Shown here: positions 1-49,271 of the stretch, one piece after another | Layout of the letters: the number at the start of each line of letters is the position of its first letter | Numbering within the stretch: the first letter of the stretch is position 1 | Source: Candidatus Uhrbacteria bacterium | Lineage (GTDB): Bacteria; Patescibacteriota; Patescibacteriia; UBA9934; GWF2-40-263 | DNA: 49,271 nucleotides | Assembly (NCBI GenBank): GCA_016205975.1 | Contig: JACQSK010000002.1 | Location: 1 to 49,271 of the forward strand | Direction: 5' to 3' | Translations under genes and position numbers: made by a program | The notes under the pieces: model-generated | Seen by the model: the letters and a program-made list of their open reading frames with translations, nothing else | Databases searched by the model: none | Told to the model about the DNA's origin: nothing

Positions 1-810
1 GGGCGCTTCCGTGTATTCCTCGCGGCTGGCATGGAACCCTTCGGGCAACCAGTCGGGAAATGCGAGCACGATGCCGCGCAGGAGCGCATCGAACTTCTCC
101 CTGGAAGGAAGTACACCCTTGCGCCAGTCGATCAGCAGAGGCGGAGTGAACTCTTCTTGGCCGAGCGACTTGTTGAGCGCCGTGGCCACATGGTCCACAC
201 GCTCGTGGGGCACCAGGCTCGTGAACCAAGCGTTGAACTCCTCTTCTCCCGTGAGCTCGGGAAACGGGGCGCGGCCTCGGCCGAACACCGCCCACTGCCC
301 TTCCAAGAAGAAGACCGTTGCGGCGTTCCACTGCTTGCGCTCTCCTCCGTTGCGTTCGTCCTCCACACAGAAGCGCAGGAGCGCGACCAAGAGGTCGAAG
401 GACGGAAGGCGCTTTTGTGTCGTACGGAACAAGGATGCGATATCCCGTCCGCCTAAGAACATCCGCGAGAGCCGTTCGTTGCCGAAGCTATTCGAGTACG
501 GGCGTACGAGCTCGATGACGTCTTGCCTGGTCGCGACTTCCGGGAACCAGTCGCGCGTCGGGTCTACGGCCGCCTTGGCCATGTCCACCCAGGTCTCCTC
601 CATATCGATCTCGATCCGGGCGAGCTTTGCTTGAAGGCTCGGAGCCTTGAGGGAGCGTTGAATGCTTAGGCTCAGCTCCCCTTCTTGCACCATCGTCTCG
701 TAGAGACGCTCGAGCCCAGCGAGCCGGAACGCTGAACTGCGCTTGGCTTGGGGCTGAGCATCGCGCCAGGCTTCCATCTGGTCGCGAACCGTTTTGCCTT
801 GGGGGACCAT
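1..810 (-). CDS. hypothetical protein, C-terminus lies beyond the left window edge
   Basis: Absent from the supplied ORF track because it runs off the edge. ATG at 810-808 has GGAGG (820-816) 5 nt upstream. 270 sense codons run without a stop down to nt 1, and third positions are mostly G/C. Starts MVPQGKTVRDQMEAWRD. No family recognised. Confidence 0.6.
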   Translation of the reverse strand, partial: MVPQGKTVRDQMEAWRDAQPQAKRSSAFRLAGLERLYETMVQEGELSLSIQRSLKAPSLQAKLARIEIDMEETWVDMAKAAVDPTRDWFPEVATRQDVIELVRPYSNSFGNERLSRMFLGGRDIASLFRTTQKRLPSFDLLVALLRFCVEDERNGGERKQWNAATVFFLEGQWAVFGRGRAPFPELTGEEEFNAWFTSLVPHERVDHVATALNKSLGQEEFTPPLLIDWRKGVLPSREKFDALLRGIVLAFPDWLPEGFHASREEYTEAP

Positions 811-822
811 GTAAACCTCCTG

Positions 823-884
823 TGTCCACAACGCAGAGAAAAACCTCGGGATTGGCCGAGAGGTTTTTGTCTTTGTTGTGGACA
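823..884. promoter_or_regulatory. imperfect 25-bp inverted repeat in a divergent intergenic region (candidate operator)
   Basis: Arms 823-847 and 860-884 are complementary at 22/25 positions. The outer 10 bp (TGTCCACAAC / GTTGTGGACA) pair perfectly. It lies between the divergent starts at 810 (-) and 1027 (+). Confidence 0.45.
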
Positions 885-1026
885 GGAGGACGCCCAACAG
901 TAGAAGAAAAGGCTCTAGGTGTCAAGGTAACCTGACTTTGGCACCTGGGCAAGCTTGACGGCGTATCATTGAGGTGGTTCACTGTCCCCCTTGCTCATCC
1001 TGAGCGAGATGCCCAAGGAGTTCTTC

Positions 1027-1830
1027 ATGAGTGCTGATCCCACCCTGCCCGAGGTGCTTGACCCCGGCCATCCCATCGATGTCCCTCCGACCTACTTCCG
1101 GATCTGGGTCGAGGCCGTGCGCCTTCATCTGGATCCAGCTCGGGAACAGGCGCCGCTTGCCGCCCGCGCGGATTTGTTCCCCATCATCTTCCGCTACTAC
1201 CATCCCCAGGCAGGCGCCAGGCGCGTCAATCCGTCCTGGTACCTTTCCAAGATGAAGAAGGCTGGAATCCTGCGTCTGTTCGACACGCGTGGCGAAGGAT
1301 TCTTCTGGGTTCCGGTGACCGACGTCGTCCTGCGCATGAACAAGGTGATCGTGTACACCCCCGACGACCTGCCGGCCCTGCTCGCGCAGGACGCGCGGTT
1401 CGTGCCACAGGACAAACAGGCGCCCAAGGCGATGCCACCTGTGAAAGAGCCCGCACGGGAGGAAGGAAGTGATGAGACCCCTGTGAGCGGGCTGACGCTT
1501 CTCGATCGCGCATCACTCAACACCGCTCTCGCGCGAGCGCGGGAGAGGTTCGATGTCACGAAGCTCGAAGCGCGAAGGGAGGAGTTCGCTCAACGTATCG
1601 CAGAAAACGAGTCGCGTGCCGCTGCTCTTCGGAGGGAAATAAACACGGTGGAGGAAGAGGGGCACAGGCTCGCTTCCCAGCGGAAGGACGTCGAGCAGCA
1701 GATCCAGCAGTTGAAGCTGGAGGAAGAAGAGGATCAGCATATCGCTGACATGCGCTGGCTCATCGAGAACTTCGATCGGCACGAGCGCATCATGCGTGAT
1801 TTCCTAGGGGAGACGTTCCGCTTTCGATAG
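1027..1830 (+). CDS. hypothetical protein with C-terminal coiled-coil region (267 aa)
   Basis: ATG 1027 follows AAGGAG (1015-1020) after a 6-nt spacer. The track ORF starts at an upstream TTG (991). The C-terminal third is heptad-like and charged (REINTVEEEGHRLASQRKDVEQQIQQLKLEEEED). No family recognised. Confidence 0.6.
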   Translation: MSADPTLPEVLDPGHPIDVPPTYFRIWVEAVRLHLDPAREQAPLAARADLFPIIFRYYHPQAGARRVNPSWYLSKMKKAGILRLFDTRGEGFFWVPVTDVVLRMNKVIVYTPDDLPALLAQDARFVPQDKQAPKAMPPVKEPAREEGSDETPVSGLTLLDRASLNTALARARERFDVTKLEARREEFAQRIAENESRAAALRREINTVEEEGHRLASQRKDVEQQIQQLKLEEEEDQHIADMRWLIENFDRHERIMRDFLGETFRFR

Positions 1831-1838
1831 ACGAGGGC

Positions 1839-1876
1839 GGTTTTCTATTAGAAAACCCGAAGGATAATCTTCGGGT
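1839..1876. terminator. two overlapping hairpins between convergent genes
   Basis: GGTTTTC-TATTA-GAAAACC (1839-1857) and ACCCGAAG-GATAAT-CTTCGGGT (1855-1876). They lie between stop 1830 (+) and stop 1876 (-). There is no clear U-tract. Confidence 0.4.
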
Positions 1877-2397
1877 CAGGAGATGAGCGTATCGAGCTCG
1901 TCCCAAGCGATGACGTTGGGCGCGTCGGTCTGTTTCCAGCGGCCGCGTGCGGACGCGTCGGGGATCAACACAACGGTCTTCGCAAGCAAGGGTGACGGGA
2001 GGTTTGCGACGAAGCCCAGGGCGCGGGGGTGCAGGAGCGCGTTCTGTGCGTCCACGACCAGGAGGACAGCGGGGTTCGTTCGTTGGATGCGTTCGTACAG
2101 GCCCCGAAACGGTGCGCGCTCCAGCCGGCCTTCTCCCTTGAGCGTCTCGGCTTGGAACAGGGCTTGGCGTCGGGAGGCGTCCTGTCCGTCGCGCCACGCG
2201 CGCAGGCGTGGGAGGACTTCCAGGGAGGCAGGATAGACGACGAACCAGAGGCCGGCGCGGAACACGCGGCCACCGACCTCATGAGGATGATCGTCGGGGC
2301 GTGGAGCGCGGGGCGTGGAGCCTGACCTGTGGCGCGGTGGACGCAAGGACCGCGGTTCGTCCGGGCCCAGACGGGTCCCCCATTCATGGAGGGTCAT
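1876..2397 (-). CDS. hypothetical protein (173 aa), Arg/Pro-rich N-terminus
   Basis: The ATG at 2397-2395 overlaps the upstream gene's TGA (2396-2394) as ATGA, which suggests translational coupling. The frame has G/C-rich third positions. No family recognised. Confidence 0.55.
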   Translation of the reverse strand: MTLHEWGTRLGPDEPRSLRPPRHRSGSTPRAPRPDDHPHEVGGRVFRAGLWFVVYPASLEVLPRLRAWRDGQDASRRQALFQAETLKGEGRLERAPFRGLYERIQRTNPAVLLVVDAQNALLHPRALGFVANLPSPLLAKTVVLIPDASARGRWKQTDAPNVIAWDELDTLIS

Positions 2398-2828
2398 GCC
2401 GTCTCCTGGACGGCATGACCGCGCAGGAGCTCAGGGCGCTGTTCTTGCGCCCAGGTGCGCACATCGAACTGGTGGCGCACGATTCCATCGTTCACGCGAG
2501 TCACGACCATGATGCCGGAGGATGGCACATCGCCCACGAAGAGCTTGGCCGTGAAGCAGATCGCTATCTGGCCATCGGCGAGCTCCACGGCGTCCACGTT
2601 TCGGATCGACGCGGACTCGCCCAGCTTCTCTACGAGCCACATCTCACGCCCCGTGCCCCAGCAGTACACGAGCGCGACGTCGGCACCGATCGCCTGCGCG
2701 ATTCGCGGCTTCGCCCAGGCGCAGAACGCGCGGATCTCCTCTTGTTGGAGCATGATCTCACGTCCGGCGCGGTAGATGACGAGGCCGGCGTAGTTGTGGT
2801 TGATGCCGACGGTGATTGATCCTTTCAT
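2394..2828 (-). CDS. hypothetical protein (144 aa)
   Basis: ATG 2828 is preceded by GAGGAA 5 nt upstream. The track's upstream ATG (2849) falls at the predicted transcription start of the promoter at 2852-2880. Begins MKGSITVGINHNYAGLVIY. No family recognised. Confidence 0.55.
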   Translation of the reverse strand: MKGSITVGINHNYAGLVIYRAGREIMLQQEEIRAFCAWAKPRIAQAIGADVALVYCWGTGREMWLVEKLGESASIRNVDAVELADGQIAICFTAKLFVGDVPSSGIMVVTRVNDGIVRHQFDVRTWAQEQRPELLRGHAVQETA

Positions 2829-2851
2829 GGTTTTCCTCGGGAAGCACATCG

Positions 2852-2891
2852 AACATACGGGACGGTTGGGTGCTTGTCAATATTTTGACAA
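2852..2891. promoter_or_regulatory. palindrome carrying back-to-back -35 boxes, plus a -10 for the minus-strand operon
   Basis: TTGTCAA-TATT-TTGACAA at 2874-2891 is a perfect 7-bp inverted repeat. Read on the minus strand it gives TTGACA (2880-2875), a 17-nt spacer and TATGTT (2857-2852). Read on the plus strand, TTGACA (2885-2890) faces the KH-domain gene but its -10 is weak. Confidence 0.45.
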
Positions 2892-2947
2892 AACCCGCGT
2901 GTTCCCCCAAAGTGCTTCTCGCACAGTCCCCCGGCTCAGGAGTCCCC

Positions 2948-3280
2948 ATGGAAACAGCAGAAGCCCAACTCGCTCATCTGACTACGATCATGGCGCAAGC
3001 GCTCGTCGATCATCCTGACGACGTCGCCGTCACGTACGTCGCCGGCGCGCGCCACGTCGTCATTGAGATCCGCATCCATTCAGACGATGTTGGGAAAGTC
3101 ATCGGCGCAGGAGGCGCTCATGCCAGCGCCATGCGCACGCTCCTCTTCGCCGCTGCCGGGAAGTTGCGGCGCTCTGTGACCCTGGAGATCTTCGATCCAG
3201 AGCCAGACCGTCGTCGGGTGCGCCGCTACCCGTACGCTCGTGCGGATGCATACGAACGAACGCTTGCACGGCGCCGCTGA
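2948..3280 (+). CDS. KH-domain RNA-binding protein (KhpA/YlqC-like), 110 aa
   Basis: ATG 2948 follows AGGAG with a 5-nt spacer. ALVDHPDDVAVTYVAGARHVVIEIRIHSDDVGKVIGAGGAHASAMRTLL matches the UPF0109/KhpA pattern, including the GxxG loop (GKVIGAGG). It has an extra Arg-rich C-terminal tail. Confidence 0.75.
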   Translation: METAEAQLAHLTTIMAQALVDHPDDVAVTYVAGARHVVIEIRIHSDDVGKVIGAGGAHASAMRTLLFAAAGKLRRSVTLEIFDPEPDRRRVRRYPYARADAYERTLARRR

Positions 3281-3332
3281 ACCAATCACGCTCATCCCCG
3301 TCGTTTTTTACGGCGGATTTTTTTAGCGACAA

Positions 3333-3364
3333 AAAACATCCCGGGTTTTGCACCGGGATGTTTT
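3333..3364. terminator. bidirectional intrinsic terminator
   Basis: 9-bp stem ACATCCCGG / CCGGGATGT with an 8-nt loop, an A-run on the left and a T-run on the right. It lies between the convergent KH gene and hppA. Confidence 0.75.
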
Positions 3365-3370
3365 GGTTGA

Positions 3371-5359
3371 TTAAACGATGAGAGCAACGATCAGGAGCGC
3401 GACAATGTTCAGGATCTTGATCATCGGGTTCAGGGCCGGGCCGGCCGTGTCCTTGTAAGGATCACCTACTGTGTCGCCGGTGACGGCGGCCTTGTGCGTG
3501 TCAGAGCCTTTGCCGCCGAAGTTGCCGGCCTCGATATATTTTTTTGCGTTGTCCCAGGCACCGCCGCCGGTGGTCATGGAGATCGCTACAAATAGTCCGG
3601 TAATGATGGAGCCGATCAGGAGTCCGCCGAGGGCTTCGACGCCCAGGGCAAATCCAACCACGATGGGAGCGAGCACGGAGAGGAGTGAGGGAGCGATCAT
3701 ATACTTGATCGCCGAGGCGGTCACGAGGTCGACGGCCTTGCCATATTCAGGCTTGGCGCTTCCGTCCATAATGCCGGGGATCTCACGGAACTGGCGGCGC
3801 ACTTCAACAACCACACCAGCCGCAGCCTTGCCCACAGCCTCCATGGCCATGGCGCCGAACAGATATGTGATGAGTCCGCCCAAGAAGAGTCCTGCGATCA
3901 CCCGAGGATCTACGAGACTGAATACGACGCTCGTGCCGGTGGCTTCAATCGTGTGCACGTAGTCTCCAAACAAGACGAGTGTCGCGAGTCCCGCCGAGCC
4001 GATCGCGTACGCCTTGGTCACCGCTTTGGTCGTGTTGCCCACGGCGTCCAAGGGGTCGGTGATCGCGCGCACTTCCTCCGGCAGCTCTGCCATCTCTGCG
4101 ATGCCGCCCGCGTTATCCGTGATGGGTCCATAGGCGTCGATCGCCACGATGATGCCCGTGAGCGAGAGCATGGCCACGGCCGCGATCGCGATGCCGTAGA
4201 GGCCGGCGAGGTTGTAGGCGACCAGGATCCCCAGCACGATGGTGATGACCGGCAGGGCGGTCGCCTTCATGGACAGCGCGATGCCCGCGATGATGTTGGT
4301 GCCGTGTCCTGACTGGGAGGCAGCGGCGAGGCGCTGGACCGGTTTATATTCCGTGGCGGTGTAGTACTCGGTGATCATGATGAGCAGACCCGTTATGACA
4401 AGACCCAAGAGTGCGCTCCAGATGAGCTGCGTGCCGTTTGGTAGGTTGAAGGACCTGGTCACAAACCAGAAGCCCACGGCTGCCAGCACGCCGGCAGCGG
4501 CGAGTCCCTTGTAAAGAGCGCCCATGATATTTTTCTTGGCGCCGAGTTTGATGAAGAAGGTGCCCAAGATGGAAGCCACGATCGCGACCGCGCCAAGGGC
4601 GAGGGGATACAGGATGAGATCTTCGTTGGTGGAGAGCAGGCCTCCCAAGACCATGGTGGCGACCAGTGTCACGGCGTACGTCTCAAACAAGTCGGCGGCC
4701 ATGCCCGCGCAGTCGCCTACGTTGTCGCCTACGTTGTCGGCAATGACGGCCGGGTTGCGAGGATCGTCTTCAGGAATGTTGGCTTCTGTTTTTCCGACCA
4801 GGTCAGCGCCCACGTCCGCGGCCTTAGTGAAGATGCCGCCCCCAAGGCGCGCGAACACAGAGATGAGCGAGCCGCCGAAGCCAAGCCCGATGAGCGCGTT
4901 CACGTCTTTGGTGAGCGCATAAAATCCCGCCACGCCCAGCAAGGCCAGTCCTACGACCAAGAGGCCCGTGACGGTTCCGCCTTTGACGGCGACATTCAGT
5001 GCTTGGGCAAGTCCCTCTTTAGCCGCTTGCGTCGTGCGGACGTTGGCGCGCACGGACACGGACATGCCGACAAACCCCGCGATGCTCGAGAGCACCGCGC
5101 CCACAAGAAATCCCAACGCGATCGTCCAGTTAAGCGCGAACCCCAAGACCACGAAGATGATCGCGCCGATCATGGCGATCATGCGGTATTGGCGGCTCAG
5201 GTAGGCGCCAGCACCCTCTTGGATGGCAAGCGCGATGCCTTTCATTTTCCCCTCACCCGCGGGTTGTTTTAAAATCCACTGAGTGAGCACGCCACCCCAG
5301 AGGATGGCGAGGAGACCGGCGGCGAGCGCGTAGGATATACTGGTCATAGGTGGTCGCAT
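3371..5359 (-). CDS. hppA: membrane-bound H+-translocating pyrophosphatase, K+-independent type
   Basis: 662-aa polytopic protein with the V-PPase signatures [27 protein letters not shown] and [11 protein letters not shown]. The [16 protein letters not shown] motif carries Lys/Thr. The start could instead be the ATG at 5347. Confidence 0.95.
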
Positions 5360-5404
5360 GCTACAGATTAAAAGACGGCGTCATTCTAGAAAAATGAGAC
5401 GGTC

Positions 5405-6016
5405 ATGTCAATCAAAACGCCTCCCACGTTTAAGATCGAACGAGAACTTTTATCGCAGGGTTATGCGAGAATTGTTGGTGTGGATGAAGCGGGATGCGGC
5501 GCCTTGGCCGGTCCGGTGGTAGCAGGAGCCGTGATCCTTCCTCTTGATTCCAGAATCGGAGCGCTGCGCGACAGCAAACTCTTGGACGAGCGGCGGCGCG
5601 AGGAGCTCTATCCTTTGATTGTTGCGCGCGCGGTTGCCTGGAGCGTGGGAGTGGCGAGCGTGGAAGAGATTGCGAGGCTGAATATTCGAGGCGCGAACCT
5701 GCTCGCGATGCGGCGAGCCGTCGAGGGGCTTGAGATGGCCGACTACGCGCTCGTTGATGCCTGGACGATTCCTGGGCTCACCATTCCTCAATGCGGTATC
5801 ATTCGAGGAGACTTAACCGTGAAGAGTATCGCCGCCGCGTCCATTATCGCCAAGGTTACGCGCGACCGAATGATGAGAGAGCTCGACCAGGTTTATCCTG
5901 AGTACGGATTCCAGACGCACAAAGGATATGGCACCAAGACGCACCGGGAAGCGATCAAGGCACATGGGCCTTGTTCGGCGCACCGACTAAGCTATAAGAC
6001 TTTTCAGTATGCATGA
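5405..6016 (+). CDS. rnhB: ribonuclease HII
   Basis: VGVDEAGCGALAGPVVAGAVIL active-site motif, 203 aa, and a C-terminal GYGTKTH typical of RNase HII. Confidence 0.95.
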   Translation: MSIKTPPTFKIERELLSQGYARIVGVDEAGCGALAGPVVAGAVILPLDSRIGALRDSKLLDERRREELYPLIVARAVAWSVGVASVEEIARLNIRGANLLAMRRAVEGLEMADYALVDAWTIPGLTIPQCGIIRGDLTVKSIAAASIIAKVTRDRMMRELDQVYPEYGFQTHKGYGTKTHREAIKAHGPCSAHRLSYKTFQYA

Positions 6017-6380
6017 AACGCTGCCAGAGAACATTCGGCCATGGGGACGTTACGACGTGTTGGACGTGGGCGTTTCTTATCAAGTCAAACGGATCACGGT
6101 CGAGCCCGGGAAGCGTCTTTCGTATCAGCGGCATGAGCGGCGCGAAGAGGTTTGGGTGATCGTGTCAGGCCGCGCGCTGTTCACGCTCGACGATCGAGAG
6201 TCTCACCACGGGCCCGGGGAAATCTTGCATGTGCCCAAAGGCGCAAAGCATCGCGTGGCGTGCGCGGGCGAGGAGCCGCTGGTGTTCATTGAAGTCCAGC
6301 ACGGCGATTATTTTGGTGAAGATGACATTGAACGGTTCGACGACGACTTCGGACGGACAGGAAAAACGACACCGCATTGA
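6009..6380 (+). CDS. cupin-domain protein (mannose-6-phosphate isomerase type II C-terminal-like)
   Basis: RPWGRY...GKRLSYQRHERREEVWVIVSG...HRVACAG is the cupin motif pair. Its start overlaps the rnhB stop by 8 nt. Confidence 0.8.
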   Translation: MHETLPENIRPWGRYDVLDVGVSYQVKRITVEPGKRLSYQRHERREEVWVIVSGRALFTLDDRESHHGPGEILHVPKGAKHRVACAGEEPLVFIEVQHGDYFGEDDIERFDDDFGRTGKTTPH

Positions 6381-6416
6381 CGCGAAGGCGTTTTTTTGGT
6401 ACGCTTTTTCTCGTTC

Positions 6417-7718
6417 ATGAACCTCTCGGTTAAACAATTTATTGTCCGAGTCCTCTTGGGCCTTTTGCGCGGGCTGATTCTCGTGAAGCGGCACGGAGGA
6501 GGATTTCTTTTCAGGCTGTCGCACCCTCTCAGGGGTGTCGGTCTGTTTTTTGTTCGCGCGCTTGGCGTGCCGGTGGTGCGCGCGCTGCTCGTGCTGCGCC
6601 GCTCCGTCTCGCGCCTTCTGTTCCCGGCCAAGCACAAATTGATTTTCGTGATCAGCAACCGGTTCACCGTGCACGTCATGATGGGCATCATCGTTGCCGC
6701 CGTGGTCTTCGTGAACGTGTCGGCGCGCGATGTGCGTGCGGAAGATTTCGGACAGAAGAGCCTGCTCTACCAGTTGGTCGCCGCCGACCAGTTCTCCCAG
6801 CTTGAGGTGGTGGAGGCAGGCGACGTTCCCCTCACCGAGGGAGCAAGCCTCTCCTATGTCCCCGACGTGGTCGTGGATGCGCGCCGCCATGTGGATTTAG
6901 ATTACCTCGAGGAAGAATACGTGACGCCTGAGGCGGGACGGGAAGAAGTGAAGCCCACGGTGCCCAAGCGCTCGGGCGTGGAGAGCTATGTCATCCAAGA
7001 AGGCGACACCTTGGGCCAGGTCGCGGAGAAGTTCGGCTTGAGCCTCTCGACGATCTTGTGGTCTAACAACCTTTCTTATACGAGCACGATCCAACCAGGT
7101 GATGAGCTCTCAATCCTCCCCGTGGACGGCGTGCTTTATACCGTGCGAAGCGGCGATACGCTTTCGTCCATCGCGCGCAACTTCTCGGTTGACGCCAAAA
7201 CGGTCATGGCGCAAAACGGTCTGGCGAGCGCGGACCGCCTAGCGATCGGCGACAAGCTTCTCTTGCCAGGCGGGGAACCTCCCACGCCCGTCTCTGCGGC
7301 CCGTCGCAGCACGTCTTTGAGTGAGCTGTTTACCGCGCCGTCTTCATCGGCCGTGGTCTCGGGCGGCTGGACCTGGCCCACCAACTGGCGAGTGATTACG
7401 CAGTACTACACGTGGCGTCATACGGGAATCGACATCGACGGCGACTACTCAACCTTCAGTTATGCCTCTCGCGGCGGCGTGGTTATCTATTCGGGCTGGC
7501 GCAGCGGGTATGGGTTGACCGTAGAGGTGGACCACGGCGACGGTTATGTCACGCGCTATGCGCACCACTCAAAAAATTTCGTGAGCGTGGGGCAGGTCGT
7601 TGAGGCCGGACAGGCCTTGGCACAGACGGGCTCGACCGGACGCTCGACAGGCACGCACTTGCACTTTGAAGTGATCCGCAACGGGCGATTTCAGAATCCG
7701 TTTGACTACGTGAGATAA
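6417..7718 (+). CDS. LysM-domain M23 family metallopeptidase
   Basis: Two LysM repeats (YVIQEGDTLGQVAEKFGLS and YTVRSGDTLSSIARNFSV) plus the M23 motifs HTGIDI and GTHLHFEV. The N-terminus is a basic region followed by a TM helix. ATG 6417 is the first ATG; the track ORF starts at TTG 6396. Confidence 0.9.
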   Translation: MNLSVKQFIVRVLLGLLRGLILVKRHGGGFLFRLSHPLRGVGLFFVRALGVPVVRALLVLRRSVSRLLFPAKHKLIFVISNRFTVHVMMGIIVAAVVFVNVSARDVRAEDFGQKSLLYQLVAADQFSQLEVVEAGDVPLTEGASLSYVPDVVVDARRHVDLDYLEEEYVTPEAGREEVKPTVPKRSGVESYVIQEGDTLGQVAEKFGLSLSTILWSNNLSYTSTIQPGDELSILPVDGVLYTVRSGDTLSSIARNFSVDAKTVMAQNGLASADRLAIGDKLLLPGGEPPTPVSAARRSTSLSELFTAPSSSAVVSGGWTWPTNWRVITQYYTWRHTGIDIDGDYSTFSYASRGGVVIYSGWRSGYGLTVEVDHGDGYVTRYAHHSKNFVSVGQVVEAGQALAQTGSTGRSTGTHLHFEVIRNGRFQNPFDYVR

Positions 7719-7734
7719 TAAATCTCTAGGGTCT

Positions 7735-8115
7735 ATGACAACGTGTGCCTCGTGCAAAAAAGAAGTGGAAGCTTGGAACAAGAAATGCGGCAGCTGCGGA
7801 TTTACGCTCGTGCTTGAGCCGGACGAAAAACGCCGCGCAAGATTTTTGCGCGGGCCCGCGCTGGGCGCGCTTCTGTTTACGCAAGGTTGGACGCTGGGCG
7901 CGCGCGTTTATTTTTGGTTTTTGCTTTCGCTCATTCCGGTTTTCGGGATCGCGGCGCTGATCCTATGCGTCGTGTTCGGACGCAGGTGGTCGTGGAAGTA
8001 CGGCGGGTGGGGCGACTGGGAAGAGTTTGTCAAACGCATGCGCGTGATGGACGCGATCGGCGTGGTGTGGATTTTGCTGCTCGCCGGCGCGTACGTCTAT
8101 TTTCGTTTCAACTAA
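7735..8115 (+). CDS. zinc-ribbon membrane protein (126 aa)
   Basis: N-terminal C-x2-C-x11-C-x2-C (CASCKKEVEAWNKKCGSC) followed by about three hydrophobic helices. Confidence 0.6.
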   Translation: MTTCASCKKEVEAWNKKCGSCGFTLVLEPDEKRRARFLRGPALGALLFTQGWTLGARVYFWFLLSLIPVFGIAALILCVVFGRRWSWKYGGWGDWEEFVKRMRVMDAIGVVWILLLAGAYVYFRFN

Positions 8116-8146
8116 AAAACCGTCTTGGCCCTGAGGGTTAAGACGG
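8114..8146 (-). terminator. intrinsic terminator of the M50 protease gene
   Basis: 12-bp stem (8120-8131 / 8135-8146, two G.U pairs) with a TGA triloop, followed on the minus strand by a U-run (8119-8114). It overlaps the M50 stop codon. Confidence 0.7.
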
Positions 8147-8872
8147 CTCGGCGTGCGTGGGAGCAAAGGCGAGGACGAGGTTCAAGAGGAGGAGGAAGAA
8201 GCCGAAGGTGCCCATGCACGGGTCGCGGCGTATGAAGGCGAACGGGAGAAAGAGGAGGAGGATCATGAAGCACGAGGCACGAGCGGCAGCCCGTTGAGCC
8301 GAGACCTCATTGCCCAGTCTATGCCAGATGTATGCGAACAGGATGTGTCCACCATCCAGCGGGAAGATGGGCAGGAGGTTGCCTATCCCCCAGATGATGT
8401 TCAGCCCACCAAGCGTGCACAGGATGCTCGCCACGATGCCCAGTGCGGCGAAGTCGTCCCTGCCAGGCAGAGGCAGGAAGCTGAGATAAGGGACAGGCGG
8501 GAAGGCGACCATCAGGAGGGAGAGTCCCAGCAGGAGGCTTGCCAGAGGCCCGCTCACAGCAATGAAGGCTTTCTCTTTGGGCGTCTGCGCGAGACTCCTA
8601 AATTTGGTGAAGGCCCCCGCGACATTTATCGTGACTGACATGGTTTGGATGCCGAAAAGCCTGGCGCAGAGGACGTGCGCAAACTCGTGCACGAGCAGGG
8701 AGCCGATGATGGCGAAGAGGTAGATGAGGCCTATCGCGACCGAGAGGAGATATGAGTCGCCCAGACCGTTTTGCACGAGAATGCTCGACGTGGTGATGGG
8801 GAACAGGAAGATCAGGGGCAAGAAGGAGTAATGGATACGTATGGGAACGCCCGAGAGTGTCGTAACGCGCAT
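8138..8872 (-). CDS. site-2 protease family (M50) zinc metalloprotease
   Basis: Polytopic protein with HEFAH in a TM helix and FPLDGGHILF (the LDG motif). GGAGGAAAC lies immediately upstream of ATG 8872. Confidence 0.85.
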   Translation of the reverse strand: MRVTTLSGVPIRIHYSFLPLIFLFPITTSSILVQNGLGDSYLLSVAIGLIYLFAIIGSLLVHEFAHVLCARLFGIQTMSVTINVAGAFTKFRSLAQTPKEKAFIAVSGPLASLLLGLSLLMVAFPPVPYLSFLPLPGRDDFAALGIVASILCTLGGLNIIWGIGNLLPIFPLDGGHILFAYIWHRLGNEVSAQRAAARASCFMILLLFLPFAFIRRDPCMGTFGFFLLLLNLVLAFAPTHAEPS

Positions 8873-9123
8873 GTTTCCTCCGGAGGGCTACGCTAACACA
8901 CGTGAGGGTGAGCGTCAATGAATAAAACCCCCAATGTCAAAAACCAATAGCCTTTGAATTGGAGGAGTTTATTTTGACACCGGAATGAAGGCAGAAGCTT
9001 CATCCGTCTGTGAATAGAACATCATACTTTTTGGTTCGCGTCAAATGACCACCCAATGAAAAACCGCCGTGGCTCTAGGAGTCAGGGCGGTCGTTGCCTT
9101 TTGGGGGCGTGAGGAAGGAAGAG

Positions 9124-9603
9124 TTACTGGCAGGCGACGGCGCTGCAGCCTTCGCCGGAGGGATCCGACCAGGTGTTGACTTCCCAGCGTTCGCCCGACC
9201 AGTTGAAGTAGGTCTCGGCGATGAGATCCGCGTCGTAGGGGGTGTTGTCGTTGCCCTCGCACAGGTCGCGGCCGTTGTCGTAGTTCACGTTCCACCGGAC
9301 GCACTCGACGTTGTCGACCACGATGTTGTAGCCGCGGTCGTTGAGCGTGTTCTGCAGCTCGTCGGGCGTGGTGTAGAACTCGACCACATCTGGGCAGTCG
9401 AGGGTCAAGTGCCATCCGAGCTGGCCCACCTGGCTCTCGCGCTGTGCGAACTCGACGGTGAGCGTCGCCTCCTGATCGAGATCGTCGGCCACCAGCAGGA
9501 TCCACTCGTCGCCGGGCTGGCAGTCCCAGCAGCCGTCATCTTGGTCATGGGCGTTGTCGATGGCACAGCCGGCCAACAAGGCCGAGATCAGCATGAGCCG
9601 CAT
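9124..9603 (-). CDS. acidic, Cys-rich lipoprotein (159 aa)
   Basis: ATG 9603 is preceded by AAGGAG with a 7-nt spacer. The signal peptide carries a lipobox (MRLMLISALLAGC). The mature part has 10 Cys and many Asp/Glu. The 326-aa track ORF is an unsupported N-terminal extension. Confidence 0.7.
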   Translation of the reverse strand: MRLMLISALLAGCAIDNAHDQDDGCWDCQPGDEWILLVADDLDQEATLTVEFAQRESQVGQLGWHLTLDCPDVVEFYTTPDELQNTLNDRGYNIVVDNVECVRWNVNYDNGRDLCEGNDNTPYDADLIAETYFNWSGERWEVNTWSDPSGEGCSAVACQ

Positions 9604-9742
9604 GGTGTTTCTCCTTCTAGTGCGGGTTGGCTGGAGGGGCACAGTAGCAGGGGTTGCTAGTTGTGTCAAACGACGGTAGAGACATGCGGCCGTCTGCAAA
9701 TAAGAATGACACATTTTTATTCCGACAAAAAATCCCGATCGG

Positions 9743-10453
9743 TTATCCATCGGGAGCGTCTGGGAGCCAGTCTTTTGGGAATCCTTTTTGGCGCCACTGT
9801 ACGTAATGCCTACGACAGAAGTCACGCGCGTAGTGTGGGTCATCGCAGTCCGGTATTTTGCAGACCGTTGGACGTTCCTCGATCGTGAGCGTGGCCGGAT
9901 AGTTGCGGCGGCGCCAGTACATGTAGTGCTTGAAGCACCAACCGTAGCCGTAGGCGAGCTCGTCGCAGGATTCCACTTTACACAACGGACCGCCGAATCG
10001 AGGGAATCCTTCGAGCTTCCCGCGCCGCCAGCGCTGGTAGTGCTTGTTGCAAAATCCTTGTGCGCGTACAACCTTGTCGCACGCGGGAACCTTGCAGGCC
10101 GCAACGGACGGTGGCGGGAAACCTGGCAACAAGCCGCGGCGCCACTGGTAGTAGTGACGGTCGCAAAACCCCTTCGTCCGTTTCGCCTCGCCGCATCCAG
10201 AGGCTTTACACGCAGGGCTCGCTGGCATCCAGTTCAGCTTAAACCCGCTACGGCGCCACTGCTGGTAGTGCTTCGCGCAGCGGCCGCGTGTTTTCGCGTC
10301 CTCATCGCAGCCGGCTTCCATGCAGGCGACCGACGGCTTGGGCGGGCGCCACTTTTCTGGAAACCCGCGATTCCTCCAAAGGAGGAAATGCCATTGGCAA
10401 TATCCTTGCTCGAAGGCGAGATCGTCGCACTTCGGCGCACGGCATGTTTTCAT
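9743..10453 (-). CDS. protein built of six tandem C-x4-C-x9-C-x2-H (putative zinc-binding) repeats, 236 aa
   Basis: The units start at Cys 4, 44, 82, 120, 158 and 198, a period of 38-40 aa. Each reads C-x4-C-x7-G-x-C-x2-H-(Y/F)-x2-W-R, for example CKVPACDKVVRAQGFCNKHYQRWRRG. No other domain is present. Confidence 0.75.
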   Translation of the reverse strand: MKTCRAPKCDDLAFEQGYCQWHFLLWRNRGFPEKWRPPKPSVACMEAGCDEDAKTRGRCAKHYQQWRRSGFKLNWMPASPACKASGCGEAKRTKGFCDRHYYQWRRGLLPGFPPPSVAACKVPACDKVVRAQGFCNKHYQRWRRGKLEGFPRFGGPLCKVESCDELAYGYGWCFKHYMYWRRRNYPATLTIEERPTVCKIPDCDDPHYARDFCRRHYVQWRQKGFPKDWLPDAPDG

Positions 10454-10515
10454 GGTTCCCCCGCGCGCGAAGCTTTTCAGATATATAGTGCCGTGTCAAC
10501 AAAAAACCGCCGCGG

Positions 10516-10950
10516 TCAGGCGACGGAAAGACGACCCGGGAGCCGATCGCGATCGCGCGGCGCCAGAGCGGCGCGGCGGTCGTGCTGGGGACGCGGAAGC
10601 GCGAGGCTGTCAGCGGCCTCGCCGTCGGGCAGACGGCGCAGGAGCATTTCCTCGCAGTGTTCGGTCGGGATGAAGATGGCTTTCCATCGCATGAACGGAT
10701 GAGACGCGTGGCGCACGAGGATTCCTTCACACTCGCGATCGCGCTTTTGCGGATCCAGTCCCGAAAGGCGCATGACCGCCGACACGAGCTGGCGAGACGC
10801 GTTCTCCAACAAGATGCGATACGACTGCATCTGGCCGCCTTGAACGAAGAGGATACCACCGTCCTCGCCCTCGGGCGCGCGCAGAACGATCCCCTCGACG
10901 TTTTGCTTGTCTGCTTCGAGAAACATCCCGTCGATCATTTGTTCTTGCAT
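10516..10950 (-). CDS. hypothetical protein (144 aa)
   Basis: ATG 10950 is preceded by GGAGGAGGG. It is the same-strand neighbour upstream of the Cys-repeat gene. No family recognised. Confidence 0.5.
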   Translation of the reverse strand: MQEQMIDGMFLEADKQNVEGIVLRAPEGEDGGILFVQGGQMQSYRILLENASRQLVSAVMRLSGLDPQKRDRECEGILVRHASHPFMRWKAIFIPTEHCEEMLLRRLPDGEAADSLALPRPQHDRRAALAPRDRDRLPGRLSVA

Positions 10951-11026
10951 GGGAACCCTCCTCCCTCCATAGCGGAACTGTGCCAGAACGGGCGCCGCAC
11001 GTCCAGAGGGTTGTTGGGTTAATGTC

Positions 11027-12541
11027 CTAGGGCGCTTGATCCTGCCCTCGGTACTGGAGCGCCTCGGCCAGGTGATCCACTTCGATCATGTCTGAGCCAC
11101 TCAGGTCCGCGATCGTGCGCGCTACTTTGCGCACGCGCGTGTAGCCGCGGGCGGAAAGGTGGTTGGTTCGCAGGGCGCGCTCGAGCAGCGCGCGCGTGTC
11201 GGGCGTGAGCGGGGCGCAGACGTCCAGCTGGGACGAGGAGATTTCATTGTTTGAGAATAGATGTAAGGGCTTGAGCCGAACCCGCTGGCGTTCGCGCGCG
11301 GCTTCCACGCGCGCACGGATGACCACGGAGGACTCGGGCGCTTCTTGCGAGAGCAGTTTTTCATAGTCCACCTCCGGTACCTCTATGACCAAATCAAAAC
11401 GGTCGAGCAGGGGCCCGGAGATTTTTCTTTGATAACGCATGACCGCTTCGCGGGAGCAGGTGCATGGACGATACGGATTGGTCAGCTGTCCGCACGGGCA
11501 GGGATTCATGGCCGCGATGAGCAGAAAGCGCGCAGGGAATTGCACGGAGCCAACCGCCCGCGAAATCGTGACGCTGCCGTCTTCCAGCGGCTGGCGCAAA
11601 TGTTCTAGCACATAGCGCGAGAACTCCGGGAGCTCATCCAGAAACAAGACGCCACGGTGCGCGAGCGAGATCTCCCCTGGCCTGGGCCAGGTCCCTCCTC
11701 CCACAAGCGAGGCCGCGCTTGAGCTGTGGTGCGGAGAGCGGAATGGCCGCTCTTGCAGGAGCCCTTGCTGGGAGGGAAGGACGCCGGCGATCGAGGCGAT
11801 GGCCGTCACCTCGAGCGCTTCTTCATAGGTGAGGGACGGAAGGATGGAAGGGACAGACCTGGCAAGCAGTGTCTTGCCCGCGCCGGGCGGGCCTTTCAGA
11901 AGAATATTGTGCCCGCCGGAGGCGGCGATTTCCAAGCCGCGCTTTGCGGCTTCCTGGCCCTTGATGCCGGAAAAGTCCTGGTGCGTCCGCGCGGGTGCGC
12001 GTCGCTTTTTTTTGACGACAGGCACGAGTCTCATAACCCCCATGAGGTGATCTGCGACCTCGCGCAAGGAGGCCACGCCATAGACGGTGAGGCCATGGAT
12101 GGCGAGAGCCTCGGCGGTATTTTCCGTTGGGACGAAGATTTCACGCTTGGCTATTGTCTGCGCCATGATCGCCGAGGTGAGCGTTCCTTGGACAGGGCGC
12201 ACACAGCCATCCAGTGCGAGCTCGCCGATGAAGACGGCGGATTCGATCGCGGAGCGTGGGATCTCCCCAGTGGCCACGAGCACTGACAAGGCGATGGGAA
12301 GATCGTAGAGCGGACCTTGCTTGCGCACGTGGGCCGGTGCCAGGTTGACGGTGATTCTGCCGCGCGGGAACTTGAACCCGCTATTTTTGATGGCCGCCCG
12401 AATACGGTCGCGCGACTCTTTGACCGATGCGTCGGGAAGGCCGACCACGCAAAAAGCTTTGAGTCCGAAGGTGATGTCGGTTTCTACCGTGACGGGGACG
12501 CTTGTGATTCCGATGCTTGCGCTTGAAATGATGTGAAACAT
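11027..12541 (-). CDS. comM: YifB/ComM family Mg-chelatase-like ATPase
   Basis: N-terminal Lon-protease-like domain (VVGLPDASVKESRDRIRAAIKNSG), Walker A GPPGAGKT, and the C-terminal C-x2-C...C motifs typical of ComM. 504 aa. Confidence 0.93.
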   Translation of the reverse strand: MFHIISSASIGITSVPVTVETDITFGLKAFCVVGLPDASVKESRDRIRAAIKNSGFKFPRGRITVNLAPAHVRKQGPLYDLPIALSVLVATGEIPRSAIESAVFIGELALDGCVRPVQGTLTSAIMAQTIAKREIFVPTENTAEALAIHGLTVYGVASLREVADHLMGVMRLVPVVKKKRRAPARTHQDFSGIKGQEAAKRGLEIAASGGHNILLKGPPGAGKTLLARSVPSILPSLTYEEALEVTAIASIAGVLPSQQGLLQERPFRSPHHSSSAASLVGGGTWPRPGEISLAHRGVLFLDELPEFSRYVLEHLRQPLEDGSVTISRAVGSVQFPARFLLIAAMNPCPCGQLTNPYRPCTCSREAVMRYQRKISGPLLDRFDLVIEVPEVDYEKLLSQEAPESSVVIRARVEAARERQRVRLKPLHLFSNNEISSSQLDVCAPLTPDTRALLERALRTNHLSARGYTRVRKVARTIADLSGSDMIEVDHLAEALQYRGQDQAP

Positions 12542-12542
12542 A

Positions 12543-12576
12543 AAACCCCAAAAACGATTTAACGTTGGTGGGGTTT
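12543..12576 (-). terminator. hairpin between lspA and comM that abuts the comM start codon
   Basis: 14-position stem with 12 pairs (AAACCCCA..CG / CG..TGGGGTTT) and a 6-nt loop. On the minus strand it ends 1 nt before the comM ATG. It could be the lspA terminator or an RBS-sequestering structure. Confidence 0.4.
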
Positions 12577-12612
12577 GTTATGGTGCTAGATTACCTCATG
12601 CGAGGTGTTTTG

Positions 12613-13077
12613 TCAAACGAGGTTTTTATGTGAACGCCTCTGTGAGGCCAAAAGCAAGAGCACTACGCCAGATACGATCACGACATCCGAGAGATTCACG
12701 GCCGATCGGCCAAACAGGATGATGTAGTCGACGGTAAATCCATAGGTGACCCGGTCATAGAGGTTCCCTAAGGCGCCAAGAATAATCATGGCACAGGCAA
12801 GCGTGATACGCGGACGGTCGTGTCTGTGCTTCCAGGCCGTATTCAATAGACCAAGACCGATCAGCATCGATATGAGGACGATGAACTCCAGCTTGAACGG
12901 GATATCAAATGCCACGCCCCAGTTTTTGTGGATGGCCAGAGCCAGTACTCCAGGGTCAACAAGACTCCCTTCTTCGGGGAGTCGTGCAAGTCCAAGATAT
13001 TTAGCCCGCTCATCCAGGAGAACGAGGAGCGCCACAGGGACGAGGAGCCAGTAGAGGAGGTGGGAGCGCGCCGTCAC
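12613..13077 (-). CDS. lspA: lipoprotein signal peptidase II
   Basis: NWGVAFDI, LGNLYDR and FTVDYI motifs with four TM helices. The GTG start overlaps the upstream stop as GTGA. Confidence 0.9.
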   Translation of the reverse strand: MTARSHLLYWLLVPVALLVLLDERAKYLGLARLPEEGSLVDPGVLALAIHKNWGVAFDIPFKLEFIVLISMLIGLGLLNTAWKHRHDRPRITLACAMIILGALGNLYDRVTYGFTVDYIILFGRSAVNLSDVVIVSGVVLLLLASQRRSHKNLV

Positions 13078-13448
13078 ACTTCTTGCGTGAGGGTTTTTTT
13101 ACACTGGATACAGGAGCTTGATGTCGGCCGGGCGGTCAGGCGGCGCTCGTCGATCATCTGTCCGCAGTATTTGCACGTGCCGTATTTGCCCTGAGCAATG
13201 AGACTGAGAGCTGATTCTACGTCGCGTAGCGCCTTTTCCAGTTCATCTTCTAAGGACAGGTTATCTGAGAATTGAGCGACCTCGGAGGCGTTTTCGTCTT
13301 CTTTGTCTCCCATGTTTGGAAACTCCGCCTCAAAATCCGCCTCCGCAGCCTTTGTGTTGCGGTGCGCGAAACGCGAAAGTTCAGATTCAAGACGAGCCTT
13401 TTCCTCCTCAAGCTGAGTCTTGATTTGTGCGATGAAGTCCATTCCCAT
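13074..13448 (-). CDS. DksA/TraR-family C4 zinc-finger protein (YlyA-like)
   Basis: Coiled-coil N-terminus and C-terminal CKYCGQ-x17-CIQC. Being coupled to lspA matches the ylyA-lspA synteny I recall from Bacillus subtilis. Confidence 0.85.
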   Translation of the reverse strand: MGMDFIAQIKTQLEEEKARLESELSRFAHRNTKAAEADFEAEFPNMGDKEDENASEVAQFSDNLSLEDELEKALRDVESALSLIAQGKYGTCKYCGQMIDERRLTARPTSSSCIQCKKTLTQEV

Positions 13449-14012
13449 ATAAGCAGCTTTTAATCATTCGTTTGAGAAAGACTACCATTTTTTCTTGGAA
13501 AATAGAATAGGGCCGCAGCCCGCGATTTTGTAGTTGGTTTTCGGGGTGTGGCCCTAGCGTTGGGCGGAGTTTTGTTGATTTGTGAAGGCGTTGGGGTTTG
13601 GAGTGAATGGAGATTCACCTCAAGACTCAACGCCTTTGCAAACACGAACGGACTCTCGCCGAGTGACTCTTCCGTCTTACCATTCTTTGGTTTTGCCCGC
13701 GAACGTCCCGAAGGGCGTTATGAGTGTGGGCGAACCTAGAAATGATCGCTTTTGTTTTTGTTTTGCGTTTCAGAATAGTGAGACGGCAAGACGTTTCCCG
13801 AATAGACGCACACAGGCGTGGGGCACCTGTCGACAAGCTGTCAGGTGCGGATTCGGAAAACCTCCCAAGAGTTTGGTGTGAAAGAACGACTTACAAAAGT
13901 ATAGTACCAAAAAATTTACTCTTGGTCAATTTATCTTTTTTAGCTCAGTTAAGAGAAAATCAATGGACGTGTAAATTAAATTGTGTTCAACTTTTTGTTC
14001 TGTAAGAGAAAG

Positions 14013-14052
14013 TTATCCACAATTTTCGTTGGTTACACATACTTTATCCACA
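14013..14052 (+). promoter_or_regulatory. two perfect DnaA-box 9-mers (TTATCCACA)
   Basis: TTATCCACA occurs at 14013-14021 and 14044-14052, in the same orientation with a 31-bp centre-to-centre spacing. The boxes sit at the edge of an AT-rich stretch (13880-14010). Their function is not established. Confidence 0.5.
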
Positions 14053-14053
14053 A

Positions 14054-15343
14054 CTATGTTGAGCAGAACGACACTGTGCTTGAATACTTTTTCATCTCAA
14101 CGGAAATGCTTGAAAATTGCGAGAAAATCTGAGTGAGCGCCTGGATAGTCGGGTTGTAGGCGTTGACGGACACTTCATCCAGGAGCGCTTGAGGGCTGAG
14201 GAACAGAGCATTGCCTCTGCAATCTGACAGAGCCTCTTCAGGATCGATGAATGAGATCAAGGAGGGCTCGCTTGTAGCCAATATCAGACGGTCATCAATA
14301 AGCGCGCCAAACAGGAAGCGTTCGTTTTTTCCAAGTACACGCAGGGCGCGTACGCCAGCAACCTGGACTTCCTCAATCGTGACCAGCTCAGGCTCGACGA
14401 AGATTTCTTGCAGCAAGGTGCCGTCAGGCAGCACAGACTCCTGAAGCGTGGGTGAGAGGTATGCCCCCATGAGCTGTAGAAGGCTCATAAGGTCGCTCTC
14501 CTGTACGCCAGCATTTTGAGCAGCGAACGCGACTTCAGGCTCTCCGAGATCGTTTTTTTGGACGAGAACCGACCAGGAACCTTCCAGAAATTGGTTGAAC
14601 AGGCTAAATGGCTCGCGAGATAGGGATTCTGACAGTCCAGGGTTTCCAATAAGAGCTAAGACGGCTTGGGGCAAGACCTTGCCAGAAGGTCTCCAATGAG
14701 TCTTGTTAGGCAGGACGACCTCAAAACGGTCGTCCTCTTGGAATAAAGATCCGGACAGACCCACGTCAGGTAACTCCACCCTGCCGAGCCAGCGTTTGCT
14801 CAGCGAGCCCAAGAAAGGCCGGCGGGCGCTCGTGTCTATGCCGCTCACCGGCAGTAGGGTTTCTGCCAAAAGGAATATGCCAGGAGCTACTTCCTGGGAG
14901 GTGATGGACAGGGCGCTCAAGAGCGATGAGGGCAGCTCTCCCTCCTGCGCCCTCACCGCTACAGAGCGGCTGCCCGTCTGGGAGACGAACAGGGCTAACT
15001 CCCCTCGCGCAAACGAGGCCACGTCCCGTACGTCTAGGCTCCGGTTTGAAATGAGAGGTACATCCTCCAGGAGCGCATAGATCGTTGACCAGGAAGCGGG
15101 GGTGATTTCAAGCTGGAGGGCCAAGACCGTTCCCTCAGGCGCCGCGGCCAAAATGGTATCGCGGGCATACCACAGCTCAAACAGCCGCCATGAGAGGAAC
15201 AAGAGAGCCAAGCCGCACAGTCCCAGAAGCCAAACAACCTGGCCTAGTGGCCTGGTTGTTTTTGTGTGACGAGAAAGTGGGATGTTGAGTTTGTGCACAT
15301 TAAGGTCTGCGGCGGCCGAAGCCATTCCGTCCACCCCCGCCAT
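14054..15343 (-). CDS. membrane-anchored hypothetical protein
   Basis: N-terminal TM helix (VVWLLGLCGLALLFLSW) and a large extracytoplasmic body. The start is uncertain. ATG 15343 or 15325 would overlap the pnp stop, while an in-frame GTG at 15298 begins 1 nt after the pnp stop codon. Confidence 0.65.
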   Translation of the reverse strand: MAGVDGMASAAADLNVHKLNIPLSRHTKTTRPLGQVVWLLGLCGLALLFLSWRLFELWYARDTILAAAPEGTVLALQLEITPASWSTIYALLEDVPLISNRSLDVRDVASFARGELALFVSQTGSRSVAVRAQEGELPSSLLSALSITSQEVAPGIFLLAETLLPVSGIDTSARRPFLGSLSKRWLGRVELPDVGLSGSLFQEDDRFEVVLPNKTHWRPSGKVLPQAVLALIGNPGLSESLSREPFSLFNQFLEGSWSVLVQKNDLGEPEVAFAAQNAGVQESDLMSLLQLMGAYLSPTLQESVLPDGTLLQEIFVEPELVTIEEVQVAGVRALRVLGKNERFLFGALIDDRLILATSEPSLISFIDPEEALSDCRGNALFLSPQALLDEVSVNAYNPTIQALTQIFSQFSSISVEMKKYSSTVSFCST

Positions 15344-17519
15344 TTCGCTGGGGCGGGCGCGCAGGCAGAGAGCCAGCGGGCCGCGGCGCAGGGCGCTCAG
15401 GGTAGACGTTTCCTGGTGCGTCCTTCATGGAGAGACTAATGCGGCCGTCCGGCGACATCTCCATGATTTTGACTTGCACCTCTTGGCCAAGCTTTACGAT
15501 ATCAGAGACTAACTCAACCCGCCATGGCGCCATCATACTCACATGCACCATGCCATCGCGCTTGGGCAGGAACTCGACGATCGCGCCGAAGTCCATGATG
15601 CGTGCGACCTTCCCCGTATACACCTCGCCCACCTTGGGCTCGCGGGTCAGATTCTCAACCCAGGCGAGCGCCTTCTGCGCGCCCTCGGCGTTGGTAGAGG
15701 TGATCATGACCAAGCCGTCGTCCTCGATGTCGATGGCTTGCACGCCCGTGACGGCGATGATTTCGTTGATCGTCTTGCCGCCGGGTCCGATGACGTTGCC
15801 GATGAGCTCTGGGTTGATGCGCAGGGTGATGATGCGGGGCGCGTAAGGCGAAAGCTCTGGGCGCGGCGCGGCGATGGCGGTTTCCATGGTGTCCAAAATT
15901 TGCATGCGCGCCGTCTTGGCCTGTTTCAGCGTCACCTCCACGACCTCGGGGAGCAGGCCTTCGGTTTTCGTATCCATCTGGATCGCCGTGATCCCTCGGC
16001 GGCTGCCGGCGATTTTAAAGTCCATCCCGCCCTTTCCGTCTTCCAGGTCCTGTAAGTCGGTGATGACTTTCCACTTTCCTGACGCGTCCGTGGCCAGACC
16101 CATGGCGATGCCAGCGACCGGCGCCTTGATGGGAACGCCCGCGTCCATGAGGGCGAGCGTGGAGCCGCAGGTGGAACCCATGGAGCTCGAGCCGTTGGAG
16201 CCCAAGACTTCCGAGACGGCGCGGATCGTGTAGGGGAAGGTTTCCTTGTCGGGCATCATGGGCATGAGGGCTTTCTCGGCCAAGCCGCCGTGTCCAATGT
16301 CGCGGCGTGAAGGGCCGCGCAGGGGCTTCACCTCGCCCACGGAGAACGGCGGGAAGTTGTAGTGATGGAAGTAGCGGCGCTTTCCAACGGTCTCCATGCC
16401 GTCGAGGGTTTGCTCGTCGCCGGGCGCGCCTAAGGTCACGATGGTCAGGACTTGCGTCTCGCCGCGTTTGAAGTGGCCGGAGCCGTGGACGCGCGGGAGC
16501 ACCGCGACCTCGCTCACGAGCGGACGGATTTGTGTGATCGCGCGGCCGTCCACACGTTTTTCATTTTCCAGAATTGCACGGGAGACCTCACTTTCCAAGA
16601 CGGTACCCACGAGCCCTGTGCCAGAAGCCAAGTCCTCTTCTCCAACACCTTGCTCGATCAGGAACGCCTTCGTCCGCTTTTTGAGTTCTGCTTTCTGCGC
16701 GCTGCGTTCGCTCTTGGTTGCTTGCGGTGTTCCAAAGAAAAGTTCAGCCACCTGGTCCGCAATGAACGGCTTGGCAAGCGTCTCGGCGTTTTTTTGCGCA
16801 TCGGTTTTTTCTACCGTTGGGTTGATTTTCTGCTTCCCGACCGCCTCACGCACCTCCTCGATAAGATTGATGGGAGCGGCCAAGTGTTTTTGTCCAAACC
16901 AGAACGCTTCCAAGACGACTTCCTCTGGCGCTTCGTTGGCGCCTGCTTCCACCATGATGATTTTTTTGGGTGTGCCGGCGAACGACAGGTCCAGAAGAGA
17001 CTTCGACCGTGCTTCGTAGGTAGGGTTCAAGACCCACTCGCCTTCCACCTGGCCCACGCGCACGCAACCGATGGGACCGTTCCATGGGATGTTGCTCAGG
17101 TGCAGGGCGCAGCTGGCGGCGATCAGCCCGATGATGTCCGGATCGTTTTCCGTATCAAAGGAGAGCGCCGTGACGATGACTTGGATGTCGTTGCGGATGC
17201 GTTCGTCAAACAAGGGCCGCAGGGCGCGATCGATGAATCGCGAGATCAGCACGGCCTCGTCCGTGGGTCGGCCTTCTTTTTTAATGAAGCGGCTGCCTTT
17301 GATGCGGCCGGCTGCGTAGAGCTTTTCCTCGTAGTCCACCATGAGCGGAAAAAAGTCGAGGCCCTCGCGCTTGTCGGCGCTCATGGTTGCCGTCGCCAAG
17401 ACGACGGTCTCACCGTACTGCACCAAGCACGAGCCGTTCGCTTGGGCGGCGTACTTTCCTACTTCAATCGAGAGCGTTTTTCCTCCCCACTGCGTTTCGA
17501 ACCGTTGTTGATTTTCCAT
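15300..17519 (-). CDS. pnp: polynucleotide phosphorylase
   Basis: Two RNase PH domains ([10 protein letters not shown]), a KH domain ([12 protein letters not shown]) and an S1 domain ([21 protein letters not shown]). It has an RGG-like C-terminal tail. 739 aa. Confidence 0.97.
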
Positions 17520-17523
17520 ACGT

Positions 17524-18168
17524 TTAGAATTCTAGTCGTCGTGCGCGATTTTCTTCTTGATTATTTTTTGCGTCCTCCGGCAGGTCCATGAAGAACCCGC
17601 TGTCCATCTCCTCCGGGGCTTCCTCGTTTTCTCCTTGTCCCTCCTCGTTTTGTGCGGAGGCGCCCAGCTTGGGACCGATCAGGTACCGGCGTTTGTTCTG
17701 GGAAAGGTCGATGTAGTCATTGACGATTTTTTTCAGGGCCGAGGAAGTCGTTTCTCCAAAGGCCATGACCTCCGCCATACGACCGCGCGAGTAGACGTAG
17801 TTCACCAGCGGTTGGAAATCGCCGTCGCCCGAAACGATCACCACCACATCGAGTGTATCGAGCATCTGCACCACGTCGATCGCGAGCCCCACGTCCCAGT
17901 CGGCTTTCTTGTGACCTGAGGCGAACTCTTGCAGAGGCTTTTCCCGCGTCTCGATGCCGGCGCTGCGCAGCGCCTCGAAGAACGGCTGTTCCTCCTTCCC
18001 TTCCGTGCCGACGACGTAGGCCATGGCACGGATGAGCTTGCGGCCCGCGACGGCATCGTCAACGATATTTTTGAAGTTCACTTTGCGCTTAAAGAGGTTG
18101 CGCGCCGAGTAGTACATGTTTTGCGTGTCGATGAAAACGCCGACGCGCTGGTCCGGATGCTTAAACAT
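17524..18168 (-). CDS. NYN-domain (LabA/DUF88-like) putative ribonuclease with acidic tail
   Basis: VGVFIDTQNMYYSA at the N-terminus and VIVSGDGDFQPLV match the NYN/LabA catalytic Asp pattern. The stop lies 4 nt before the pnp ATG. Confidence 0.85.
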   Translation of the reverse strand: MFKHPDQRVGVFIDTQNMYYSARNLFKRKVNFKNIVDDAVAGRKLIRAMAYVVGTEGKEEQPFFEALRSAGIETREKPLQEFASGHKKADWDVGLAIDVVQMLDTLDVVVIVSGDGDFQPLVNYVYSRGRMAEVMAFGETTSSALKKIVNDYIDLSQNKRRYLIGPKLGASAQNEEGQGENEEAPEEMDSGFFMDLPEDAKNNQEENRARRLEF

Positions 18169-18184
18169 AGGTTTATAAACGAAG

Positions 18185-18206
18185 ACCCCGCAAAAATAAG
18201 CGGGGT
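18185..18206 (-). terminator. hairpin between rpsO and the NYN gene (attenuator or processing site candidate)
   Basis: ACCCCGC-8 nt-GCGGGGT, a 7-bp G/C-rich stem in the 44-nt rpsO-NYN spacer. The downstream U-tract is weak. Confidence 0.45.
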
Positions 18207-18212
18207 TGAAAA

Positions 18213-18476
18213 TTATCGCAATTCGAGTTCTTTCTTGAGCTTCTCAAAAGCGCCCGCGTCTTCTCGCTCCAGGTACTTGGTGAGCCGTCGGCGCTCGTTG
18301 ACTTTATTGATGAGGCCGCGGCGGGAGGAGTTGTCTTTTTTGTGCTCTTTCAAGTGCTTGGTGAGGTCCTCGATCTCGGCGGTCAAAATGGCGATCTGGA
18401 CCTGCGGGGAACCAGTGTCGGAATCGTGCGTGCGGAACTTCTTAATGATGTTCTGCTTTTTCTGGACGTTGAGCAT
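18213..18476 (-). CDS. rpsO: 30S ribosomal protein S15
   Basis: MLNVQKKQNIIKKFRTHDSDTGSPQVQIAILT...HKKDNSSRRGL aligns end to end with bacterial S15 (87 aa). The upstream ATGs in the track ORF would add a non-homologous extension. Confidence 0.95.
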   Translation of the reverse strand: MLNVQKKQNIIKKFRTHDSDTGSPQVQIAILTAEIEDLTKHLKEHKKDNSSRRGLINKVNERRRLTKYLEREDAGAFEKLKKELELR

Positions 18477-18640
18477 AGGGGAGCATTTCATGGGCGCGAT
18501 CCGAGTCATAGGAGCTCAAGCCCAGAACCCAGGTTGCGTCTGTTTAGTTGAATAACGGGTAGAGCGTAGCCTACGGAGCTGGTTTTCGTCAAGCCAGTCG
18601 GAGGCTTTGTTGCTGACACATGAGGTATACTGGAAGTCCT

Positions 18641-19858
18641 ATGCCCATAGCGCATCCCAATCAGACGTATCCCTTTCGCCAGCATCGCTACAGCCTCGCC
18701 CACGGCGCAGCGCTGCCGGCCCTGGCCTCGAATCGCCTCCTGTCCTTTGCGGCCTCATCGATCGTCGGCGTGTTCTTGCCTATTTTTTTGTACGAGTTTT
18801 TTGATCTCTCCGTGACGGCCGTGCTTCTATGGTATGCGGTCAACTTCGCGGTGAAGTTTCCCTTCCAGGTCTGGGCCGCGCAGATTTTTTCGCGTACGGG
18901 TCTTGTCGCCAGCATGGTGCTAGGCACGCTTGGCATCATGCTTTTCTACTGGACGTTCTATCTTCTGGATGCCGGCAGTCAGCTTAACCCGTATCTCTTG
19001 ATGGCCTTGGGCATCGTGGGGCTCATGGTCGTCTCCTGTTTTTACTGGGCGCCTTTCCACATCGATTATGCGCAGCTTGGTCCCAAGCAGGCACGAGGCG
19101 CCTACCTCGCGCGTCTCTATGCGCTCCAGCAGATCATTCTCGTTGCGGCTCCTGTCCTGGCGGGTTGGGTGATTGTGACGCAGGGTTTCCGTGTGAATTT
19201 TTTTCTGGGTCTCGTGATCGCCGGGGCCTCCATCGTTCCCCTTTTCTTTCTGCCGACGGTGAAGGTGAAGTACGAGTTCGGGTTCTGGGAGAGTTTTCAA
19301 AAACTTTTTGGGAAACGTTTTCGCCCCATGACCGTGTCGATGGTGGCCTACGGTGCGGAGAACATCGTTGGCGTCGTGGTCTGGCCGATTTTTCTCTATG
19401 CGATTTTCCAAGGCGCTTACCTTGAGATCGGGGCGTTTGCGGCGGCTATCGTCGTGATCGGGCTCGTCCTTGAGCTTTTCGTCGGACGCGAGACCGACCG
19501 TTTCTCTCCGGCTAAGCTGATCAAATACGGCGCAGGCATTTATGCGCTGGGATGGGTGTGGAAGGGATTGGTCGAGACCGTCGTGGGCGTTTTTGCCGCT
19601 TCCACCTTCCACAACGTCGGCGCCATTTTGTTGCGCACGCCCGTGGATACGCTCATGTACGAACAGGCTGCCGACTCAGGTCACTACATTGATGAGTATA
19701 CGGTCCTGCGCGAGATTGCGCTGGGGATCGGACGCGTGCTCATGCTCTTGTTCCTGGTTGCCGTGACGAGCGTCTTCTCGATCGGCGCTTCCTTCTTCGT
19801 CGCGGCCATCGTATCGTTGGGAGTCAACTGGCTGGTTGATTATCAGGCGGAAGAATAA
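18641..19858 (+). CDS. polytopic membrane transporter, MFS-like
   Basis: 405 aa with about 12 hydrophobic segments. The track start (18620) lies inside a TATACT -10-like box, so ATG 18641 is preferred. The MFS call rests on topology only. Confidence 0.6.
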   Translation: MPIAHPNQTYPFRQHRYSLAHGAALPALASNRLLSFAASSIVGVFLPIFLYEFFDLSVTAVLLWYAVNFAVKFPFQVWAAQIFSRTGLVASMVLGTLGIMLFYWTFYLLDAGSQLNPYLLMALGIVGLMVVSCFYWAPFHIDYAQLGPKQARGAYLARLYALQQIILVAAPVLAGWVIVTQGFRVNFFLGLVIAGASIVPLFFLPTVKVKYEFGFWESFQKLFGKRFRPMTVSMVAYGAENIVGVVVWPIFLYAIFQGAYLEIGAFAAAIVVIGLVLELFVGRETDRFSPAKLIKYGAGIYALGWVWKGLVETVVGVFAASTFHNVGAILLRTPVDTLMYEQAADSGHYIDEYTVLREIALGIGRVLMLLFLVAVTSVFSIGASFFVAAIVSLGVNWLVDYQAEE

Positions 19859-19861
19859 AAA

Positions 19862-19885
19862 ACAGACCTCGTGCACGAGGTCTGT
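19862..19885. terminator. bidirectional intrinsic terminator
   Basis: Perfect 10-bp stem ACAGACCTCG / CGAGGTCTGT with loop TGCA, flanked by A6 on the left and T7 on the right. It lies between convergent genes. Confidence 0.85.
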
Positions 19886-19897
19886 TTTTTTGTTTCC

Positions 19898-20680
19898 CTA
19901 CTCGAGCGCGGCGTCGATGGCGGCGGCGACGGATTCAAATGGAAGGGCGCCTTTGATCGGGGTCGCGTTGCCATCTGCGTCGATCACGAAGGATCCTGGC
20001 GTTCCGCTCACGCCGGCCGCGGCGCCTTCCTGGGCTTGTGTTTGGATTTTATCCGCGTATTTTTCTGAGGTGTAACAGTCGCTGAAAGAGGAGACATTGA
20101 GTCCAAGGTCGGTCGCCAACTGCGTGTAGAGCGCGTCTCCCAAGGTGTCGCGGTTCTCAAAAAGTTTGTCGGCGAACTCCCAGTACTTGCCCTGTTCGGC
20201 CGCGCACTCAGCCGCAAGCGCGGCGGGCGTGGCGTTGGGGTGGAAGGACAGCGGGAAGCTGCGCAGGACCCAGCGCACCTTGCCCTCGTAGGCCGCCATG
20301 ACCTGTTGCATGGTTGGGTGGAAGCGCTGGCAGTAGGGGCACTCGAAGTCGGAGTACTCGATGATGGTCACCGGCGCGTTCACGTCCCCGCGAATGTGGT
20401 CGTCGGCGGTAACGACAGGGACGCCCGTGGCTGCGGCGGGCTGCGCATCTGCGGCGGCAGCTTTGACCGGCGCAGCGGCTTTCTCATCCCCGCTCACCAC
20501 AGCCAACCCATCGGCGGAGCAGTTGCCGTTTAACAGACAGCTACCCAAGACGACGAATCCCAGCGTGCCGAGCGTGAGAATCGCGGCGACAAATCCGAGC
20601 CAGAACGCCTGGCGGGAAGGGAGAACGTCAAAGAAAGTTTTGGCGTGAGGGTGTTCGTGTGGGTGAGTATCCATGTCCAT
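19898..20680 (-). CDS. DsbA-family thiol:disulfide oxidoreductase, membrane-anchored
   Basis: Thioredoxin-fold CPYC motif (YSDFECPYCQRFHP), an N-terminal TM anchor, an Ala-rich linker and a His-rich extreme N-terminus (MDMDTHPHEHPH). Confidence 0.85.
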   Translation of the reverse strand: MDMDTHPHEHPHAKTFFDVLPSRQAFWLGFVAAILTLGTLGFVVLGSCLLNGNCSADGLAVVSGDEKAAAPVKAAAADAQPAAATGVPVVTADDHIRGDVNAPVTIIEYSDFECPYCQRFHPTMQQVMAAYEGKVRWVLRSFPLSFHPNATPAALAAECAAEQGKYWEFADKLFENRDTLGDALYTQLATDLGLNVSSFSDCYTSEKYADKIQTQAQEGAAAGVSGTPGSFVIDADGNATPIKGALPFESVAAAIDAALE

Positions 20681-20737
20681 AGAGTGTTGAGTTATTTTTT
20701 ACCGATTCATCCTATCATAGGGGTAAAATTAATGCGA

Positions 20738-20746
20738 TGCTATACT
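20738..20746 (+). promoter_or_regulatory. extended -10 element TGCTATACT
   Basis: TGnTATACT ends 9 nt before the recombinase ATG (20756), which implies a very short leader. The same 9-mer recurs upstream of rmuC. Confidence 0.4.
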
Positions 20747-20755
20747 TGTGGGCGT

Positions 20756-21700
20756 ATGGGAAGGACGTTGGATGCCTACATCACAGATTTTTTGGAGTAT
20801 CTGGAGGTCGAGCGCGGCAGGTCGCAGATGACGATCCGCAATTATGATTTTTATTTAAGGAGGTTTGCTCAGTGGGCCAAGGGACCCGCGCCAGAGAAGG
20901 TCACCGATGAGATGGTGCACAAGTATCGGCTGTGGCTCAACCGCCTGGAGCAAGGTCGGCAGGCCTCGACCCTCAAGAAAAGCACGCAAAATTATCATCT
21001 GATCGCTCTGCGCACGTTTTTGAAATACCTCGCCCGCATTGACGTTTCATCGCTGTCGCCCGAAAAGATCGAGCTGGCCAAACAAGAAATGCGTCAGGTG
21101 GAGTTCCTCGAGGCTGAAGAGCTGGATCGGCTGCTTGCGGTGACGCAAAAAAGTAAAGAGGTGCCTGCCCTGCGGGATCGTGCGATTCTCGAGCTTCTTT
21201 TTTCCACCGGCTTGCGCGTGAGCGAGCTGACGCATCTTTCAATCGAGAACGTGAACTTGAAGCGCGACGAGTTTACCGTGCGCGGCAAGGGCGGGAAGTT
21301 GCGCGTCGTGTTTCTCTCCTCCACGGCCAAGGACGCCCTGAAAGCCTACCTCGCCGCGCGCCGCGACGCCTCGCCCTTTTTGTTCGTCTCCCACGATCGC
21401 GCGCACGCGACCAGAGCAGGCCTCACCCCGCGCTCGGTCCAGCGCATCGTCGAGCGCTATGCCAAGGAGGCCGGCATCACCAAACACATCACGCCGCACA
21501 CGCTGCGCCACACCTTCGCCACCGACCTCCTTATCTCTGGCGCCGATATCCGCAGCGTGCAGTCGCTTCTGGGCCACGCTTCCATCACCACTACGCAGAT
21601 TTACACGCACGTCACCAATAGCCAGATGAAAGAGGTGCACAAGAAGTTTCATGGGAAGAGTCGGGGTCGCGCGCAGACACGGGATGTAGCAAGGACGTGA
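20756..21700 (+). CDS. tyrosine site-specific recombinase, XerC/XerD-like
   Basis: Core-binding N-domain (FLEYLEVERGRSQMTIRNY). Catalytic residues are seen in GLRVSEL, GKGGKLRVV, HTLRHTFAT and GHASITTTQIYTHV. 314 aa from ATG 20756. Confidence 0.9.
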   Translation: MGRTLDAYITDFLEYLEVERGRSQMTIRNYDFYLRRFAQWAKGPAPEKVTDEMVHKYRLWLNRLEQGRQASTLKKSTQNYHLIALRTFLKYLARIDVSSLSPEKIELAKQEMRQVEFLEAEELDRLLAVTQKSKEVPALRDRAILELLFSTGLRVSELTHLSIENVNLKRDEFTVRGKGGKLRVVFLSSTAKDALKAYLAARRDASPFLFVSHDRAHATRAGLTPRSVQRIVERYAKEAGITKHITPHTLRHTFATDLLISGADIRSVQSLLGHASITTTQIYTHVTNSQMKEVHKKFHGKSRGRAQTRDVART

Positions 21701-21739
21701 TATTTCCCGCTATGAGGAAAATATCACGTCCTTGCTACA
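21685..21739. repeat. perfect 21-bp inverted repeat with a 13-nt spacer, spanning the recombinase stop codon
   Basis: 21685-21705 pairs base for base with 21739-21719; all 21 pairs were checked by hand. The loop is CCCGCTATGAGGA. The left arm encodes the last 5 codons and the TGA of the recombinase. No U-tract follows. Confidence 0.9.
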
Positions 21740-21869
21740 CTTGAGCTCTCGTGTGTCAACGGGAAGTGAGATTTTCGACTTGAGCCGAGGGCAGGAGAGC
21801 TTGACGAAACCTCTCTTTTTGATTAGCGTTGCGTCAATCAGAGAGTCCTCTGGTTCGTTGATTTTCCCC

Positions 21870-22631
21870 ATGGAGGTCTCCGTGCCCGCTCTTGCTCCCG
21901 CCGCCGTGGCCGAAGTCTCGCGACCCATCCAAGTCCACGTCTACCCTCCGACGCCTGTCGAGACCAAGCCGTGTCTCCCCGAGGCGCTCGTGAACCTGTT
22001 CCTGCGCGAGCTCTCTACCGAACCGCACAAGAATGGCTTCCTGTGCGATACCTGTGGTTGTCCCTACAACCTCACGGTCATGGATGGCAAGTCTTGCACC
22101 AACCTGACTGGGGCGCGAGGAAATCATCGTTGCCACGGTACGATCACTCTTCGATGGACGAAGGAGAAAGCGCACGATGAACTTCTGCGCCTCATGACTC
22201 AGGGTGGCGTCGCCGTTGCCTGGGAGCTTGCGGAGCCACCCGTTCCTGTGGGGCTGATGGTGTGCGAAGCGCACCGCTCCGATTCCCTGCCCGTAGCGAT
22301 CGACTTCCAGATGGGTACGCTCGAGTCTATCTACTGGAATCTCGGACGCAAGGAGCCGTTCCTGGTCGTCACACACGTGTGGCTCGACCGAGTCGTCCAG
22401 TCCCAGGAGGTTCTGCTCATGCGCAAGCTCCTGGAAGGAGCTGCGGAAGACGTGATGCACAGTCAAGGCCTCACGGATGCCATCGTCCTGGTCCCTGTCT
22501 CGTCCCGCGATACGGAGTTGCGCCGCCAGCCGCTCGCTCAGATGACCGAAGGCAAGCACCAGGTGCTCGCTCGCGACGCGCGCGCGAGCCGTGAACGCGA
22601 ACTCTGGGGCTTCAAGCTTCGCACCCACTAG
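21870..22631 (+). CDS. hypothetical protein with a Cys/His cluster (253 aa)
   Basis: The plus-frame product looks protein-like and carries CDTCGCPYN...C...HRCHG. The fully overlapping minus ORF is Arg-rich shadow. There is no clear SD at ATG 21870, so the start is uncertain. Confidence 0.5.
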   Translation: MEVSVPALAPAAVAEVSRPIQVHVYPPTPVETKPCLPEALVNLFLRELSTEPHKNGFLCDTCGCPYNLTVMDGKSCTNLTGARGNHRCHGTITLRWTKEKAHDELLRLMTQGGVAVAWELAEPPVPVGLMVCEAHRSDSLPVAIDFQMGTLESIYWNLGRKEPFLVVTHVWLDRVVQSQEVLLMRKLLEGAAEDVMHSQGLTDAIVLVPVSSRDTELRRQPLAQMTEGKHQVLARDARASRERELWGFKLRTH

Positions 22632-22691
22632 CGCTCCGTCTCGTGTCGGACGCTTTTTCTTTTTCTTGTCCTTCGCTATCATACCGATCAT

Positions 22692-22766
22692 GCCCTTGTA
22701 GCTTAATGGATAAAGCAGGACTCTTCTAAGGTCTTGATGCAGGTTCGATTCCTGCCGAGGGCACCA
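22692..22766 (+). tRNA. tRNA-Arg (anticodon TCT), CCA encoded
   Basis: Cloverleaf folded by hand: acceptor GCCCTTG/CGAGGGC, D stem GCTT/AAGC, anticodon loop CTTCTAA, T arm GCAGG-TTCGATT-CCTGC, discriminator A, then CCA. Confidence 0.9.
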
Positions 22767-22800
22767 TTCGACTTCGGCCAGAGGCTAGCCTGCGCTCATG

Positions 22801-22840
22801 GTCGTTGACCGTTCAATGAGAAAAAGTCGTTGACCATTCG
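22801..22840 (+). promoter_or_regulatory. two direct repeats GTCGTTGACC(G/A)TTC upstream of the hydrolase gene
   Basis: The copies at 22801-22815 and 22826-22840 match at 14/15 positions with a 25-nt period. Each contains the -35-like TTGACC. They lie 16 nt upstream of ATG 22856. Confidence 0.4.
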
Positions 22841-22855
22841 TTTAGGAAAAAAAAT

Positions 22856-23440
22856 ATGAAACGTATTTTTATTGTGCACGGTTGGGATGGGTATCCGGAG
22901 GAAGGGTGGTTCCCGTGGTTGAAGCGCGAGCTTGAGGCGCGGGGGTTTGAGGTGCAGGTGCCGCAGATGCCAGAGCCCGGGAGTCCCAGGATGAAGTATT
23001 GGGTCCCAGCGCTTGCACGGGCTGTCGGCGCGGCAGATGAACAGACGTTTTTTGTCGGACACTCTATGGGGTGCCAGACGATCGCGCGGTATCTCGCGTC
23101 GTTGCCGGAGGGTGTGCAGGTGGGCGGCGCGGTGTTCGTGGCGGGATTTTTTAAGAGGCTCACAAATTTGGAGGACGACGAAGAGGTGCAAGAGATCGCC
23201 CATGAGTGGCTCACCATACCTTTGAATCTCGCCGATGTTTTTTCGCATGTACGAAAAAGTGTCGCCATTTTTTCCGACGACGACCCGTACGTGCCGGTGG
23301 AAAATCAAGACGACTTCCGCGAGCAGATGCACGCCAAGATCGTGGTCGAGCACGGCATGGGCCACTTCAGCGGGAGCACAGGCACCGTCGAGCTGCCTGC
23401 GGCGCTTGAAGCGGTTGTGGGTCTCTCACAGGAGAAATAA
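22856..23440 (+). CDS. alpha/beta serine hydrolase, YdeN/RBBP9-like
   Basis: IFIVHGW, the nucleophile elbow GHSMG, and DDDPYVP...GHF, in a 194-aa protein typical of this small hydrolase family. Confidence 0.8.
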   Translation: MKRIFIVHGWDGYPEEGWFPWLKRELEARGFEVQVPQMPEPGSPRMKYWVPALARAVGAADEQTFFVGHSMGCQTIARYLASLPEGVQVGGAVFVAGFFKRLTNLEDDEEVQEIAHEWLTIPLNLADVFSHVRKSVAIFSDDDPYVPVENQDDFREQMHAKIVVEHGMGHFSGSTGTVELPAALEAVVGLSQEK

Positions 23441-23471
23441 AATCCGAGCTAAGACTGGCTCGGGAGCGTAC

Positions 23472-23993
23472 TCATTCGGGAAGACCGTGCAAGATGACAC
23501 CACCGAAGAAGCGATGGAAGAAGATTATAGACGTCGAGCCTGAACAGCGAATCGTCTCCTGTCCTTGGAAGTCGGTGATGTCTCCGTTCCAGGTACAGAC
23601 GTAGCGCCAGCCGGACTCTTCGTGAAGGCGAGGTCCACGCGGTTGGAACGCATGGGGCCTTCCTCCAGCCGTGAGTGCATCCTTGAGGAATCGGAAGCAG
23701 TCACGTGCAAGATCTGGATCTCGGTACCTTTCCCTCATTCCGCCGGCGTAGGACTGTGACCACACAGGAACATCGTTGTAGCATACAATCTCCTGTCCAG
23801 CAGAAGTCAGGAATCCCGTGTAGGAATCACGATAGAGCCACGACCCCTCGCGGTAGACGAGCTCTTTGAATCCAGGCGAGCGTTGTGTGTCGCGAGGAGG
23901 AACCGGCAGTCCATTGCCCGCGTAGGTCTGGAGCGTGGCTCGTCCGAGGAAACTGTTCAGGTCGCGAAGAAAGACAGGATCGAGAACGTTCAT
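23472..23993 (-). CDS. conserved hypothetical protein (resembles DUF5680)
   Basis: GAGGT lies 8 nt upstream of ATG 23993. YAGNG...GFKELVYREGSWLYRDSYTGF...GQEIV...VPVWSQSYAGG resembles my recollection of DUF5680. This is unverified. Confidence 0.55.
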   Translation of the reverse strand: MNVLDPVFLRDLNSFLGRATLQTYAGNGLPVPPRDTQRSPGFKELVYREGSWLYRDSYTGFLTSAGQEIVCYNDVPVWSQSYAGGMRERYRDPDLARDCFRFLKDALTAGGRPHAFQPRGPRLHEESGWRYVCTWNGDITDFQGQETIRCSGSTSIIFFHRFFGGVILHGLPE

Positions 23994-24031
23994 AGTGGAT
24001 ACCTCACTGGGGTCATTACCAGACCCGGGTC

Positions 24032-24060
24032 TTGTCTGTCAAGATAAAATTCGCTACACT
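24032..24060 (+). promoter_or_regulatory. candidate sigma70 promoter of tRNA-His
   Basis: TTGTCT (24032-24037), a 17-nt spacer and TACACT (24055-24060), ending 18 nt before the tRNA. Confidence 0.35.
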
Positions 24061-24078
24061 GCCCGCGCGAGAATTCAT

Positions 24079-24154
24079 GGCGGCTATAGCATAATGGTTA
24101 GTGCACTTGGTTGTGGTCCAAGCTATGAGGGTTCGATTCCCTCTAGCCGCCCCA
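24079..24154 (+). tRNA. tRNA-His (anticodon GTG) with encoded G-1 and CCA
   Basis: G-1 is opposite discriminator C73. Acceptor GCGGCTA/TAGCCGC, anticodon arm CTTGG-TTGTGGT-CCAAG, T arm GAGGG-TTCGATT-CCCTC, then CCA. Confidence 0.92.
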
Positions 24155-24160
24155 CGAAAA

Positions 24161-24187
24161 AACTCTCAGCGTTGCTGGGAGTTTTTT
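24161..24187 (+). terminator. intrinsic terminator after tRNA-His
   Basis: AACTCTCAGC / GCTGGGAGTT stem (10 pairs, one of them G.U) followed by TTTTGTTT. Confidence 0.7.
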
Positions 24188-24296
24188 GTTTCAGAGACCT
24201 CTGCAAGGGGACGCACGCCCCTAAAGGGGCTTTGAATTCAGTTTGTAGATCTCTCCTCAACTTTTGCCGGCGTTGGGATGCTATACTGAACTCACT

Positions 24297-24785
24297 ATGC
24301 GTAAAAAAATTTCTGTGCTTGCGGGCGGATGCTTTTGGGGAATGGAAGAGTTGTTCCGTCGTCTGCCCGGCGTGCTTGATACCGAGGTTGGATATACGGG
24401 CGGGGAGAATGACGCTCCTACCTACGGGAACCATCCAGGACACGCTGAGGCGCTTCAGGTGACCTACGACGCGGACGTGCTTTCGTATCAGGGTCTGCTT
24501 GATTTTTTCTTTCGTATCCATAACCCCACGACCCTCAACCGCCAAGGCCAGGACATCGGCACCTCCTACCGCTCGGCGATTTTTTACGCAGACGAGCAGG
24601 AGAAGCAGGAGGCCGAGGCGTTTATTGCACGCGTGAACGCATCGGGGCGCTGGAAGGATCCGGTCGCAACGACCCTTGAACCGCTCACGCGATTTTTTCC
24701 GGCGGAAGCAGAACACCAAGAGTATCTTCAACGCACCCCTCAGGGGTATACCTGTCACGCGATTCGCTTCGGGAGTTACCTTTAG
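24297..24785 (+). CDS. msrA: peptide methionine (S)-sulfoxide reductase
   Basis: GGCFWGMEELF active-site motif, then GYTGG and HNPTTLNRQG. 162 aa from ATG 24297. Confidence 0.93.
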   Translation: MRKKISVLAGGCFWGMEELFRRLPGVLDTEVGYTGGENDAPTYGNHPGHAEALQVTYDADVLSYQGLLDFFFRIHNPTTLNRQGQDIGTSYRSAIFYADEQEKQEAEAFIARVNASGRWKDPVATTLEPLTRFFPAEAEHQEYLQRTPQGYTCHAIRFGSYL

Positions 24786-24807
24786 ACATCCACCCACACT
24801 GCCCTAC

Positions 24808-24836
24808 TTGACCGCATTTTATCGTTGAGATACTAT
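24808..24836 (+). promoter_or_regulatory. candidate sigma70 promoter for the high-GC orphan gene
   Basis: TTGACC (24808-24813), a 17-nt spacer and TACTAT (24831-24836). Confidence 0.4.
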
Positions 24837-24909
24837 TGCGCGCGTTCGCTCAAAAGGGCGATCACTGTGCCGGTGCGGCCTCACCGGTGACCTGGCAATG
24901 AGGTACTCC

Positions 24910-25893
24910 ATGCATCGCATTCTCTCGATCCACATCCAGCGCTTCCGACTGGGCACCATGACCCTCCTGCTCGCCACCGGCTCGGCTTCCGACATCGCGT
25001 CCCACGTGCGGGACGAGATCGTGAACAAGGTGAACCTCGTCTCGGGCGGCGTGCGCCAGGACGGCGCGCGGGCGATGGTGCTCTACGTGGAGGACACGGG
25101 CGACACGGACAAGGCCAAGGCGACCGCGATTTCGAGCGACCTGGTCAAGGCGATCCTGAACGGCTACAACCAGGACACCTGGACCTTCTTCTCCGCCTTC
25201 GTGAGCCTCAAGGACGGCATCCAGGCCGCGATCGGCAGCTCGTCGATCAAGGACCAGGACGCGGTCCAGAGCTTCGCCAAGGACTTCGGCCGGGCGATTT
25301 TCCAGGACGACGGCCTCATGGATGGCACCAAGACCCTGTTCCTGTTCGCCCCCGACTCCGATCGCTACGTGATGGCGTTCAAGGGAAACGGGAAGACCAT
25401 CCTCGCGCAGCCCTACGGACCGAACCTCACCCGCTACACGTTCGCGGGCGCGAACCTCGTGGCGGCCAGGGCCCTCACGGGTGACATCGCGACGATGTCG
25501 TTCAAGAAGATCGAGGCCAAGCTCGAGGACAAGAAGGGCGAGGGGACCGACTGGGACAAGACGAGCCTGGGCAGCGTCCAGATCGACGACCTGTCCCTGG
25601 GCAACCTGATCGGCAAGAGTGCCTGGACCATCGTCGTGAGCGGCAAGTTCGGCAACATGCAGGCGCTGCAGACCCTCACCGTCACCAAGGACGGCGACAG
25701 CCTGCAGATCACCCGCCATCCGCCCATCGGCGTGGACGACATGGTGGCGAGCTACGGCTCCCCGATCCGCTCCGACGGGACGAGCGTCACGTTCGTGAAC
25801 CGCAACGGCGGCGCGAACTCCGTCACGCGCGTGCCCCTCTCGTCGCTCCCCAGCAAGGTGAAGAGCGCCTTCACCCACGGGGCCACGGTCTAG
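24910..25893 (+). CDS. hypothetical protein (327 aa), very high GC3
   Basis: ATG 24910 is preceded by GAGGT with a 5-nt spacer. Nearly every third codon position is G/C in the plus frame. Two hand-counted 60-nt lines give about 72% GC against 58-60% in pnp and polA. No family recognised. Confidence 0.6.
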   Translation: MHRILSIHIQRFRLGTMTLLLATGSASDIASHVRDEIVNKVNLVSGGVRQDGARAMVLYVEDTGDTDKAKATAISSDLVKAILNGYNQDTWTFFSAFVSLKDGIQAAIGSSSIKDQDAVQSFAKDFGRAIFQDDGLMDGTKTLFLFAPDSDRYVMAFKGNGKTILAQPYGPNLTRYTFAGANLVAARALTGDIATMSFKKIEAKLEDKKGEGTDWDKTSLGSVQIDDLSLGNLIGKSAWTIVVSGKFGNMQALQTLTVTKDGDSLQITRHPPIGVDDMVASYGSPIRSDGTSVTFVNRNGGANSVTRVPLSSLPSKVKSAFTHGATV

Positions 25894-25906
25894 TCGCACA
25901 GAGCTC

Positions 25907-25955
25907 CAGGCTACTCCCCGCGTCTCTCACGAGTATGAGACGCGGGTTTTTTGTT
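25907..25955 (+). terminator. 49-nt terminator module, copy A
   Basis: 10-bp stem CCCGCGTCTC / GAGACGCGGG (25917-25926 / 25937-25946), a 10-nt loop and T6. It matches 27065-27113 at 48/49 positions. Confidence 0.85.
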
Positions 25956-26081
25956 GGAGAGATTTGTGCGTAGGGGGGAGGTCGCTTGGTTGACAGGCAT
26001 GATTCTCTACGCTCTCTTGAGCGTCCACGTTCTTTTCATTTCTACTCGTCTGCCTAGCCGGTCTGTCTCAAGGAGTCGAAC

Positions 26082-26408
26082 ATGAAGTATACGGAACTCG
26101 AGCGGCTGGCGCGCGAGGAAGCGGCTAGAGTCCGTGGCACGCGCGTCGGGCGGCTCAAGAGGTTCGTCGTCGAGTCGATCCGTGAGGCGCGGGACAACCT
26201 CGAGGACTCTGGGAACTTTGGCTTCCCCTGTTTGCTCCCTGGTATCTCTGGGATTTTTTTGATCTTTTTGGAGGGAACGACTGGGATCTTATTCCCTGAG
26301 GACATGTCAGGCCGGCTTTTCTTGCTGGGACTAAGCCTTATCCTGGCAGGGTCTGCCCATTCCTTGGATTCCCGCGGCCGTGCGCGTCCGCAAGGAGATC
26401 TGGGGTAA
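26082..26408 (+). CDS. small membrane protein (108 aa)
   Basis: AAGGAG lies 7 nt upstream of ATG 26082. It has a charged N-terminal helix followed by two hydrophobic segments (CLLPGISGIFLIFL and RLFLLGLSLILAG). Confidence 0.5.
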   Translation: MKYTELERLAREEAARVRGTRVGRLKRFVVESIREARDNLEDSGNFGFPCLLPGISGIFLIFLEGTTGILFPEDMSGRLFLLGLSLILAGSAHSLDSRGRARPQGDLG

Positions 26409-26460
26409 GCCGGAGAAGGCGGTTGTCCAAAGTGTGCCGAGCGAGGTGGCCATTCCCCGC

Positions 26461-27042
26461 ATGAGGGAGCGGCTCTCCGAGCTTGAACGGGAGCTTCTGG
26501 GCGAAGGGAGCCGTTACCGGGTGCACTACGTGCTCGTGCGCGAAAGGCTTGCACGGGCGTGTCGTCTGCGCGAGCAGATTGACGCGAGTTTGCGCGAGAA
26601 CAACGCCGAGTTCATGCGCGATTTGCGCGAGCGCGTGAACGACGCCGTCCTCCGGCTGAACATGACGCTCTCCGAGATCGACGGTTTCCGCGCGAAAGTT
26701 GAGACGTATCTCGCCGAGGTTCGTAGCGAGATCGCCGGATTGGATCCGGTTCTGCAGCGCCTGGGACTCGTCCGCGAAGCCGAAATGCTGGTGGGCGAGA
26801 TTCCGGAAATAGAGGCCGAGGCCACGGCGCTCATCGACAGCGCCCTCGCGACGATCGAGCGGCGCATGCTGGGCCTTCGCGCGAACGTCGAGGAGTGCTT
26901 CCTCGACCACGGCATCCCGCTTTGCGACCTGCTCGCGATCAACCCCGAGCCGGCGCGTGAGCAGGATGCCCTGTACGCGCTCGCCGAGCTCGATCGGCGC
27001 ATCGAGAACTTCCACCCAGAAATGCTGCGCGAGCCGACGTAG
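26461..27042 (+). CDS. helical/coiled-coil hypothetical protein
   Basis: The ORF is open from 26380. ATG 26461 avoids a 29-nt overlap with the upstream gene, but the start is uncertain. The product is Arg/Glu/Leu-rich and helical. No family recognised. Confidence 0.5.
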   Translation: MRERLSELERELLGEGSRYRVHYVLVRERLARACRLREQIDASLRENNAEFMRDLRERVNDAVLRLNMTLSEIDGFRAKVETYLAEVRSEIAGLDPVLQRLGLVREAEMLVGEIPEIEAEATALIDSALATIERRMLGLRANVEECFLDHGIPLCDLLAINPEPAREQDALYALAELDRRIENFHPEMLREPT

Positions 27043-27064
27043 TCGAGCTTAGCTCGATGCCGTT

Positions 27065-27113
27065 CAGGCTACTCTCCGCGTCTCTCACGAGTATGAGACG
27101 CGGGTTTTTTGTT
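27065..27113 (+). terminator. 49-nt terminator module, copy B
   Basis: Same hairpin and T6 as copy A. The single difference (C to T at 27075) turns a C-G pair into U.G. As in copy A, the similarity starts at TAGTCG at the stop codon. Confidence 0.85.
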
Positions 27114-27182
27114 AGGATAGAGTACAAGTCGAGGACACACTGAGGGTGTATCGAATACATATCCGTGAGCGCCATACGGAAA

Positions 27183-27208
27183 GAAAAACCCTGTTCGTGA
27201 GAACAAGG
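27183..27208 (-). terminator. intrinsic terminator of the DUF3307-like gene
   Basis: On the minus strand: CCTTGTTC-TCAC-GAACAGGG (one G.U pair) followed by TTTTTC. Confidence 0.65.
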
Positions 27209-27218
27209 CGAGGGCGAC

Positions 27219-27584
27219 TTACAGCCAACCCAAGAGGATGAGCGGCACGAGCGTGAGCAGGTGGAGCGTTTGGTCCAGCCAGATCGTCTTCACCAGGATG
27301 TCGCGCGCCTTGAGGGCGTCCACGAGGAAGTGCGCGAGGAAGATCGCAGGAAACGCCCAGAGGTTCGCGTCCGTGCCCGAGAGCTTGGCCGTCACCACGA
27401 ACGCGGCCGTGTAGGTCACGCAATGGTAGAGGAGCACTTCCCAGGGGCCGGCGCAGTCGACCGCAGGATCGTAGTGCTTTGGACACTTCTTCATGGCCAT
27501 CCAGGCGCTCTGGAGGCCGAAGTCGCCCACGAAGTGCACGGCACCCCACAAGAGGAGTGCAAAGAGAAGCGCATGCATGTCCAT
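27219..27584 (-). CDS. small polytopic membrane protein (DUF3307-like)
   Basis: AAGGGG lies 5 nt upstream of ATG 27584. HFVGDFGLQSAWMAMKK resembles the H-x3-DF-x-LQ...K motif I associate with DUF3307. Four hydrophobic helices. Confidence 0.55.
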   Translation of the reverse strand: MDMHALLFALLLWGAVHFVGDFGLQSAWMAMKKCPKHYDPAVDCAGPWEVLLYHCVTYTAAFVVTAKLSGTDANLWAFPAIFLAHFLVDALKARDILVKTIWLDQTLHLLTLVPLILLGWL

Positions 27585-27653
27585 GAGACCCCTTTGCCGT
27601 TTGTCGGCTCTGACTCCAGACTATCACGGCTCCTCTTTCCGCCCAGAGCAGGT

Positions 27654-27668
27654 GTCGAGTTTCTCGAC
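27654..27668. promoter_or_regulatory. palindrome GTCGAG-TTT-CTCGAC in a divergent intergenic region
   Basis: Perfect 6-bp arms located 43 nt upstream of the TrmB-like regulator start. It is a candidate auto-operator. Confidence 0.3.
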
Positions 27669-27710
27669 AACATTTTGACTGGGCGGCTGGGACGTGAGAT
27701 CGTACCGTAT

Positions 27711-28481
27711 ATGCGCATGCACTACTCTGCTGATTTGGTCCAGGGACTCGAGGCGTACGGCCTTGATAAAAAAGAAGCCAAGGTTTACTTGGCGGCGTTG
27801 GAGCTGGGCCCCACGAGCGTCCTCGAGTTGTCGCGGCGCACGAGTTTGCCGCGCACGACGCTGTATCCAATTTTGGAACGGCTCAAGATGCAAGGCGTGT
27901 TCCGTGTGGGAAAAAAGAAATCCACGACCGTGTTCACGGCCGAGGCGCCCGCGCGGCTGAGTGAGCGCATGCACGAGCGGGAGAACGAGCTTCAGAAGAG
28001 CGTGCCGGCGCTTGAGCTGTTACAGGAGACCGCGCATGGGGGGCCGGGCGTCACGTTTTATGAAGGGACGGATGGGTTCAAGCGGCTGTGGAAGCAGATT
28101 TTGGATTCGGGCGTGAAGGAGTATCGGTTGCTGACTTCGGGAGTGGGGCTACGGGATTACGTGAAGGAAACCTACTTGGTGGAGCGTGTGATTGCAGAGC
28201 GCAAGAAGCGCGGTATGAAAAGTTTACAGCTCATCCGCGACAGCCGCGTGGCGCGCCAGATCATCTCCAAGGATTCAGAGGAGCTGCGCGAGTCGCGTCT
28301 GCTCCCTTCAGACATCGACCTGCCCGCGACGGTCATCATCTTTGCCGACCAGGTCGCGTTTGTGACGACGCGGCGGGAGAACATGATGATTATTTTGGCA
28401 AGTGGAGATGTGGCCGTGACGTATCGGACGCTGTTTGATCTTGTGTGGAACAAGGCGCAAAGAGTTTCTTCAAACCTATGA
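27711..28481 (+). CDS. TrmB-family transcriptional regulator
   Basis: N-terminal winged helix (GLDKKEAKVYLAALELGPTSVLELSRRTSLPRTTLYPILERLKMQGV) plus the TrmB C-terminal domain length. The 406-aa track ORF extends it antisense through the neighbouring gene. Confidence 0.85.
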   Translation: MRMHYSADLVQGLEAYGLDKKEAKVYLAALELGPTSVLELSRRTSLPRTTLYPILERLKMQGVFRVGKKKSTTVFTAEAPARLSERMHERENELQKSVPALELLQETAHGGPGVTFYEGTDGFKRLWKQILDSGVKEYRLLTSGVGLRDYVKETYLVERVIAERKKRGMKSLQLIRDSRVARQIISKDSEELRESRLLPSDIDLPATVIIFADQVAFVTTRRENMMIILASGDVAVTYRTLFDLVWNKAQRVSSNL

Positions 28482-31102
28482 GCGCACCCAAACACACTTT
28501 TCTCCTGCTTGACGGCAACGCCCTGCTGCACCGCGCCTGGCACGCGATTCCTCCCCTGACGACCAAGGACGGCCTGGTGGTGAACGCCGTGTATGGGTTT
28601 GCCATGGTCGTGGAGAAGATGATCGAGCGCTACCAGCCGGACTACATGGCGGTCGCGTGGGACCTGCCAGGCGAGACATTTCGTCACAAGCTCTACCCAG
28701 AGTACAAGGCGCAGCGCGAGAAGAAAGAACAGGAGCTCTATGACCAGATCCCCATCATCCAAAAAATCCTGTCGGCGTTTGGAGTTCCGTCGGTGTCAGA
28801 GGAAGGTTTTGAGGCCGACGACGTGATCGGCACGCTCGCTCGCGAGGCGCGCCAAAAAAAAATGGCGACGATGATCGTGACGGGAGATCTCGATAGTCTC
28901 CAGCTGGTGGATGACGACACGTCCGTTCTCTTTTTTCAAAAAGGGATCAGTGAAACCAAACACTATGACGAGGCAGCGGTACAGGAACGCTACGGACTCG
29001 CGCCCGCGCAGCTCATCGATTACAAAGCGCTGCGCGGTGATCCCAGCGACAACCTCCCTGGCATTGCGGGTATTGGCGAGAAGACCGCGACGGATTTGCT
29101 TCAGCGGTATGGCTCGATTGAAGGAATCTACCAGGCGCTCCCGCAGATCGAGGAGAAGGTTGCCAAGAAACTGCGCGGTCAAGAGGATCGGGTGGAGGCG
29201 TCCAAGGTTTTGGTGTCGATCGTCCGCGAAGTCAAAACAGGTTTTCGTTTTGATGAGGCCAAGCGGAAGGAACCGGATCTCAAGAGGCTCCTGCCGCTCT
29301 ATCGCGATTTGGAGTTTCGTACGCTCCTGAAAAAATACGCAGAGGCAAAAGTCGTGAGTCCGAGACCGCAGCCAGGGCTCGTGAGGAACAACATCCAGAT
29401 CGTCCGGGACGCGGACAAAGTGCAGAGAACATTCTCTCCAGGCTCAACTCTTGGCGTGCTCATTGCTGAGCAGGCGCCCGATTTGTTTGGCGCCACGGTC
29501 GCGGCGGCCGCACTCTCCGACGGGAAGCAGACGATCGTTGTCATGAACCCTACCAAGGAAGCGCTTACGCGTCTTCAAAGCATTCTTGGCAAAGCATCGC
29601 TCGTTGTGACCCACGATCTGAAGCATCTCATGCATCAGCTCTGTGTGCCGATTACCACGCCGGCTTTTGACATCATGATTGCCTCTTACTTGCTGCATTC
29701 CGGAACGCGCGTCCACGACCTCACCTCTGCCGCATATCAGACACTCGGTCAGACGCTCCCTGAGGTGCCGACGACTTTTGCGAAAGAAAGAGAGTACCAG
29801 ACGCTTGGGTCCATCGCGGCCGCTCTTCCCGCGCTCGCGGTTAAGATGCGTTCGATGATGGAAGCCGTGAGCCTGACGAAGGTGTTCGATGACATCGAGA
29901 TGCCGCTTGTCCCAGTGCTTTATAAGATGGAACGTGAAGGCATCGAACTCAACGGCGAAAGCCTGGCGGTTTTTTCTCTATCGCTCAAAAAACGTATTGA
30001 CGCATTGACGGAGCCTATTCATCAAGCCGCGGGCACGGATTTCAACATCAACTCCCCTTCTCAACTTGCGGAAGTTTTGTTTGAGAAGATGCATCTTCCC
30101 ACCAAGGGAATCAAAAAAACGAAGTCCGGATTTTCAACGGCCGCGCCGGAGCTGGAGAAACTGTGGGACGCGCATGCGATCATTCCGCTGCTTTCTGAAT
30201 ATCGTGAGCTCACCAAACTCCAATCAACGTATGTGGAGGCGCTTCCAAAACTTGTGGCGCAGGACGGCCGCGTGCACACCAGCTACAACCAAACCGTCGC
30301 GGCAACGGGACGCCTGTCTTCTTCGGATCCGAACTTGCAGAACATTCCCGTTAAGACGGAACTCGGGCGCGAGATTCGTCGGGCGTTCGTGGCGCCGCGT
30401 GGCAGAGTGCTTGTGGCCGCAGATTACAGCCAGATTGAGTTGCGACTGGCCGCCGTGATCGCACAAGACAAACCGTTCATCGCCGCGTTCCGGGAAGGAG
30501 CGGATATTCATACGCGCACGGCCGCGGAGGTGTGGGGCGTGGAGGAAGAGCAGGTCACCAAGGAGCAGCGCCGTGCAGCCAAGGCGATCAATTTTGGGAT
30601 CATCTATGGCATGGGGCCACGTTCGCTCTCGCGGTCGACGGGTCTTACCATGGACCAAGCAAAAGAATTTATCGATCGTTATTTTCAAATTCATCACGCC
30701 GTGCGCGACTATCTCGATCACACAAAAGTTTTGGCGCACACGCAGGGGTATGTGGAGACGCTGTTCGGGCGGCGACGGTCTTTTCCCGAGATTCAGTCTG
30801 GCGTGCCCATGCTCGTCGCTCAAGCCGAGCGCATGGCGATCAACATGCCTGTGCAAGGGACGGCGGCTGACATTATGAAGATGGCGATGTTGCGCGTGGA
30901 CGGCTGGCTTGCAAAGAGCCAATGGCCGGCCTCGATGCTCTTGCAGGTACACGACGAGTTGGTGCTGGAAGTCGATAAGGACGCGGTCGCGGCCGTTGCG
31001 CGCGGCGTGCGAGAGATGATGGAGGGCGTGGGGGCATTTGAGGTGCCGCTTGTGGTTGACATTGAGGTGGGAAAGAATTGGGGTGAGATGGAGCCTTTGT
31101 GA
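28478..31102 (+). CDS. polA: DNA polymerase I
   Basis: 5' nuclease domain (LLLDGNALLHRAWHA, GDPSDNLPGI). Polymerase motifs A (DYSQIELR), B (RRAAKAINFGIIYG) and C (QVHDEL). The ATG overlaps the TrmB-like stop as ATGA. Confidence 0.97.
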   Translation: MSAPKHTFLLLDGNALLHRAWHAIPPLTTKDGLVVNAVYGFAMVVEKMIERYQPDYMAVAWDLPGETFRHKLYPEYKAQREKKEQELYDQIPIIQKILSAFGVPSVSEEGFEADDVIGTLAREARQKKMATMIVTGDLDSLQLVDDDTSVLFFQKGISETKHYDEAAVQERYGLAPAQLIDYKALRGDPSDNLPGIAGIGEKTATDLLQRYGSIEGIYQALPQIEEKVAKKLRGQEDRVEASKVLVSIVREVKTGFRFDEAKRKEPDLKRLLPLYRDLEFRTLLKKYAEAKVVSPRPQPGLVRNNIQIVRDADKVQRTFSPGSTLGVLIAEQAPDLFGATVAAAALSDGKQTIVVMNPTKEALTRLQSILGKASLVVTHDLKHLMHQLCVPITTPAFDIMIASYLLHSGTRVHDLTSAAYQTLGQTLPEVPTTFAKEREYQTLGSIAAALPALAVKMRSMMEAVSLTKVFDDIEMPLVPVLYKMEREGIELNGESLAVFSLSLKKRIDALTEPIHQAAGTDFNINSPSQLAEVLFEKMHLPTKGIKKTKSGFSTAAPELEKLWDAHAIIPLLSEYRELTKLQSTYVEALPKLVAQDGRVHTSYNQTVAATGRLSSSDPNLQNIPVKTELGREIRRAFVAPRGRVLVAADYSQIELRLAAVIAQDKPFIAAFREGADIHTRTAAEVWGVEEEQVTKEQRRAAKAINFGIIYGMGPRSLSRSTGLTMDQAKEFIDRYFQIHHAVRDYLDHTKVLAHTQGYVETLFGRRRSFPEIQSGVPMLVAQAERMAINMPVQGTAADIMKMAMLRVDGWLAKSQWPASMLLQVHDELVLEVDKDAVAAVARGVREMMEGVGAFEVPLVVDIEVGKNWGEMEPL

Positions 31103-31117
31103 TAAGCTCATGGCACT

Positions 31118-32092
31118 ATGCTCATCTTTGTGTACGGCGATGATAGCTTTCGGGTGTCTGAGAAGGTCAAACACATGAAAGAGGCGTTCAGGGTCAAGTT
31201 TGATCCCACGGGTTTAAACACGGCCGAGTATCCCCTGGGAGACAAGATGAAGCTCGAGGTCGGTGAGGTGCTGGGGTCGGTGCGGGCTCTTCCTTTTTTG
31301 GGGACGAAGAGAATGGTCGTCGTGCGCGACCTCGTTACGCAGACCAAGAAGGCCGACATGGATGTGTGGGAGAAAGGGTTTTTGCAGGCGCCTGATTCGA
31401 CGATTGTGGTTTTCTGGGAAACGACCGAGCCCAAGGAGTTAGAAAAGAAGCCGTTGTTTGTCGCGCTTAAGGGCGCTGCCGAGGTGCACGCGTATCCGTT
31501 TCCTGAGCTTTCTGGTGCGGACCTTGAGCGATGGACGACCGAGCGTGTGAAAGCGCGCGGTGGCCTCATGGGGGCACAGGCGCTTCGGGCGCTTGCTGAG
31601 CGCGTGGGGGGAGATTTGTGGGCCATGGATCATGAGGTGTCGAAACTCGTTGCGTTTGCCGATGGTGCAGAGATTACGCTCTCAGCGGTGGACGAGCTAG
31701 TCGCACAAAGTTTTGAAGAAAAAATTTTCGAGCTGATGGACGCGGTTTCGCAAAAACGAACCGCCTCGGCCATACGAATGTTGCAAGAAGAACGTTCAGC
31801 TGGGTCTGACGACCATTATCTGCTCACCATGCTTGGACGTCAGGTGAGGATTCTGTTGGGCGCTCGCTCCTTGCTTGATGAAAATCACCGTGCGACCAAA
31901 CAAGACCTCGCCGACGCCCTCTCGATCCATCCGTTCGTTGCTCAAAAAGCACTCGCTCAGGCGAAGGGATTTTCTCTCGCGCATCTGAAGGCCGTCCATG
32001 ACTTGCTCTTTGACTTCGATCAGCAGCTAAAGTCTGGTCAAATCCCTGTCGACATAGCCGTGGACCTCACGACGGTGAAGATGATGCAATAG
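31118..32092 (+). CDS. holA: DNA polymerase III delta subunit
   Basis: 324 aa. The N-terminal FVYGDDSF and the central FELMDAVSQKRTASAIRMLQE...LLTMLGRQVR pattern are typical of HolA. Confidence 0.75.
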   Translation: MLIFVYGDDSFRVSEKVKHMKEAFRVKFDPTGLNTAEYPLGDKMKLEVGEVLGSVRALPFLGTKRMVVVRDLVTQTKKADMDVWEKGFLQAPDSTIVVFWETTEPKELEKKPLFVALKGAAEVHAYPFPELSGADLERWTTERVKARGGLMGAQALRALAERVGGDLWAMDHEVSKLVAFADGAEITLSAVDELVAQSFEEKIFELMDAVSQKRTASAIRMLQEERSAGSDDHYLLTMLGRQVRILLGARSLLDENHRATKQDLADALSIHPFVAQKALAQAKGFSLAHLKAVHDLLFDFDQQLKSGQIPVDIAVDLTTVKMMQ

Positions 32093-32095
32093 CAA

Positions 32096-32120
32096 AACAG
32101 ACTCGCTCGGAGTCTGTTTT
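32096..32120. terminator. bidirectional intrinsic terminator
   Basis: AACAGACTC-GCTCG-GAGTCTGTT is a perfect 9-bp stem, flanked by an A-run and a T-run. It lies between the convergent holA and the peptidase-like gene. Confidence 0.8.
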
Positions 32121-32682
32121 ACGTTGAACGGAAGAGCCAGAGGCCGGCAGCGTTTTTCTTTCCATGCTTTTTTATAGCCCTGTAAAGCTTCTGTATCGAA
32201 ATTTTTCGCCTACTCGGCTTTTCAGGATCGATGAGTGTAATGGTCTGTGTATTCACTGATTCAACAATCGAGGCGTGCCCCCAATTTATTTTTGGGTCAC
32301 TGTAGGCTATACCGAAGTTGAAACAGACAATCATATCAAGACCACCTTTTGTTGAGTCCTTCATGATATGGTGGAGCTCGGTGAGGCTTCGTGGGAACCG
32401 AAAGCTAAAACTGACAGGGAGGTGGTTCTTCTGAAGAAAGATTTCGAGTGAATAGTTTTTCTTTTGTATCTGTGTTCCCCAACCAGCAGATGGCCGTTTG
32501 TTGTGAGCCCGGGGAAATCGTTTTCGATACTCTTCAGGCACGGCCAAACCCAGCGCATAGCCGATGGTCTTTTGGGACCAGGATCCCGCTACTCCACGCC
32601 TTCTGAGGATCATCAACAGACAGGCTGGGACACAACAGTATGGGAGCTGCTTAATCGGTTTGTATCGATTTGGTGTGCGCAT
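32119..32682 (-). CDS. papain-fold cysteine peptidase-like protein (C39-like)
   Basis: QLPYCCVPACLLMIL (a candidate catalytic Cys context) and WGHASIV (a candidate His). The hand-counted line at 32161 is about 40% GC, far below the backbone. The family call is tentative. Confidence 0.45.
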   Translation of the reverse strand: MRTPNRYKPIKQLPYCCVPACLLMILRRRGVAGSWSQKTIGYALGLAVPEEYRKRFPRAHNKRPSAGWGTQIQKKNYSLEIFLQKNHLPVSFSFRFPRSLTELHHIMKDSTKGGLDMIVCFNFGIAYSDPKINWGHASIVESVNTQTITLIDPEKPSRRKISIQKLYRAIKKHGKKNAAGLWLFRST

Positions 32683-32742
32683 GAAAGAAGTTTATCAGAA
32701 AGAAGCAGACACCAAAACAGACCCGTGGGGGCCTGTTGTCAA

Positions 32743-33012
32743 TTACGCTTTTGCGAGCGCGTTGATTTTTTTCATGAGGCGCGACTTGTAGCGGGATGCG
32801 GCGTTCCTTTTAAGAACGTTTTTTTGGACGGCCTTGTCAAGCTTTTTGCCGATCATGCGGACGACCTCAGTTGCCTCTTTGACGTTTTTTCCGTCAAGCA
32901 GCTTACGAGCCTTCACGCGCAGGGAATGAATTTCAGCCTTAACGACCTTGTTGCGTTCCGCGCGTTTCTTGCTCTGGCGCAGGGCTTTTTCAGCATTTCG
33001 TAGATTTGGCAT
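32743..33012 (-). CDS. rpsT: 30S ribosomal protein S20
   Basis: MPNLRNAEKALRQSKKRAERNKVVK... is the typical S20 N-terminus. 89 aa and basic. Confidence 0.93.
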   Translation of the reverse strand: MPNLRNAEKALRQSKKRAERNKVVKAEIHSLRVKARKLLDGKNVKEATEVVRMIGKKLDKAVQKNVLKRNAASRYKSRLMKKINALAKA

Positions 33013-33024
33013 ATAGATGGCGTT

Positions 33025-33052
33025 AGTATAGCGGAGGAAAAATGGCTGTCAA
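33025..33052 (-). promoter_or_regulatory. sigma70 promoter of rpsT
   Basis: On the minus strand: TTGACA (33052-33047), a 16-nt spacer and TATACT (33030-33025). The -10 ends only 12 nt before the ATG at 33012 and no SD is visible. Confidence 0.55.
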
Positions 33053-34171
33053 CTATTCCTCGAGAGTCTGTCCCCCTTCGATCTCAAGCGGCTCAAGCTG
33101 CTTCCCTGCCGCGCCGTTGGTAATCCGGAAGACATCCTTGTCGATTTTTTTGAGCTCTTGTGAAGAACTTGTATAGGTTCTCACCGTTGTCTCGAGCTGC
33201 TTTCCAAGCCGGTTGTGGTGATCCTCGTACGCTTTCATGTGGCGCATGAGTTGTTCGGCTTGTTTCTGAATCTCTTTGACTGAGTCTTCGATTTGGAGTG
33301 CCTTTAGCCCCAGCATGACTGTCTGAAGGTAAGCAAAGAAAGATGTCGGTGACACAATCATGACTCCTTTTTCGAAAGCATACTCGATGAGGTTACGACT
33401 ATTAACCTTGACCGTACCTATGGTGTCGCTTATGAGATTATGGTAGACCCCCTCGGCCGGAACGAACATGAATGCGAAGTTGGTTGTTCCCTTTTCCGGC
33501 TGAATGTACTTTGATGTTTCATCTATGCGAAGCTTTACGTCTGTTTTAAACTCCCTCTCAAGCAGTTCGCGACGCTCTGCGTCGATTTCCTGTGAGATGC
33601 GATTATAATTTTCAAGTGAAAACTTTGCATCGATCGGGATAAGCATTTCCTTCACGAAGATGACGGCATCCGGGATGAGCGACTGCCCAGATTTTTCATC
33701 GACTCCAAGTTGGTACTGCATCTGATACTGCCCCGCAGGAAGGACCTGTCCAAGGAGAGACTCGAGCCAGTATTCCCCAAGAATGCCTCGTTGCTTTGGA
33801 TTTTTTAGAATGTTTTCCAGGCTCTGAAGCTGGGTTGAGAAGCCAAGGACCTGCTTGTTCGTTTCATCGAGTTTTGTCAGTCTCTCCGTGACGTCTCGTA
33901 TGATGCCGGTTGTGTGTTGGAAATGGTTTTGTAGTGTTGAGGATGACTCCTTAAGATTGGAGACTAATCTTTCATGCATCGTGTCCAGTTTTTCTTCCAC
34001 CTCCTTTCGCTGAGAGGCTGTTGATTCCTGAATCTCACGGCGCAAGTCATTTAGAAGCGTTAACAGGGAACCATCTACTTCGGGTTCGCGGGCATTGCGA
34101 CGAGTAGTAAAATAAATGACGAGTGCAGCAATGAGTCCAACGCCAAGGATTGCAAGGAATAGTTCGTTCAT
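33053..34171 (-). CDS. rmuC: DNA recombination protein RmuC
   Basis: N-terminal TM, a long coiled coil, then the RmuC core (FMFVPAEGVYHNL and GVMIVSPTSFFAYLQTV). ATG 34171 is preferred because the track's ATG (34228) lies inside the extended -10 element. Confidence 0.88.
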   Translation of the reverse strand: MNELFLAILGVGLIAALVIYFTTRRNAREPEVDGSLLTLLNDLRREIQESTASQRKEVEEKLDTMHERLVSNLKESSSTLQNHFQHTTGIIRDVTERLTKLDETNKQVLGFSTQLQSLENILKNPKQRGILGEYWLESLLGQVLPAGQYQMQYQLGVDEKSGQSLIPDAVIFVKEMLIPIDAKFSLENYNRISQEIDAERRELLEREFKTDVKLRIDETSKYIQPEKGTTNFAFMFVPAEGVYHNLISDTIGTVKVNSRNLIEYAFEKGVMIVSPTSFFAYLQTVMLGLKALQIEDSVKEIQKQAEQLMRHMKAYEDHHNRLGKQLETTVRTYTSSSQELKKIDKDVFRITNGAAGKQLEPLEIEGGQTLEE

Positions 34172-34218
34172 AATTCTTTGACGTGTATGATTGTGTGACG
34201 TATTATGTCGTCGCTGTA

Positions 34219-34227
34219 AGTATAGCA
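34219..34227 (-). promoter_or_regulatory. extended -10 element TGCTATACT upstream of rmuC
   Basis: On the minus strand, TGCTATACT occupies 34227-34219. It is the same 9-mer as at 20738-20746. Confidence 0.4.
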
Positions 34228-34261
34228 TGAGAGCAGGATAAGCGTTTTACGACACAAAAAA

Positions 34262-34337
34262 GTCCCCGTAGCTCAACTGGATAGAGCTACAGCGTCCTAA
34301 GCTGGAGATGGGGGTTCAAGTCCCTCCGGGGACACCA
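34262..34337 (+). tRNA. tRNA-Arg (anticodon CCT), CCA encoded
   Basis: Acceptor GTCCCCG/CGGGGAC, D arm GCTC-AACTGGATA-GAGC, anticodon loop GTCCTAA, T arm GGGGG-TTCAAGT-CCCTC, discriminator A, then CCA. Confidence 0.9.
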
Positions 34338-34341
34338 AAGA

Positions 34342-34355
34342 GTTTCACGTGAAAC
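34342..34355. promoter_or_regulatory. perfect palindrome GTTTCACGTGAAAC (shared motif, copy 1)
   Basis: 14-bp perfect palindrome located 5 nt after tRNA-Arg(CCT) and 4 nt before the HAD gene start. GTTTCAC(G/A)TGAAACAAT recurs at 35231-35247. Confidence 0.5.
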
Positions 34356-34358
34356 AAT

Positions 34359-35027
34359 GTGAATTCAAGACCAATTCAAAATCCCGGATTCCTAATTGAC
34401 TTTGATGGTCTTCTCATTAATTCCGAGTCACTATCATTGGTTGCGTTTGAAAAGTTGTGTGGCGAGCTTGGGTGCCAGTTTACGCAGGATTACCATGCGT
34501 CCATCCGTGGCAAGAAAAAGTCTCAATGGGCAGAGGAGTTCGTAGAGAATTTTTCCCTAAGTGAATCTGCAGTGATGATTGCAGAGCTTCACACTAAGCT
34601 GCTCCTAAGTGAGATGGATGATTCTGTAGGTCTTCTTCCCGGAGCGGACGATTTACTTAATTGGATCGGCGAGAATTGTTATCCTGCGGCACTGGTTACT
34701 AGTTCGGATCGAAAGTACGCAGAGACTTATCTGAAAAAGCTAGGTATTGAGGATTCATTCCAGCAGTTGGTGACCTCAGAGGATGTCAGGCATGGGAAGC
34801 CAGACCCTGAGCCGTATGTCATCGGTGCAATGAGGATTAATAAGGAGCCACAGAATTGTATTGTTCTAGAAGATTCGGTGAATGGAGTACTCTCAGGAAA
34901 GGCAGCGGGGGCCATAGTCTTCGCAGTGCCGTCGACAGAATCTGATAGGCAGAAGCTAGTGAGTTCCGATTTCGTCGTTTTGTCTCTTGTAGAAGCACTG
35001 GGAATCCTAAGGGGAATGGGTCTGTAG
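34359..35027 (+). CDS. HAD-superfamily hydrolase, subfamily IA (beta-phosphoglucomutase-like)
   Basis: Motif I is LIDFDGLLINSE. It also has GKPDPEPY and LEDSVNGVLSGKAAG. The start is GTG. Confidence 0.85.
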   Translation: MNSRPIQNPGFLIDFDGLLINSESLSLVAFEKLCGELGCQFTQDYHASIRGKKKSQWAEEFVENFSLSESAVMIAELHTKLLLSEMDDSVGLLPGADDLLNWIGENCYPAALVTSSDRKYAETYLKKLGIEDSFQQLVTSEDVRHGKPDPEPYVIGAMRINKEPQNCIVLEDSVNGVLSGKAAGAIVFAVPSTESDRQKLVSSDFVVLSLVEALGILRGMGL

Positions 35028-35103
35028 CGGATCTCTCATTGTCGAGATCCCAAAGTCCTCCGTTCTGAATAGACCAGGAGAGGTACGGATAGTTACTTAC
35101 TAT

Positions 35104-35179
35104 GGGCCTGTAGCTCAGTTGGTAGAGCGCCGCATTCGCATTGCGGAGGTCAGGGGTTCGAATCCCCTCAGGTCCACCA
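35104..35179 (+). tRNA. tRNA-Ala (anticodon CGC), CCA encoded
   Basis: Acceptor GGGCCTG/CAGGTCC with the G3:U70 Ala identity pair, anticodon loop TTCGCAT, T arm AGGGG-TTCGAAT-CCCCT, then CCA. Confidence 0.92.
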
Positions 35180-35180
35180 A

Positions 35181-35212
35181 AAAAGCACTCAGTTAGACTG
35201 AGTGCTTTTTTT
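35181..35212 (+). terminator. intrinsic terminator after tRNA-Ala
   Basis: GCACTCAG-TTAGA-CTGAGTGC is a perfect 8-bp stem extended by A/T pairs and followed by T7. Confidence 0.85.
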
Positions 35213-35228
35213 GAAGAAATACGCAGAA

Positions 35229-35246
35229 TTGTTTCACATGAAACAA
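35229..35246. promoter_or_regulatory. palindrome TTGTTTCA-CA-TGAAACAA (shared motif, copy 2)
   Basis: 8-bp perfect arms. It shares 16 of 17 nt of GTTTCACRTGAAACAAT with the site at 34342-34358. Confidence 0.5.
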
Positions 35247-35416
35247 TCCAGGAGCTGATCCATAATTTCTCATATTTGGCTACAGCAGAGTAGACAGAAT
35301 ATGGAAATAGTGGATAACTCCATCTGTTTTTCTCTAACAGGTAAATTATCACCTGAAAACAGGTAATGTTTTAATTCTTGATCTAATTATTTTGCTTATT
35401 TTAGCTCAAAAATTGG

Positions 35417-35445
35417 TTGACTACATTTCGTATTCATGATACAAT
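35417..35445 (+). promoter_or_regulatory. near-consensus sigma70 promoter of the surface-protein locus
   Basis: TTGACT (35417-35422), a 17-nt spacer and TACAAT (35440-35445), at the end of a 200-nt AT-rich region. The track ATG (35436) lies inside the spacer, so it cannot be the start. Confidence 0.55.
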
Positions 35446-35459
35446 ATCTCCGTAAAGGT

Positions 35460-36374
35460 ATGGACAAGCATCATCTGCTCACCACCTTTGCTCTTGTGGG
35501 GATTTTTGTATACGTGAATGTTGTTTCGGCTGCCATGTCCTCATCGAGCTACCTTATCCGGTGGGATTCAGTTAACACCGGTGGTTCTGATACTGGTAGC
35601 TCGTCGAGTTACCAGTTACGGGACACACTCGAGGCAGCCGTAGCCGGGCGAACATCCAGCTCTTCCTACAACCTCGACCAAGGCTATCGAGGTGGAGTGC
35701 TCGACCAGGTTATCGCCTTTGATGTCCGCGCTCAGGACATTAGCGACCCCAGAACAGCCTCCTCGCTTGCCAGTCTTACCGTTACCGTTTCCTCCGTCTC
35801 GGGCATCTCAGCGGGGAGCTACGTCGTTCTTGTACAGGATCAGGGCGTCAGCCAGGTATCTGCCATCGGGAAGGTGGCCTCCGTAGGAAGCTCAACCATC
35901 ACGGTTGACTCCTGGACAAATGGTGGCACCGCACCAACGATTGATGGATTTGGCGACTACCTTTATATCCTGAGCGGTGCGACCGTTGCCTTTGGCCAGC
36001 TCAGCGACTCTTCTGTGAGGACAGCCGTGATTGCCTTTGAGGTATCGGCTGATAGTACAAGCGGGTACGTCATTCAAGTGAGCGATGATGGGAACCTGCG
36101 GTCGGGTTCAAATGATGTTGACGATGTGTCAGACGGCGCGGTCAACGAAGGCTCTGAAGAGTTCGGCGCGCGATCGTCCGATACGTCCTTGGCAAGTACA
36201 AGCTTCGACACAGCAGACGCAGCCCTCACGACCACCCGGCAGGATATTGTGACTCGTAGCAGCGCGAGCCTTGCTGACAGAAGTTTCGTGACGCTCAAGG
36301 CTTCCATCAGCACGTCAACAGCGGCCGGCTCCTACGCCAACACGATCAGTTTCATCGCTTCAGGAAACTTTTAA
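35460..36374 (+). CDS. secreted Ser/Thr-rich pilin-like protein (S1, 304 aa)
   Basis: Signal anchor LLTTFALVGIFVYVNVVSAA, repeated SSSY-x-L/I motifs, and a C-terminal strand AGSYANTISFIASGNF that resembles fimbrial-subunit termini. No firm family. Confidence 0.7.
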   Translation: MDKHHLLTTFALVGIFVYVNVVSAAMSSSSYLIRWDSVNTGGSDTGSSSSYQLRDTLEAAVAGRTSSSSYNLDQGYRGGVLDQVIAFDVRAQDISDPRTASSLASLTVTVSSVSGISAGSYVVLVQDQGVSQVSAIGKVASVGSSTITVDSWTNGGTAPTIDGFGDYLYILSGATVAFGQLSDSSVRTAVIAFEVSADSTSGYVIQVSDDGNLRSGSNDVDDVSDGAVNEGSEEFGARSSDTSLASTSFDTADAALTTTRQDIVTRSSASLADRSFVTLKASISTSTAAGSYANTISFIASGNF

Positions 36375-36377
36375 CCT

Positions 36378-37274
36378 ATGCGGAGCTCACGACCACTCTT
36401 CGTCCTCGTTTCAACGATGATCTTCATTCCATCGGTTGTTTCTGCTCTCGCGCTTGCGCCCTCAAGCCAGGAGCTCACCGCGAAGCGCGGAGAGACGATC
36501 ACATCGAGCATTACGGTCATCAACGCCCTTGAGACAGAACAGGAATACTACGTTGGCCTCTTAGGATTTCGACCCAAGGACGACTCAGGCGCACCGGAGT
36601 TTTACGAGCCCGATCCGACTCAGAGCGACCTGACAGATTGGATTTTGTTTGAGCAGGATCGGTTCATCGTGCCGGCTCTATCGTTTGCCGAGATTCCTTT
36701 TCGGGTCGTCGTCCCAGACGATATTTCGGCACAGGGATATTACGCCGCAATTACCCTTTCTCCTGCGCCAGCAGACGTTGTGGCAACCAACGGCGCCATC
36801 ATCGAGGCAAAAACCGCGGCGCTCGTTTTGCTCACCGTTGAAGGAGAGACGCAGGAGCGCCTCGAACTGCTCGATTTTACGAGAACAGGCGACTCCTATC
36901 AGTATCGTATTCAGAACCAAGGCAACGTCCACGCAACCCCCATAGGCACCATCCGCATCACAAGCCTGTTCGGCCAAGTGATAAGCGAGGTTGACGCCAA
37001 CCCGGAGTCAGGGCGCGTTCTGCCAGGATCCACACGAACCTTTGAAGTCCCATCAGAAGAACCAACGCGCGACGTGTTCGATGTGGTCGCGTATCAACTT
37101 AGCCACTGGGCGATGGGGCCAGCAACAACGACCTTGAGTCTCACTTACGGCGACCAAGGGAGCATCGAGTCGACCCTCACTTTCTGGCTGTTCCCCTGGG
37201 AACTCATCATCACGATCTTGGGGCTGGCAGTGATCCTGCGTTTTGGGTATCGCCTATGGCCTCGACGCCACTAA
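36378..37274 (+). CDS. secreted beta-rich protein with C-terminal TM anchor (S2, 298 aa)
   Basis: Signal peptide (VSTMIFIPSVVSALA), an Ig-like body (FRVVVPDDISAQGYYAAITL) and a C-terminal TM plus basic tail (LIITILGLAVILRFGYRLWPRRH). It starts 3 nt after S1. The architecture resembles DUF916-type proteins. Confidence 0.72.
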   Translation: MRSSRPLFVLVSTMIFIPSVVSALALAPSSQELTAKRGETITSSITVINALETEQEYYVGLLGFRPKDDSGAPEFYEPDPTQSDLTDWILFEQDRFIVPALSFAEIPFRVVVPDDISAQGYYAAITLSPAPADVVATNGAIIEAKTAALVLLTVEGETQERLELLDFTRTGDSYQYRIQNQGNVHATPIGTIRITSLFGQVISEVDANPESGRVLPGSTRTFEVPSEEPTRDVFDVVAYQLSHWAMGPATTTLSLTYGDQGSIESTLTFWLFPWELIITILGLAVILRFGYRLWPRRH

Positions 37275-37283
37275 TATTCATGT

Positions 37284-40200
37284 GTGCCTATTCTCAGGAG
37301 GTTCATTCAAACAATCGCACGAGTCACCGTGATCCTCACGGTGGTTGCTGTGGTTGTTCCAACAACCTCTGCTGCCACGCTCACAGGAGTGAATGATTAT
37401 CCTGGGACGCTCCAGGTATCCCAGGCGGCCAACCACACACTGGTCTTTACAACTCCTACCGGCGTATCGGAAGGATCTACGATCACCATTTCGTTCTCGT
37501 CTTCCTTTGATACCTCGAGCGTAACCGAAGACGATGTGGACGTGGCCGACGATGGGACGGATCTCACCACCGCGAGCTCATGCACGGGGACGGATCAGGC
37601 CTCCGTATCCGTGGCCTCCGACGTGGTGACGATCACGATCTGTGCAGGCGACGGCGGCGCCATTGCCGCAGCAAGCCAAGTCACGGTGGAAATCGGCGCG
37701 CACGCGACAGCCTCAGGGACAGGAGCCAACCACATTACCAATCCGTCCTCGACGGGAACGTATTTTGTGACCGTGGCGGGAAGTTTTGGCGACGACGGCT
37801 CGATCGCTCTGCCTGTGGGCGGTGACGACTCCATTTCCGTGAGCGCGAGTGTCCCCACGATTACGGGCGGAACCGGAACAGGCGGCGGTGGAACGTCCGC
37901 AGACACCAGCGCGCCCACGATTAGCAACATCGTGGTAGTGAGCGTGAGCGAGACGAGCGTAACGATCACTTGGCAGACCGACGAGGCTGCCACGAGCGAG
38001 GTGAGCTATGGGGAAACGAGCGCGCTTGAGCTGGGCACCGTCTCTGACGCTTCCTCCTCGACCTCGCACGCGATCACTCTCACGGGACTGACTCCTGGGG
38101 AGACGTACTATTTTTCCGTGAGCTCAAGCGACAGTAGCGGGAACGAGACGACCTCCTCTGTATCCACGTTCACTACACTTGATGAGACCGATCCCGATAT
38201 CACGGACGTTGAAGTCGTCGACATCACGACGACCACGGCGCGCGTGACATGGACCACGGACGAGGCCGCGGACAGCCGCGTCTCGTACGGCGAGTCTGTC
38301 TCCTATGACGCGTCGCAGTCCGACAGCAGCCTCACGACCGCGCACTCCCTCACACTGACCGATCTGACGCCAGGCACGACGTACCACTTCCAGGTGCTCT
38401 CGTCTGACTTCTCAGAAAACCAAGCCTTCACCGCGGACGCGACCTTCCTCACAGATGAAGACGACGCACCCGCCAACGTCTCAAACCTGTCGGTTGCCGC
38501 AGGAGACGGCGAGCTCACGCTCACCTGGAAGAATCCAGATGAAGAGGACTTGGACGGTGTCTTGATCCTGATCTGTACGGACGGCTATCCCGACGGCCCA
38601 ACGGATGAAGACTGTACCGCGCTCGACGCAGGCGTGGCGGAGGCGTATACCCTCTCAGGCCTCGTGAACGGGACCGCGTATTTCATCGGAGTTTTTGCCT
38701 ACGATGCATCAGGGCAGTTTGCTTCTGGCGCTCTTGCGACCGCACGTCCAAGCGCGTCAGAAGAAGAGGTGCCCTCACAAGGAGAGGAGATCGCAGAGCC
38801 CGGCGAAGCATCGCCGGAGCTCGGCGAAACACCTGACGGCGAAGAAGAACCTGTTTCTCCTGAAGAGACAGGCGGCGAGGCGACCACCGGTGAAGAAGAG
38901 GAACCGACCTCCTTGGGTGTGGAGGAAGGAACCTTAAGCGACACCGACGTCCGCTACTTTGTCGAAGAAGAGTCCCTCGAGCTTACGACCGACACCGGCG
39001 TGGTCGAGGTGCTCACGGGTCTCACCGTGCTCATCACGATTCCCGCCTCCGAAATCTCAGACGACGTTGCCACTGTGCAGGTGACGCTCGGCACGCAGAC
39101 GTATCTCATGACCTATGACGAAGCGTCCGCCATGTACGAAGCTGAGATTTTGATCACGGAGGGTCAGGGCGTGGCCGAGATGAGTGTCACGGTTACCTAT
39201 CGTGATGGCGCGTCGGACACGGTTTCTTCCTACGTGAACGTGCTCACTCCAGGGTACGTTTACCGTCTCATCGATGGGGAAGAAGTCGGCGTCCCTGGCG
39301 CAACGGTCACACTCTTTGAGGTGGTCGGCGGCAAGCCGGTCGTGTGGGATGGGTCCCCGTACGATCAGGACAACCCGACCACGACAGGCGCGGACGGAAC
39401 CTTTGCCTGGTATGTCCCGCTGGGGACCTACGAGGTGAGCGTGCGCGCCCAGGGTTTTGAAGCCGCACAGACTTCAAGACTCACGATCGATAACGGCATT
39501 GTGAATCCTCGCGTGCTTCTTGTTCCCATTCAAGAAGAGGAAGCCAGCGAGACCACCTCTGAGGAAGAAGGCGAGACCACCCCCTTGGCCCTCGTGCAAA
39601 ACGTTCTTTCTTCTTCTCCGGTTGTCGCCGTGCAAGAAGTCCTGGACAGGATTCGCGATCTTCCAGGCGTAGAGACAACCTCACGGATCGCTACGCCCGT
39701 TCTCGCGCTGACGGCTGGCGCGAGCATCGTCGTGCTCTCTGTGTCTTTCGACCTCCTTCCGTTCCTCCAATATTTTTTCACCGCGCCGATTCTCTTTTTC
39801 TGGCGCCGCAAGAGGAAAGGATACGGAGTCGTCTATAACGCGATCGGAAAGACCCCCATCGACTTGGCGGTCGTCCGTTTGTACGCACTCAGAAACGATG
39901 AGGAGGCGACGCCTGGCTCCGGCCGCCTCCTCCAAAGTCGCGTGACCGATAAGGGCGGACGCTTCTTCTTCCTGGTTCCCCCAGGACGCTATCGTCTGAG
40001 CGCGACCAAGGTCGGGTTCGAGTTCCCCTCCGCGTACCTCCAAGGCGAGCGCACGGATGGGACGTACCTGGACGTGTATCACGCCGAGGCGATCGAGGTG
40101 CAGACGCGTGACGTCATCATCACCGCCAACATCCCGATGGATCCCTCCCAAGCCGCGGCGTTCCATGCTCCTGCTGCGGTGGCATGGCGCGCGCGCCTGA

Positions 40201-40640
40201 GAGTCCTCCAGCACAGCGTGGCCGCCTTAGGGCTTGTGACCGCCGTCGTGTTTGCCGTCATTCGACCGACGGTCTTCTCTCTGGGCATGATCGCGATCCA
40301 GATGGCGCTCTATGTCCTTGTCCGACGGCTGGCGAAACCGTTTAAGCCCGTGAGCTGGGGCATCGTGTATGCGCGCGACACTGGACGCCCGCTCGCGCGC
40401 GCGGTGGCTCGCATCTTCGAGCCTAAGTACAACAAGCTTCTGGAAACACAGGTGACCGACAGCAAGGGACGCTATGCCTTCTTGCTGGGCCCCAACGAGT
40501 ACTTCGCCGTCTTCCAAAAAGAAGGATTTGAACAAAAAGAAATCCGACCGATCGACTACTCGGCTCAGGCTGAGCCGACGAGCTTCTCGGCGCGCGTCGC
40601 GCTTGCATCCAAAGACGAGACAGGCGCCGCGCCTCACTAA
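37284..40640 (+). CDS. 1118-aa surface protein with three FN3-like modules, CarboxypepD_reg-like domains and internal TM helices (S3)
   Basis: GTG start. FN3-like modules begin near 37902, 38181 and 38461 (VTITWQTDEAATSEVSYG..., ARVTWTTDEAADSRVSYG..., LTLTWKNP...). An acidic linker follows, then three CarboxypepD_reg-like units (GATVTLFEV...GTYEVSVRAQGFE, VTDKGGRFFFLVPPGRYRLSATKVGFE, VTDSKGRYAFLLGPNEYFAVFQKEGFE) separated by TM segments. Confidence 0.85.
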   Translation: MPILRRFIQTIARVTVILTVVAVVVPTTSAATLTGVNDYPGTLQVSQAANHTLVFTTPTGVSEGSTITISFSSSFDTSSVTEDDVDVADDGTDLTTASSCTGTDQASVSVASDVVTITICAGDGGAIAAASQVTVEIGAHATASGTGANHITNPSSTGTYFVTVAGSFGDDGSIALPVGGDDSISVSASVPTITGGTGTGGGGTSADTSAPTISNIVVVSVSETSVTITWQTDEAATSEVSYGETSALELGTVSDASSSTSHAITLTGLTPGETYYFSVSSSDSSGNETTSSVSTFTTLDETDPDITDVEVVDITTTTARVTWTTDEAADSRVSYGESVSYDASQSDSSLTTAHSLTLTDLTPGTTYHFQVLSSDFSENQAFTADATFLTDEDDAPANVSNLSVAAGDGELTLTWKNPDEEDLDGVLILICTDGYPDGPTDEDCTALDAGVAEAYTLSGLVNGTAYFIGVFAYDASGQFASGALATARPSASEEEVPSQGEEIAEPGEASPELGETPDGEEEPVSPEETGGEATTGEEEEPTSLGVEEGTLSDTDVRYFVEEESLELTTDTGVVEVLTGLTVLITIPASEISDDVATVQVTLGTQTYLMTYDEASAMYEAEILITEGQGVAEMSVTVTYRDGASDTVSSYVNVLTPGYVYRLIDGEEVGVPGATVTLFEVVGGKPVVWDGSPYDQDNPTTTGADGTFAWYVPLGTYEVSVRAQGFEAAQTSRLTIDNGIVNPRVLLVPIQEEEASETTSEEEGETTPLALVQNVLSSSPVVAVQEVLDRIRDLPGVETTSRIATPVLALTAGASIVVLSVSFDLLPFLQYFFTAPILFFWRRKRKGYGVVYNAIGKTPIDLAVVRLYALRNDEEATPGSGRLLQSRVTDKGGRFFFLVPPGRYRLSATKVGFEFPSAYLQGERTDGTYLDVYHAEAIEVQTRDVIITANIPMDPSQAAAFHAPAAVAWRARLRVLQHSVAALGLVTAVVFAVIRPTVFSLGMIAIQMALYVLVRRLAKPFKPVSWGIVYARDTGRPLARAVARIFEPKYNKLLETQVTDSKGRYAFLLGPNEYFAVFQKEGFEQKEIRPIDYSAQAEPTSFSARVALASKDETGAAPH

Positions 40641-40641
40641 T

Positions 40642-43600
40642 ATGATTGCCACACGGAGGAACCCATGGATCCTAACCCTCATGACCGCACTCATCGTGCT
40701 CATGGGTTTTGCGTCTCCCTCCGTCGCGGTCGCTCCCACCAACATCATCACCTATCAGGGCCGGCTCCTGGACGCCAACGCCGTGCCCGTGACGGATACG
40801 AGCCTCAGCATGAAGTTCTTTTTCTACACGGCGCTCACCGGCGGCACCTGCGTGTGGTCGAACTCTTCCGCCTCCTGCGACAGCAACACGCCAGCCTCTA
40901 CGACGGCGCGCAGCGTCACGCTCACCTCAGGTCTGTTCACCCAAAACTTAGGCGACACGAGTGACTCCTTTGCCGCCATCGGGGATTCCATCTTTGCCGA
41001 CAACACGACGCTCTTCCTGGAAGTGATCGTCGGCAGCGAGACGCTTAGCCCGCGCCGCCGCCTGACAGCCGCGCCCTACGCGCTCAACGCCGGCACGCTT
41101 GACGGTATCGACTCGGCGACGCTGCAATTATTTGAAACAGGTTCAAGCCGCACGTTTGAAGATGACGCGCCGGTGATTATCGGATCAAACGCGGCGTTCA
41201 CCTATGGCAGCGGCGCCGCAGGAGATTTGCGTATCGATGATGAACTGGAGGTCATGGGCGACGGGTACATTGATAATGATCTCGTGGTTGGAGCTTCCAC
41301 TTCCAGCACGGAGACGATTACCAATGTGGCCTTCTCCTTGGGAGGCGACGACTTGTTCGTGGCCGGAACCCTTGGCGTGGAGGGCACGATCTATACCGAT
41401 GGGAGTCTGGATGTCGTGGGTACGGCGAGCGTGGGCGACCTCACCTGCACGGACTGTTTGGACTTTACCGAGCTCAGCGACACGCTTGCTCTGGACGCGA
41501 GCACCTCGATCGCCATGGACGGCGCCGAGTCATTCACGATTACGAACTCGGGGACCGAGGGCATTATTTTCAACCTTGCGTCCACGGGCGACTTCACCGT
41601 TCAAGACAACGGCACGTCCGTGTTTGGCATTTCGGATACAGGCGCGATTTCCGTGGACCCAACCACCGCGGGCACCGCGCTTGACTTTGAGCTTGCCACG
41701 CAGTGGACCACTGGCGACCTCGTGAACGCCGACTGGGGCTCGGCCACGACGGCCACCGGCGCCGTGCAGGTCATCGATCTTGATCTCACCAACCTCACGG
41801 CGGACGCAAGCAATCCTGTCTACGGCATCCACGTGAACGATCCGGCTTCCGCTACGGCCTCCACCGAGCGCGGCATCTTTATCGAAGGCACCAACTGGGA
41901 CCTGGGGCTCTACGTGGTGGATGCCGTGGACTTTGACGGCGCGGCCAACATCGCCGACACGACCGCAGGCTCCGACGTGGCCATGGGCAACGCCACGGGC
42001 AACCTGACCTTCCTCTCCGACAACGCGGACTTCACGCTCACCGATGCCACCGACAACGTGTTCCAACTTTTGAACGCCACCAACGGCCGCCTGTACCTGG
42101 ACGTGGACGCGGGCGCCACAGACACCGTGGCGCTTGGCAACACCACGGACGTCTTGACTCTCGCCGGCAACGGATCTTCAACGATCGACTTCGCCGAGTT
42201 CGATGTGGCCGCGACAGGTGCCGTGACCATCGCACCCACCACCACCGGCACGATGCTCGACTTTGTTTTGGAAACGGAGTGGACCACGGGTGACCTGGTA
42301 AACGCCGACTGGGGTTCGGCCACGACGGCCACCGGCGCCGTGCAGGTCATCGATCTTGATCTCACAAACCTCACGGCCGACGCGACCAACCTTCTCTACG
42401 GCATCCACCTGAACGATCCTGCTTCCGCCACGGCCTCCACCGAGCGCGGCATTTTCATCGAAGGCACAAATTGGGATCGCGCGCTGTATGTAGAGGACGT
42501 GTCTGAGTTTCAGGAAGACCTCGTGATTGATGACGCGACCGACGGCGTGGACATCGTGATCGGCAGCGACAACGGCGTGGTAATAGACATCGGCGCCGAC
42601 GTGTACAACGGCGGAACCCTCATGGACATCGCGTTTGATACGGCTGAGGTCGTGGACTCGCCGCTCACGGCGATGAATGTCGATTTTAATACGAACCTGA
42701 CCGGGAACGCCGGTGACAACGTGACGGCCTTTGGGACGACCCTCCCGGGATTCACCGGCAACCTCCCCGACGCCCTTTCCACCACGACCCTCACGGGCTT
42801 CGCGGCAACGGGCGCGAGCATTGATACCGGAACCAATGCGGCCTCTGCCCTCACGGTAAACTGGAGAGGGCTCAGCATTGACCTGCCTTCGATTGACACC
42901 GGCAGCGCGGACGACACCGTGCGCTCAACAGGTCTGCTCATCACAGGTGGGACCGTGACCAACGGCGCGGGCACTGAGGACGAGATCGGCGTGGACCTGA
43001 GCGGGACGAAAATTGATTTGGACGCGGACAACGACACGTCGTTTATCGCGAGCACCGACGACCGTATCGATTGGGAGCTTGGCGGCACAGCCCAGACGCT
43101 CATCATGAGCGCGCCAGCCGCTGCGAGCAGTGGAACCTCAACGTCCATCCTGCAGGTGAACTATGCCACACCCGCGGACGGCTCGGGAACCAACATCCAT
43201 CAAGCCCTTGCCCTGAACGTGGACATCGGCAATGCAACCGCCGGAACCAACACCGTCAACGTGATAGAGATCATGCCTCTTGATGGCGATGCCGACGTGG
43301 CCAACGTGCACGCGATTGATATCGGATCGATCACCGGGACCTCTGCCAACAACGAGACAGCCATCCAGATCGGTCCGGGATGGGACATGGACATCGTGTT
43401 TCTGAACAGCACGCAAGCAAACTTCCGCATCGCCAACAGCTCCTCGGTCGCCTTCCAAGACGCCAGCGGGAACGAGATCCTTTCCCTGGAGGACGTTGGC
43501 AACGCCGTAAACCATGTCATCACCATCGACGGCGATACAGGGCTTGCGTTTGACAGTAGTTCAGATTCCGACACGGACATCACAACCGCCACGGATGAAG

Positions 43601-46434
43601 ACTTGCGCATCGAGCCCAATGGTGCCGGCGACACGATCATTGCCGTGGACGCGGACACGAATTTCGTTGTGGCGGCAGACGCGGCTCCCGCGATTGATAT
43701 GATCAGCATCACGGCCACGGGCGCGGCCGCCGTGACAACAACGGATGTGAACGCGATTTCTCTGGACTACAGCGTCACTGGCGTTTCCTCGGCCGGAGTG
43801 CTTCTCGACTCAACCTTCACCGGCGGCGGAACAGACCTGCTCTCGTACTCGGCGCTCCTCATAAACGACATCAATCCGACCAACACGGCAGGAACCGACA
43901 CGGTCGTGGGTATTGATATTTCCCCGATCACCGACCCAGGCGCCACGATCACTTCCTACGGAATGCAGATCGGTTCGGGCTACGATGCGAACTTGATTTT
44001 TACCGACACGACCGCGATCGTCGACGTATCCGGCGGCGGCACGATCACCTTCCGCGACGGAACCAACACACTCATGGCCATCGCGGACAACGGGACGGAC
44101 GGCATCTTGACCATCAACAACCTTTCGACTGCCGCCTCCGCCGTGAACATCTATGACGTTGCCGTCACCAAGTCGATTGACATCGGCGGCGTCACGGCAG
44201 ACGCGGCCGATACGGTCTCGATCGCGACCAACGCCTCAAGTGGCGACACGATTTTGATCGGCAACAGCGCAGGGACAACCAACGTGACGATCACGGCAGG
44301 GGGCACGATCGATCTTGAAGGTTCGGTAACCATGGACCTCACAACGATCGGCGCCACGCAGTTCGCTGTGTGCCATACAAACTCCGATACCAATGACGAG
44401 GCGATTGGCGATTGCTCGGGCGCGCCCACCGCTGACTACGCGGAGCAATACCCCGTGGCCGCAGGCATCGGCTACGGCGACATCGTGGTTCCTGGCGCGC
44501 GCGAAGTGACGACCACAGAAGGCGCCACGCTCGTCGAGCTTGTAAAGTCGAGTACCCCCTATGAGGGTCCCATCGTCGGTATCGTCTCCAACAACTACGG
44601 CGACTTCACCTCCGCCGGTTACAACATTGACGCGCGGGATAACCCCATGCCGGTCGCGCTTGTCGGACGCGTTCCCGTGAAGGTCGTGAGCGAAGGCGGC
44701 GCGATTGCGGTGGGCGATTATCTCACCACCTCTTCCACTCCAGGTATGGCCATGAAAGCCAGCAAGCTCGGCCGCGTGATCGGCATGGCGCTTGAAGATT
44801 GGGACGGCATTTCCGATACCGTCATGGTGCAAGTGAACAACAGTTGGTCCCTGGGTTCGGTGATCGGCGAGGACGGCGTTTCCACGCTTGCGACCGAGCG
44901 GGTCGTGGTTTCCTCGTTTGCCGTTGCGGACGCACAGACGCCGACCTTTGATTCCTTTGGTCTCTCGCTGCGCGGATCGGCTTGGGACGGCGCGCAGGCT
45001 CAAGCGGTTGAGATGCTGTTGCAAAATACGGTTGTGAGCGAGGATGACTATCGGCTGAGCGTGAAGAATACGAGCGAGACGGAAGTGGCCTACATCACAA
45101 ACGAGGGAACGATGAAGATCGCTGGCGATCTTGTGATCGGGGGCAAGCTCTTCCCGTCGGATCGCGGCGCAACGCAGACGGAAAAATATATTTACTACGA
45201 TGGTTCACAGGGTGCGGCAGGGGACTTCATGCGCACCAATGCAAAAGGCTGGTCCACGGGCTCGTACGATTTTGCCGAAATGTTCCCGTCTCCTGAGGCG
45301 CTCATCGCGGGTGAGGCTGTCGTCTTCTCGGGCGTAGGCCATGAAGTGGTGCGCGCAACGTGGAGTGAGGGAGAGCAGCTGGCAGGTATCGTTTCCACGC
45401 GCCCAGGATTTTTGGCTGGCGAGAATGTCGAAGGCTCTTATCCGATCGCCCTTGCCGGCCGCGTCCCTACGCGCGTGAGCACGGTAAACGGTTCCATCGC
45501 CGTGGGCGATCCTTTGGCTCCCACGGGAGTGCCGGGCGTGAGCGCCAAGGCGTCGCGCGCGGGACAGATCGTCGGGTACGCGCTGGAGACCTACGAGGGC
45601 GGGGAATCGGACGACTTGATTTTGACCTATGTGAACATCGGGTACTGGCAAGAGCCCGTGAGCGCGGCGCACAATACGGCATCGGGAGTCTCCTCCACGA
45701 CCAATTTTTCCGCGCTCAGCATGACGGGAAATATCGCCATGAACTCCTACGAGATTTCCGGCATCGGGTCGCTTACGGGAATGGGCAGTGCCTGGTCGCT
45801 TGCCTCAGACGGCACGCTCACGACTCAGGGACTCTTGAAGACCGTGATTGACTCCTATCAAAACGAACAGGTTGAAACCGTGGCCGTCACCTCACCCGAG
45901 GTCATGATTACGCTCACAGGAACCGCGGCGCTTGTTGAGGGGACGGTGGAGATTCGTTTTGAAGACGTGCTCCCAGAGTACAACGACGTCATCTCGGCCC
46001 TTGTGCCCATCCGTGTCCTCGTCACTCCCCGCGGTCCAGTCTCTCTATATGTTTCAGAGTCGGACCAGAATCACTTTGTCGTCATGCGCGCTTGGGGAGA
46101 TCAGGACGTGGAGTTCGATTGGATGGTGATGGCGTATCGCAAAGGTTACGAGCCGGTGGTAGTTCCAGGCTTTAGCCTGGGTTCGACGGATGCGTTTCCC
46201 TCCGTTCCGCTTGTCCCATCCGACCCCTCTGTCCCATCCGACCTATCCGAACCACCCGCACCCGACGCCCCTGCACCCACAGACGTTCCTGCTTCCACAG
46301 ACGTTCCTGCACTTGTAGACCTCCCAACACCCACAGACGTTCCTGCGCTTCCGGCGAGCCCGGACACAGCCCTTGTTGATCCAGCGATAAACAGTGATGG
46401 CGGCGAACCAGCCGAGCAACCACCTGCATCCTAG
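40642..46434 (+). CDS. 1930-aa secreted fibre/adhesin-like protein (S4)
   Basis: The ATG is 1 nt after the S3 stop. It has a signal peptide (LMTALIVLMGFASPSVAVA), an N-terminal ITYQGRLLD...CVWSN...LSPRRRLTAAPYALNA module of the kind seen in tail-fibre-like proteins, long T/G/D/A/N-rich repeats, two C-terminal modules of about 120 aa and a Pro-rich tail. The track start (40474) overlaps S3 out of frame. Confidence 0.85.
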   Translation: MIATRRNPWILTLMTALIVLMGFASPSVAVAPTNIITYQGRLLDANAVPVTDTSLSMKFFFYTALTGGTCVWSNSSASCDSNTPASTTARSVTLTSGLFTQNLGDTSDSFAAIGDSIFADNTTLFLEVIVGSETLSPRRRLTAAPYALNAGTLDGIDSATLQLFETGSSRTFEDDAPVIIGSNAAFTYGSGAAGDLRIDDELEVMGDGYIDNDLVVGASTSSTETITNVAFSLGGDDLFVAGTLGVEGTIYTDGSLDVVGTASVGDLTCTDCLDFTELSDTLALDASTSIAMDGAESFTITNSGTEGIIFNLASTGDFTVQDNGTSVFGISDTGAISVDPTTAGTALDFELATQWTTGDLVNADWGSATTATGAVQVIDLDLTNLTADASNPVYGIHVNDPASATASTERGIFIEGTNWDLGLYVVDAVDFDGAANIADTTAGSDVAMGNATGNLTFLSDNADFTLTDATDNVFQLLNATNGRLYLDVDAGATDTVALGNTTDVLTLAGNGSSTIDFAEFDVAATGAVTIAPTTTGTMLDFVLETEWTTGDLVNADWGSATTATGAVQVIDLDLTNLTADATNLLYGIHLNDPASATASTERGIFIEGTNWDRALYVEDVSEFQEDLVIDDATDGVDIVIGSDNGVVIDIGADVYNGGTLMDIAFDTAEVVDSPLTAMNVDFNTNLTGNAGDNVTAFGTTLPGFTGNLPDALSTTTLTGFAATGASIDTGTNAASALTVNWRGLSIDLPSIDTGSADDTVRSTGLLITGGTVTNGAGTEDEIGVDLSGTKIDLDADNDTSFIASTDDRIDWELGGTAQTLIMSAPAAASSGTSTSILQVNYATPADGSGTNIHQALALNVDIGNATAGTNTVNVIEIMPLDGDADVANVHAIDIGSITGTSANNETAIQIGPGWDMDIVFLNSTQANFRIANSSSVAFQDASGNEILSLEDVGNAVNHVITIDGDTGLAFDSSSDSDTDITTATDEDLRIEPNGAGDTIIAVDADTNFVVAADAAPAIDMISITATGAAAVTTTDVNAISLDYSVTGVSSAGVLLDSTFTGGGTDLLSYSALLINDINPTNTAGTDTVVGIDISPITDPGATITSYGMQIGSGYDANLIFTDTTAIVDVSGGGTITFRDGTNTLMAIADNGTDGILTINNLSTAASAVNIYDVAVTKSIDIGGVTADAADTVSIATNASSGDTILIGNSAGTTNVTITAGGTIDLEGSVTMDLTTIGATQFAVCHTNSDTNDEAIGDCSGAPTADYAEQYPVAAGIGYGDIVVPGAREVTTTEGATLVELVKSSTPYEGPIVGIVSNNYGDFTSAGYNIDARDNPMPVALVGRVPVKVVSEGGAIAVGDYLTTSSTPGMAMKASKLGRVIGMALEDWDGISDTVMVQVNNSWSLGSVIGEDGVSTLATERVVVSSFAVADAQTPTFDSFGLSLRGSAWDGAQAQAVEMLLQNTVVSEDDYRLSVKNTSETEVAYITNEGTMKIAGDLVIGGKLFPSDRGATQTEKYIYYDGSQGAAGDFMRTNAKGWSTGSYDFAEMFPSPEALIAGEAVVFSGVGHEVVRATWSEGEQLAGIVSTRPGFLAGENVEGSYPIALAGRVPTRVSTVNGSIAVGDPLAPTGVPGVSAKASRAGQIVGYALETYEGGESDDLILTYVNIGYWQEPVSAAHNTASGVSSTTNFSALSMTGNIAMNSYEISGIGSLTGMGSAWSLASDGTLTTQGLLKTVIDSYQNEQVETVAVTSPEVMITLTGTAALVEGTVEIRFEDVLPEYNDVISALVPIRVLVTPRGPVSLYVSESDQNHFVVMRAWGDQDVEFDWMVMAYRKGYEPVVVPGFSLGSTDAFPSVPLVPSDPSVPSDLSEPPAPDAPAPTDVPASTDVPALVDLPTPTDVPALPASPDTALVDPAINSDGGEPAEQPPAS
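41704..42476 (+). repeat. in-frame internal duplication within S4 (two copies of about 197 nt, 576 nt apart)
   Basis: 41704-41900 and 42280-42476 are roughly 90% identical by eye. They encode WTTGDLVNADWGSATTATGAVQVIDLDLTNLTADA...ASATASTERGIFIEGTNWD in both copies. The differences are mostly at third positions. Confidence 0.85.
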
Positions 46435-46614
46435 ATCAAACTACACCTATTCGTTCTTTCCGATCCTTTGGCGGGCCTTTCCGTTCTTCTTCTCAGGAGG
46501 ACAGTGCTGGCCCGAATGGAGCGCCCATGCCTGGCTCCGTTGCAGCACGCAACTGCTCAAGGGAACAACTGAAGAGGCCCACTCGGCCACACACAATTTC
46601 AGAGCGAAAAGCGC

Positions 46615-46638
46615 GCGCACCCCACACGTGCGCTTTTT
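46615..46638 (+). terminator. intrinsic terminator downstream of S4
   Basis: GCGCAC-CCCACAC-GTGCGC followed by TTTTT. A TATAAT box (46643-46648) follows immediately. Confidence 0.6.
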
Positions 46639-46657
46639 GCGTTATAATGATTCTCGT

Positions 46658-48988
46658 ATGACGTATGGACTCAGCGATCATCTGCGTGCCGCAGCCCGCG
46701 GACTCATGTATGCGCTTGTTTTTTTCCTGCCGCTCACGGTGCTGCCGCTCACCCTTGAGCCGCTTGAGATTAGCAAGCAGACGTTGCTCAGCCTTGCCAC
46801 GCTGTGCGCGGCGCTTCTGTGGCTGGCCTCCATGCTCACGGAGAAAAAAATCAGGTTCGCTCGCGGATGGGTGAGTGTGATTCCGTCTCTGTATGTGGCC
46901 GCATTTGCGATCCCCGCGCTCTCCTCTGTCGCGCCGTATCTCTCTTTTGTGGGCGCACACCGACAGGAGTATACAAGCGTTCTTACCGCCGTCTCCGTGG
47001 GCGTGCTCATCATCCTTATCTCCCAGACGTTTCGTGAGCGCAAGAGCCACAAGCTCATGCACGCCACGCTCCTGCTTTCGACCGCCGTGGCGATCGCCCT
47101 CGCACTCCTTGCGCTGTTTGGCATTTCCATTTTCGGATCAGCGACGAGCTCCTTCTCGTTCAATAGCGTTGGCACGCTCACGAGCTTCGCTACATTTTTG
47201 ATCGTCATGACCTCCTTCTTCCTCGCCTCGTTCCTCTGCCACCACCCGGGTGATTCGATGCTGCATGAAGGCGCCTGGGGGCGGGCGCAGCGTGGTGTGA
47301 TTTTCTTGGTCGCCCTGTGCACGTTTTTCTTTCTCCTACTCTTGGATCAAGATGTCCTGTGGCTCTTGTTCATCCTCTCCCTCTTGAGTCTGTTCGTGTT
47401 CGTCTTCTTCCGCGCGCAGGACTTTCCTCACCGCGCGCGGCTCCTCATCCCTCTCATCCTGATCCTGGCCGCTCTCCCGTTTTGGTTTTGGCTGCGAGGA
47501 CTGAACCTCCCTCAGGTGCCCCTTGAGGTCACGCTCAACACTGACTCCTCGCTGACGATTGCACAGAAAACGCTCCAGGCCTACTCAAGCACCGTTGGCT
47601 CAGGTCCCGGAACCTACCTCTATGACTTCTCCCGGTTCCGTGATGTGCGTCTCAACGAAACGGATTTTTGGGACACGCGTTTTGATCGTGCCTCCAGCCA
47701 CGCGCTTACGCTCGTGCCCACCATCGGCGTGCTGGGGATTACGCTTCTTTCTCTGTTCGTCCTCTTCTTACTCGTGGGCGCGATCCAGCAAGCGCTCCGT
47801 CCGCGCTCGCGCGCGCAGTGGCTGGAGAGTTTTGTGCATGTGACCCCGTGGCTCGTCCTGGTCATGAGCGCGCTGCTCATTCCTTGGAACATGACCCTCA
47901 CGGCTCTCTTCGCCATTTTTTCCGGCCTGCTCGCCTCCCAGCTCACATCTCGGGAGACGAGCCGTTCGTTTGACCGTTCTCCCGCTTCTGCTCTCTTGTG
48001 CTCCTTCCTTTTTTTGTGCGCGGCGTTTGTTCTGCTCGTGGGCGTGTTTATGACCACACAGCGTTACGCCGCAGAGGTTGCTTTCACCCAAGCCGTTGAA
48101 ACCGACCGGGCCGACGGCAGCCTTCAGGATGTCGTCGCTCTCCTTGATCGCGCTGTCATGCTGAACCGTTTCCACGATACCTACTCCCGCAACCTTTCCG
48201 AGGCACTCTTGCTGCGCGTACAAGAAGAGCTCACGCGCGCCGGTTCCGTGCAAGGCCTGAGTCCCGAGGGCGCGCAGTATGTCCAGGCGCTCGTGGCCGC
48301 GAGCGTTAACGCCGCCACGCAAGCGACGACGCTCAGCCCCAACAACGTCTTGAACTGGCTCACGCGCGGGAGCGTGTACCGCGAACTCATCCCCCTCATG
48401 GGTGAAGCCTCCGAGTTTGCGGTTGCAAGCTACGCGCGCGCGACGGAACTTGAGAGCGTGAACCCGTCCAATTGGACTCAGCTGGGAAAGACATATCTCA
48501 CAACAGCGCAGGCGGCGCAGGAACAGGAGTCGCGCGCAGCTCTTTTGGAGCAGGCGCAAGCGGCTCTCGCGCGCGCCATCGAACTCAAACCCAACTACGC
48601 GCCCGCGCATTTTGAGCTCGCGCTTACGTACGCGGCCGCCGGCCGGCTCGATGACGCGATTGCAAAAATGGAATCCGTGGCGCTCTACAACCCGCTGGAC
48701 GTGGGCGTCGCCTTCCAGCTGGGCGCCTTGTATGTTCAGCGCGGCGGTGAGGGAGATAGAGCTAAGGCGCAGGCCGCATTTGAACGTGCTATCGAGCTCT
48801 CGCCCGAGTACAGTAATGCGCACTGGTTCCTCGCCTCGATCTACGAGGGCGAAGGCGACTTGGCAGCAGCCGTGCGCGAAGTGGAGACGGTCCTGCGATT
48901 GAATCCAGGAAACGTTTTGGTGGAAGCCAGACTCGAGAAACTCCTCGCGGGACAGGTGAGCCAGGAGATGCCGGTGACTATTGAATGA
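46658..48988 (+). CDS. O-antigen-ligase-family (Wzy_C-like) polytopic membrane protein with C-terminal TPR repeats (S5, 776 aa)
   Basis: ATG 46658 lies 10 nt after the TATAAT box. It has more than 10 TM helices and a loop reading VGSGPGTYLYDF...ASSHALTLVPTIGVLG, like the GxGxG...H-x2-L motif of Wzy_C proteins. The C-terminus has TPR units (AIELKPNYAPAHFELALTYAAAGRLDDAI and AIELSPEYSNAHWFLASIYEGEGDLAAA). Confidence 0.75.
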   Translation: MTYGLSDHLRAAARGLMYALVFFLPLTVLPLTLEPLEISKQTLLSLATLCAALLWLASMLTEKKIRFARGWVSVIPSLYVAAFAIPALSSVAPYLSFVGAHRQEYTSVLTAVSVGVLIILISQTFRERKSHKLMHATLLLSTAVAIALALLALFGISIFGSATSSFSFNSVGTLTSFATFLIVMTSFFLASFLCHHPGDSMLHEGAWGRAQRGVIFLVALCTFFFLLLLDQDVLWLLFILSLLSLFVFVFFRAQDFPHRARLLIPLILILAALPFWFWLRGLNLPQVPLEVTLNTDSSLTIAQKTLQAYSSTVGSGPGTYLYDFSRFRDVRLNETDFWDTRFDRASSHALTLVPTIGVLGITLLSLFVLFLLVGAIQQALRPRSRAQWLESFVHVTPWLVLVMSALLIPWNMTLTALFAIFSGLLASQLTSRETSRSFDRSPASALLCSFLFLCAAFVLLVGVFMTTQRYAAEVAFTQAVETDRADGSLQDVVALLDRAVMLNRFHDTYSRNLSEALLLRVQEELTRAGSVQGLSPEGAQYVQALVAASVNAATQATTLSPNNVLNWLTRGSVYRELIPLMGEASEFAVASYARATELESVNPSNWTQLGKTYLTTAQAAQEQESRAALLEQAQAALARAIELKPNYAPAHFELALTYAAAGRLDDAIAKMESVALYNPLDVGVAFQLGALYVQRGGEGDRAKAQAAFERAIELSPEYSNAHWFLASIYEGEGDLAAAVREVETVLRLNPGNVLVEARLEKLLAGQVSQEMPVTIE

Positions 48989-48994
48989 TTTTTT

Positions 48995-49025
48995 AACCGC
49001 CCTTCGGTTTCCTCTGGGCGGTTTT
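48995..49025 (+). terminator. intrinsic terminator after S5
   Basis: AACCGCCC-13 nt-GGGCGGTT followed by TTTAT. Confidence 0.55.
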
Positions 49026-49044
49026 ATGATAGAGTTACTGCGTT

Positions 49045-49271
49045 ATGCCACTCTCTCTCGAAAACCCATTCACCCCAGAACCCAAGACTCCCCGCAGTCG
49101 TGACGACGCCGAGATGGTCGGGAAGATTTGTGGTCCTGAAGCGGAAGCAGCCATGAGATCGCTGGGAGACAAGCCTCCCAGGTCCACTCCAGAGACTCCT
49201 CGCCTCATCCTCACCCCTGAGGAGCGGGCTCTAGCTGAAGCGGCCGAGCGTGCCCTGCACGAGAAGAAAGA
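49045..49271 (+). CDS. hypothetical protein, N-terminal fragment (runs off the right edge)
   Basis: ATG 49045 is open to the end of the window (75 codons): MPLSLENPFTPEPKTPRSRDD... The product is low-complexity and Pro/Glu-rich. There is no SD, so support is weak. Confidence 0.35.
   Translation, partial: MPLSLENPFTPEPKTPRSRDDAEMVGKICGPEAEAAMRSLGDKPPRSTPETPRLILTPEERALAEAAERALHEKK

Follow-up and report, generated by a model that had tools for sequence, protein, structure and literature searches.

The modular DNA-binding domains that homing endonucleases use, NUMOD and AP2 among them, follow a pattern in which one small repeat is fused to many nucleases of unrelated type (PMC5714182). Phage HNH nickases carry small N-terminal zinc ribbons, [CxxxxC]...[CxxH] sites located beside the HNH domain, of which stand-alone versions also exist (PMC3592412). 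In one such enzyme, N.phiGamma, deletion of the N-terminal zinc-ribbon domain weakened activity and relaxed site recognition (PMC3592412). Xu and Gupta (2013) further suggested that stand-alone zinc-ribbon proteins encoded beside HNH genes may be regulators of the nuclease gene or small subunits that confer specificity (PMC3592412).

Free-standing endonucleases of actinophages are built from N-terminal Cys-rich repeats followed by an HNH or endonuclease VII domain at the C terminus. For example, Gordonia phage Verity gp42 ('HNH endonuclease') and Microbacterium phage BarnCat gp6 ('endonuclease VII') carry the unit C-x4-C-x9-C-x2-H-Y-x-R-W in tandem. Here we describe a bacterial gene whose product shows 27-36% tblastn identity to these endonucleases. 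The actinophage proteins have a nuclease domain and H-G-D-P linkers, whereas the bacterial protein has no nuclease and G-F-P-x-x-W-x-P linkers.

The six-unit array and its gene

The zinc-finger gene lies on the minus strand at positions 9743-10453 (stop codon 9743-9745) of the 49,271-nucleotide stretch of DNA that was analysed, hereafter the window, and encodes 236 aa from an ATG start codon. The first-pass annotation had the coordinates of this ORF right but had left out its strand. A Shine-Dalgarno-like purine run, GGGGGA (10457-10462, minus strand), is found 3 nt 5′ of the ATG, and a TTGACA hexamer farther 5′ (10494-10499, minus strand) could be a -35 element, but it lacks a canonical -10 at a distance of 16-18 nt, and a promoter scan of the gene's strand returned no full site. 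A sequence scan placed a terminator-like GC hairpin with a T-run at the end of the upstream gene (10505-10526, minus strand), and this hairpin separates the upstream gene from the zinc-finger gene. The encoded protein is basic (pI 9.4). Its gene is single-copy in a genome of 0.94 Mb (26 contigs, 94% complete; relatives have about 0.7-1.3 Mb), sizes that suggest a Patescibacteria-like organism of the Candidate Phyla Radiation (CPR). An identical gene in the same context was found in five independent metagenome assemblies. These copies are clonal, with 0 differences within the gene, and are therefore uninformative on selection. The zinc-finger gene is a real gene. Over the window as a whole (1-49271), cumulative GC skew rises to about 35 kb and then falls.

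The expression C-x4-C-x9-C-x2-H-[YF]-x2-W-R matches the product at aa 4, 44, 82, 120, 158 and 198. Measured spacings are 40, 38, 38, 38 and 40 aa, so that both the six tandem units and the period of 38-40 aa read in the first-pass annotation stand. All unit cores are encoded on the minus strand and match the regular expression. Unit 1 covers aa 4-27 (CRAPKCDDLAFEQGYCQWHFLLWR, 10373-10444) and scores 40.7 bits against a unit HMM. The HMM also recovers unit 2 (aa 44-67, CMEAGCDEDAKTRGRCAKHYQQWR, 10253-10324), unit 3 (aa 82-105, CKASGCGEAKRTKGFCDRHYYQWR, 10139-10210), unit 4 (aa 120-143, CKVPACDKVVRAQGFCNKHYQRWR, 10025-10096) and unit 5 (aa 158-181, CKVESCDELAYGYGWCFKHYMYWR, 9911-9982). Unit 6 (aa 198-221, CKIPDCDDPHYARDFCRRHYVQWR, 9791-9862) is without counterpart in the five-unit orthologues discussed below. 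Together these motifs hold all 18 Cys and six of the seven His of the protein. The unit consensus first proposed holds overall, with two small departures: unit 6 has Asp in place of the Gly that precedes the third Cys, and unit 5 lacks the trailing Gly.

Between units, identity is 30-50% at the amino acid level and about 50% at the DNA level; the duplications are therefore old, and not an artefact of assembly or slippage. A six-frame translation of the genome (1.88 million residues) contains the motif six times within this ORF and a single time outside it; two or more motifs arose in 0 of 200,000 shuffles of the protein. Similarly, when the unit HMM was searched against the genome, the zinc-finger gene alone matched (E 4e-77; next best 0.17). 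A chance origin of the six-unit array is excluded.

The helix and linker of units 1 and 6 (aa 22-40 and 216-234; DNA 10334-10390 and 9752-9808) read [FY]-x2-W-x3-G-F-P-x4-P, a pattern that units 2-5 fit in part or not at all. In unit 1 a second Pro follows this pattern directly, and in unit 6 the next Pro comes three residues later. Aligned by eye, both segments may resemble the designed Trp-cage miniprotein TC5b. AlphaFold renders the two linkers as coil of low confidence.

As the first-pass annotation had proposed, the protein has no recognizable catalytic domain. Pfam HNH, HNH_3, HNH_4, HNH_5 and Endonuclease_7 gave no match at E<=10, and NCBIfam gave none for any part of the protein. Moreover, the tail after unit 6 has 17 residues and therefore no room for a domain.

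The repeat family and its partners

Pfam Zf_WRKY19 (PF24906) scored 15.6 bits against the zinc-finger protein (E 0.014), below its curated cut-off of 27 bits. The best stretch was aa 120-138 in unit 4, aligned to profile positions 4-22 of 24, and the ligand layout of this family, C-x4-C-x9-C-x2-H, is present in six of six units. Pfam DUF5763 (PF19067) gave no match to the protein at E<=10 and reached 20.8 and 22.1 bits with its two sister-species orthologues (cut-off 26.3). Homology to Zf_WRKY19 is established through intermediates: 55 of the 116 best phmmer homologues match this family at E<=1e-3 (best 2e-36), and 18 of the 116 match DUF5763. The repeat thus does match described families, as the first-pass annotation had allowed for, but not families of known role. 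We found no published paper naming or assigning a role to Zf_WRKY19/PF24906 or DUF5763/PF19067, no solved structure of the CCCH repeat family, and no published experiment on it, DNA-binding tests of any member included; broader literature searches on the repeat returned analogies only.

The size of this family became visible only with an exhaustive phmmer search. Among 1.84 billion cluster representatives this search returned 9,006 relatives at E<=1e-3, of which 1,393 reached E<=1e-10, and nearly all of the top 150 contain 3-36 units. A word-index homology search, by comparison, found two relatives with the single protein and 18 with a subgroup alignment, all of them unnamed or 'hypothetical protein'. 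The consensus over 867 units is C-S-V-E-G-C-D-R-P-A-x-A-R-G-[LYW]-C-x-K-H-Y-x-R-W-R-R-H-G-D-P, and variability within the unit is greatest at the positions between the second Cys and the Gly.

Many members of the family carry nuclease domains. In the 116 best homologues Pfam identified HNH (22), HNH_5 (18), HNH_3 (15), Endonuclease_7 (nine), GIY-YIG (four) and LAGLIDADG_3 (two), along with HTH domains in a few. Sequence comparison thus shows the units to be homologous to repeat arrays that sit beside HNH, endonuclease VII, GIY-YIG and LAGLIDADG domains in phage and bacterial endonucleases of the homing type. Fusion to several unrelated nuclease families is a signature that points to a modular DNA-targeting domain of homing endonucleases, and these fusion partners suggest that the array of the zinc-finger protein would likewise bind nucleic acid.

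The link of the motif to HNH nucleases of actinobacteria and phages, which the first-pass annotation had pointed out, was found again in PHROG families labelled 'HNH endonuclease' (E 2e-36 for phrog_5351), although relatives usually carry several units and not the single copy that it had described. The best stretches, positions 8-78 of 171 in phrog_5351 and 40-105 of 361 in phrog_1271, are the N-terminal repeat part; phrog_19978 and phrog_3593 also match. In tblastn searches of phage genomes, phages of Gordonia, Arthrobacter and Microbacterium gave matches in genes named 'HNH endonuclease' or 'endonuclease VII', and Bacillus phage 0305phi8-36 in a 'Cys-rich domain protein' gene. The HNH/His-Me finger endonuclease identity that the PHROG label implies was set aside, as the match covers the repeat region only and no catalytic domain matches. 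With its C-x4-C-x8-C-x2-H spacing, the N.phiGamma zinc ribbon obtained -0.2 bits from the unit HMM; homology is therefore not supported, and the domain is an analogy only.

Proteins that consist of an array alone are not as rare as the first-pass annotation had implied, and are in fact common in public data. Counted strictly, 15 of the top 150 relatives contain no more than an array. For example, P0006 has 15 units in 576 aa and P0016 has 36 units in 1,395 aa, with no other Pfam domain in either; the 36-unit relative scores 124 bits with Zf_WRKY19 and 92 bits with DUF5763. These two arrays are far longer than any nuclease-linked array that we encountered.

Bacillus phage 0305phi8-36 provides two further examples, gp9 and gp10, which have 3-4 units of the same array family, no Pfam nuclease domain, and single units that score 41-44 bits against the unit HMM. 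They differ from the zinc-finger protein in being phage-encoded and in having fewer units and other linkers, and gp10 has in addition a 110-aa non-repeat head. The gp9 gene (L029, 2915-3463) encodes 182 aa with four CCCH units, little beyond the array, and no Pfam HNH. GenBank names both products 'Cys-rich domain protein' with the note 'may contain zinc fingers', whereas RefSeq names gp9 'HNH endonuclease', a name that seems to have been carried over from the repeat alone. Array-only proteins are thus open to an annotation trap in which the repeat earns them the name 'HNH endonuclease', and PHROG labels share this risk.

The zinc-finger protein belongs to a subgroup with linkers of the form G-x-P-[DE]-x-W-x-P, not H-G-D-P. 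This subgroup is nuclease-free in all members examined, namely P0014, P0021, P0110 and genes in four related small genomes. The zinc-finger protein is a new member of a repeat family that is very large, already catalogued and uncharacterised, and its array-only architecture is already present in public data.

Fold models, neighbouring genes and conservation

The AlphaFold models agree with the CCCH zinc knuckle proposed in the first-pass annotation, in that a beta-turn is predicted for C-x4-C, while C-x2-H would open a short helix. In the AlphaFold2 model of the whole protein, short strands surround the first two Cys of each unit. A single unit was modelled with a pLDDT of 86.3, and the whole protein with a pLDDT of 76.6 and a pTM of 0.39 from a 14-sequence alignment; units 3-4 reached a confidence of about 90, and that of several linkers was low (blocks of 53-61). 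The models suggest an array arranged as beads on a string.

In a Foldseek search with the single modelled unit, the best match was finger ZF7 of human A20/TNFAIP3 (PDB 3VUW, 3VUX and 3VUY), which aligned over 28 residues at an rmsd of 1.2 A with 36% identity and a probability of 0.91, although the match is not significant. A20-type fingers have a knuckle-plus-helix layout like that of the modelled unit and the ligand consensus C-x2-4-C-x11-C-x2-C. Membership of zf-A20 by sequence was rejected, since the unit has x4/x9/x2 spacing with His as the fourth ligand and Pfam zf-A20 gave no match. PDB sequence searches with the zinc-finger protein and with a 125-unit profile returned nothing meaningful; the fold assignment is therefore one of resemblance, not membership. 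With the whole array, a fold search returned multi-finger matches only, all of them insignificant (E 0.2-5). Eukaryotic C2H2 arrays, such as those of Zif268, GLI and CTCF, are also zinc modules of about 30-40 aa on a string with finger-specific residues, and are weak fold matches, but they differ in their C2H2 ligands, spacing and fold details and have no homology to the zinc-finger protein.

The A20-type match, whose PDB entries are ubiquitin-bound, is one ground for regarding the protein as an adaptor that binds RNA or protein and not DNA. Such an adaptor might work with the product of up144, an orphan gene of 144 aa located upstream of the zinc-finger gene (10516-10950, minus strand) and picked out by co-occurrence and profile comparison. 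It has no Pfam, PHROG or PADLOC match. A three-sequence up144 profile aligned weakly, over nearly its full length, to the N2 domain of GspE/EpsE and PilB, and seven of its eight top matches in the PDB were ATPases of type II secretion or type IV pili (E 0.08-0.6). Among five genomes of the genus, up144 and the zinc-finger gene were both found in three and both undetected in two. The distance between them is no more than about 1.4 kb in either of two distinct genomic settings. In G003, G004 and G008 up144 adjoins parA; in the present genome both genes stand next to comM and both are gone from the ancestral parA-side site. However, in another genus up144 also adjoins parA without a detected zinc-finger gene, the resemblance to GspE is weak, and the co-occurrence comes from a sample of five genomes. 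The link between the two genes is suggestive rather than established. Since the fusion partners of the repeat are, moreover, overwhelmingly DNA nucleases and HTH domains, we regard an adaptor role as unlikely.

The order of genes in the sister species is membrane protein, zinc-finger gene, tRNA-Met, tRNA-Leu, up144 homologue, parA, parB and relA. In this genome, contig C5 retains the tRNA genes and parAB but lacks the zinc-finger gene and up144, which are found on C18 between comM and an orphan lipoprotein-like gene. The latter (9124-9603, minus strand) encodes an acidic, Cys-containing product of 159 aa (MRLMLISALLAGC...) and has a promoter-like site of its own, TTGACA-N17-TACTGT. It has no family match in Pfam, PHROGs or PADLOC and no homologue near the zinc-finger gene in relatives, and therefore lies outside any conserved cassette with that gene. 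PADLOC returned no defence-system matches.

Orthologues of the zinc-finger protein are found in two of four sister species (G003 and G004), at 59% and 52% identity. Both begin with MK-x-C-x-A-x-x-C, as here, and both have five units in register with units 1-5, unit 6 being extra in the present protein. The ORF is thus conserved in two sister species, and all motif Cys and His are kept in both orthologues, in line with what the first-pass annotation would have led one to expect of zinc ligands. Individual units are likewise distinguishable. Each of units 3-5 shares 56-74% identity with the unit of the same number in the orthologues, against 11-44% with other units; for example, unit 3 is 74% and 56% identical to unit 3 of the two orthologues, and unit 5 is 63% identical to unit 5 of both. 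These comparisons indicate that finger identity is under selection, which is the outcome to expect if the target is fixed and every finger touches a different part of it.

Such conservation also bears on whether the gene is a decaying relic of a homing endonuclease that lost its nuclease and left a functionless array, a reading that we consider quite improbable. The zinc-finger gene is accessory, and its distribution is as patchy as a relic's might be, with matches in nine of 61 close relatives and in none of 300 genomes sampled evenly across the phylum. In addition, the sister-species locus, beside tRNA genes, is variable, with different mobile-type genes inserted in each species. G004 has a PDDEXK_5 endonuclease gene there (L013, G004:C20, 7331-7780; E 4e-49), and G003 has what we take, from reading the sequence, to be a DUF433/PIN-like toxin-antitoxin pair and a kinase-like gene (L012, G003:C5, 4844-6392). 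Yet three species retain an intact frame at 52-59% identity, in which none of the 18 (or 15) Cys and no motif His has been lost, the orthologues share a start codon and are also nuclease-free at their ends, no nuclease remnant is present downstream, and the 0.94-Mb genome is streamlined. The nuclease-free subgroup, with a linker motif of its own, furthermore extends over several genera.

It is very unlikely that the protein acts in trans on a nuclease encoded by another gene, whether as its specificity subunit or as its regulator, as Xu and Gupta proposed for the zinc-ribbon proteins beside phage HNH nickases (PMC3592412). The 94%-complete genome has no match to PF01844 (HNH), and the non-repeat parts of 121 homologues match nothing in it but the GIY-YIG domain of UvrC. 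In addition, none of the neighbouring genes is a nuclease gene, other array-only genes of the subgroup stand alone among housekeeping genes (one beside the mraZ operon, one beside xseAB), and the zinc-ribbon domain of N.phiGamma is not detectably homologous to the unit. Indeed, among the partner families tested, no nuclease domain was found in the zinc-finger protein, downstream of it or genome-wide. Array-only loci in six related genomes have no gene neighbour in common beyond up144 within the genus.

A proposed role and its significance

We favour, with moderate confidence, the view that the zinc-finger protein is a zinc-dependent, sequence-specific DNA binder that occupies a long site without cutting it and whose origin lies in a mobile endonuclease, as the part that targeted DNA. 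According to prediction, one zinc ion would be bound by every unit of about 38 aa, with two ligands in the C-x4-C knuckle and two at the start of the short helix (C-x2-H); according to the models, this helix would carry the conserved Tyr/Trp and Arg/Lys residues. In homing-type endonucleases the array is the obvious candidate for the DNA-targeting part, and we therefore infer that the six fingers may lie along one long, specific DNA site. A six-finger protein of this kind could serve as a regulator or as a site-occluding factor. Its ancestor was probably a mobile endonuclease gene of which the DNA-binding part was kept.

A broader proposal is speculative, and in our judgement rather doubtful. 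The CCCH units might constitute a natural modular DNA-reading system of bacteria, in which each finger reads a few bp through the variable seven-residue loop that separates the second Cys from the conserved Gly. Arrays of 3 to more than 30 such fingers would let mobile nucleases choose their sites. In this genus of small-genome bacteria, a six-finger version free of any nuclease would have been domesticated to act at a specific chromosomal site together with the up144 protein, possibly in the vicinity of origin- or partition-type loci; in the sister species the two genes lie on either side of a tRNA cluster that adjoins parAB.

Arrays of zinc fingers in tandem are generally regarded as typical of eukaryotes. 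Here they form a bacterial and phage family with thousands of members and up to 36 units, one that apparently supplies many selfish nucleases with their DNA-targeting part. Should the fingers prove to read DNA modularly, they may offer a new recognition code, as C2H2 fingers and TAL repeats did, and the site choice of many phage homing endonucleases would be explained. The zinc-finger protein is not unique among these arrays, but it is a convenient test object: it is small and nuclease-free, it has six well-defined fingers, and its orthologues reveal the residues that are specific to each finger.

Follow-up and report, generated by a model that had tools for sequence, protein, structure and literature searches.

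A divergent Pam-type pilus as the most likely product of a five-gene surface locus in Candidatus Uhrbacteria

Introduction

How would a bacterium build a surface fibre from genes among which no assembly machinery can be recognized? The question is raised by five genes, S1 to S5, of the ultrasmall Candidatus Uhrbacteria (CPR/Patescibacteria), which occupy 27.5% of the window, the whole stretch of 49,271 nucleotides analyzed here. A first-pass annotation of this DNA had put their share at about 27%, in agreement with our figure, and had found "no recognisable assembly machinery" in them. We revise the latter claim, as three components found here without an usher together correspond to the Pam system: a pilin whose C-terminal domain is a truncated Ig fold, a PapD-like chaperone anchored in the membrane, and an FnIII membrane anchor. 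Pam pili of CPR bacteria were described in 2026 in Candidatus Mycosynbacter amalyticus, with the pilins PamA, PamB, PamE and PamT, the chaperones PamC and PamD, and the anchor PamR (bioRxiv 10.64898/2026.03.03.709456). According to the same study, PamC and PamD combine a PapD-like chaperone with a C-terminal transmembrane (TM) helix and no usher is reported; PamA/PamB filaments were solved by cryo-EM, PamT was modelled as an acceptor-only, non-donating tip subunit, and PamR was proposed to be the filament terminator and anchor. The other system to be weighed is that of the WxL loci of Firmicutes, in which a small and a large protein have the same C-terminal domain and are encoded beside a third protein of signal-Ig-Ig-TM layout (PMC10599100). 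This last component, WxLIP, consists of DUF916, DUF3324 and a TM helix (PDB 9i1y, 9i25; PMC10599100).

Organization of the locus

The nucleotide features given below all lie on the forward (+) strand. A sigma-70-type promoter with an extended -10 TG (TTGACT-17-TACAAT; 35,417 to 35,445) drives S1 to S4 from an AT-rich spacer downstream of tRNA-Ala. It matches the consensus at 10 of 12 positions and is the top promoter-like site within 35,000 to 49,271, an interval in which such sites are not enriched as a class (6 vs 3.6 +/- 2.3 in shuffles). S1, S2, S3 and S4 are separated by gaps of 3, 9 and 1 nt, and the operon is closed by an intrinsic-terminator-like hairpin with a T-run (46,615 to 46,633), after which a TATAAT -10 box, read from the sequence, lies 5' of S5 (46,642 to 46,647). 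This five-gene anatomy, including the promoter, gaps, terminator and TATAAT box, is present in the sequence as first described. Hundreds of homologues for each of S1, S2 and S3, and a conserved gene order, show that all five genes are real. The named homologues of these three all belong to Ca. Uhrbacteria, Patescibacteria or Parcubacteria. Machinery of familiar kinds had been reported as lacking, and we likewise found no LPXTG-like motif in a scan of S1 to S5 and no Pfam match to sortase, type IV pilus, usher or secretin among the 20 other ORFs of the window that were scanned.

The pilin and its chaperone

S1 (35,460 to 36,374; 304 aa) is identified as a pilin subunit by NCBIfam matches, an AF2 model, Foldseek and conservation. 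It is a secreted, Ser/Thr-rich protein, as had been noted (Ser and Thr make up 28%, and its single hydrophobic segment is N-terminal), and contains no cysteines. Its signal peptide (residues 1–24) is followed by a conserved N-terminal extension with three SSxxYxL repeats (residues 25–81; 35,532 to 35,702), a small beta-barrel (residues 82–156), a conserved linker strand (residues 157–173; DYLYILS) and a C-terminal pilin, or acceptor, domain that ends in GNF (residues 174–304; 35,979 to 36,371). Against the NCBIfam models for Pam (NF058579, NF058581), S1 matches CPR_pilus_PamT with an E-value of 7.6e-13 (48 bits, under the curated cut-off of 240) and its residues 172–304 match CPR_Pam_pilin_C with an E-value of 2.4e-12 (47.2 bits, under the cut-off of 55); since both scores fall below the curated cut-offs, the characterized Pam pilins are related to S1 only remotely. 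Among aligned members of the S1 family, PamT is matched by 35/35 and Pam_pilin_C by 30/35. Foldseek finds a weak likeness of the modelled C-terminal domain to CsuA/B, FimA and the PapG pilin domain (probability 0.98 and TM 0.53 for CsuA/B, 7zl4), and these matches point the same way as the fimbrial-type C-terminal part proposed earlier and the idea, also raised there, of looking for donor-strand complementation.

The C-terminus of the family is exactly conserved as [GA]-N-[FY], the terminal aromatic residue being kept, and S1 shares the conserved strand that precedes the C-terminal domain in all pilin classes. The N-terminal extension shows at least 90% conservation in 18 of its 57 columns and is unplaced in the AF2 monomer model (pLDDT 30–42). 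The same module is borne by the S3-like protein P0355, and we consider it a candidate intermolecular strand module.

S2 (36,378 to 37,274; 298 aa) is a two-Ig-domain chaperone with a membrane anchor, similar to PamC/PamD and to WxLIP according to AF2, Foldseek and profile searches. In the AF2 model (pLDDT 89.7) a signal helix is followed by two beta-sandwich (Ig-like) domains, with a TM helix at the C-terminus (residues 274–297; 37,197 to 37,268). Its best Foldseek matches are the Enterococcus WxLIP structures 9i1y/9i25 (E 6.5e-14), followed by the chaperone-usher chaperones CfaA, CsuC, EcpB, CupB2, SafB, DraB, Caf1M and FimC (E 1e-11 to 1e-7). A sequence profile of S2 has EfmWxLIP1 as its sole significant sequence match in the PDB (E 2e-4), and Pfam WxLIP_PGBD is matched weakly by 19 of 38 family members, all below threshold. 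The earlier description of S2 as a DUF916/WxL-type protein, loosely PapD-like, is thus well founded, and the characterized families matched by S1 and S2 are related rather than unrelated ones. The "missing" assembly machine is most likely S2 itself, a chaperone of the Pam-pilus kind.

The chaperones of Gram-negative chaperone-usher pili, above all the archaic/alternate Csu and CFA/I (CsuC, CfaA, Caf1M, PapD, FimC) share the two-domain fold of S2, just as their pilins CsuA/B and FimA and the PapG pilin domain are weakly matched by the C-terminal domain of S1, and the common logic would be chaperone capping, donor-strand exchange and a terminator subunit. However, those systems have an outer membrane and an usher, neither of which is found here, their chaperone is soluble whereas S2 is membrane-tethered, no sequence-level homology was detected, and the S1 pilin has extra domains.

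The resemblance to WxL loci raises the alternative that S1 does not polymerize: S2 could be a permanent membrane scaffold, or the strand of S3 could hold a single S1 non-covalently as a cap or adhesin on a membrane-anchored stalk, with no filament. We think this unlikely, though it is the most serious of the alternatives. WxLIP is the best match of S2 in both sequence and structure, and is itself thought to be a stable scaffold and not a catalytic chaperone (PMC10599100). Both systems belong to monoderm cells, share the signal-Ig-Ig-TM architecture and place the binding domain at the extreme C-terminus of the partner proteins; even the pairing of a small with a large client recurs in a related locus, L053, where a protein of at least 1274 aa ends in the pilin C-terminal domain. 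The window holds one pilin gene only, and S1 might not polymerize because its N-terminal half matches PamT, the modelled non-donating tip. On the other hand, the C-terminal domain of S1 shares homology with the domains of Pam pilins that cryo-EM shows assembled into filaments, S1 has both the conserved strand before this domain and the conserved N-terminal extension, and it comes first behind a near-consensus promoter, as is usual for major pilin genes. WxL proteins, by contrast, are regarded as peptidoglycan-bound and not filamentous; S1 shows no sequence similarity to WxL chains in the PDB even at E <= 10, no Trp-x-Leu motif was identified in it, and S2 is shorter than WxLIP proteins (298 vs 337–365 aa).

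A proposed terminator and anchor

S3 (37,284 to 40,640; 1118 aa from a GTG start, 1103 aa in the database gene call) is our proposed pilus terminator and membrane anchor, on the basis of its fn3 matches, TM scan and N-domain homology. It begins with a signal peptide and a domain resembling a pilin N-terminal domain (NTD; residues 30–180), followed by a strand, SISVSASV (residues 183–190; 37,830 to 37,853), a poly-Gly linker (residues 195–203) and three FN3 modules (residues 210–487; three Pfam fn3 matches). An acidic spacer and Ig/transthyretin-like domains then lead to about four TM helices interleaved with CarboxypepD_reg-like domains (roughly residues 800–1013), and CarboxypepD_reg matches are on record for S3 and its orthologues. 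The first-pass picture of an FN3/CarboxypepD_reg protein that returns to the membrane is therefore correct.

The N-domain of S3 shares 27% identity with the NTD of a two-domain pilin, P0367 (E 3e-10), and is kept in 120/120 homologues; the strand and poly-Gly are kept in all 16 sampled homologues in which a Gly run was found. In an orthologue from another lineage (P0355) the N-domain is replaced by the S1-type N-terminal extension, a domain swap. No pilin C-terminal (acceptor) domain was found in S3. These features fit a terminator and anchor analogous to PamR.

Linkage of the genes across CPR lineages

S1-S2-S3-S4(-S5) are collinear in 48/48 Uhrbacteria loci, in line with the expectation that their order would be conserved and not scattered in related genomes. 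Note here that the PolA-holA-RmuC-HAD neighbourhood is likewise syntenic within Uhrbacteria, so within-clade synteny alone does not prove functional linkage. Further evidence comes from 60 metagenomic loci of other CPR lineages, fetched by a divergent PamT-like pilin motif. An S2-like gene is present in 49/60 of these, and among the 47 loci with room, 40 carry it directly 3' of the pilin; an S3-like gene comes next in order in 20/28, and S4-like genes, found in six of the ten long loci, come after the S3-like genes. In L070, L074, L087, L088, L091 and L107 the pilin gene is directly preceded by an S5-like gene, which in L054 is found 3' of S4'; S5 thus relocates between lineages yet remains adjacent.

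Could the locus instead be two independent neighbours, an S1-S2 pilus or display pair beside a separate S3-S4-S5 fibre apparatus of membrane base, trimeric tail-fibre-like adhesin and accessory TPR membrane protein, adjacent only through the collinearity of Uhrbacteria? The syntenic flank would allow it, S5 follows the terminator with its own promoter, S4 has no pilin domain and an N-terminus weakly like those of Bdellovibrio mosaic adhesive trimer (MAT) fibres, and in L054 the genes S3'-S4'-S5' are preceded by 1.6 kb of contig that contains neither S1 nor S2. We nevertheless hold this to be improbable. S3 bears a pilin-type N-domain and linker strand, the S3' of L054 itself carries the pilin N-terminal extension, and in L064 the chaperone and S3 are fused as a single ORF. 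The order of pilin, chaperone, S3-like and S4-like genes recurs across many lineages at only 31–55% pilin identity, with S5 adjoining wherever it moves, and gaps of just 1 and 9 nt point to a single operon.

The long fibre and the TPR membrane protein

S4 (40,642 to 46,434; 1930 aa, as annotated) is a secreted fibre, judging from its conservation profile and repeats. Its N-terminal ~300 aa and C-terminal ~700 aa are conserved around a hypervariable centre, and it has internal duplications and a Pro-rich tail. We found no family, PDB or PHROG match for S4 and no pilin domain in it; its N-terminus weakly matches Bdello_MAT_N (E 0.003, 17 bits vs a cut-off of 60). Bdellovibrio MAT fibres (PMC10769870) and phage tail fibres are similarly very long, with a conserved N-terminus and a variable region, but the variable part is central in S4 and not C-terminal. 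The lack of a pilin domain in S4, and of any known means by which it could attach to the filament, counts against the Pam reading.

S5 (start corrected to the ATG at 46,658, ending at 48,988; 776 aa) has 11–12 hydrophobic segments in residues 1–465 by hydrophobicity scan and C-terminal TPR matches at about residues 590–775. It had been called a Wzy_C-like polytopic protein with TPR repeats, of which the topology and repeats stand but the Wzy_C label is unsupported; Wzy_C gave no match at E <= 10 in S5 or two orthologues, nor does it appear among the precomputed Pfam matches of one orthologue. The membrane domain matches no family.

The lack of family matches for S4 and for this membrane domain, together with seven of the 20 other ORFs having no Pfam match, could speak for the first-pass reading of a categorically new assembly pathway with machinery encoded elsewhere. 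This seems to us very improbable, as S1, S2 and S3 are each explained by homology or fold likeness to components of a system already described, which works without additional machinery.

Discussion

The homology or fold similarity of S1, S2 and S3 to Pam components, with no usher, allows the Pam system to account for these three products. Both systems share a CPR host and Sec export, which for this locus is predicted, lack an usher and an ATPase, and have a "tail-fibre-like" gene nearby. The truncated-Ig domain of S1 is detectably homologous to Pam_pilin_C and its N-terminal region to PamT, S2 follows PamC/PamD in joining a PapD-like fold to a TM helix at the C-terminus, and S3 resembles the Pam membrane protein in its FnIII modules and in the strand module at its N-terminus. 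There are also clear differences. The lineage here is Uhrbacteria (Parcubacteria group), not Saccharimonadia or Microgenomatia, and Pam has four or five pilins and two chaperones where this locus has one of each. The nine-strand sandwich NTD of PamA/PamB contrasts with the ~75-aa barrel, tri-repeat extension and lack of cysteines in S1, which scores under the NCBIfam cut-offs, and the polytopic 1118-aa S3 with its CarboxypepD_reg-like domains is far larger than PamR. Finally, the window lacks ATP synthase, CorB and MazE genes, and the locus has a linked TPR membrane protein of 776 aa.

We consider it probable that the locus encodes a Pam-type filament, Sec-dependent and usher-less, built by chaperone-assisted beta-strand complementation; it is known here from gene content and conservation, from which we infer every assembly step. 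Sec would export or insert all five products, given their N-terminal hydrophobic segments. S2 would be held in the membrane by its C-terminal helix, and its fold and context suggest that, once S1 has been exported, the Ig-like domains of S2 cap the incomplete Ig domain at the S1 C-terminus, much as the partners of PapD-class chaperones and of Enterococcus WxLIP are capped. By homology with PamA/PamB, a strand of the next subunit would then displace the chaperone strand, and S1 would polymerize non-covalently, with growth from the base; the donor may be the linker strand, the N-terminal extension, or both. Having a pilin-type N-domain and strand and lacking an acceptor domain, S3 would insert last and stop growth, tying the filament to the membrane through its Gly hinge, three FN3 modules and four-helix anchor. 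Like the polymerization of S1, the roles of the remaining two products are inferred: S5 would be a conserved accessory membrane/TPR protein and S4 a long, co-expressed fibre that probably touches the host cell through its hypervariable centre. The locus is thus most likely a divergent form of the newly known Pam system, and not an unexplained one.

Organization of the locus

The first-pass annotation described a single promoter driving four tightly packed plus-strand genes, and this arrangement was recovered: a promoter (TTGACT-17-TACAAT with an extended -10 TG, 35417-35445, plus strand) precedes the putative pilin gene S1 (304 aa, 35460-36374), the putative chaperone gene S2 (298 aa, 36378-37274), the FN3 membrane protein gene S3 (1118 aa, GTG start, 37284-40640), and the giant fibre gene S4 (1930 aa, 40642-46434), all on the plus strand and spaced by 3, 9, and 1 nt. 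The terminator and separate promoter box noted before S5 were also located, as a hairpin with a T-run (46615-46633) followed by TATAAT (46642-46647), both on the plus strand. S5 itself (776 aa, plus strand) begins, after correction of its start, at the ATG at 46658, and the locus runs to 48988. An antisense ORF of 351 aa within S5 (47768-48823, minus strand) is probably a GC-driven artefact.

The absence of canonical surface-assembly systems likewise stood up to scrutiny. No LPXTG-like motif is present in S1, S2, S3, S4, or S5; Pfam and NCBIfam searches of these five proteins detect no usher, secretin, sortase, or pilus ATPase, and a Pfam scan of the 20 other ORFs in the window finds no sortase, type IV pilus, usher, or secretin component. 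An HMM search of all window ORFs returned no further pilin or chaperone genes. The other ORFs with Pfam matches encode housekeeping functions such as H+-PPase, RNase HII, PNPase, PolA, holA, and RmuC, and seven of the 20 have no Pfam match. Several features of the surroundings may be recorded here. The stretch at 32000-36000 has a GC content of 0.477, compared with 0.57-0.62 elsewhere, and comprises RmuC (minus strand), tRNA-Arg(CCT) (34262-34337), a HAD hydrolase (34359-35027), tRNA-Ala(CGC) (35104-35179), which carries a hairpin and T-run, and the promoter spacer. Elsewhere lie genes for a membrane H+-pyrophosphatase (3371-5359, minus strand) and a XerC/D-type tyrosine recombinase (20645-21700, plus strand), together with ORFs of 240-430 aa lacking a family match (991-1830, 9788-10702, 14054-15343, 21732-22631, and 24898-25893).

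A probable Pam-type pilin

S1 has no match in Pfam. It is matched by two NCBIfam models that derive from the 2026 preprint on the Pam pilus (10.64898/2026.03.03.709456): CPR_pilus_PamT (NF058579), at E 7.6e-13 and 48.4 bits over residues 5-145 but only profile positions 5-146, and CPR_Pam_pilin_C (NF058581), whose whole profile (positions 2-148) aligns with residues 172-304 at E 2.4e-12 and 47.2 bits. The curated cut-offs are 240 and 55 bits, respectively, and we rejected S1 as a PamT equivalog on account of its low score and partial profile coverage. Among aligned relatives of S1, all 35 match PamT and 30 of the 35 match Pam_pilin_C. None of 19 related pilins (10 distant representatives and nine metagenomic PamT-like proteins) passes the curated NCBIfam cut-offs for Pam, so the link to Pam rests on homology that is significant but sub-threshold. 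On sequence grounds, S1 is probably a remote pilin member of the Pam superfamily.

The AF2 model of S1 contains a small beta-barrel, confidently predicted at aa 85-150 and made up of six strands within aa 82-156, then a strand at aa 167-172 that belongs to a conserved stretch at aa 164-172, and a C-terminal beta-sandwich. Residues 25-81, an N-terminal extension, are unplaced in the model (pLDDT 30-42), yet they are among the most conserved segments of the protein. In Foldseek, the C-terminal domain gives weak matches to CsuA/B (probability 0.98, TM 0.53), an archaic chaperone-usher pilin, and to FimA and the PapG pilin domain; a search of the PDB with the S1 profile returned nothing at E <= 1 and noise at E <= 10, with no Pam or WxL chain. 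The protein is Ser/Thr-rich and contains no cysteine. The mature N-terminus, A/E-M-S-S, is near-invariant, and a conserved [GA]-N-[FY] forms the exact C-terminus in 119/120 S1 homologues and 110/127 representatives, an ending reminiscent of how chaperone-usher pilins are anchored through their C-terminal carboxylate.

Searching 1.84 billion representatives in full with HMMER identified 1148 relatives of S1. The best 150 of these include 57 S1-like proteins of ~300 aa (extension, barrel, and C-terminal domain) and 60 PamT-like proteins of ~215-240 aa (extension and C-terminal domain). Also among the best 150 are proteins of variable size that join a different N-domain to the C-terminal domain, such as P0367, and others, P0355 and P0361, in which the extension is mounted on a large unrelated body.

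A putative tethered chaperone resembling WxLIP

In the AF2 model of S2 (pLDDT 89.7), a signal helix is followed by two beta-sandwich domains and, at the C-terminus, a TM helix (aa 274-297); a hydrophobic-segment scan places the segment at aa 269-287. The top-ranking Foldseek matches in the PDB are the Enterococcus faecium WxLIP structures 9i1y and 9i25 (E 6.5e-14), followed at 1e-11 to 1e-7 by the chaperones CfaA, CsuC, EcpB, CupB2, SafB, DraB, Caf1M, and FimC. At the sequence level, the S2 profile matches EfmWxLIP1 (E 2e-4), and 19 of 38 S2 relatives weakly match Pfam WxLIP_PGBD/DUF916 (PF06030; best E 0.0016). The suggestion made from the sequence alone, that S2 resembles DUF916-type proteins and, loosely, PapD-like chaperones, is thus correct. 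S2 itself matches nothing in Pfam, NCBIfam, or PHROGs, and we did not accept it as a threshold-passing WxLIP (PF06030, DUF3324, and TM helix), its relatives' matches being weak, although architecture and fold do agree.

A PapD/FimC-like chaperone with a C-terminal TM helix, which characterizes the Pam system, is what the model and Foldseek matches of S2 describe, and its architecture is that of PamC and PamD. These structural comparisons point to S2 as the putative assembly chaperone of the locus. S2 is closest to Enterococcus WxLIP. WxLIP proteins share its signal-Ig-Ig-TM layout and are predicted to insert a strand into their WxL client (PMC10599100). Our literature search found no paper tying WxLIP to donor-strand or chaperone-usher systems, and the Pam preprint (10.64898/2026.03.03.709456) does not mention WxL or DUF916.

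S3 as a putative terminator and membrane anchor

S3 is composed of a signal peptide, an N-domain (aa 30-180), a strand (SISVSASV, aa 183-190), a poly-Gly hinge, three FN3 domains, an acidic spacer, Ig/transthyretin-like domains, and ~4 TM helices interleaved with CarboxypepD_reg-like domains; PHROGs adds only a weak fn3-type tail match. The public gene call (1103 aa) starts at 37329, 15 codons downstream of the GTG at 37284, a choice that would cost the signal peptide its positively charged n-region; the longer form is therefore the likelier one.

The N-domain and strand align with the N-domain and linker of P0367 (27% identity, E 3e-10). P0367 is 373 aa long and has a Pam-type pilin domain at its C-terminus, which makes it a two-domain pilin. 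The N-domain is kept in all 120 of the best S3 homologues, and the junction GGDDS[IL]xV[ST]A[ST]V followed by a Gly-run recurs among those sampled. An HMM search found no pilin C-terminal domain in S3, so S3 could act as a strand donor but not as an acceptor, which is the logic of a terminator. S3 thus looks like a pilus terminator and membrane anchor, comparable to the terminator subunit PapH or the proposed PamR.

In P0355, an S3 orthologue from another lineage (37% identity over 812 aa), an S1-type N-terminal extension replaces the N-domain, which suggests that the two are interchangeable plug-in elements. Its locus (L054, 1641-12144) encodes this 933-aa orthologue with three SSxxYxL repeats in the extension, followed by S4-like (1686 aa) and S5-like (770 aa) proteins; no pilin or chaperone gene is present in the 1.6 kb upstream of the S3 orthologue. 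P0361 shares the architecture of P0355. In a further locus (L064, 8659-12654), one 1332-aa ORF joins an S2-like chaperone, TM helix included, to an S3-like poly-Gly/FN3/membrane module, the two meeting at a second hydrophobic segment; this is possibly a "Rosetta-stone" fusion, or else a stop codon was lost through sequencing error.

The giant fibre and the TPR membrane protein

S4 has no family or structure match in Pfam, PHROGs, or the PDB (where matches are noise), apart from a weak NCBIfam match of its N-terminus to the N-domain of a Bdellovibrio MAT fibre (E 0.003; PMC10769870). Within Uhrbacteria, conservation holds over the N-terminal ~300 and the C-terminal ~700 residues, and the region ~300-1200 is hypervariable. 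Internal duplications relate aa ~318-453 to ~505-645 (65% identity) and aa ~1265-1400 to ~1543-1665 (33% identity), and the C-terminal tail is Pro-rich and lacks a sorting signal. A prophage or tail-fibre origin was set aside, as there is no PHROG match and no phage gene nearby. The Pam preprint describes a "tail-fibre-like protein" as a central node of pam neighbourhoods (10.64898/2026.03.03.709456), and S4 is plausibly a candidate for it.

S5 had been described as a Wzy_C-like polytopic protein with TPR repeats. The polytopic character (11-12 hydrophobic segments) and the TPR repeats are borne out, with TPR proteins alone matched among PDB sequences, TPR matches in PHROGs, and only TPR families matched by S5 and its orthologues. 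The Wzy_C part was not reproduced: neither the membrane part of S5 nor two orthologue fragments match PF04932 at E <= 10, which led us to reject an O-antigen ligase, and no Wzy_C is on record for the S5 orthologues of L050 and L054. A role in glycosylation is purely conjectural, although it would agree with the Ser/Thr richness of S1 and with the modified serine of PamA (10.64898/2026.03.03.709456).

Distribution and linkage of the five genes

All named homologues of S1, S2, and S3 come from Candidatus Uhrbacteria or from "Patescibacteria/Parcubacteria group" MAGs, and scanning a single genome for each GTDB species recovered 48 Uhrbacteria-type loci; NCBI taxonomy places Uhrbacteria within the Parcubacteria group of Patescibacteria. 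The named homologues and the 48 syntenic loci thus point to a CPR/Patescibacteria genome, as the Pam system entails. The window is therefore from a CPR bacterium, whose cells are monoderm, ultrasmall, and probably host-attached. Fourteen loci (L002, L012, L019, L020, L022, L024-L027, L031, L033, L041, L047, and L048) come from GTDB representative MAGs titled "uncultured Gammaproteobacteria" (TPA_asm); these titles look wrong, since the MAGs carry the Uhrbacteria-type locus and, where the contig reaches upstream, PolA-holA-RmuC. The sole non-Uhrbacteria match of the scan (L049, Microgenomates, 28% identity) was discarded, its neighbours being glycogen synthase and glycosyltransferases, with no pilin.

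The order S1-S2-S3-S4(-S5) proposed for checking in related genomes is collinear in 48/48 Uhrbacteria loci. However, the PolA-holA-RmuC-HAD flank is equally collinear, so this synteny alone is weak evidence of functional linkage. For this reason we examined 60 metagenomic loci, fetched via a motif that represents divergent PamT-like pilins (31-55% identity to the reference). An S2-like gene is found in 49 of the 60 (E 1e-13 to 1e-76), immediately 3' of the pilin in 40 of the 47 with sufficient room; an S3-like gene comes next in 20/28, S4-like genes occur in six of 10 long loci, and in six loci an S5-like gene lies directly upstream of the pilin gene. Several loci encode two pilins, one PamT-like and one of NTD-CTD type, and are nearer to the published Pam operon; true NTD+CTD pilins in related loci include P0367 and those of L060 and L072. 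In L053 (14-10346), from another CPR lineage, the first gene encodes a candidate tip adhesin, at least 1274 aa long, with a Pam-type pilin C-terminal domain at its end. It is followed by genes for P0367 (the two-domain pilin), an S2-like chaperone, a protein with an NTD only, and two cohesin-like proteins, and then by a MazE-like gene; MazE also adjoins the pam operon (10.64898/2026.03.03.709456). That the five gene families travel together despite rearrangements argues for one functional module.

Comparison with known systems and a model of assembly

The first-pass annotation saw no recognisable assembly machinery and no system it could name. This no longer holds, as S1, S2, and S3 resemble components of the Pam pilus, which could not have been named earlier because it has been known only since 2026, when it was defined from a single Saccharimonadia species, Ca. 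Mycosynbacter amalyticus (10.64898/2026.03.03.709456). In that work, PamA and PamB filaments were solved by cryo-EM; each pilin comprises an NTD, a linker strand that is donated, and a CTD of truncated-Ig type, and the proposed system includes membrane-anchored PapD-like chaperones (PamC/D), a tip (PamT), and an FnIII anchor (PamR), with no usher. Our locus differs in lineage, subunit number, pilin architecture, and anchor size and topology. Besides its conserved strand and CTD, S1 has a six-strand barrel and an additional N-terminal extension where Pam pilins have a nine-strand NTD sandwich, and, unlike PamA and PamB, it lacks cysteines. S3, a putative counterpart of PamR with three fn3 domains, TM helices, and a pilin-like N-domain and strand, is ~4 times the size of PamR. 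The locus also falls outside strict NCBIfam membership, S1 being no PamT equivalog and scoring just under the Pam_pilin_C cut-off. Chaperone-usher pili are set apart by the absence of an usher domain from the window (Pfam), and sortase-assembled pili by the absence of an LPXTG-like motif in S1-S5 and of a sortase match in the window. The locus probably operates in the manner of a Pam pilus, with a more remote likeness to a chaperone-usher pilus that lacks its usher.

Building on what is directly established for the locus (which genes it holds and how they are conserved, together with folds and remote homologies), all components would be exported through Sec, and membrane-tethered S2 would cap the C-terminal domain of S1. 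A strand of the next subunit would then displace that of S2, yielding an S1 polymer that grows from its base, with the linker strand, the N-terminal extension, or both as the donor element. S3 would insert last and anchor the filament, and S4 may be a co-produced host-contact fibre. Homology and the conserved yet unplaced N-terminal extension are the grounds for proposing that S1 polymerises by donor-strand exchange. The main competing explanation is a non-polymerising, WxL-like display complex in which S1 caps S2 or S3. The N-terminal half of S1 resembles PamT, which is modelled as acceptor-only, and WxLIP, the nearest relative of S2, is regarded as a scaffold; against a WxL system, neither S2 nor its relatives reach the Pfam WxLIP thresholds, no WxL client domain is matched by Pfam in S1, S3, or S4, and WxL chains of the PDB escape the S1 profile even at E <= 10. 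We consider such a display complex less likely than a polymerising pilus.

Implications for CPR attachment and its evolution

A large part of bacterial diversity belongs to the CPR/Patescibacteria, which live attached to the cells of a host. To our knowledge, their attachment structures are barely known. The conserved partners S3, S4, and S5 and the link to WxLIP go beyond the Pam preprint, whose text does not name the Uhrbacteria lineage (10.64898/2026.03.03.709456). A simplified, recognisably Pam-related system, with one pilin and one chaperone, is fixed across Uhrbacteria. In many lineages the pilin-chaperone pair is accompanied by an S3-type pilin-headed anchor, by a giant fibre with hypervariable sequence, and by a membrane protein with TPR repeats, all candidates for core components so far unrecognised; the central hypervariable region of S4 may determine host range. 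As a speculative extension, which we hold only tentatively, the five genes could be the core of a CPR-wide attachment organelle broader than the Pam operon (the pilin, its tethered chaperone, the FN3 anchor with a pilin-type head, the giant fibre with its hypervariable centre, and the TPR membrane protein), in which S3 and S4 would connect the pilus with a fibre for host recognition. The chaperone of this organelle would be truly homologous to Firmicute WxLIP, and WxL loci and Pam pili would share descent from a single ancient system of monoderm cells that worked by strand complementation and had no usher. Because the tethered chaperone is closest to Enterococcus WxLIP, it offers an evolutionary connection, open to testing, that would join CPR pili to the WxL loci of Gram-positive bacteria and the chaperone-usher pili of Gram-negative ones.
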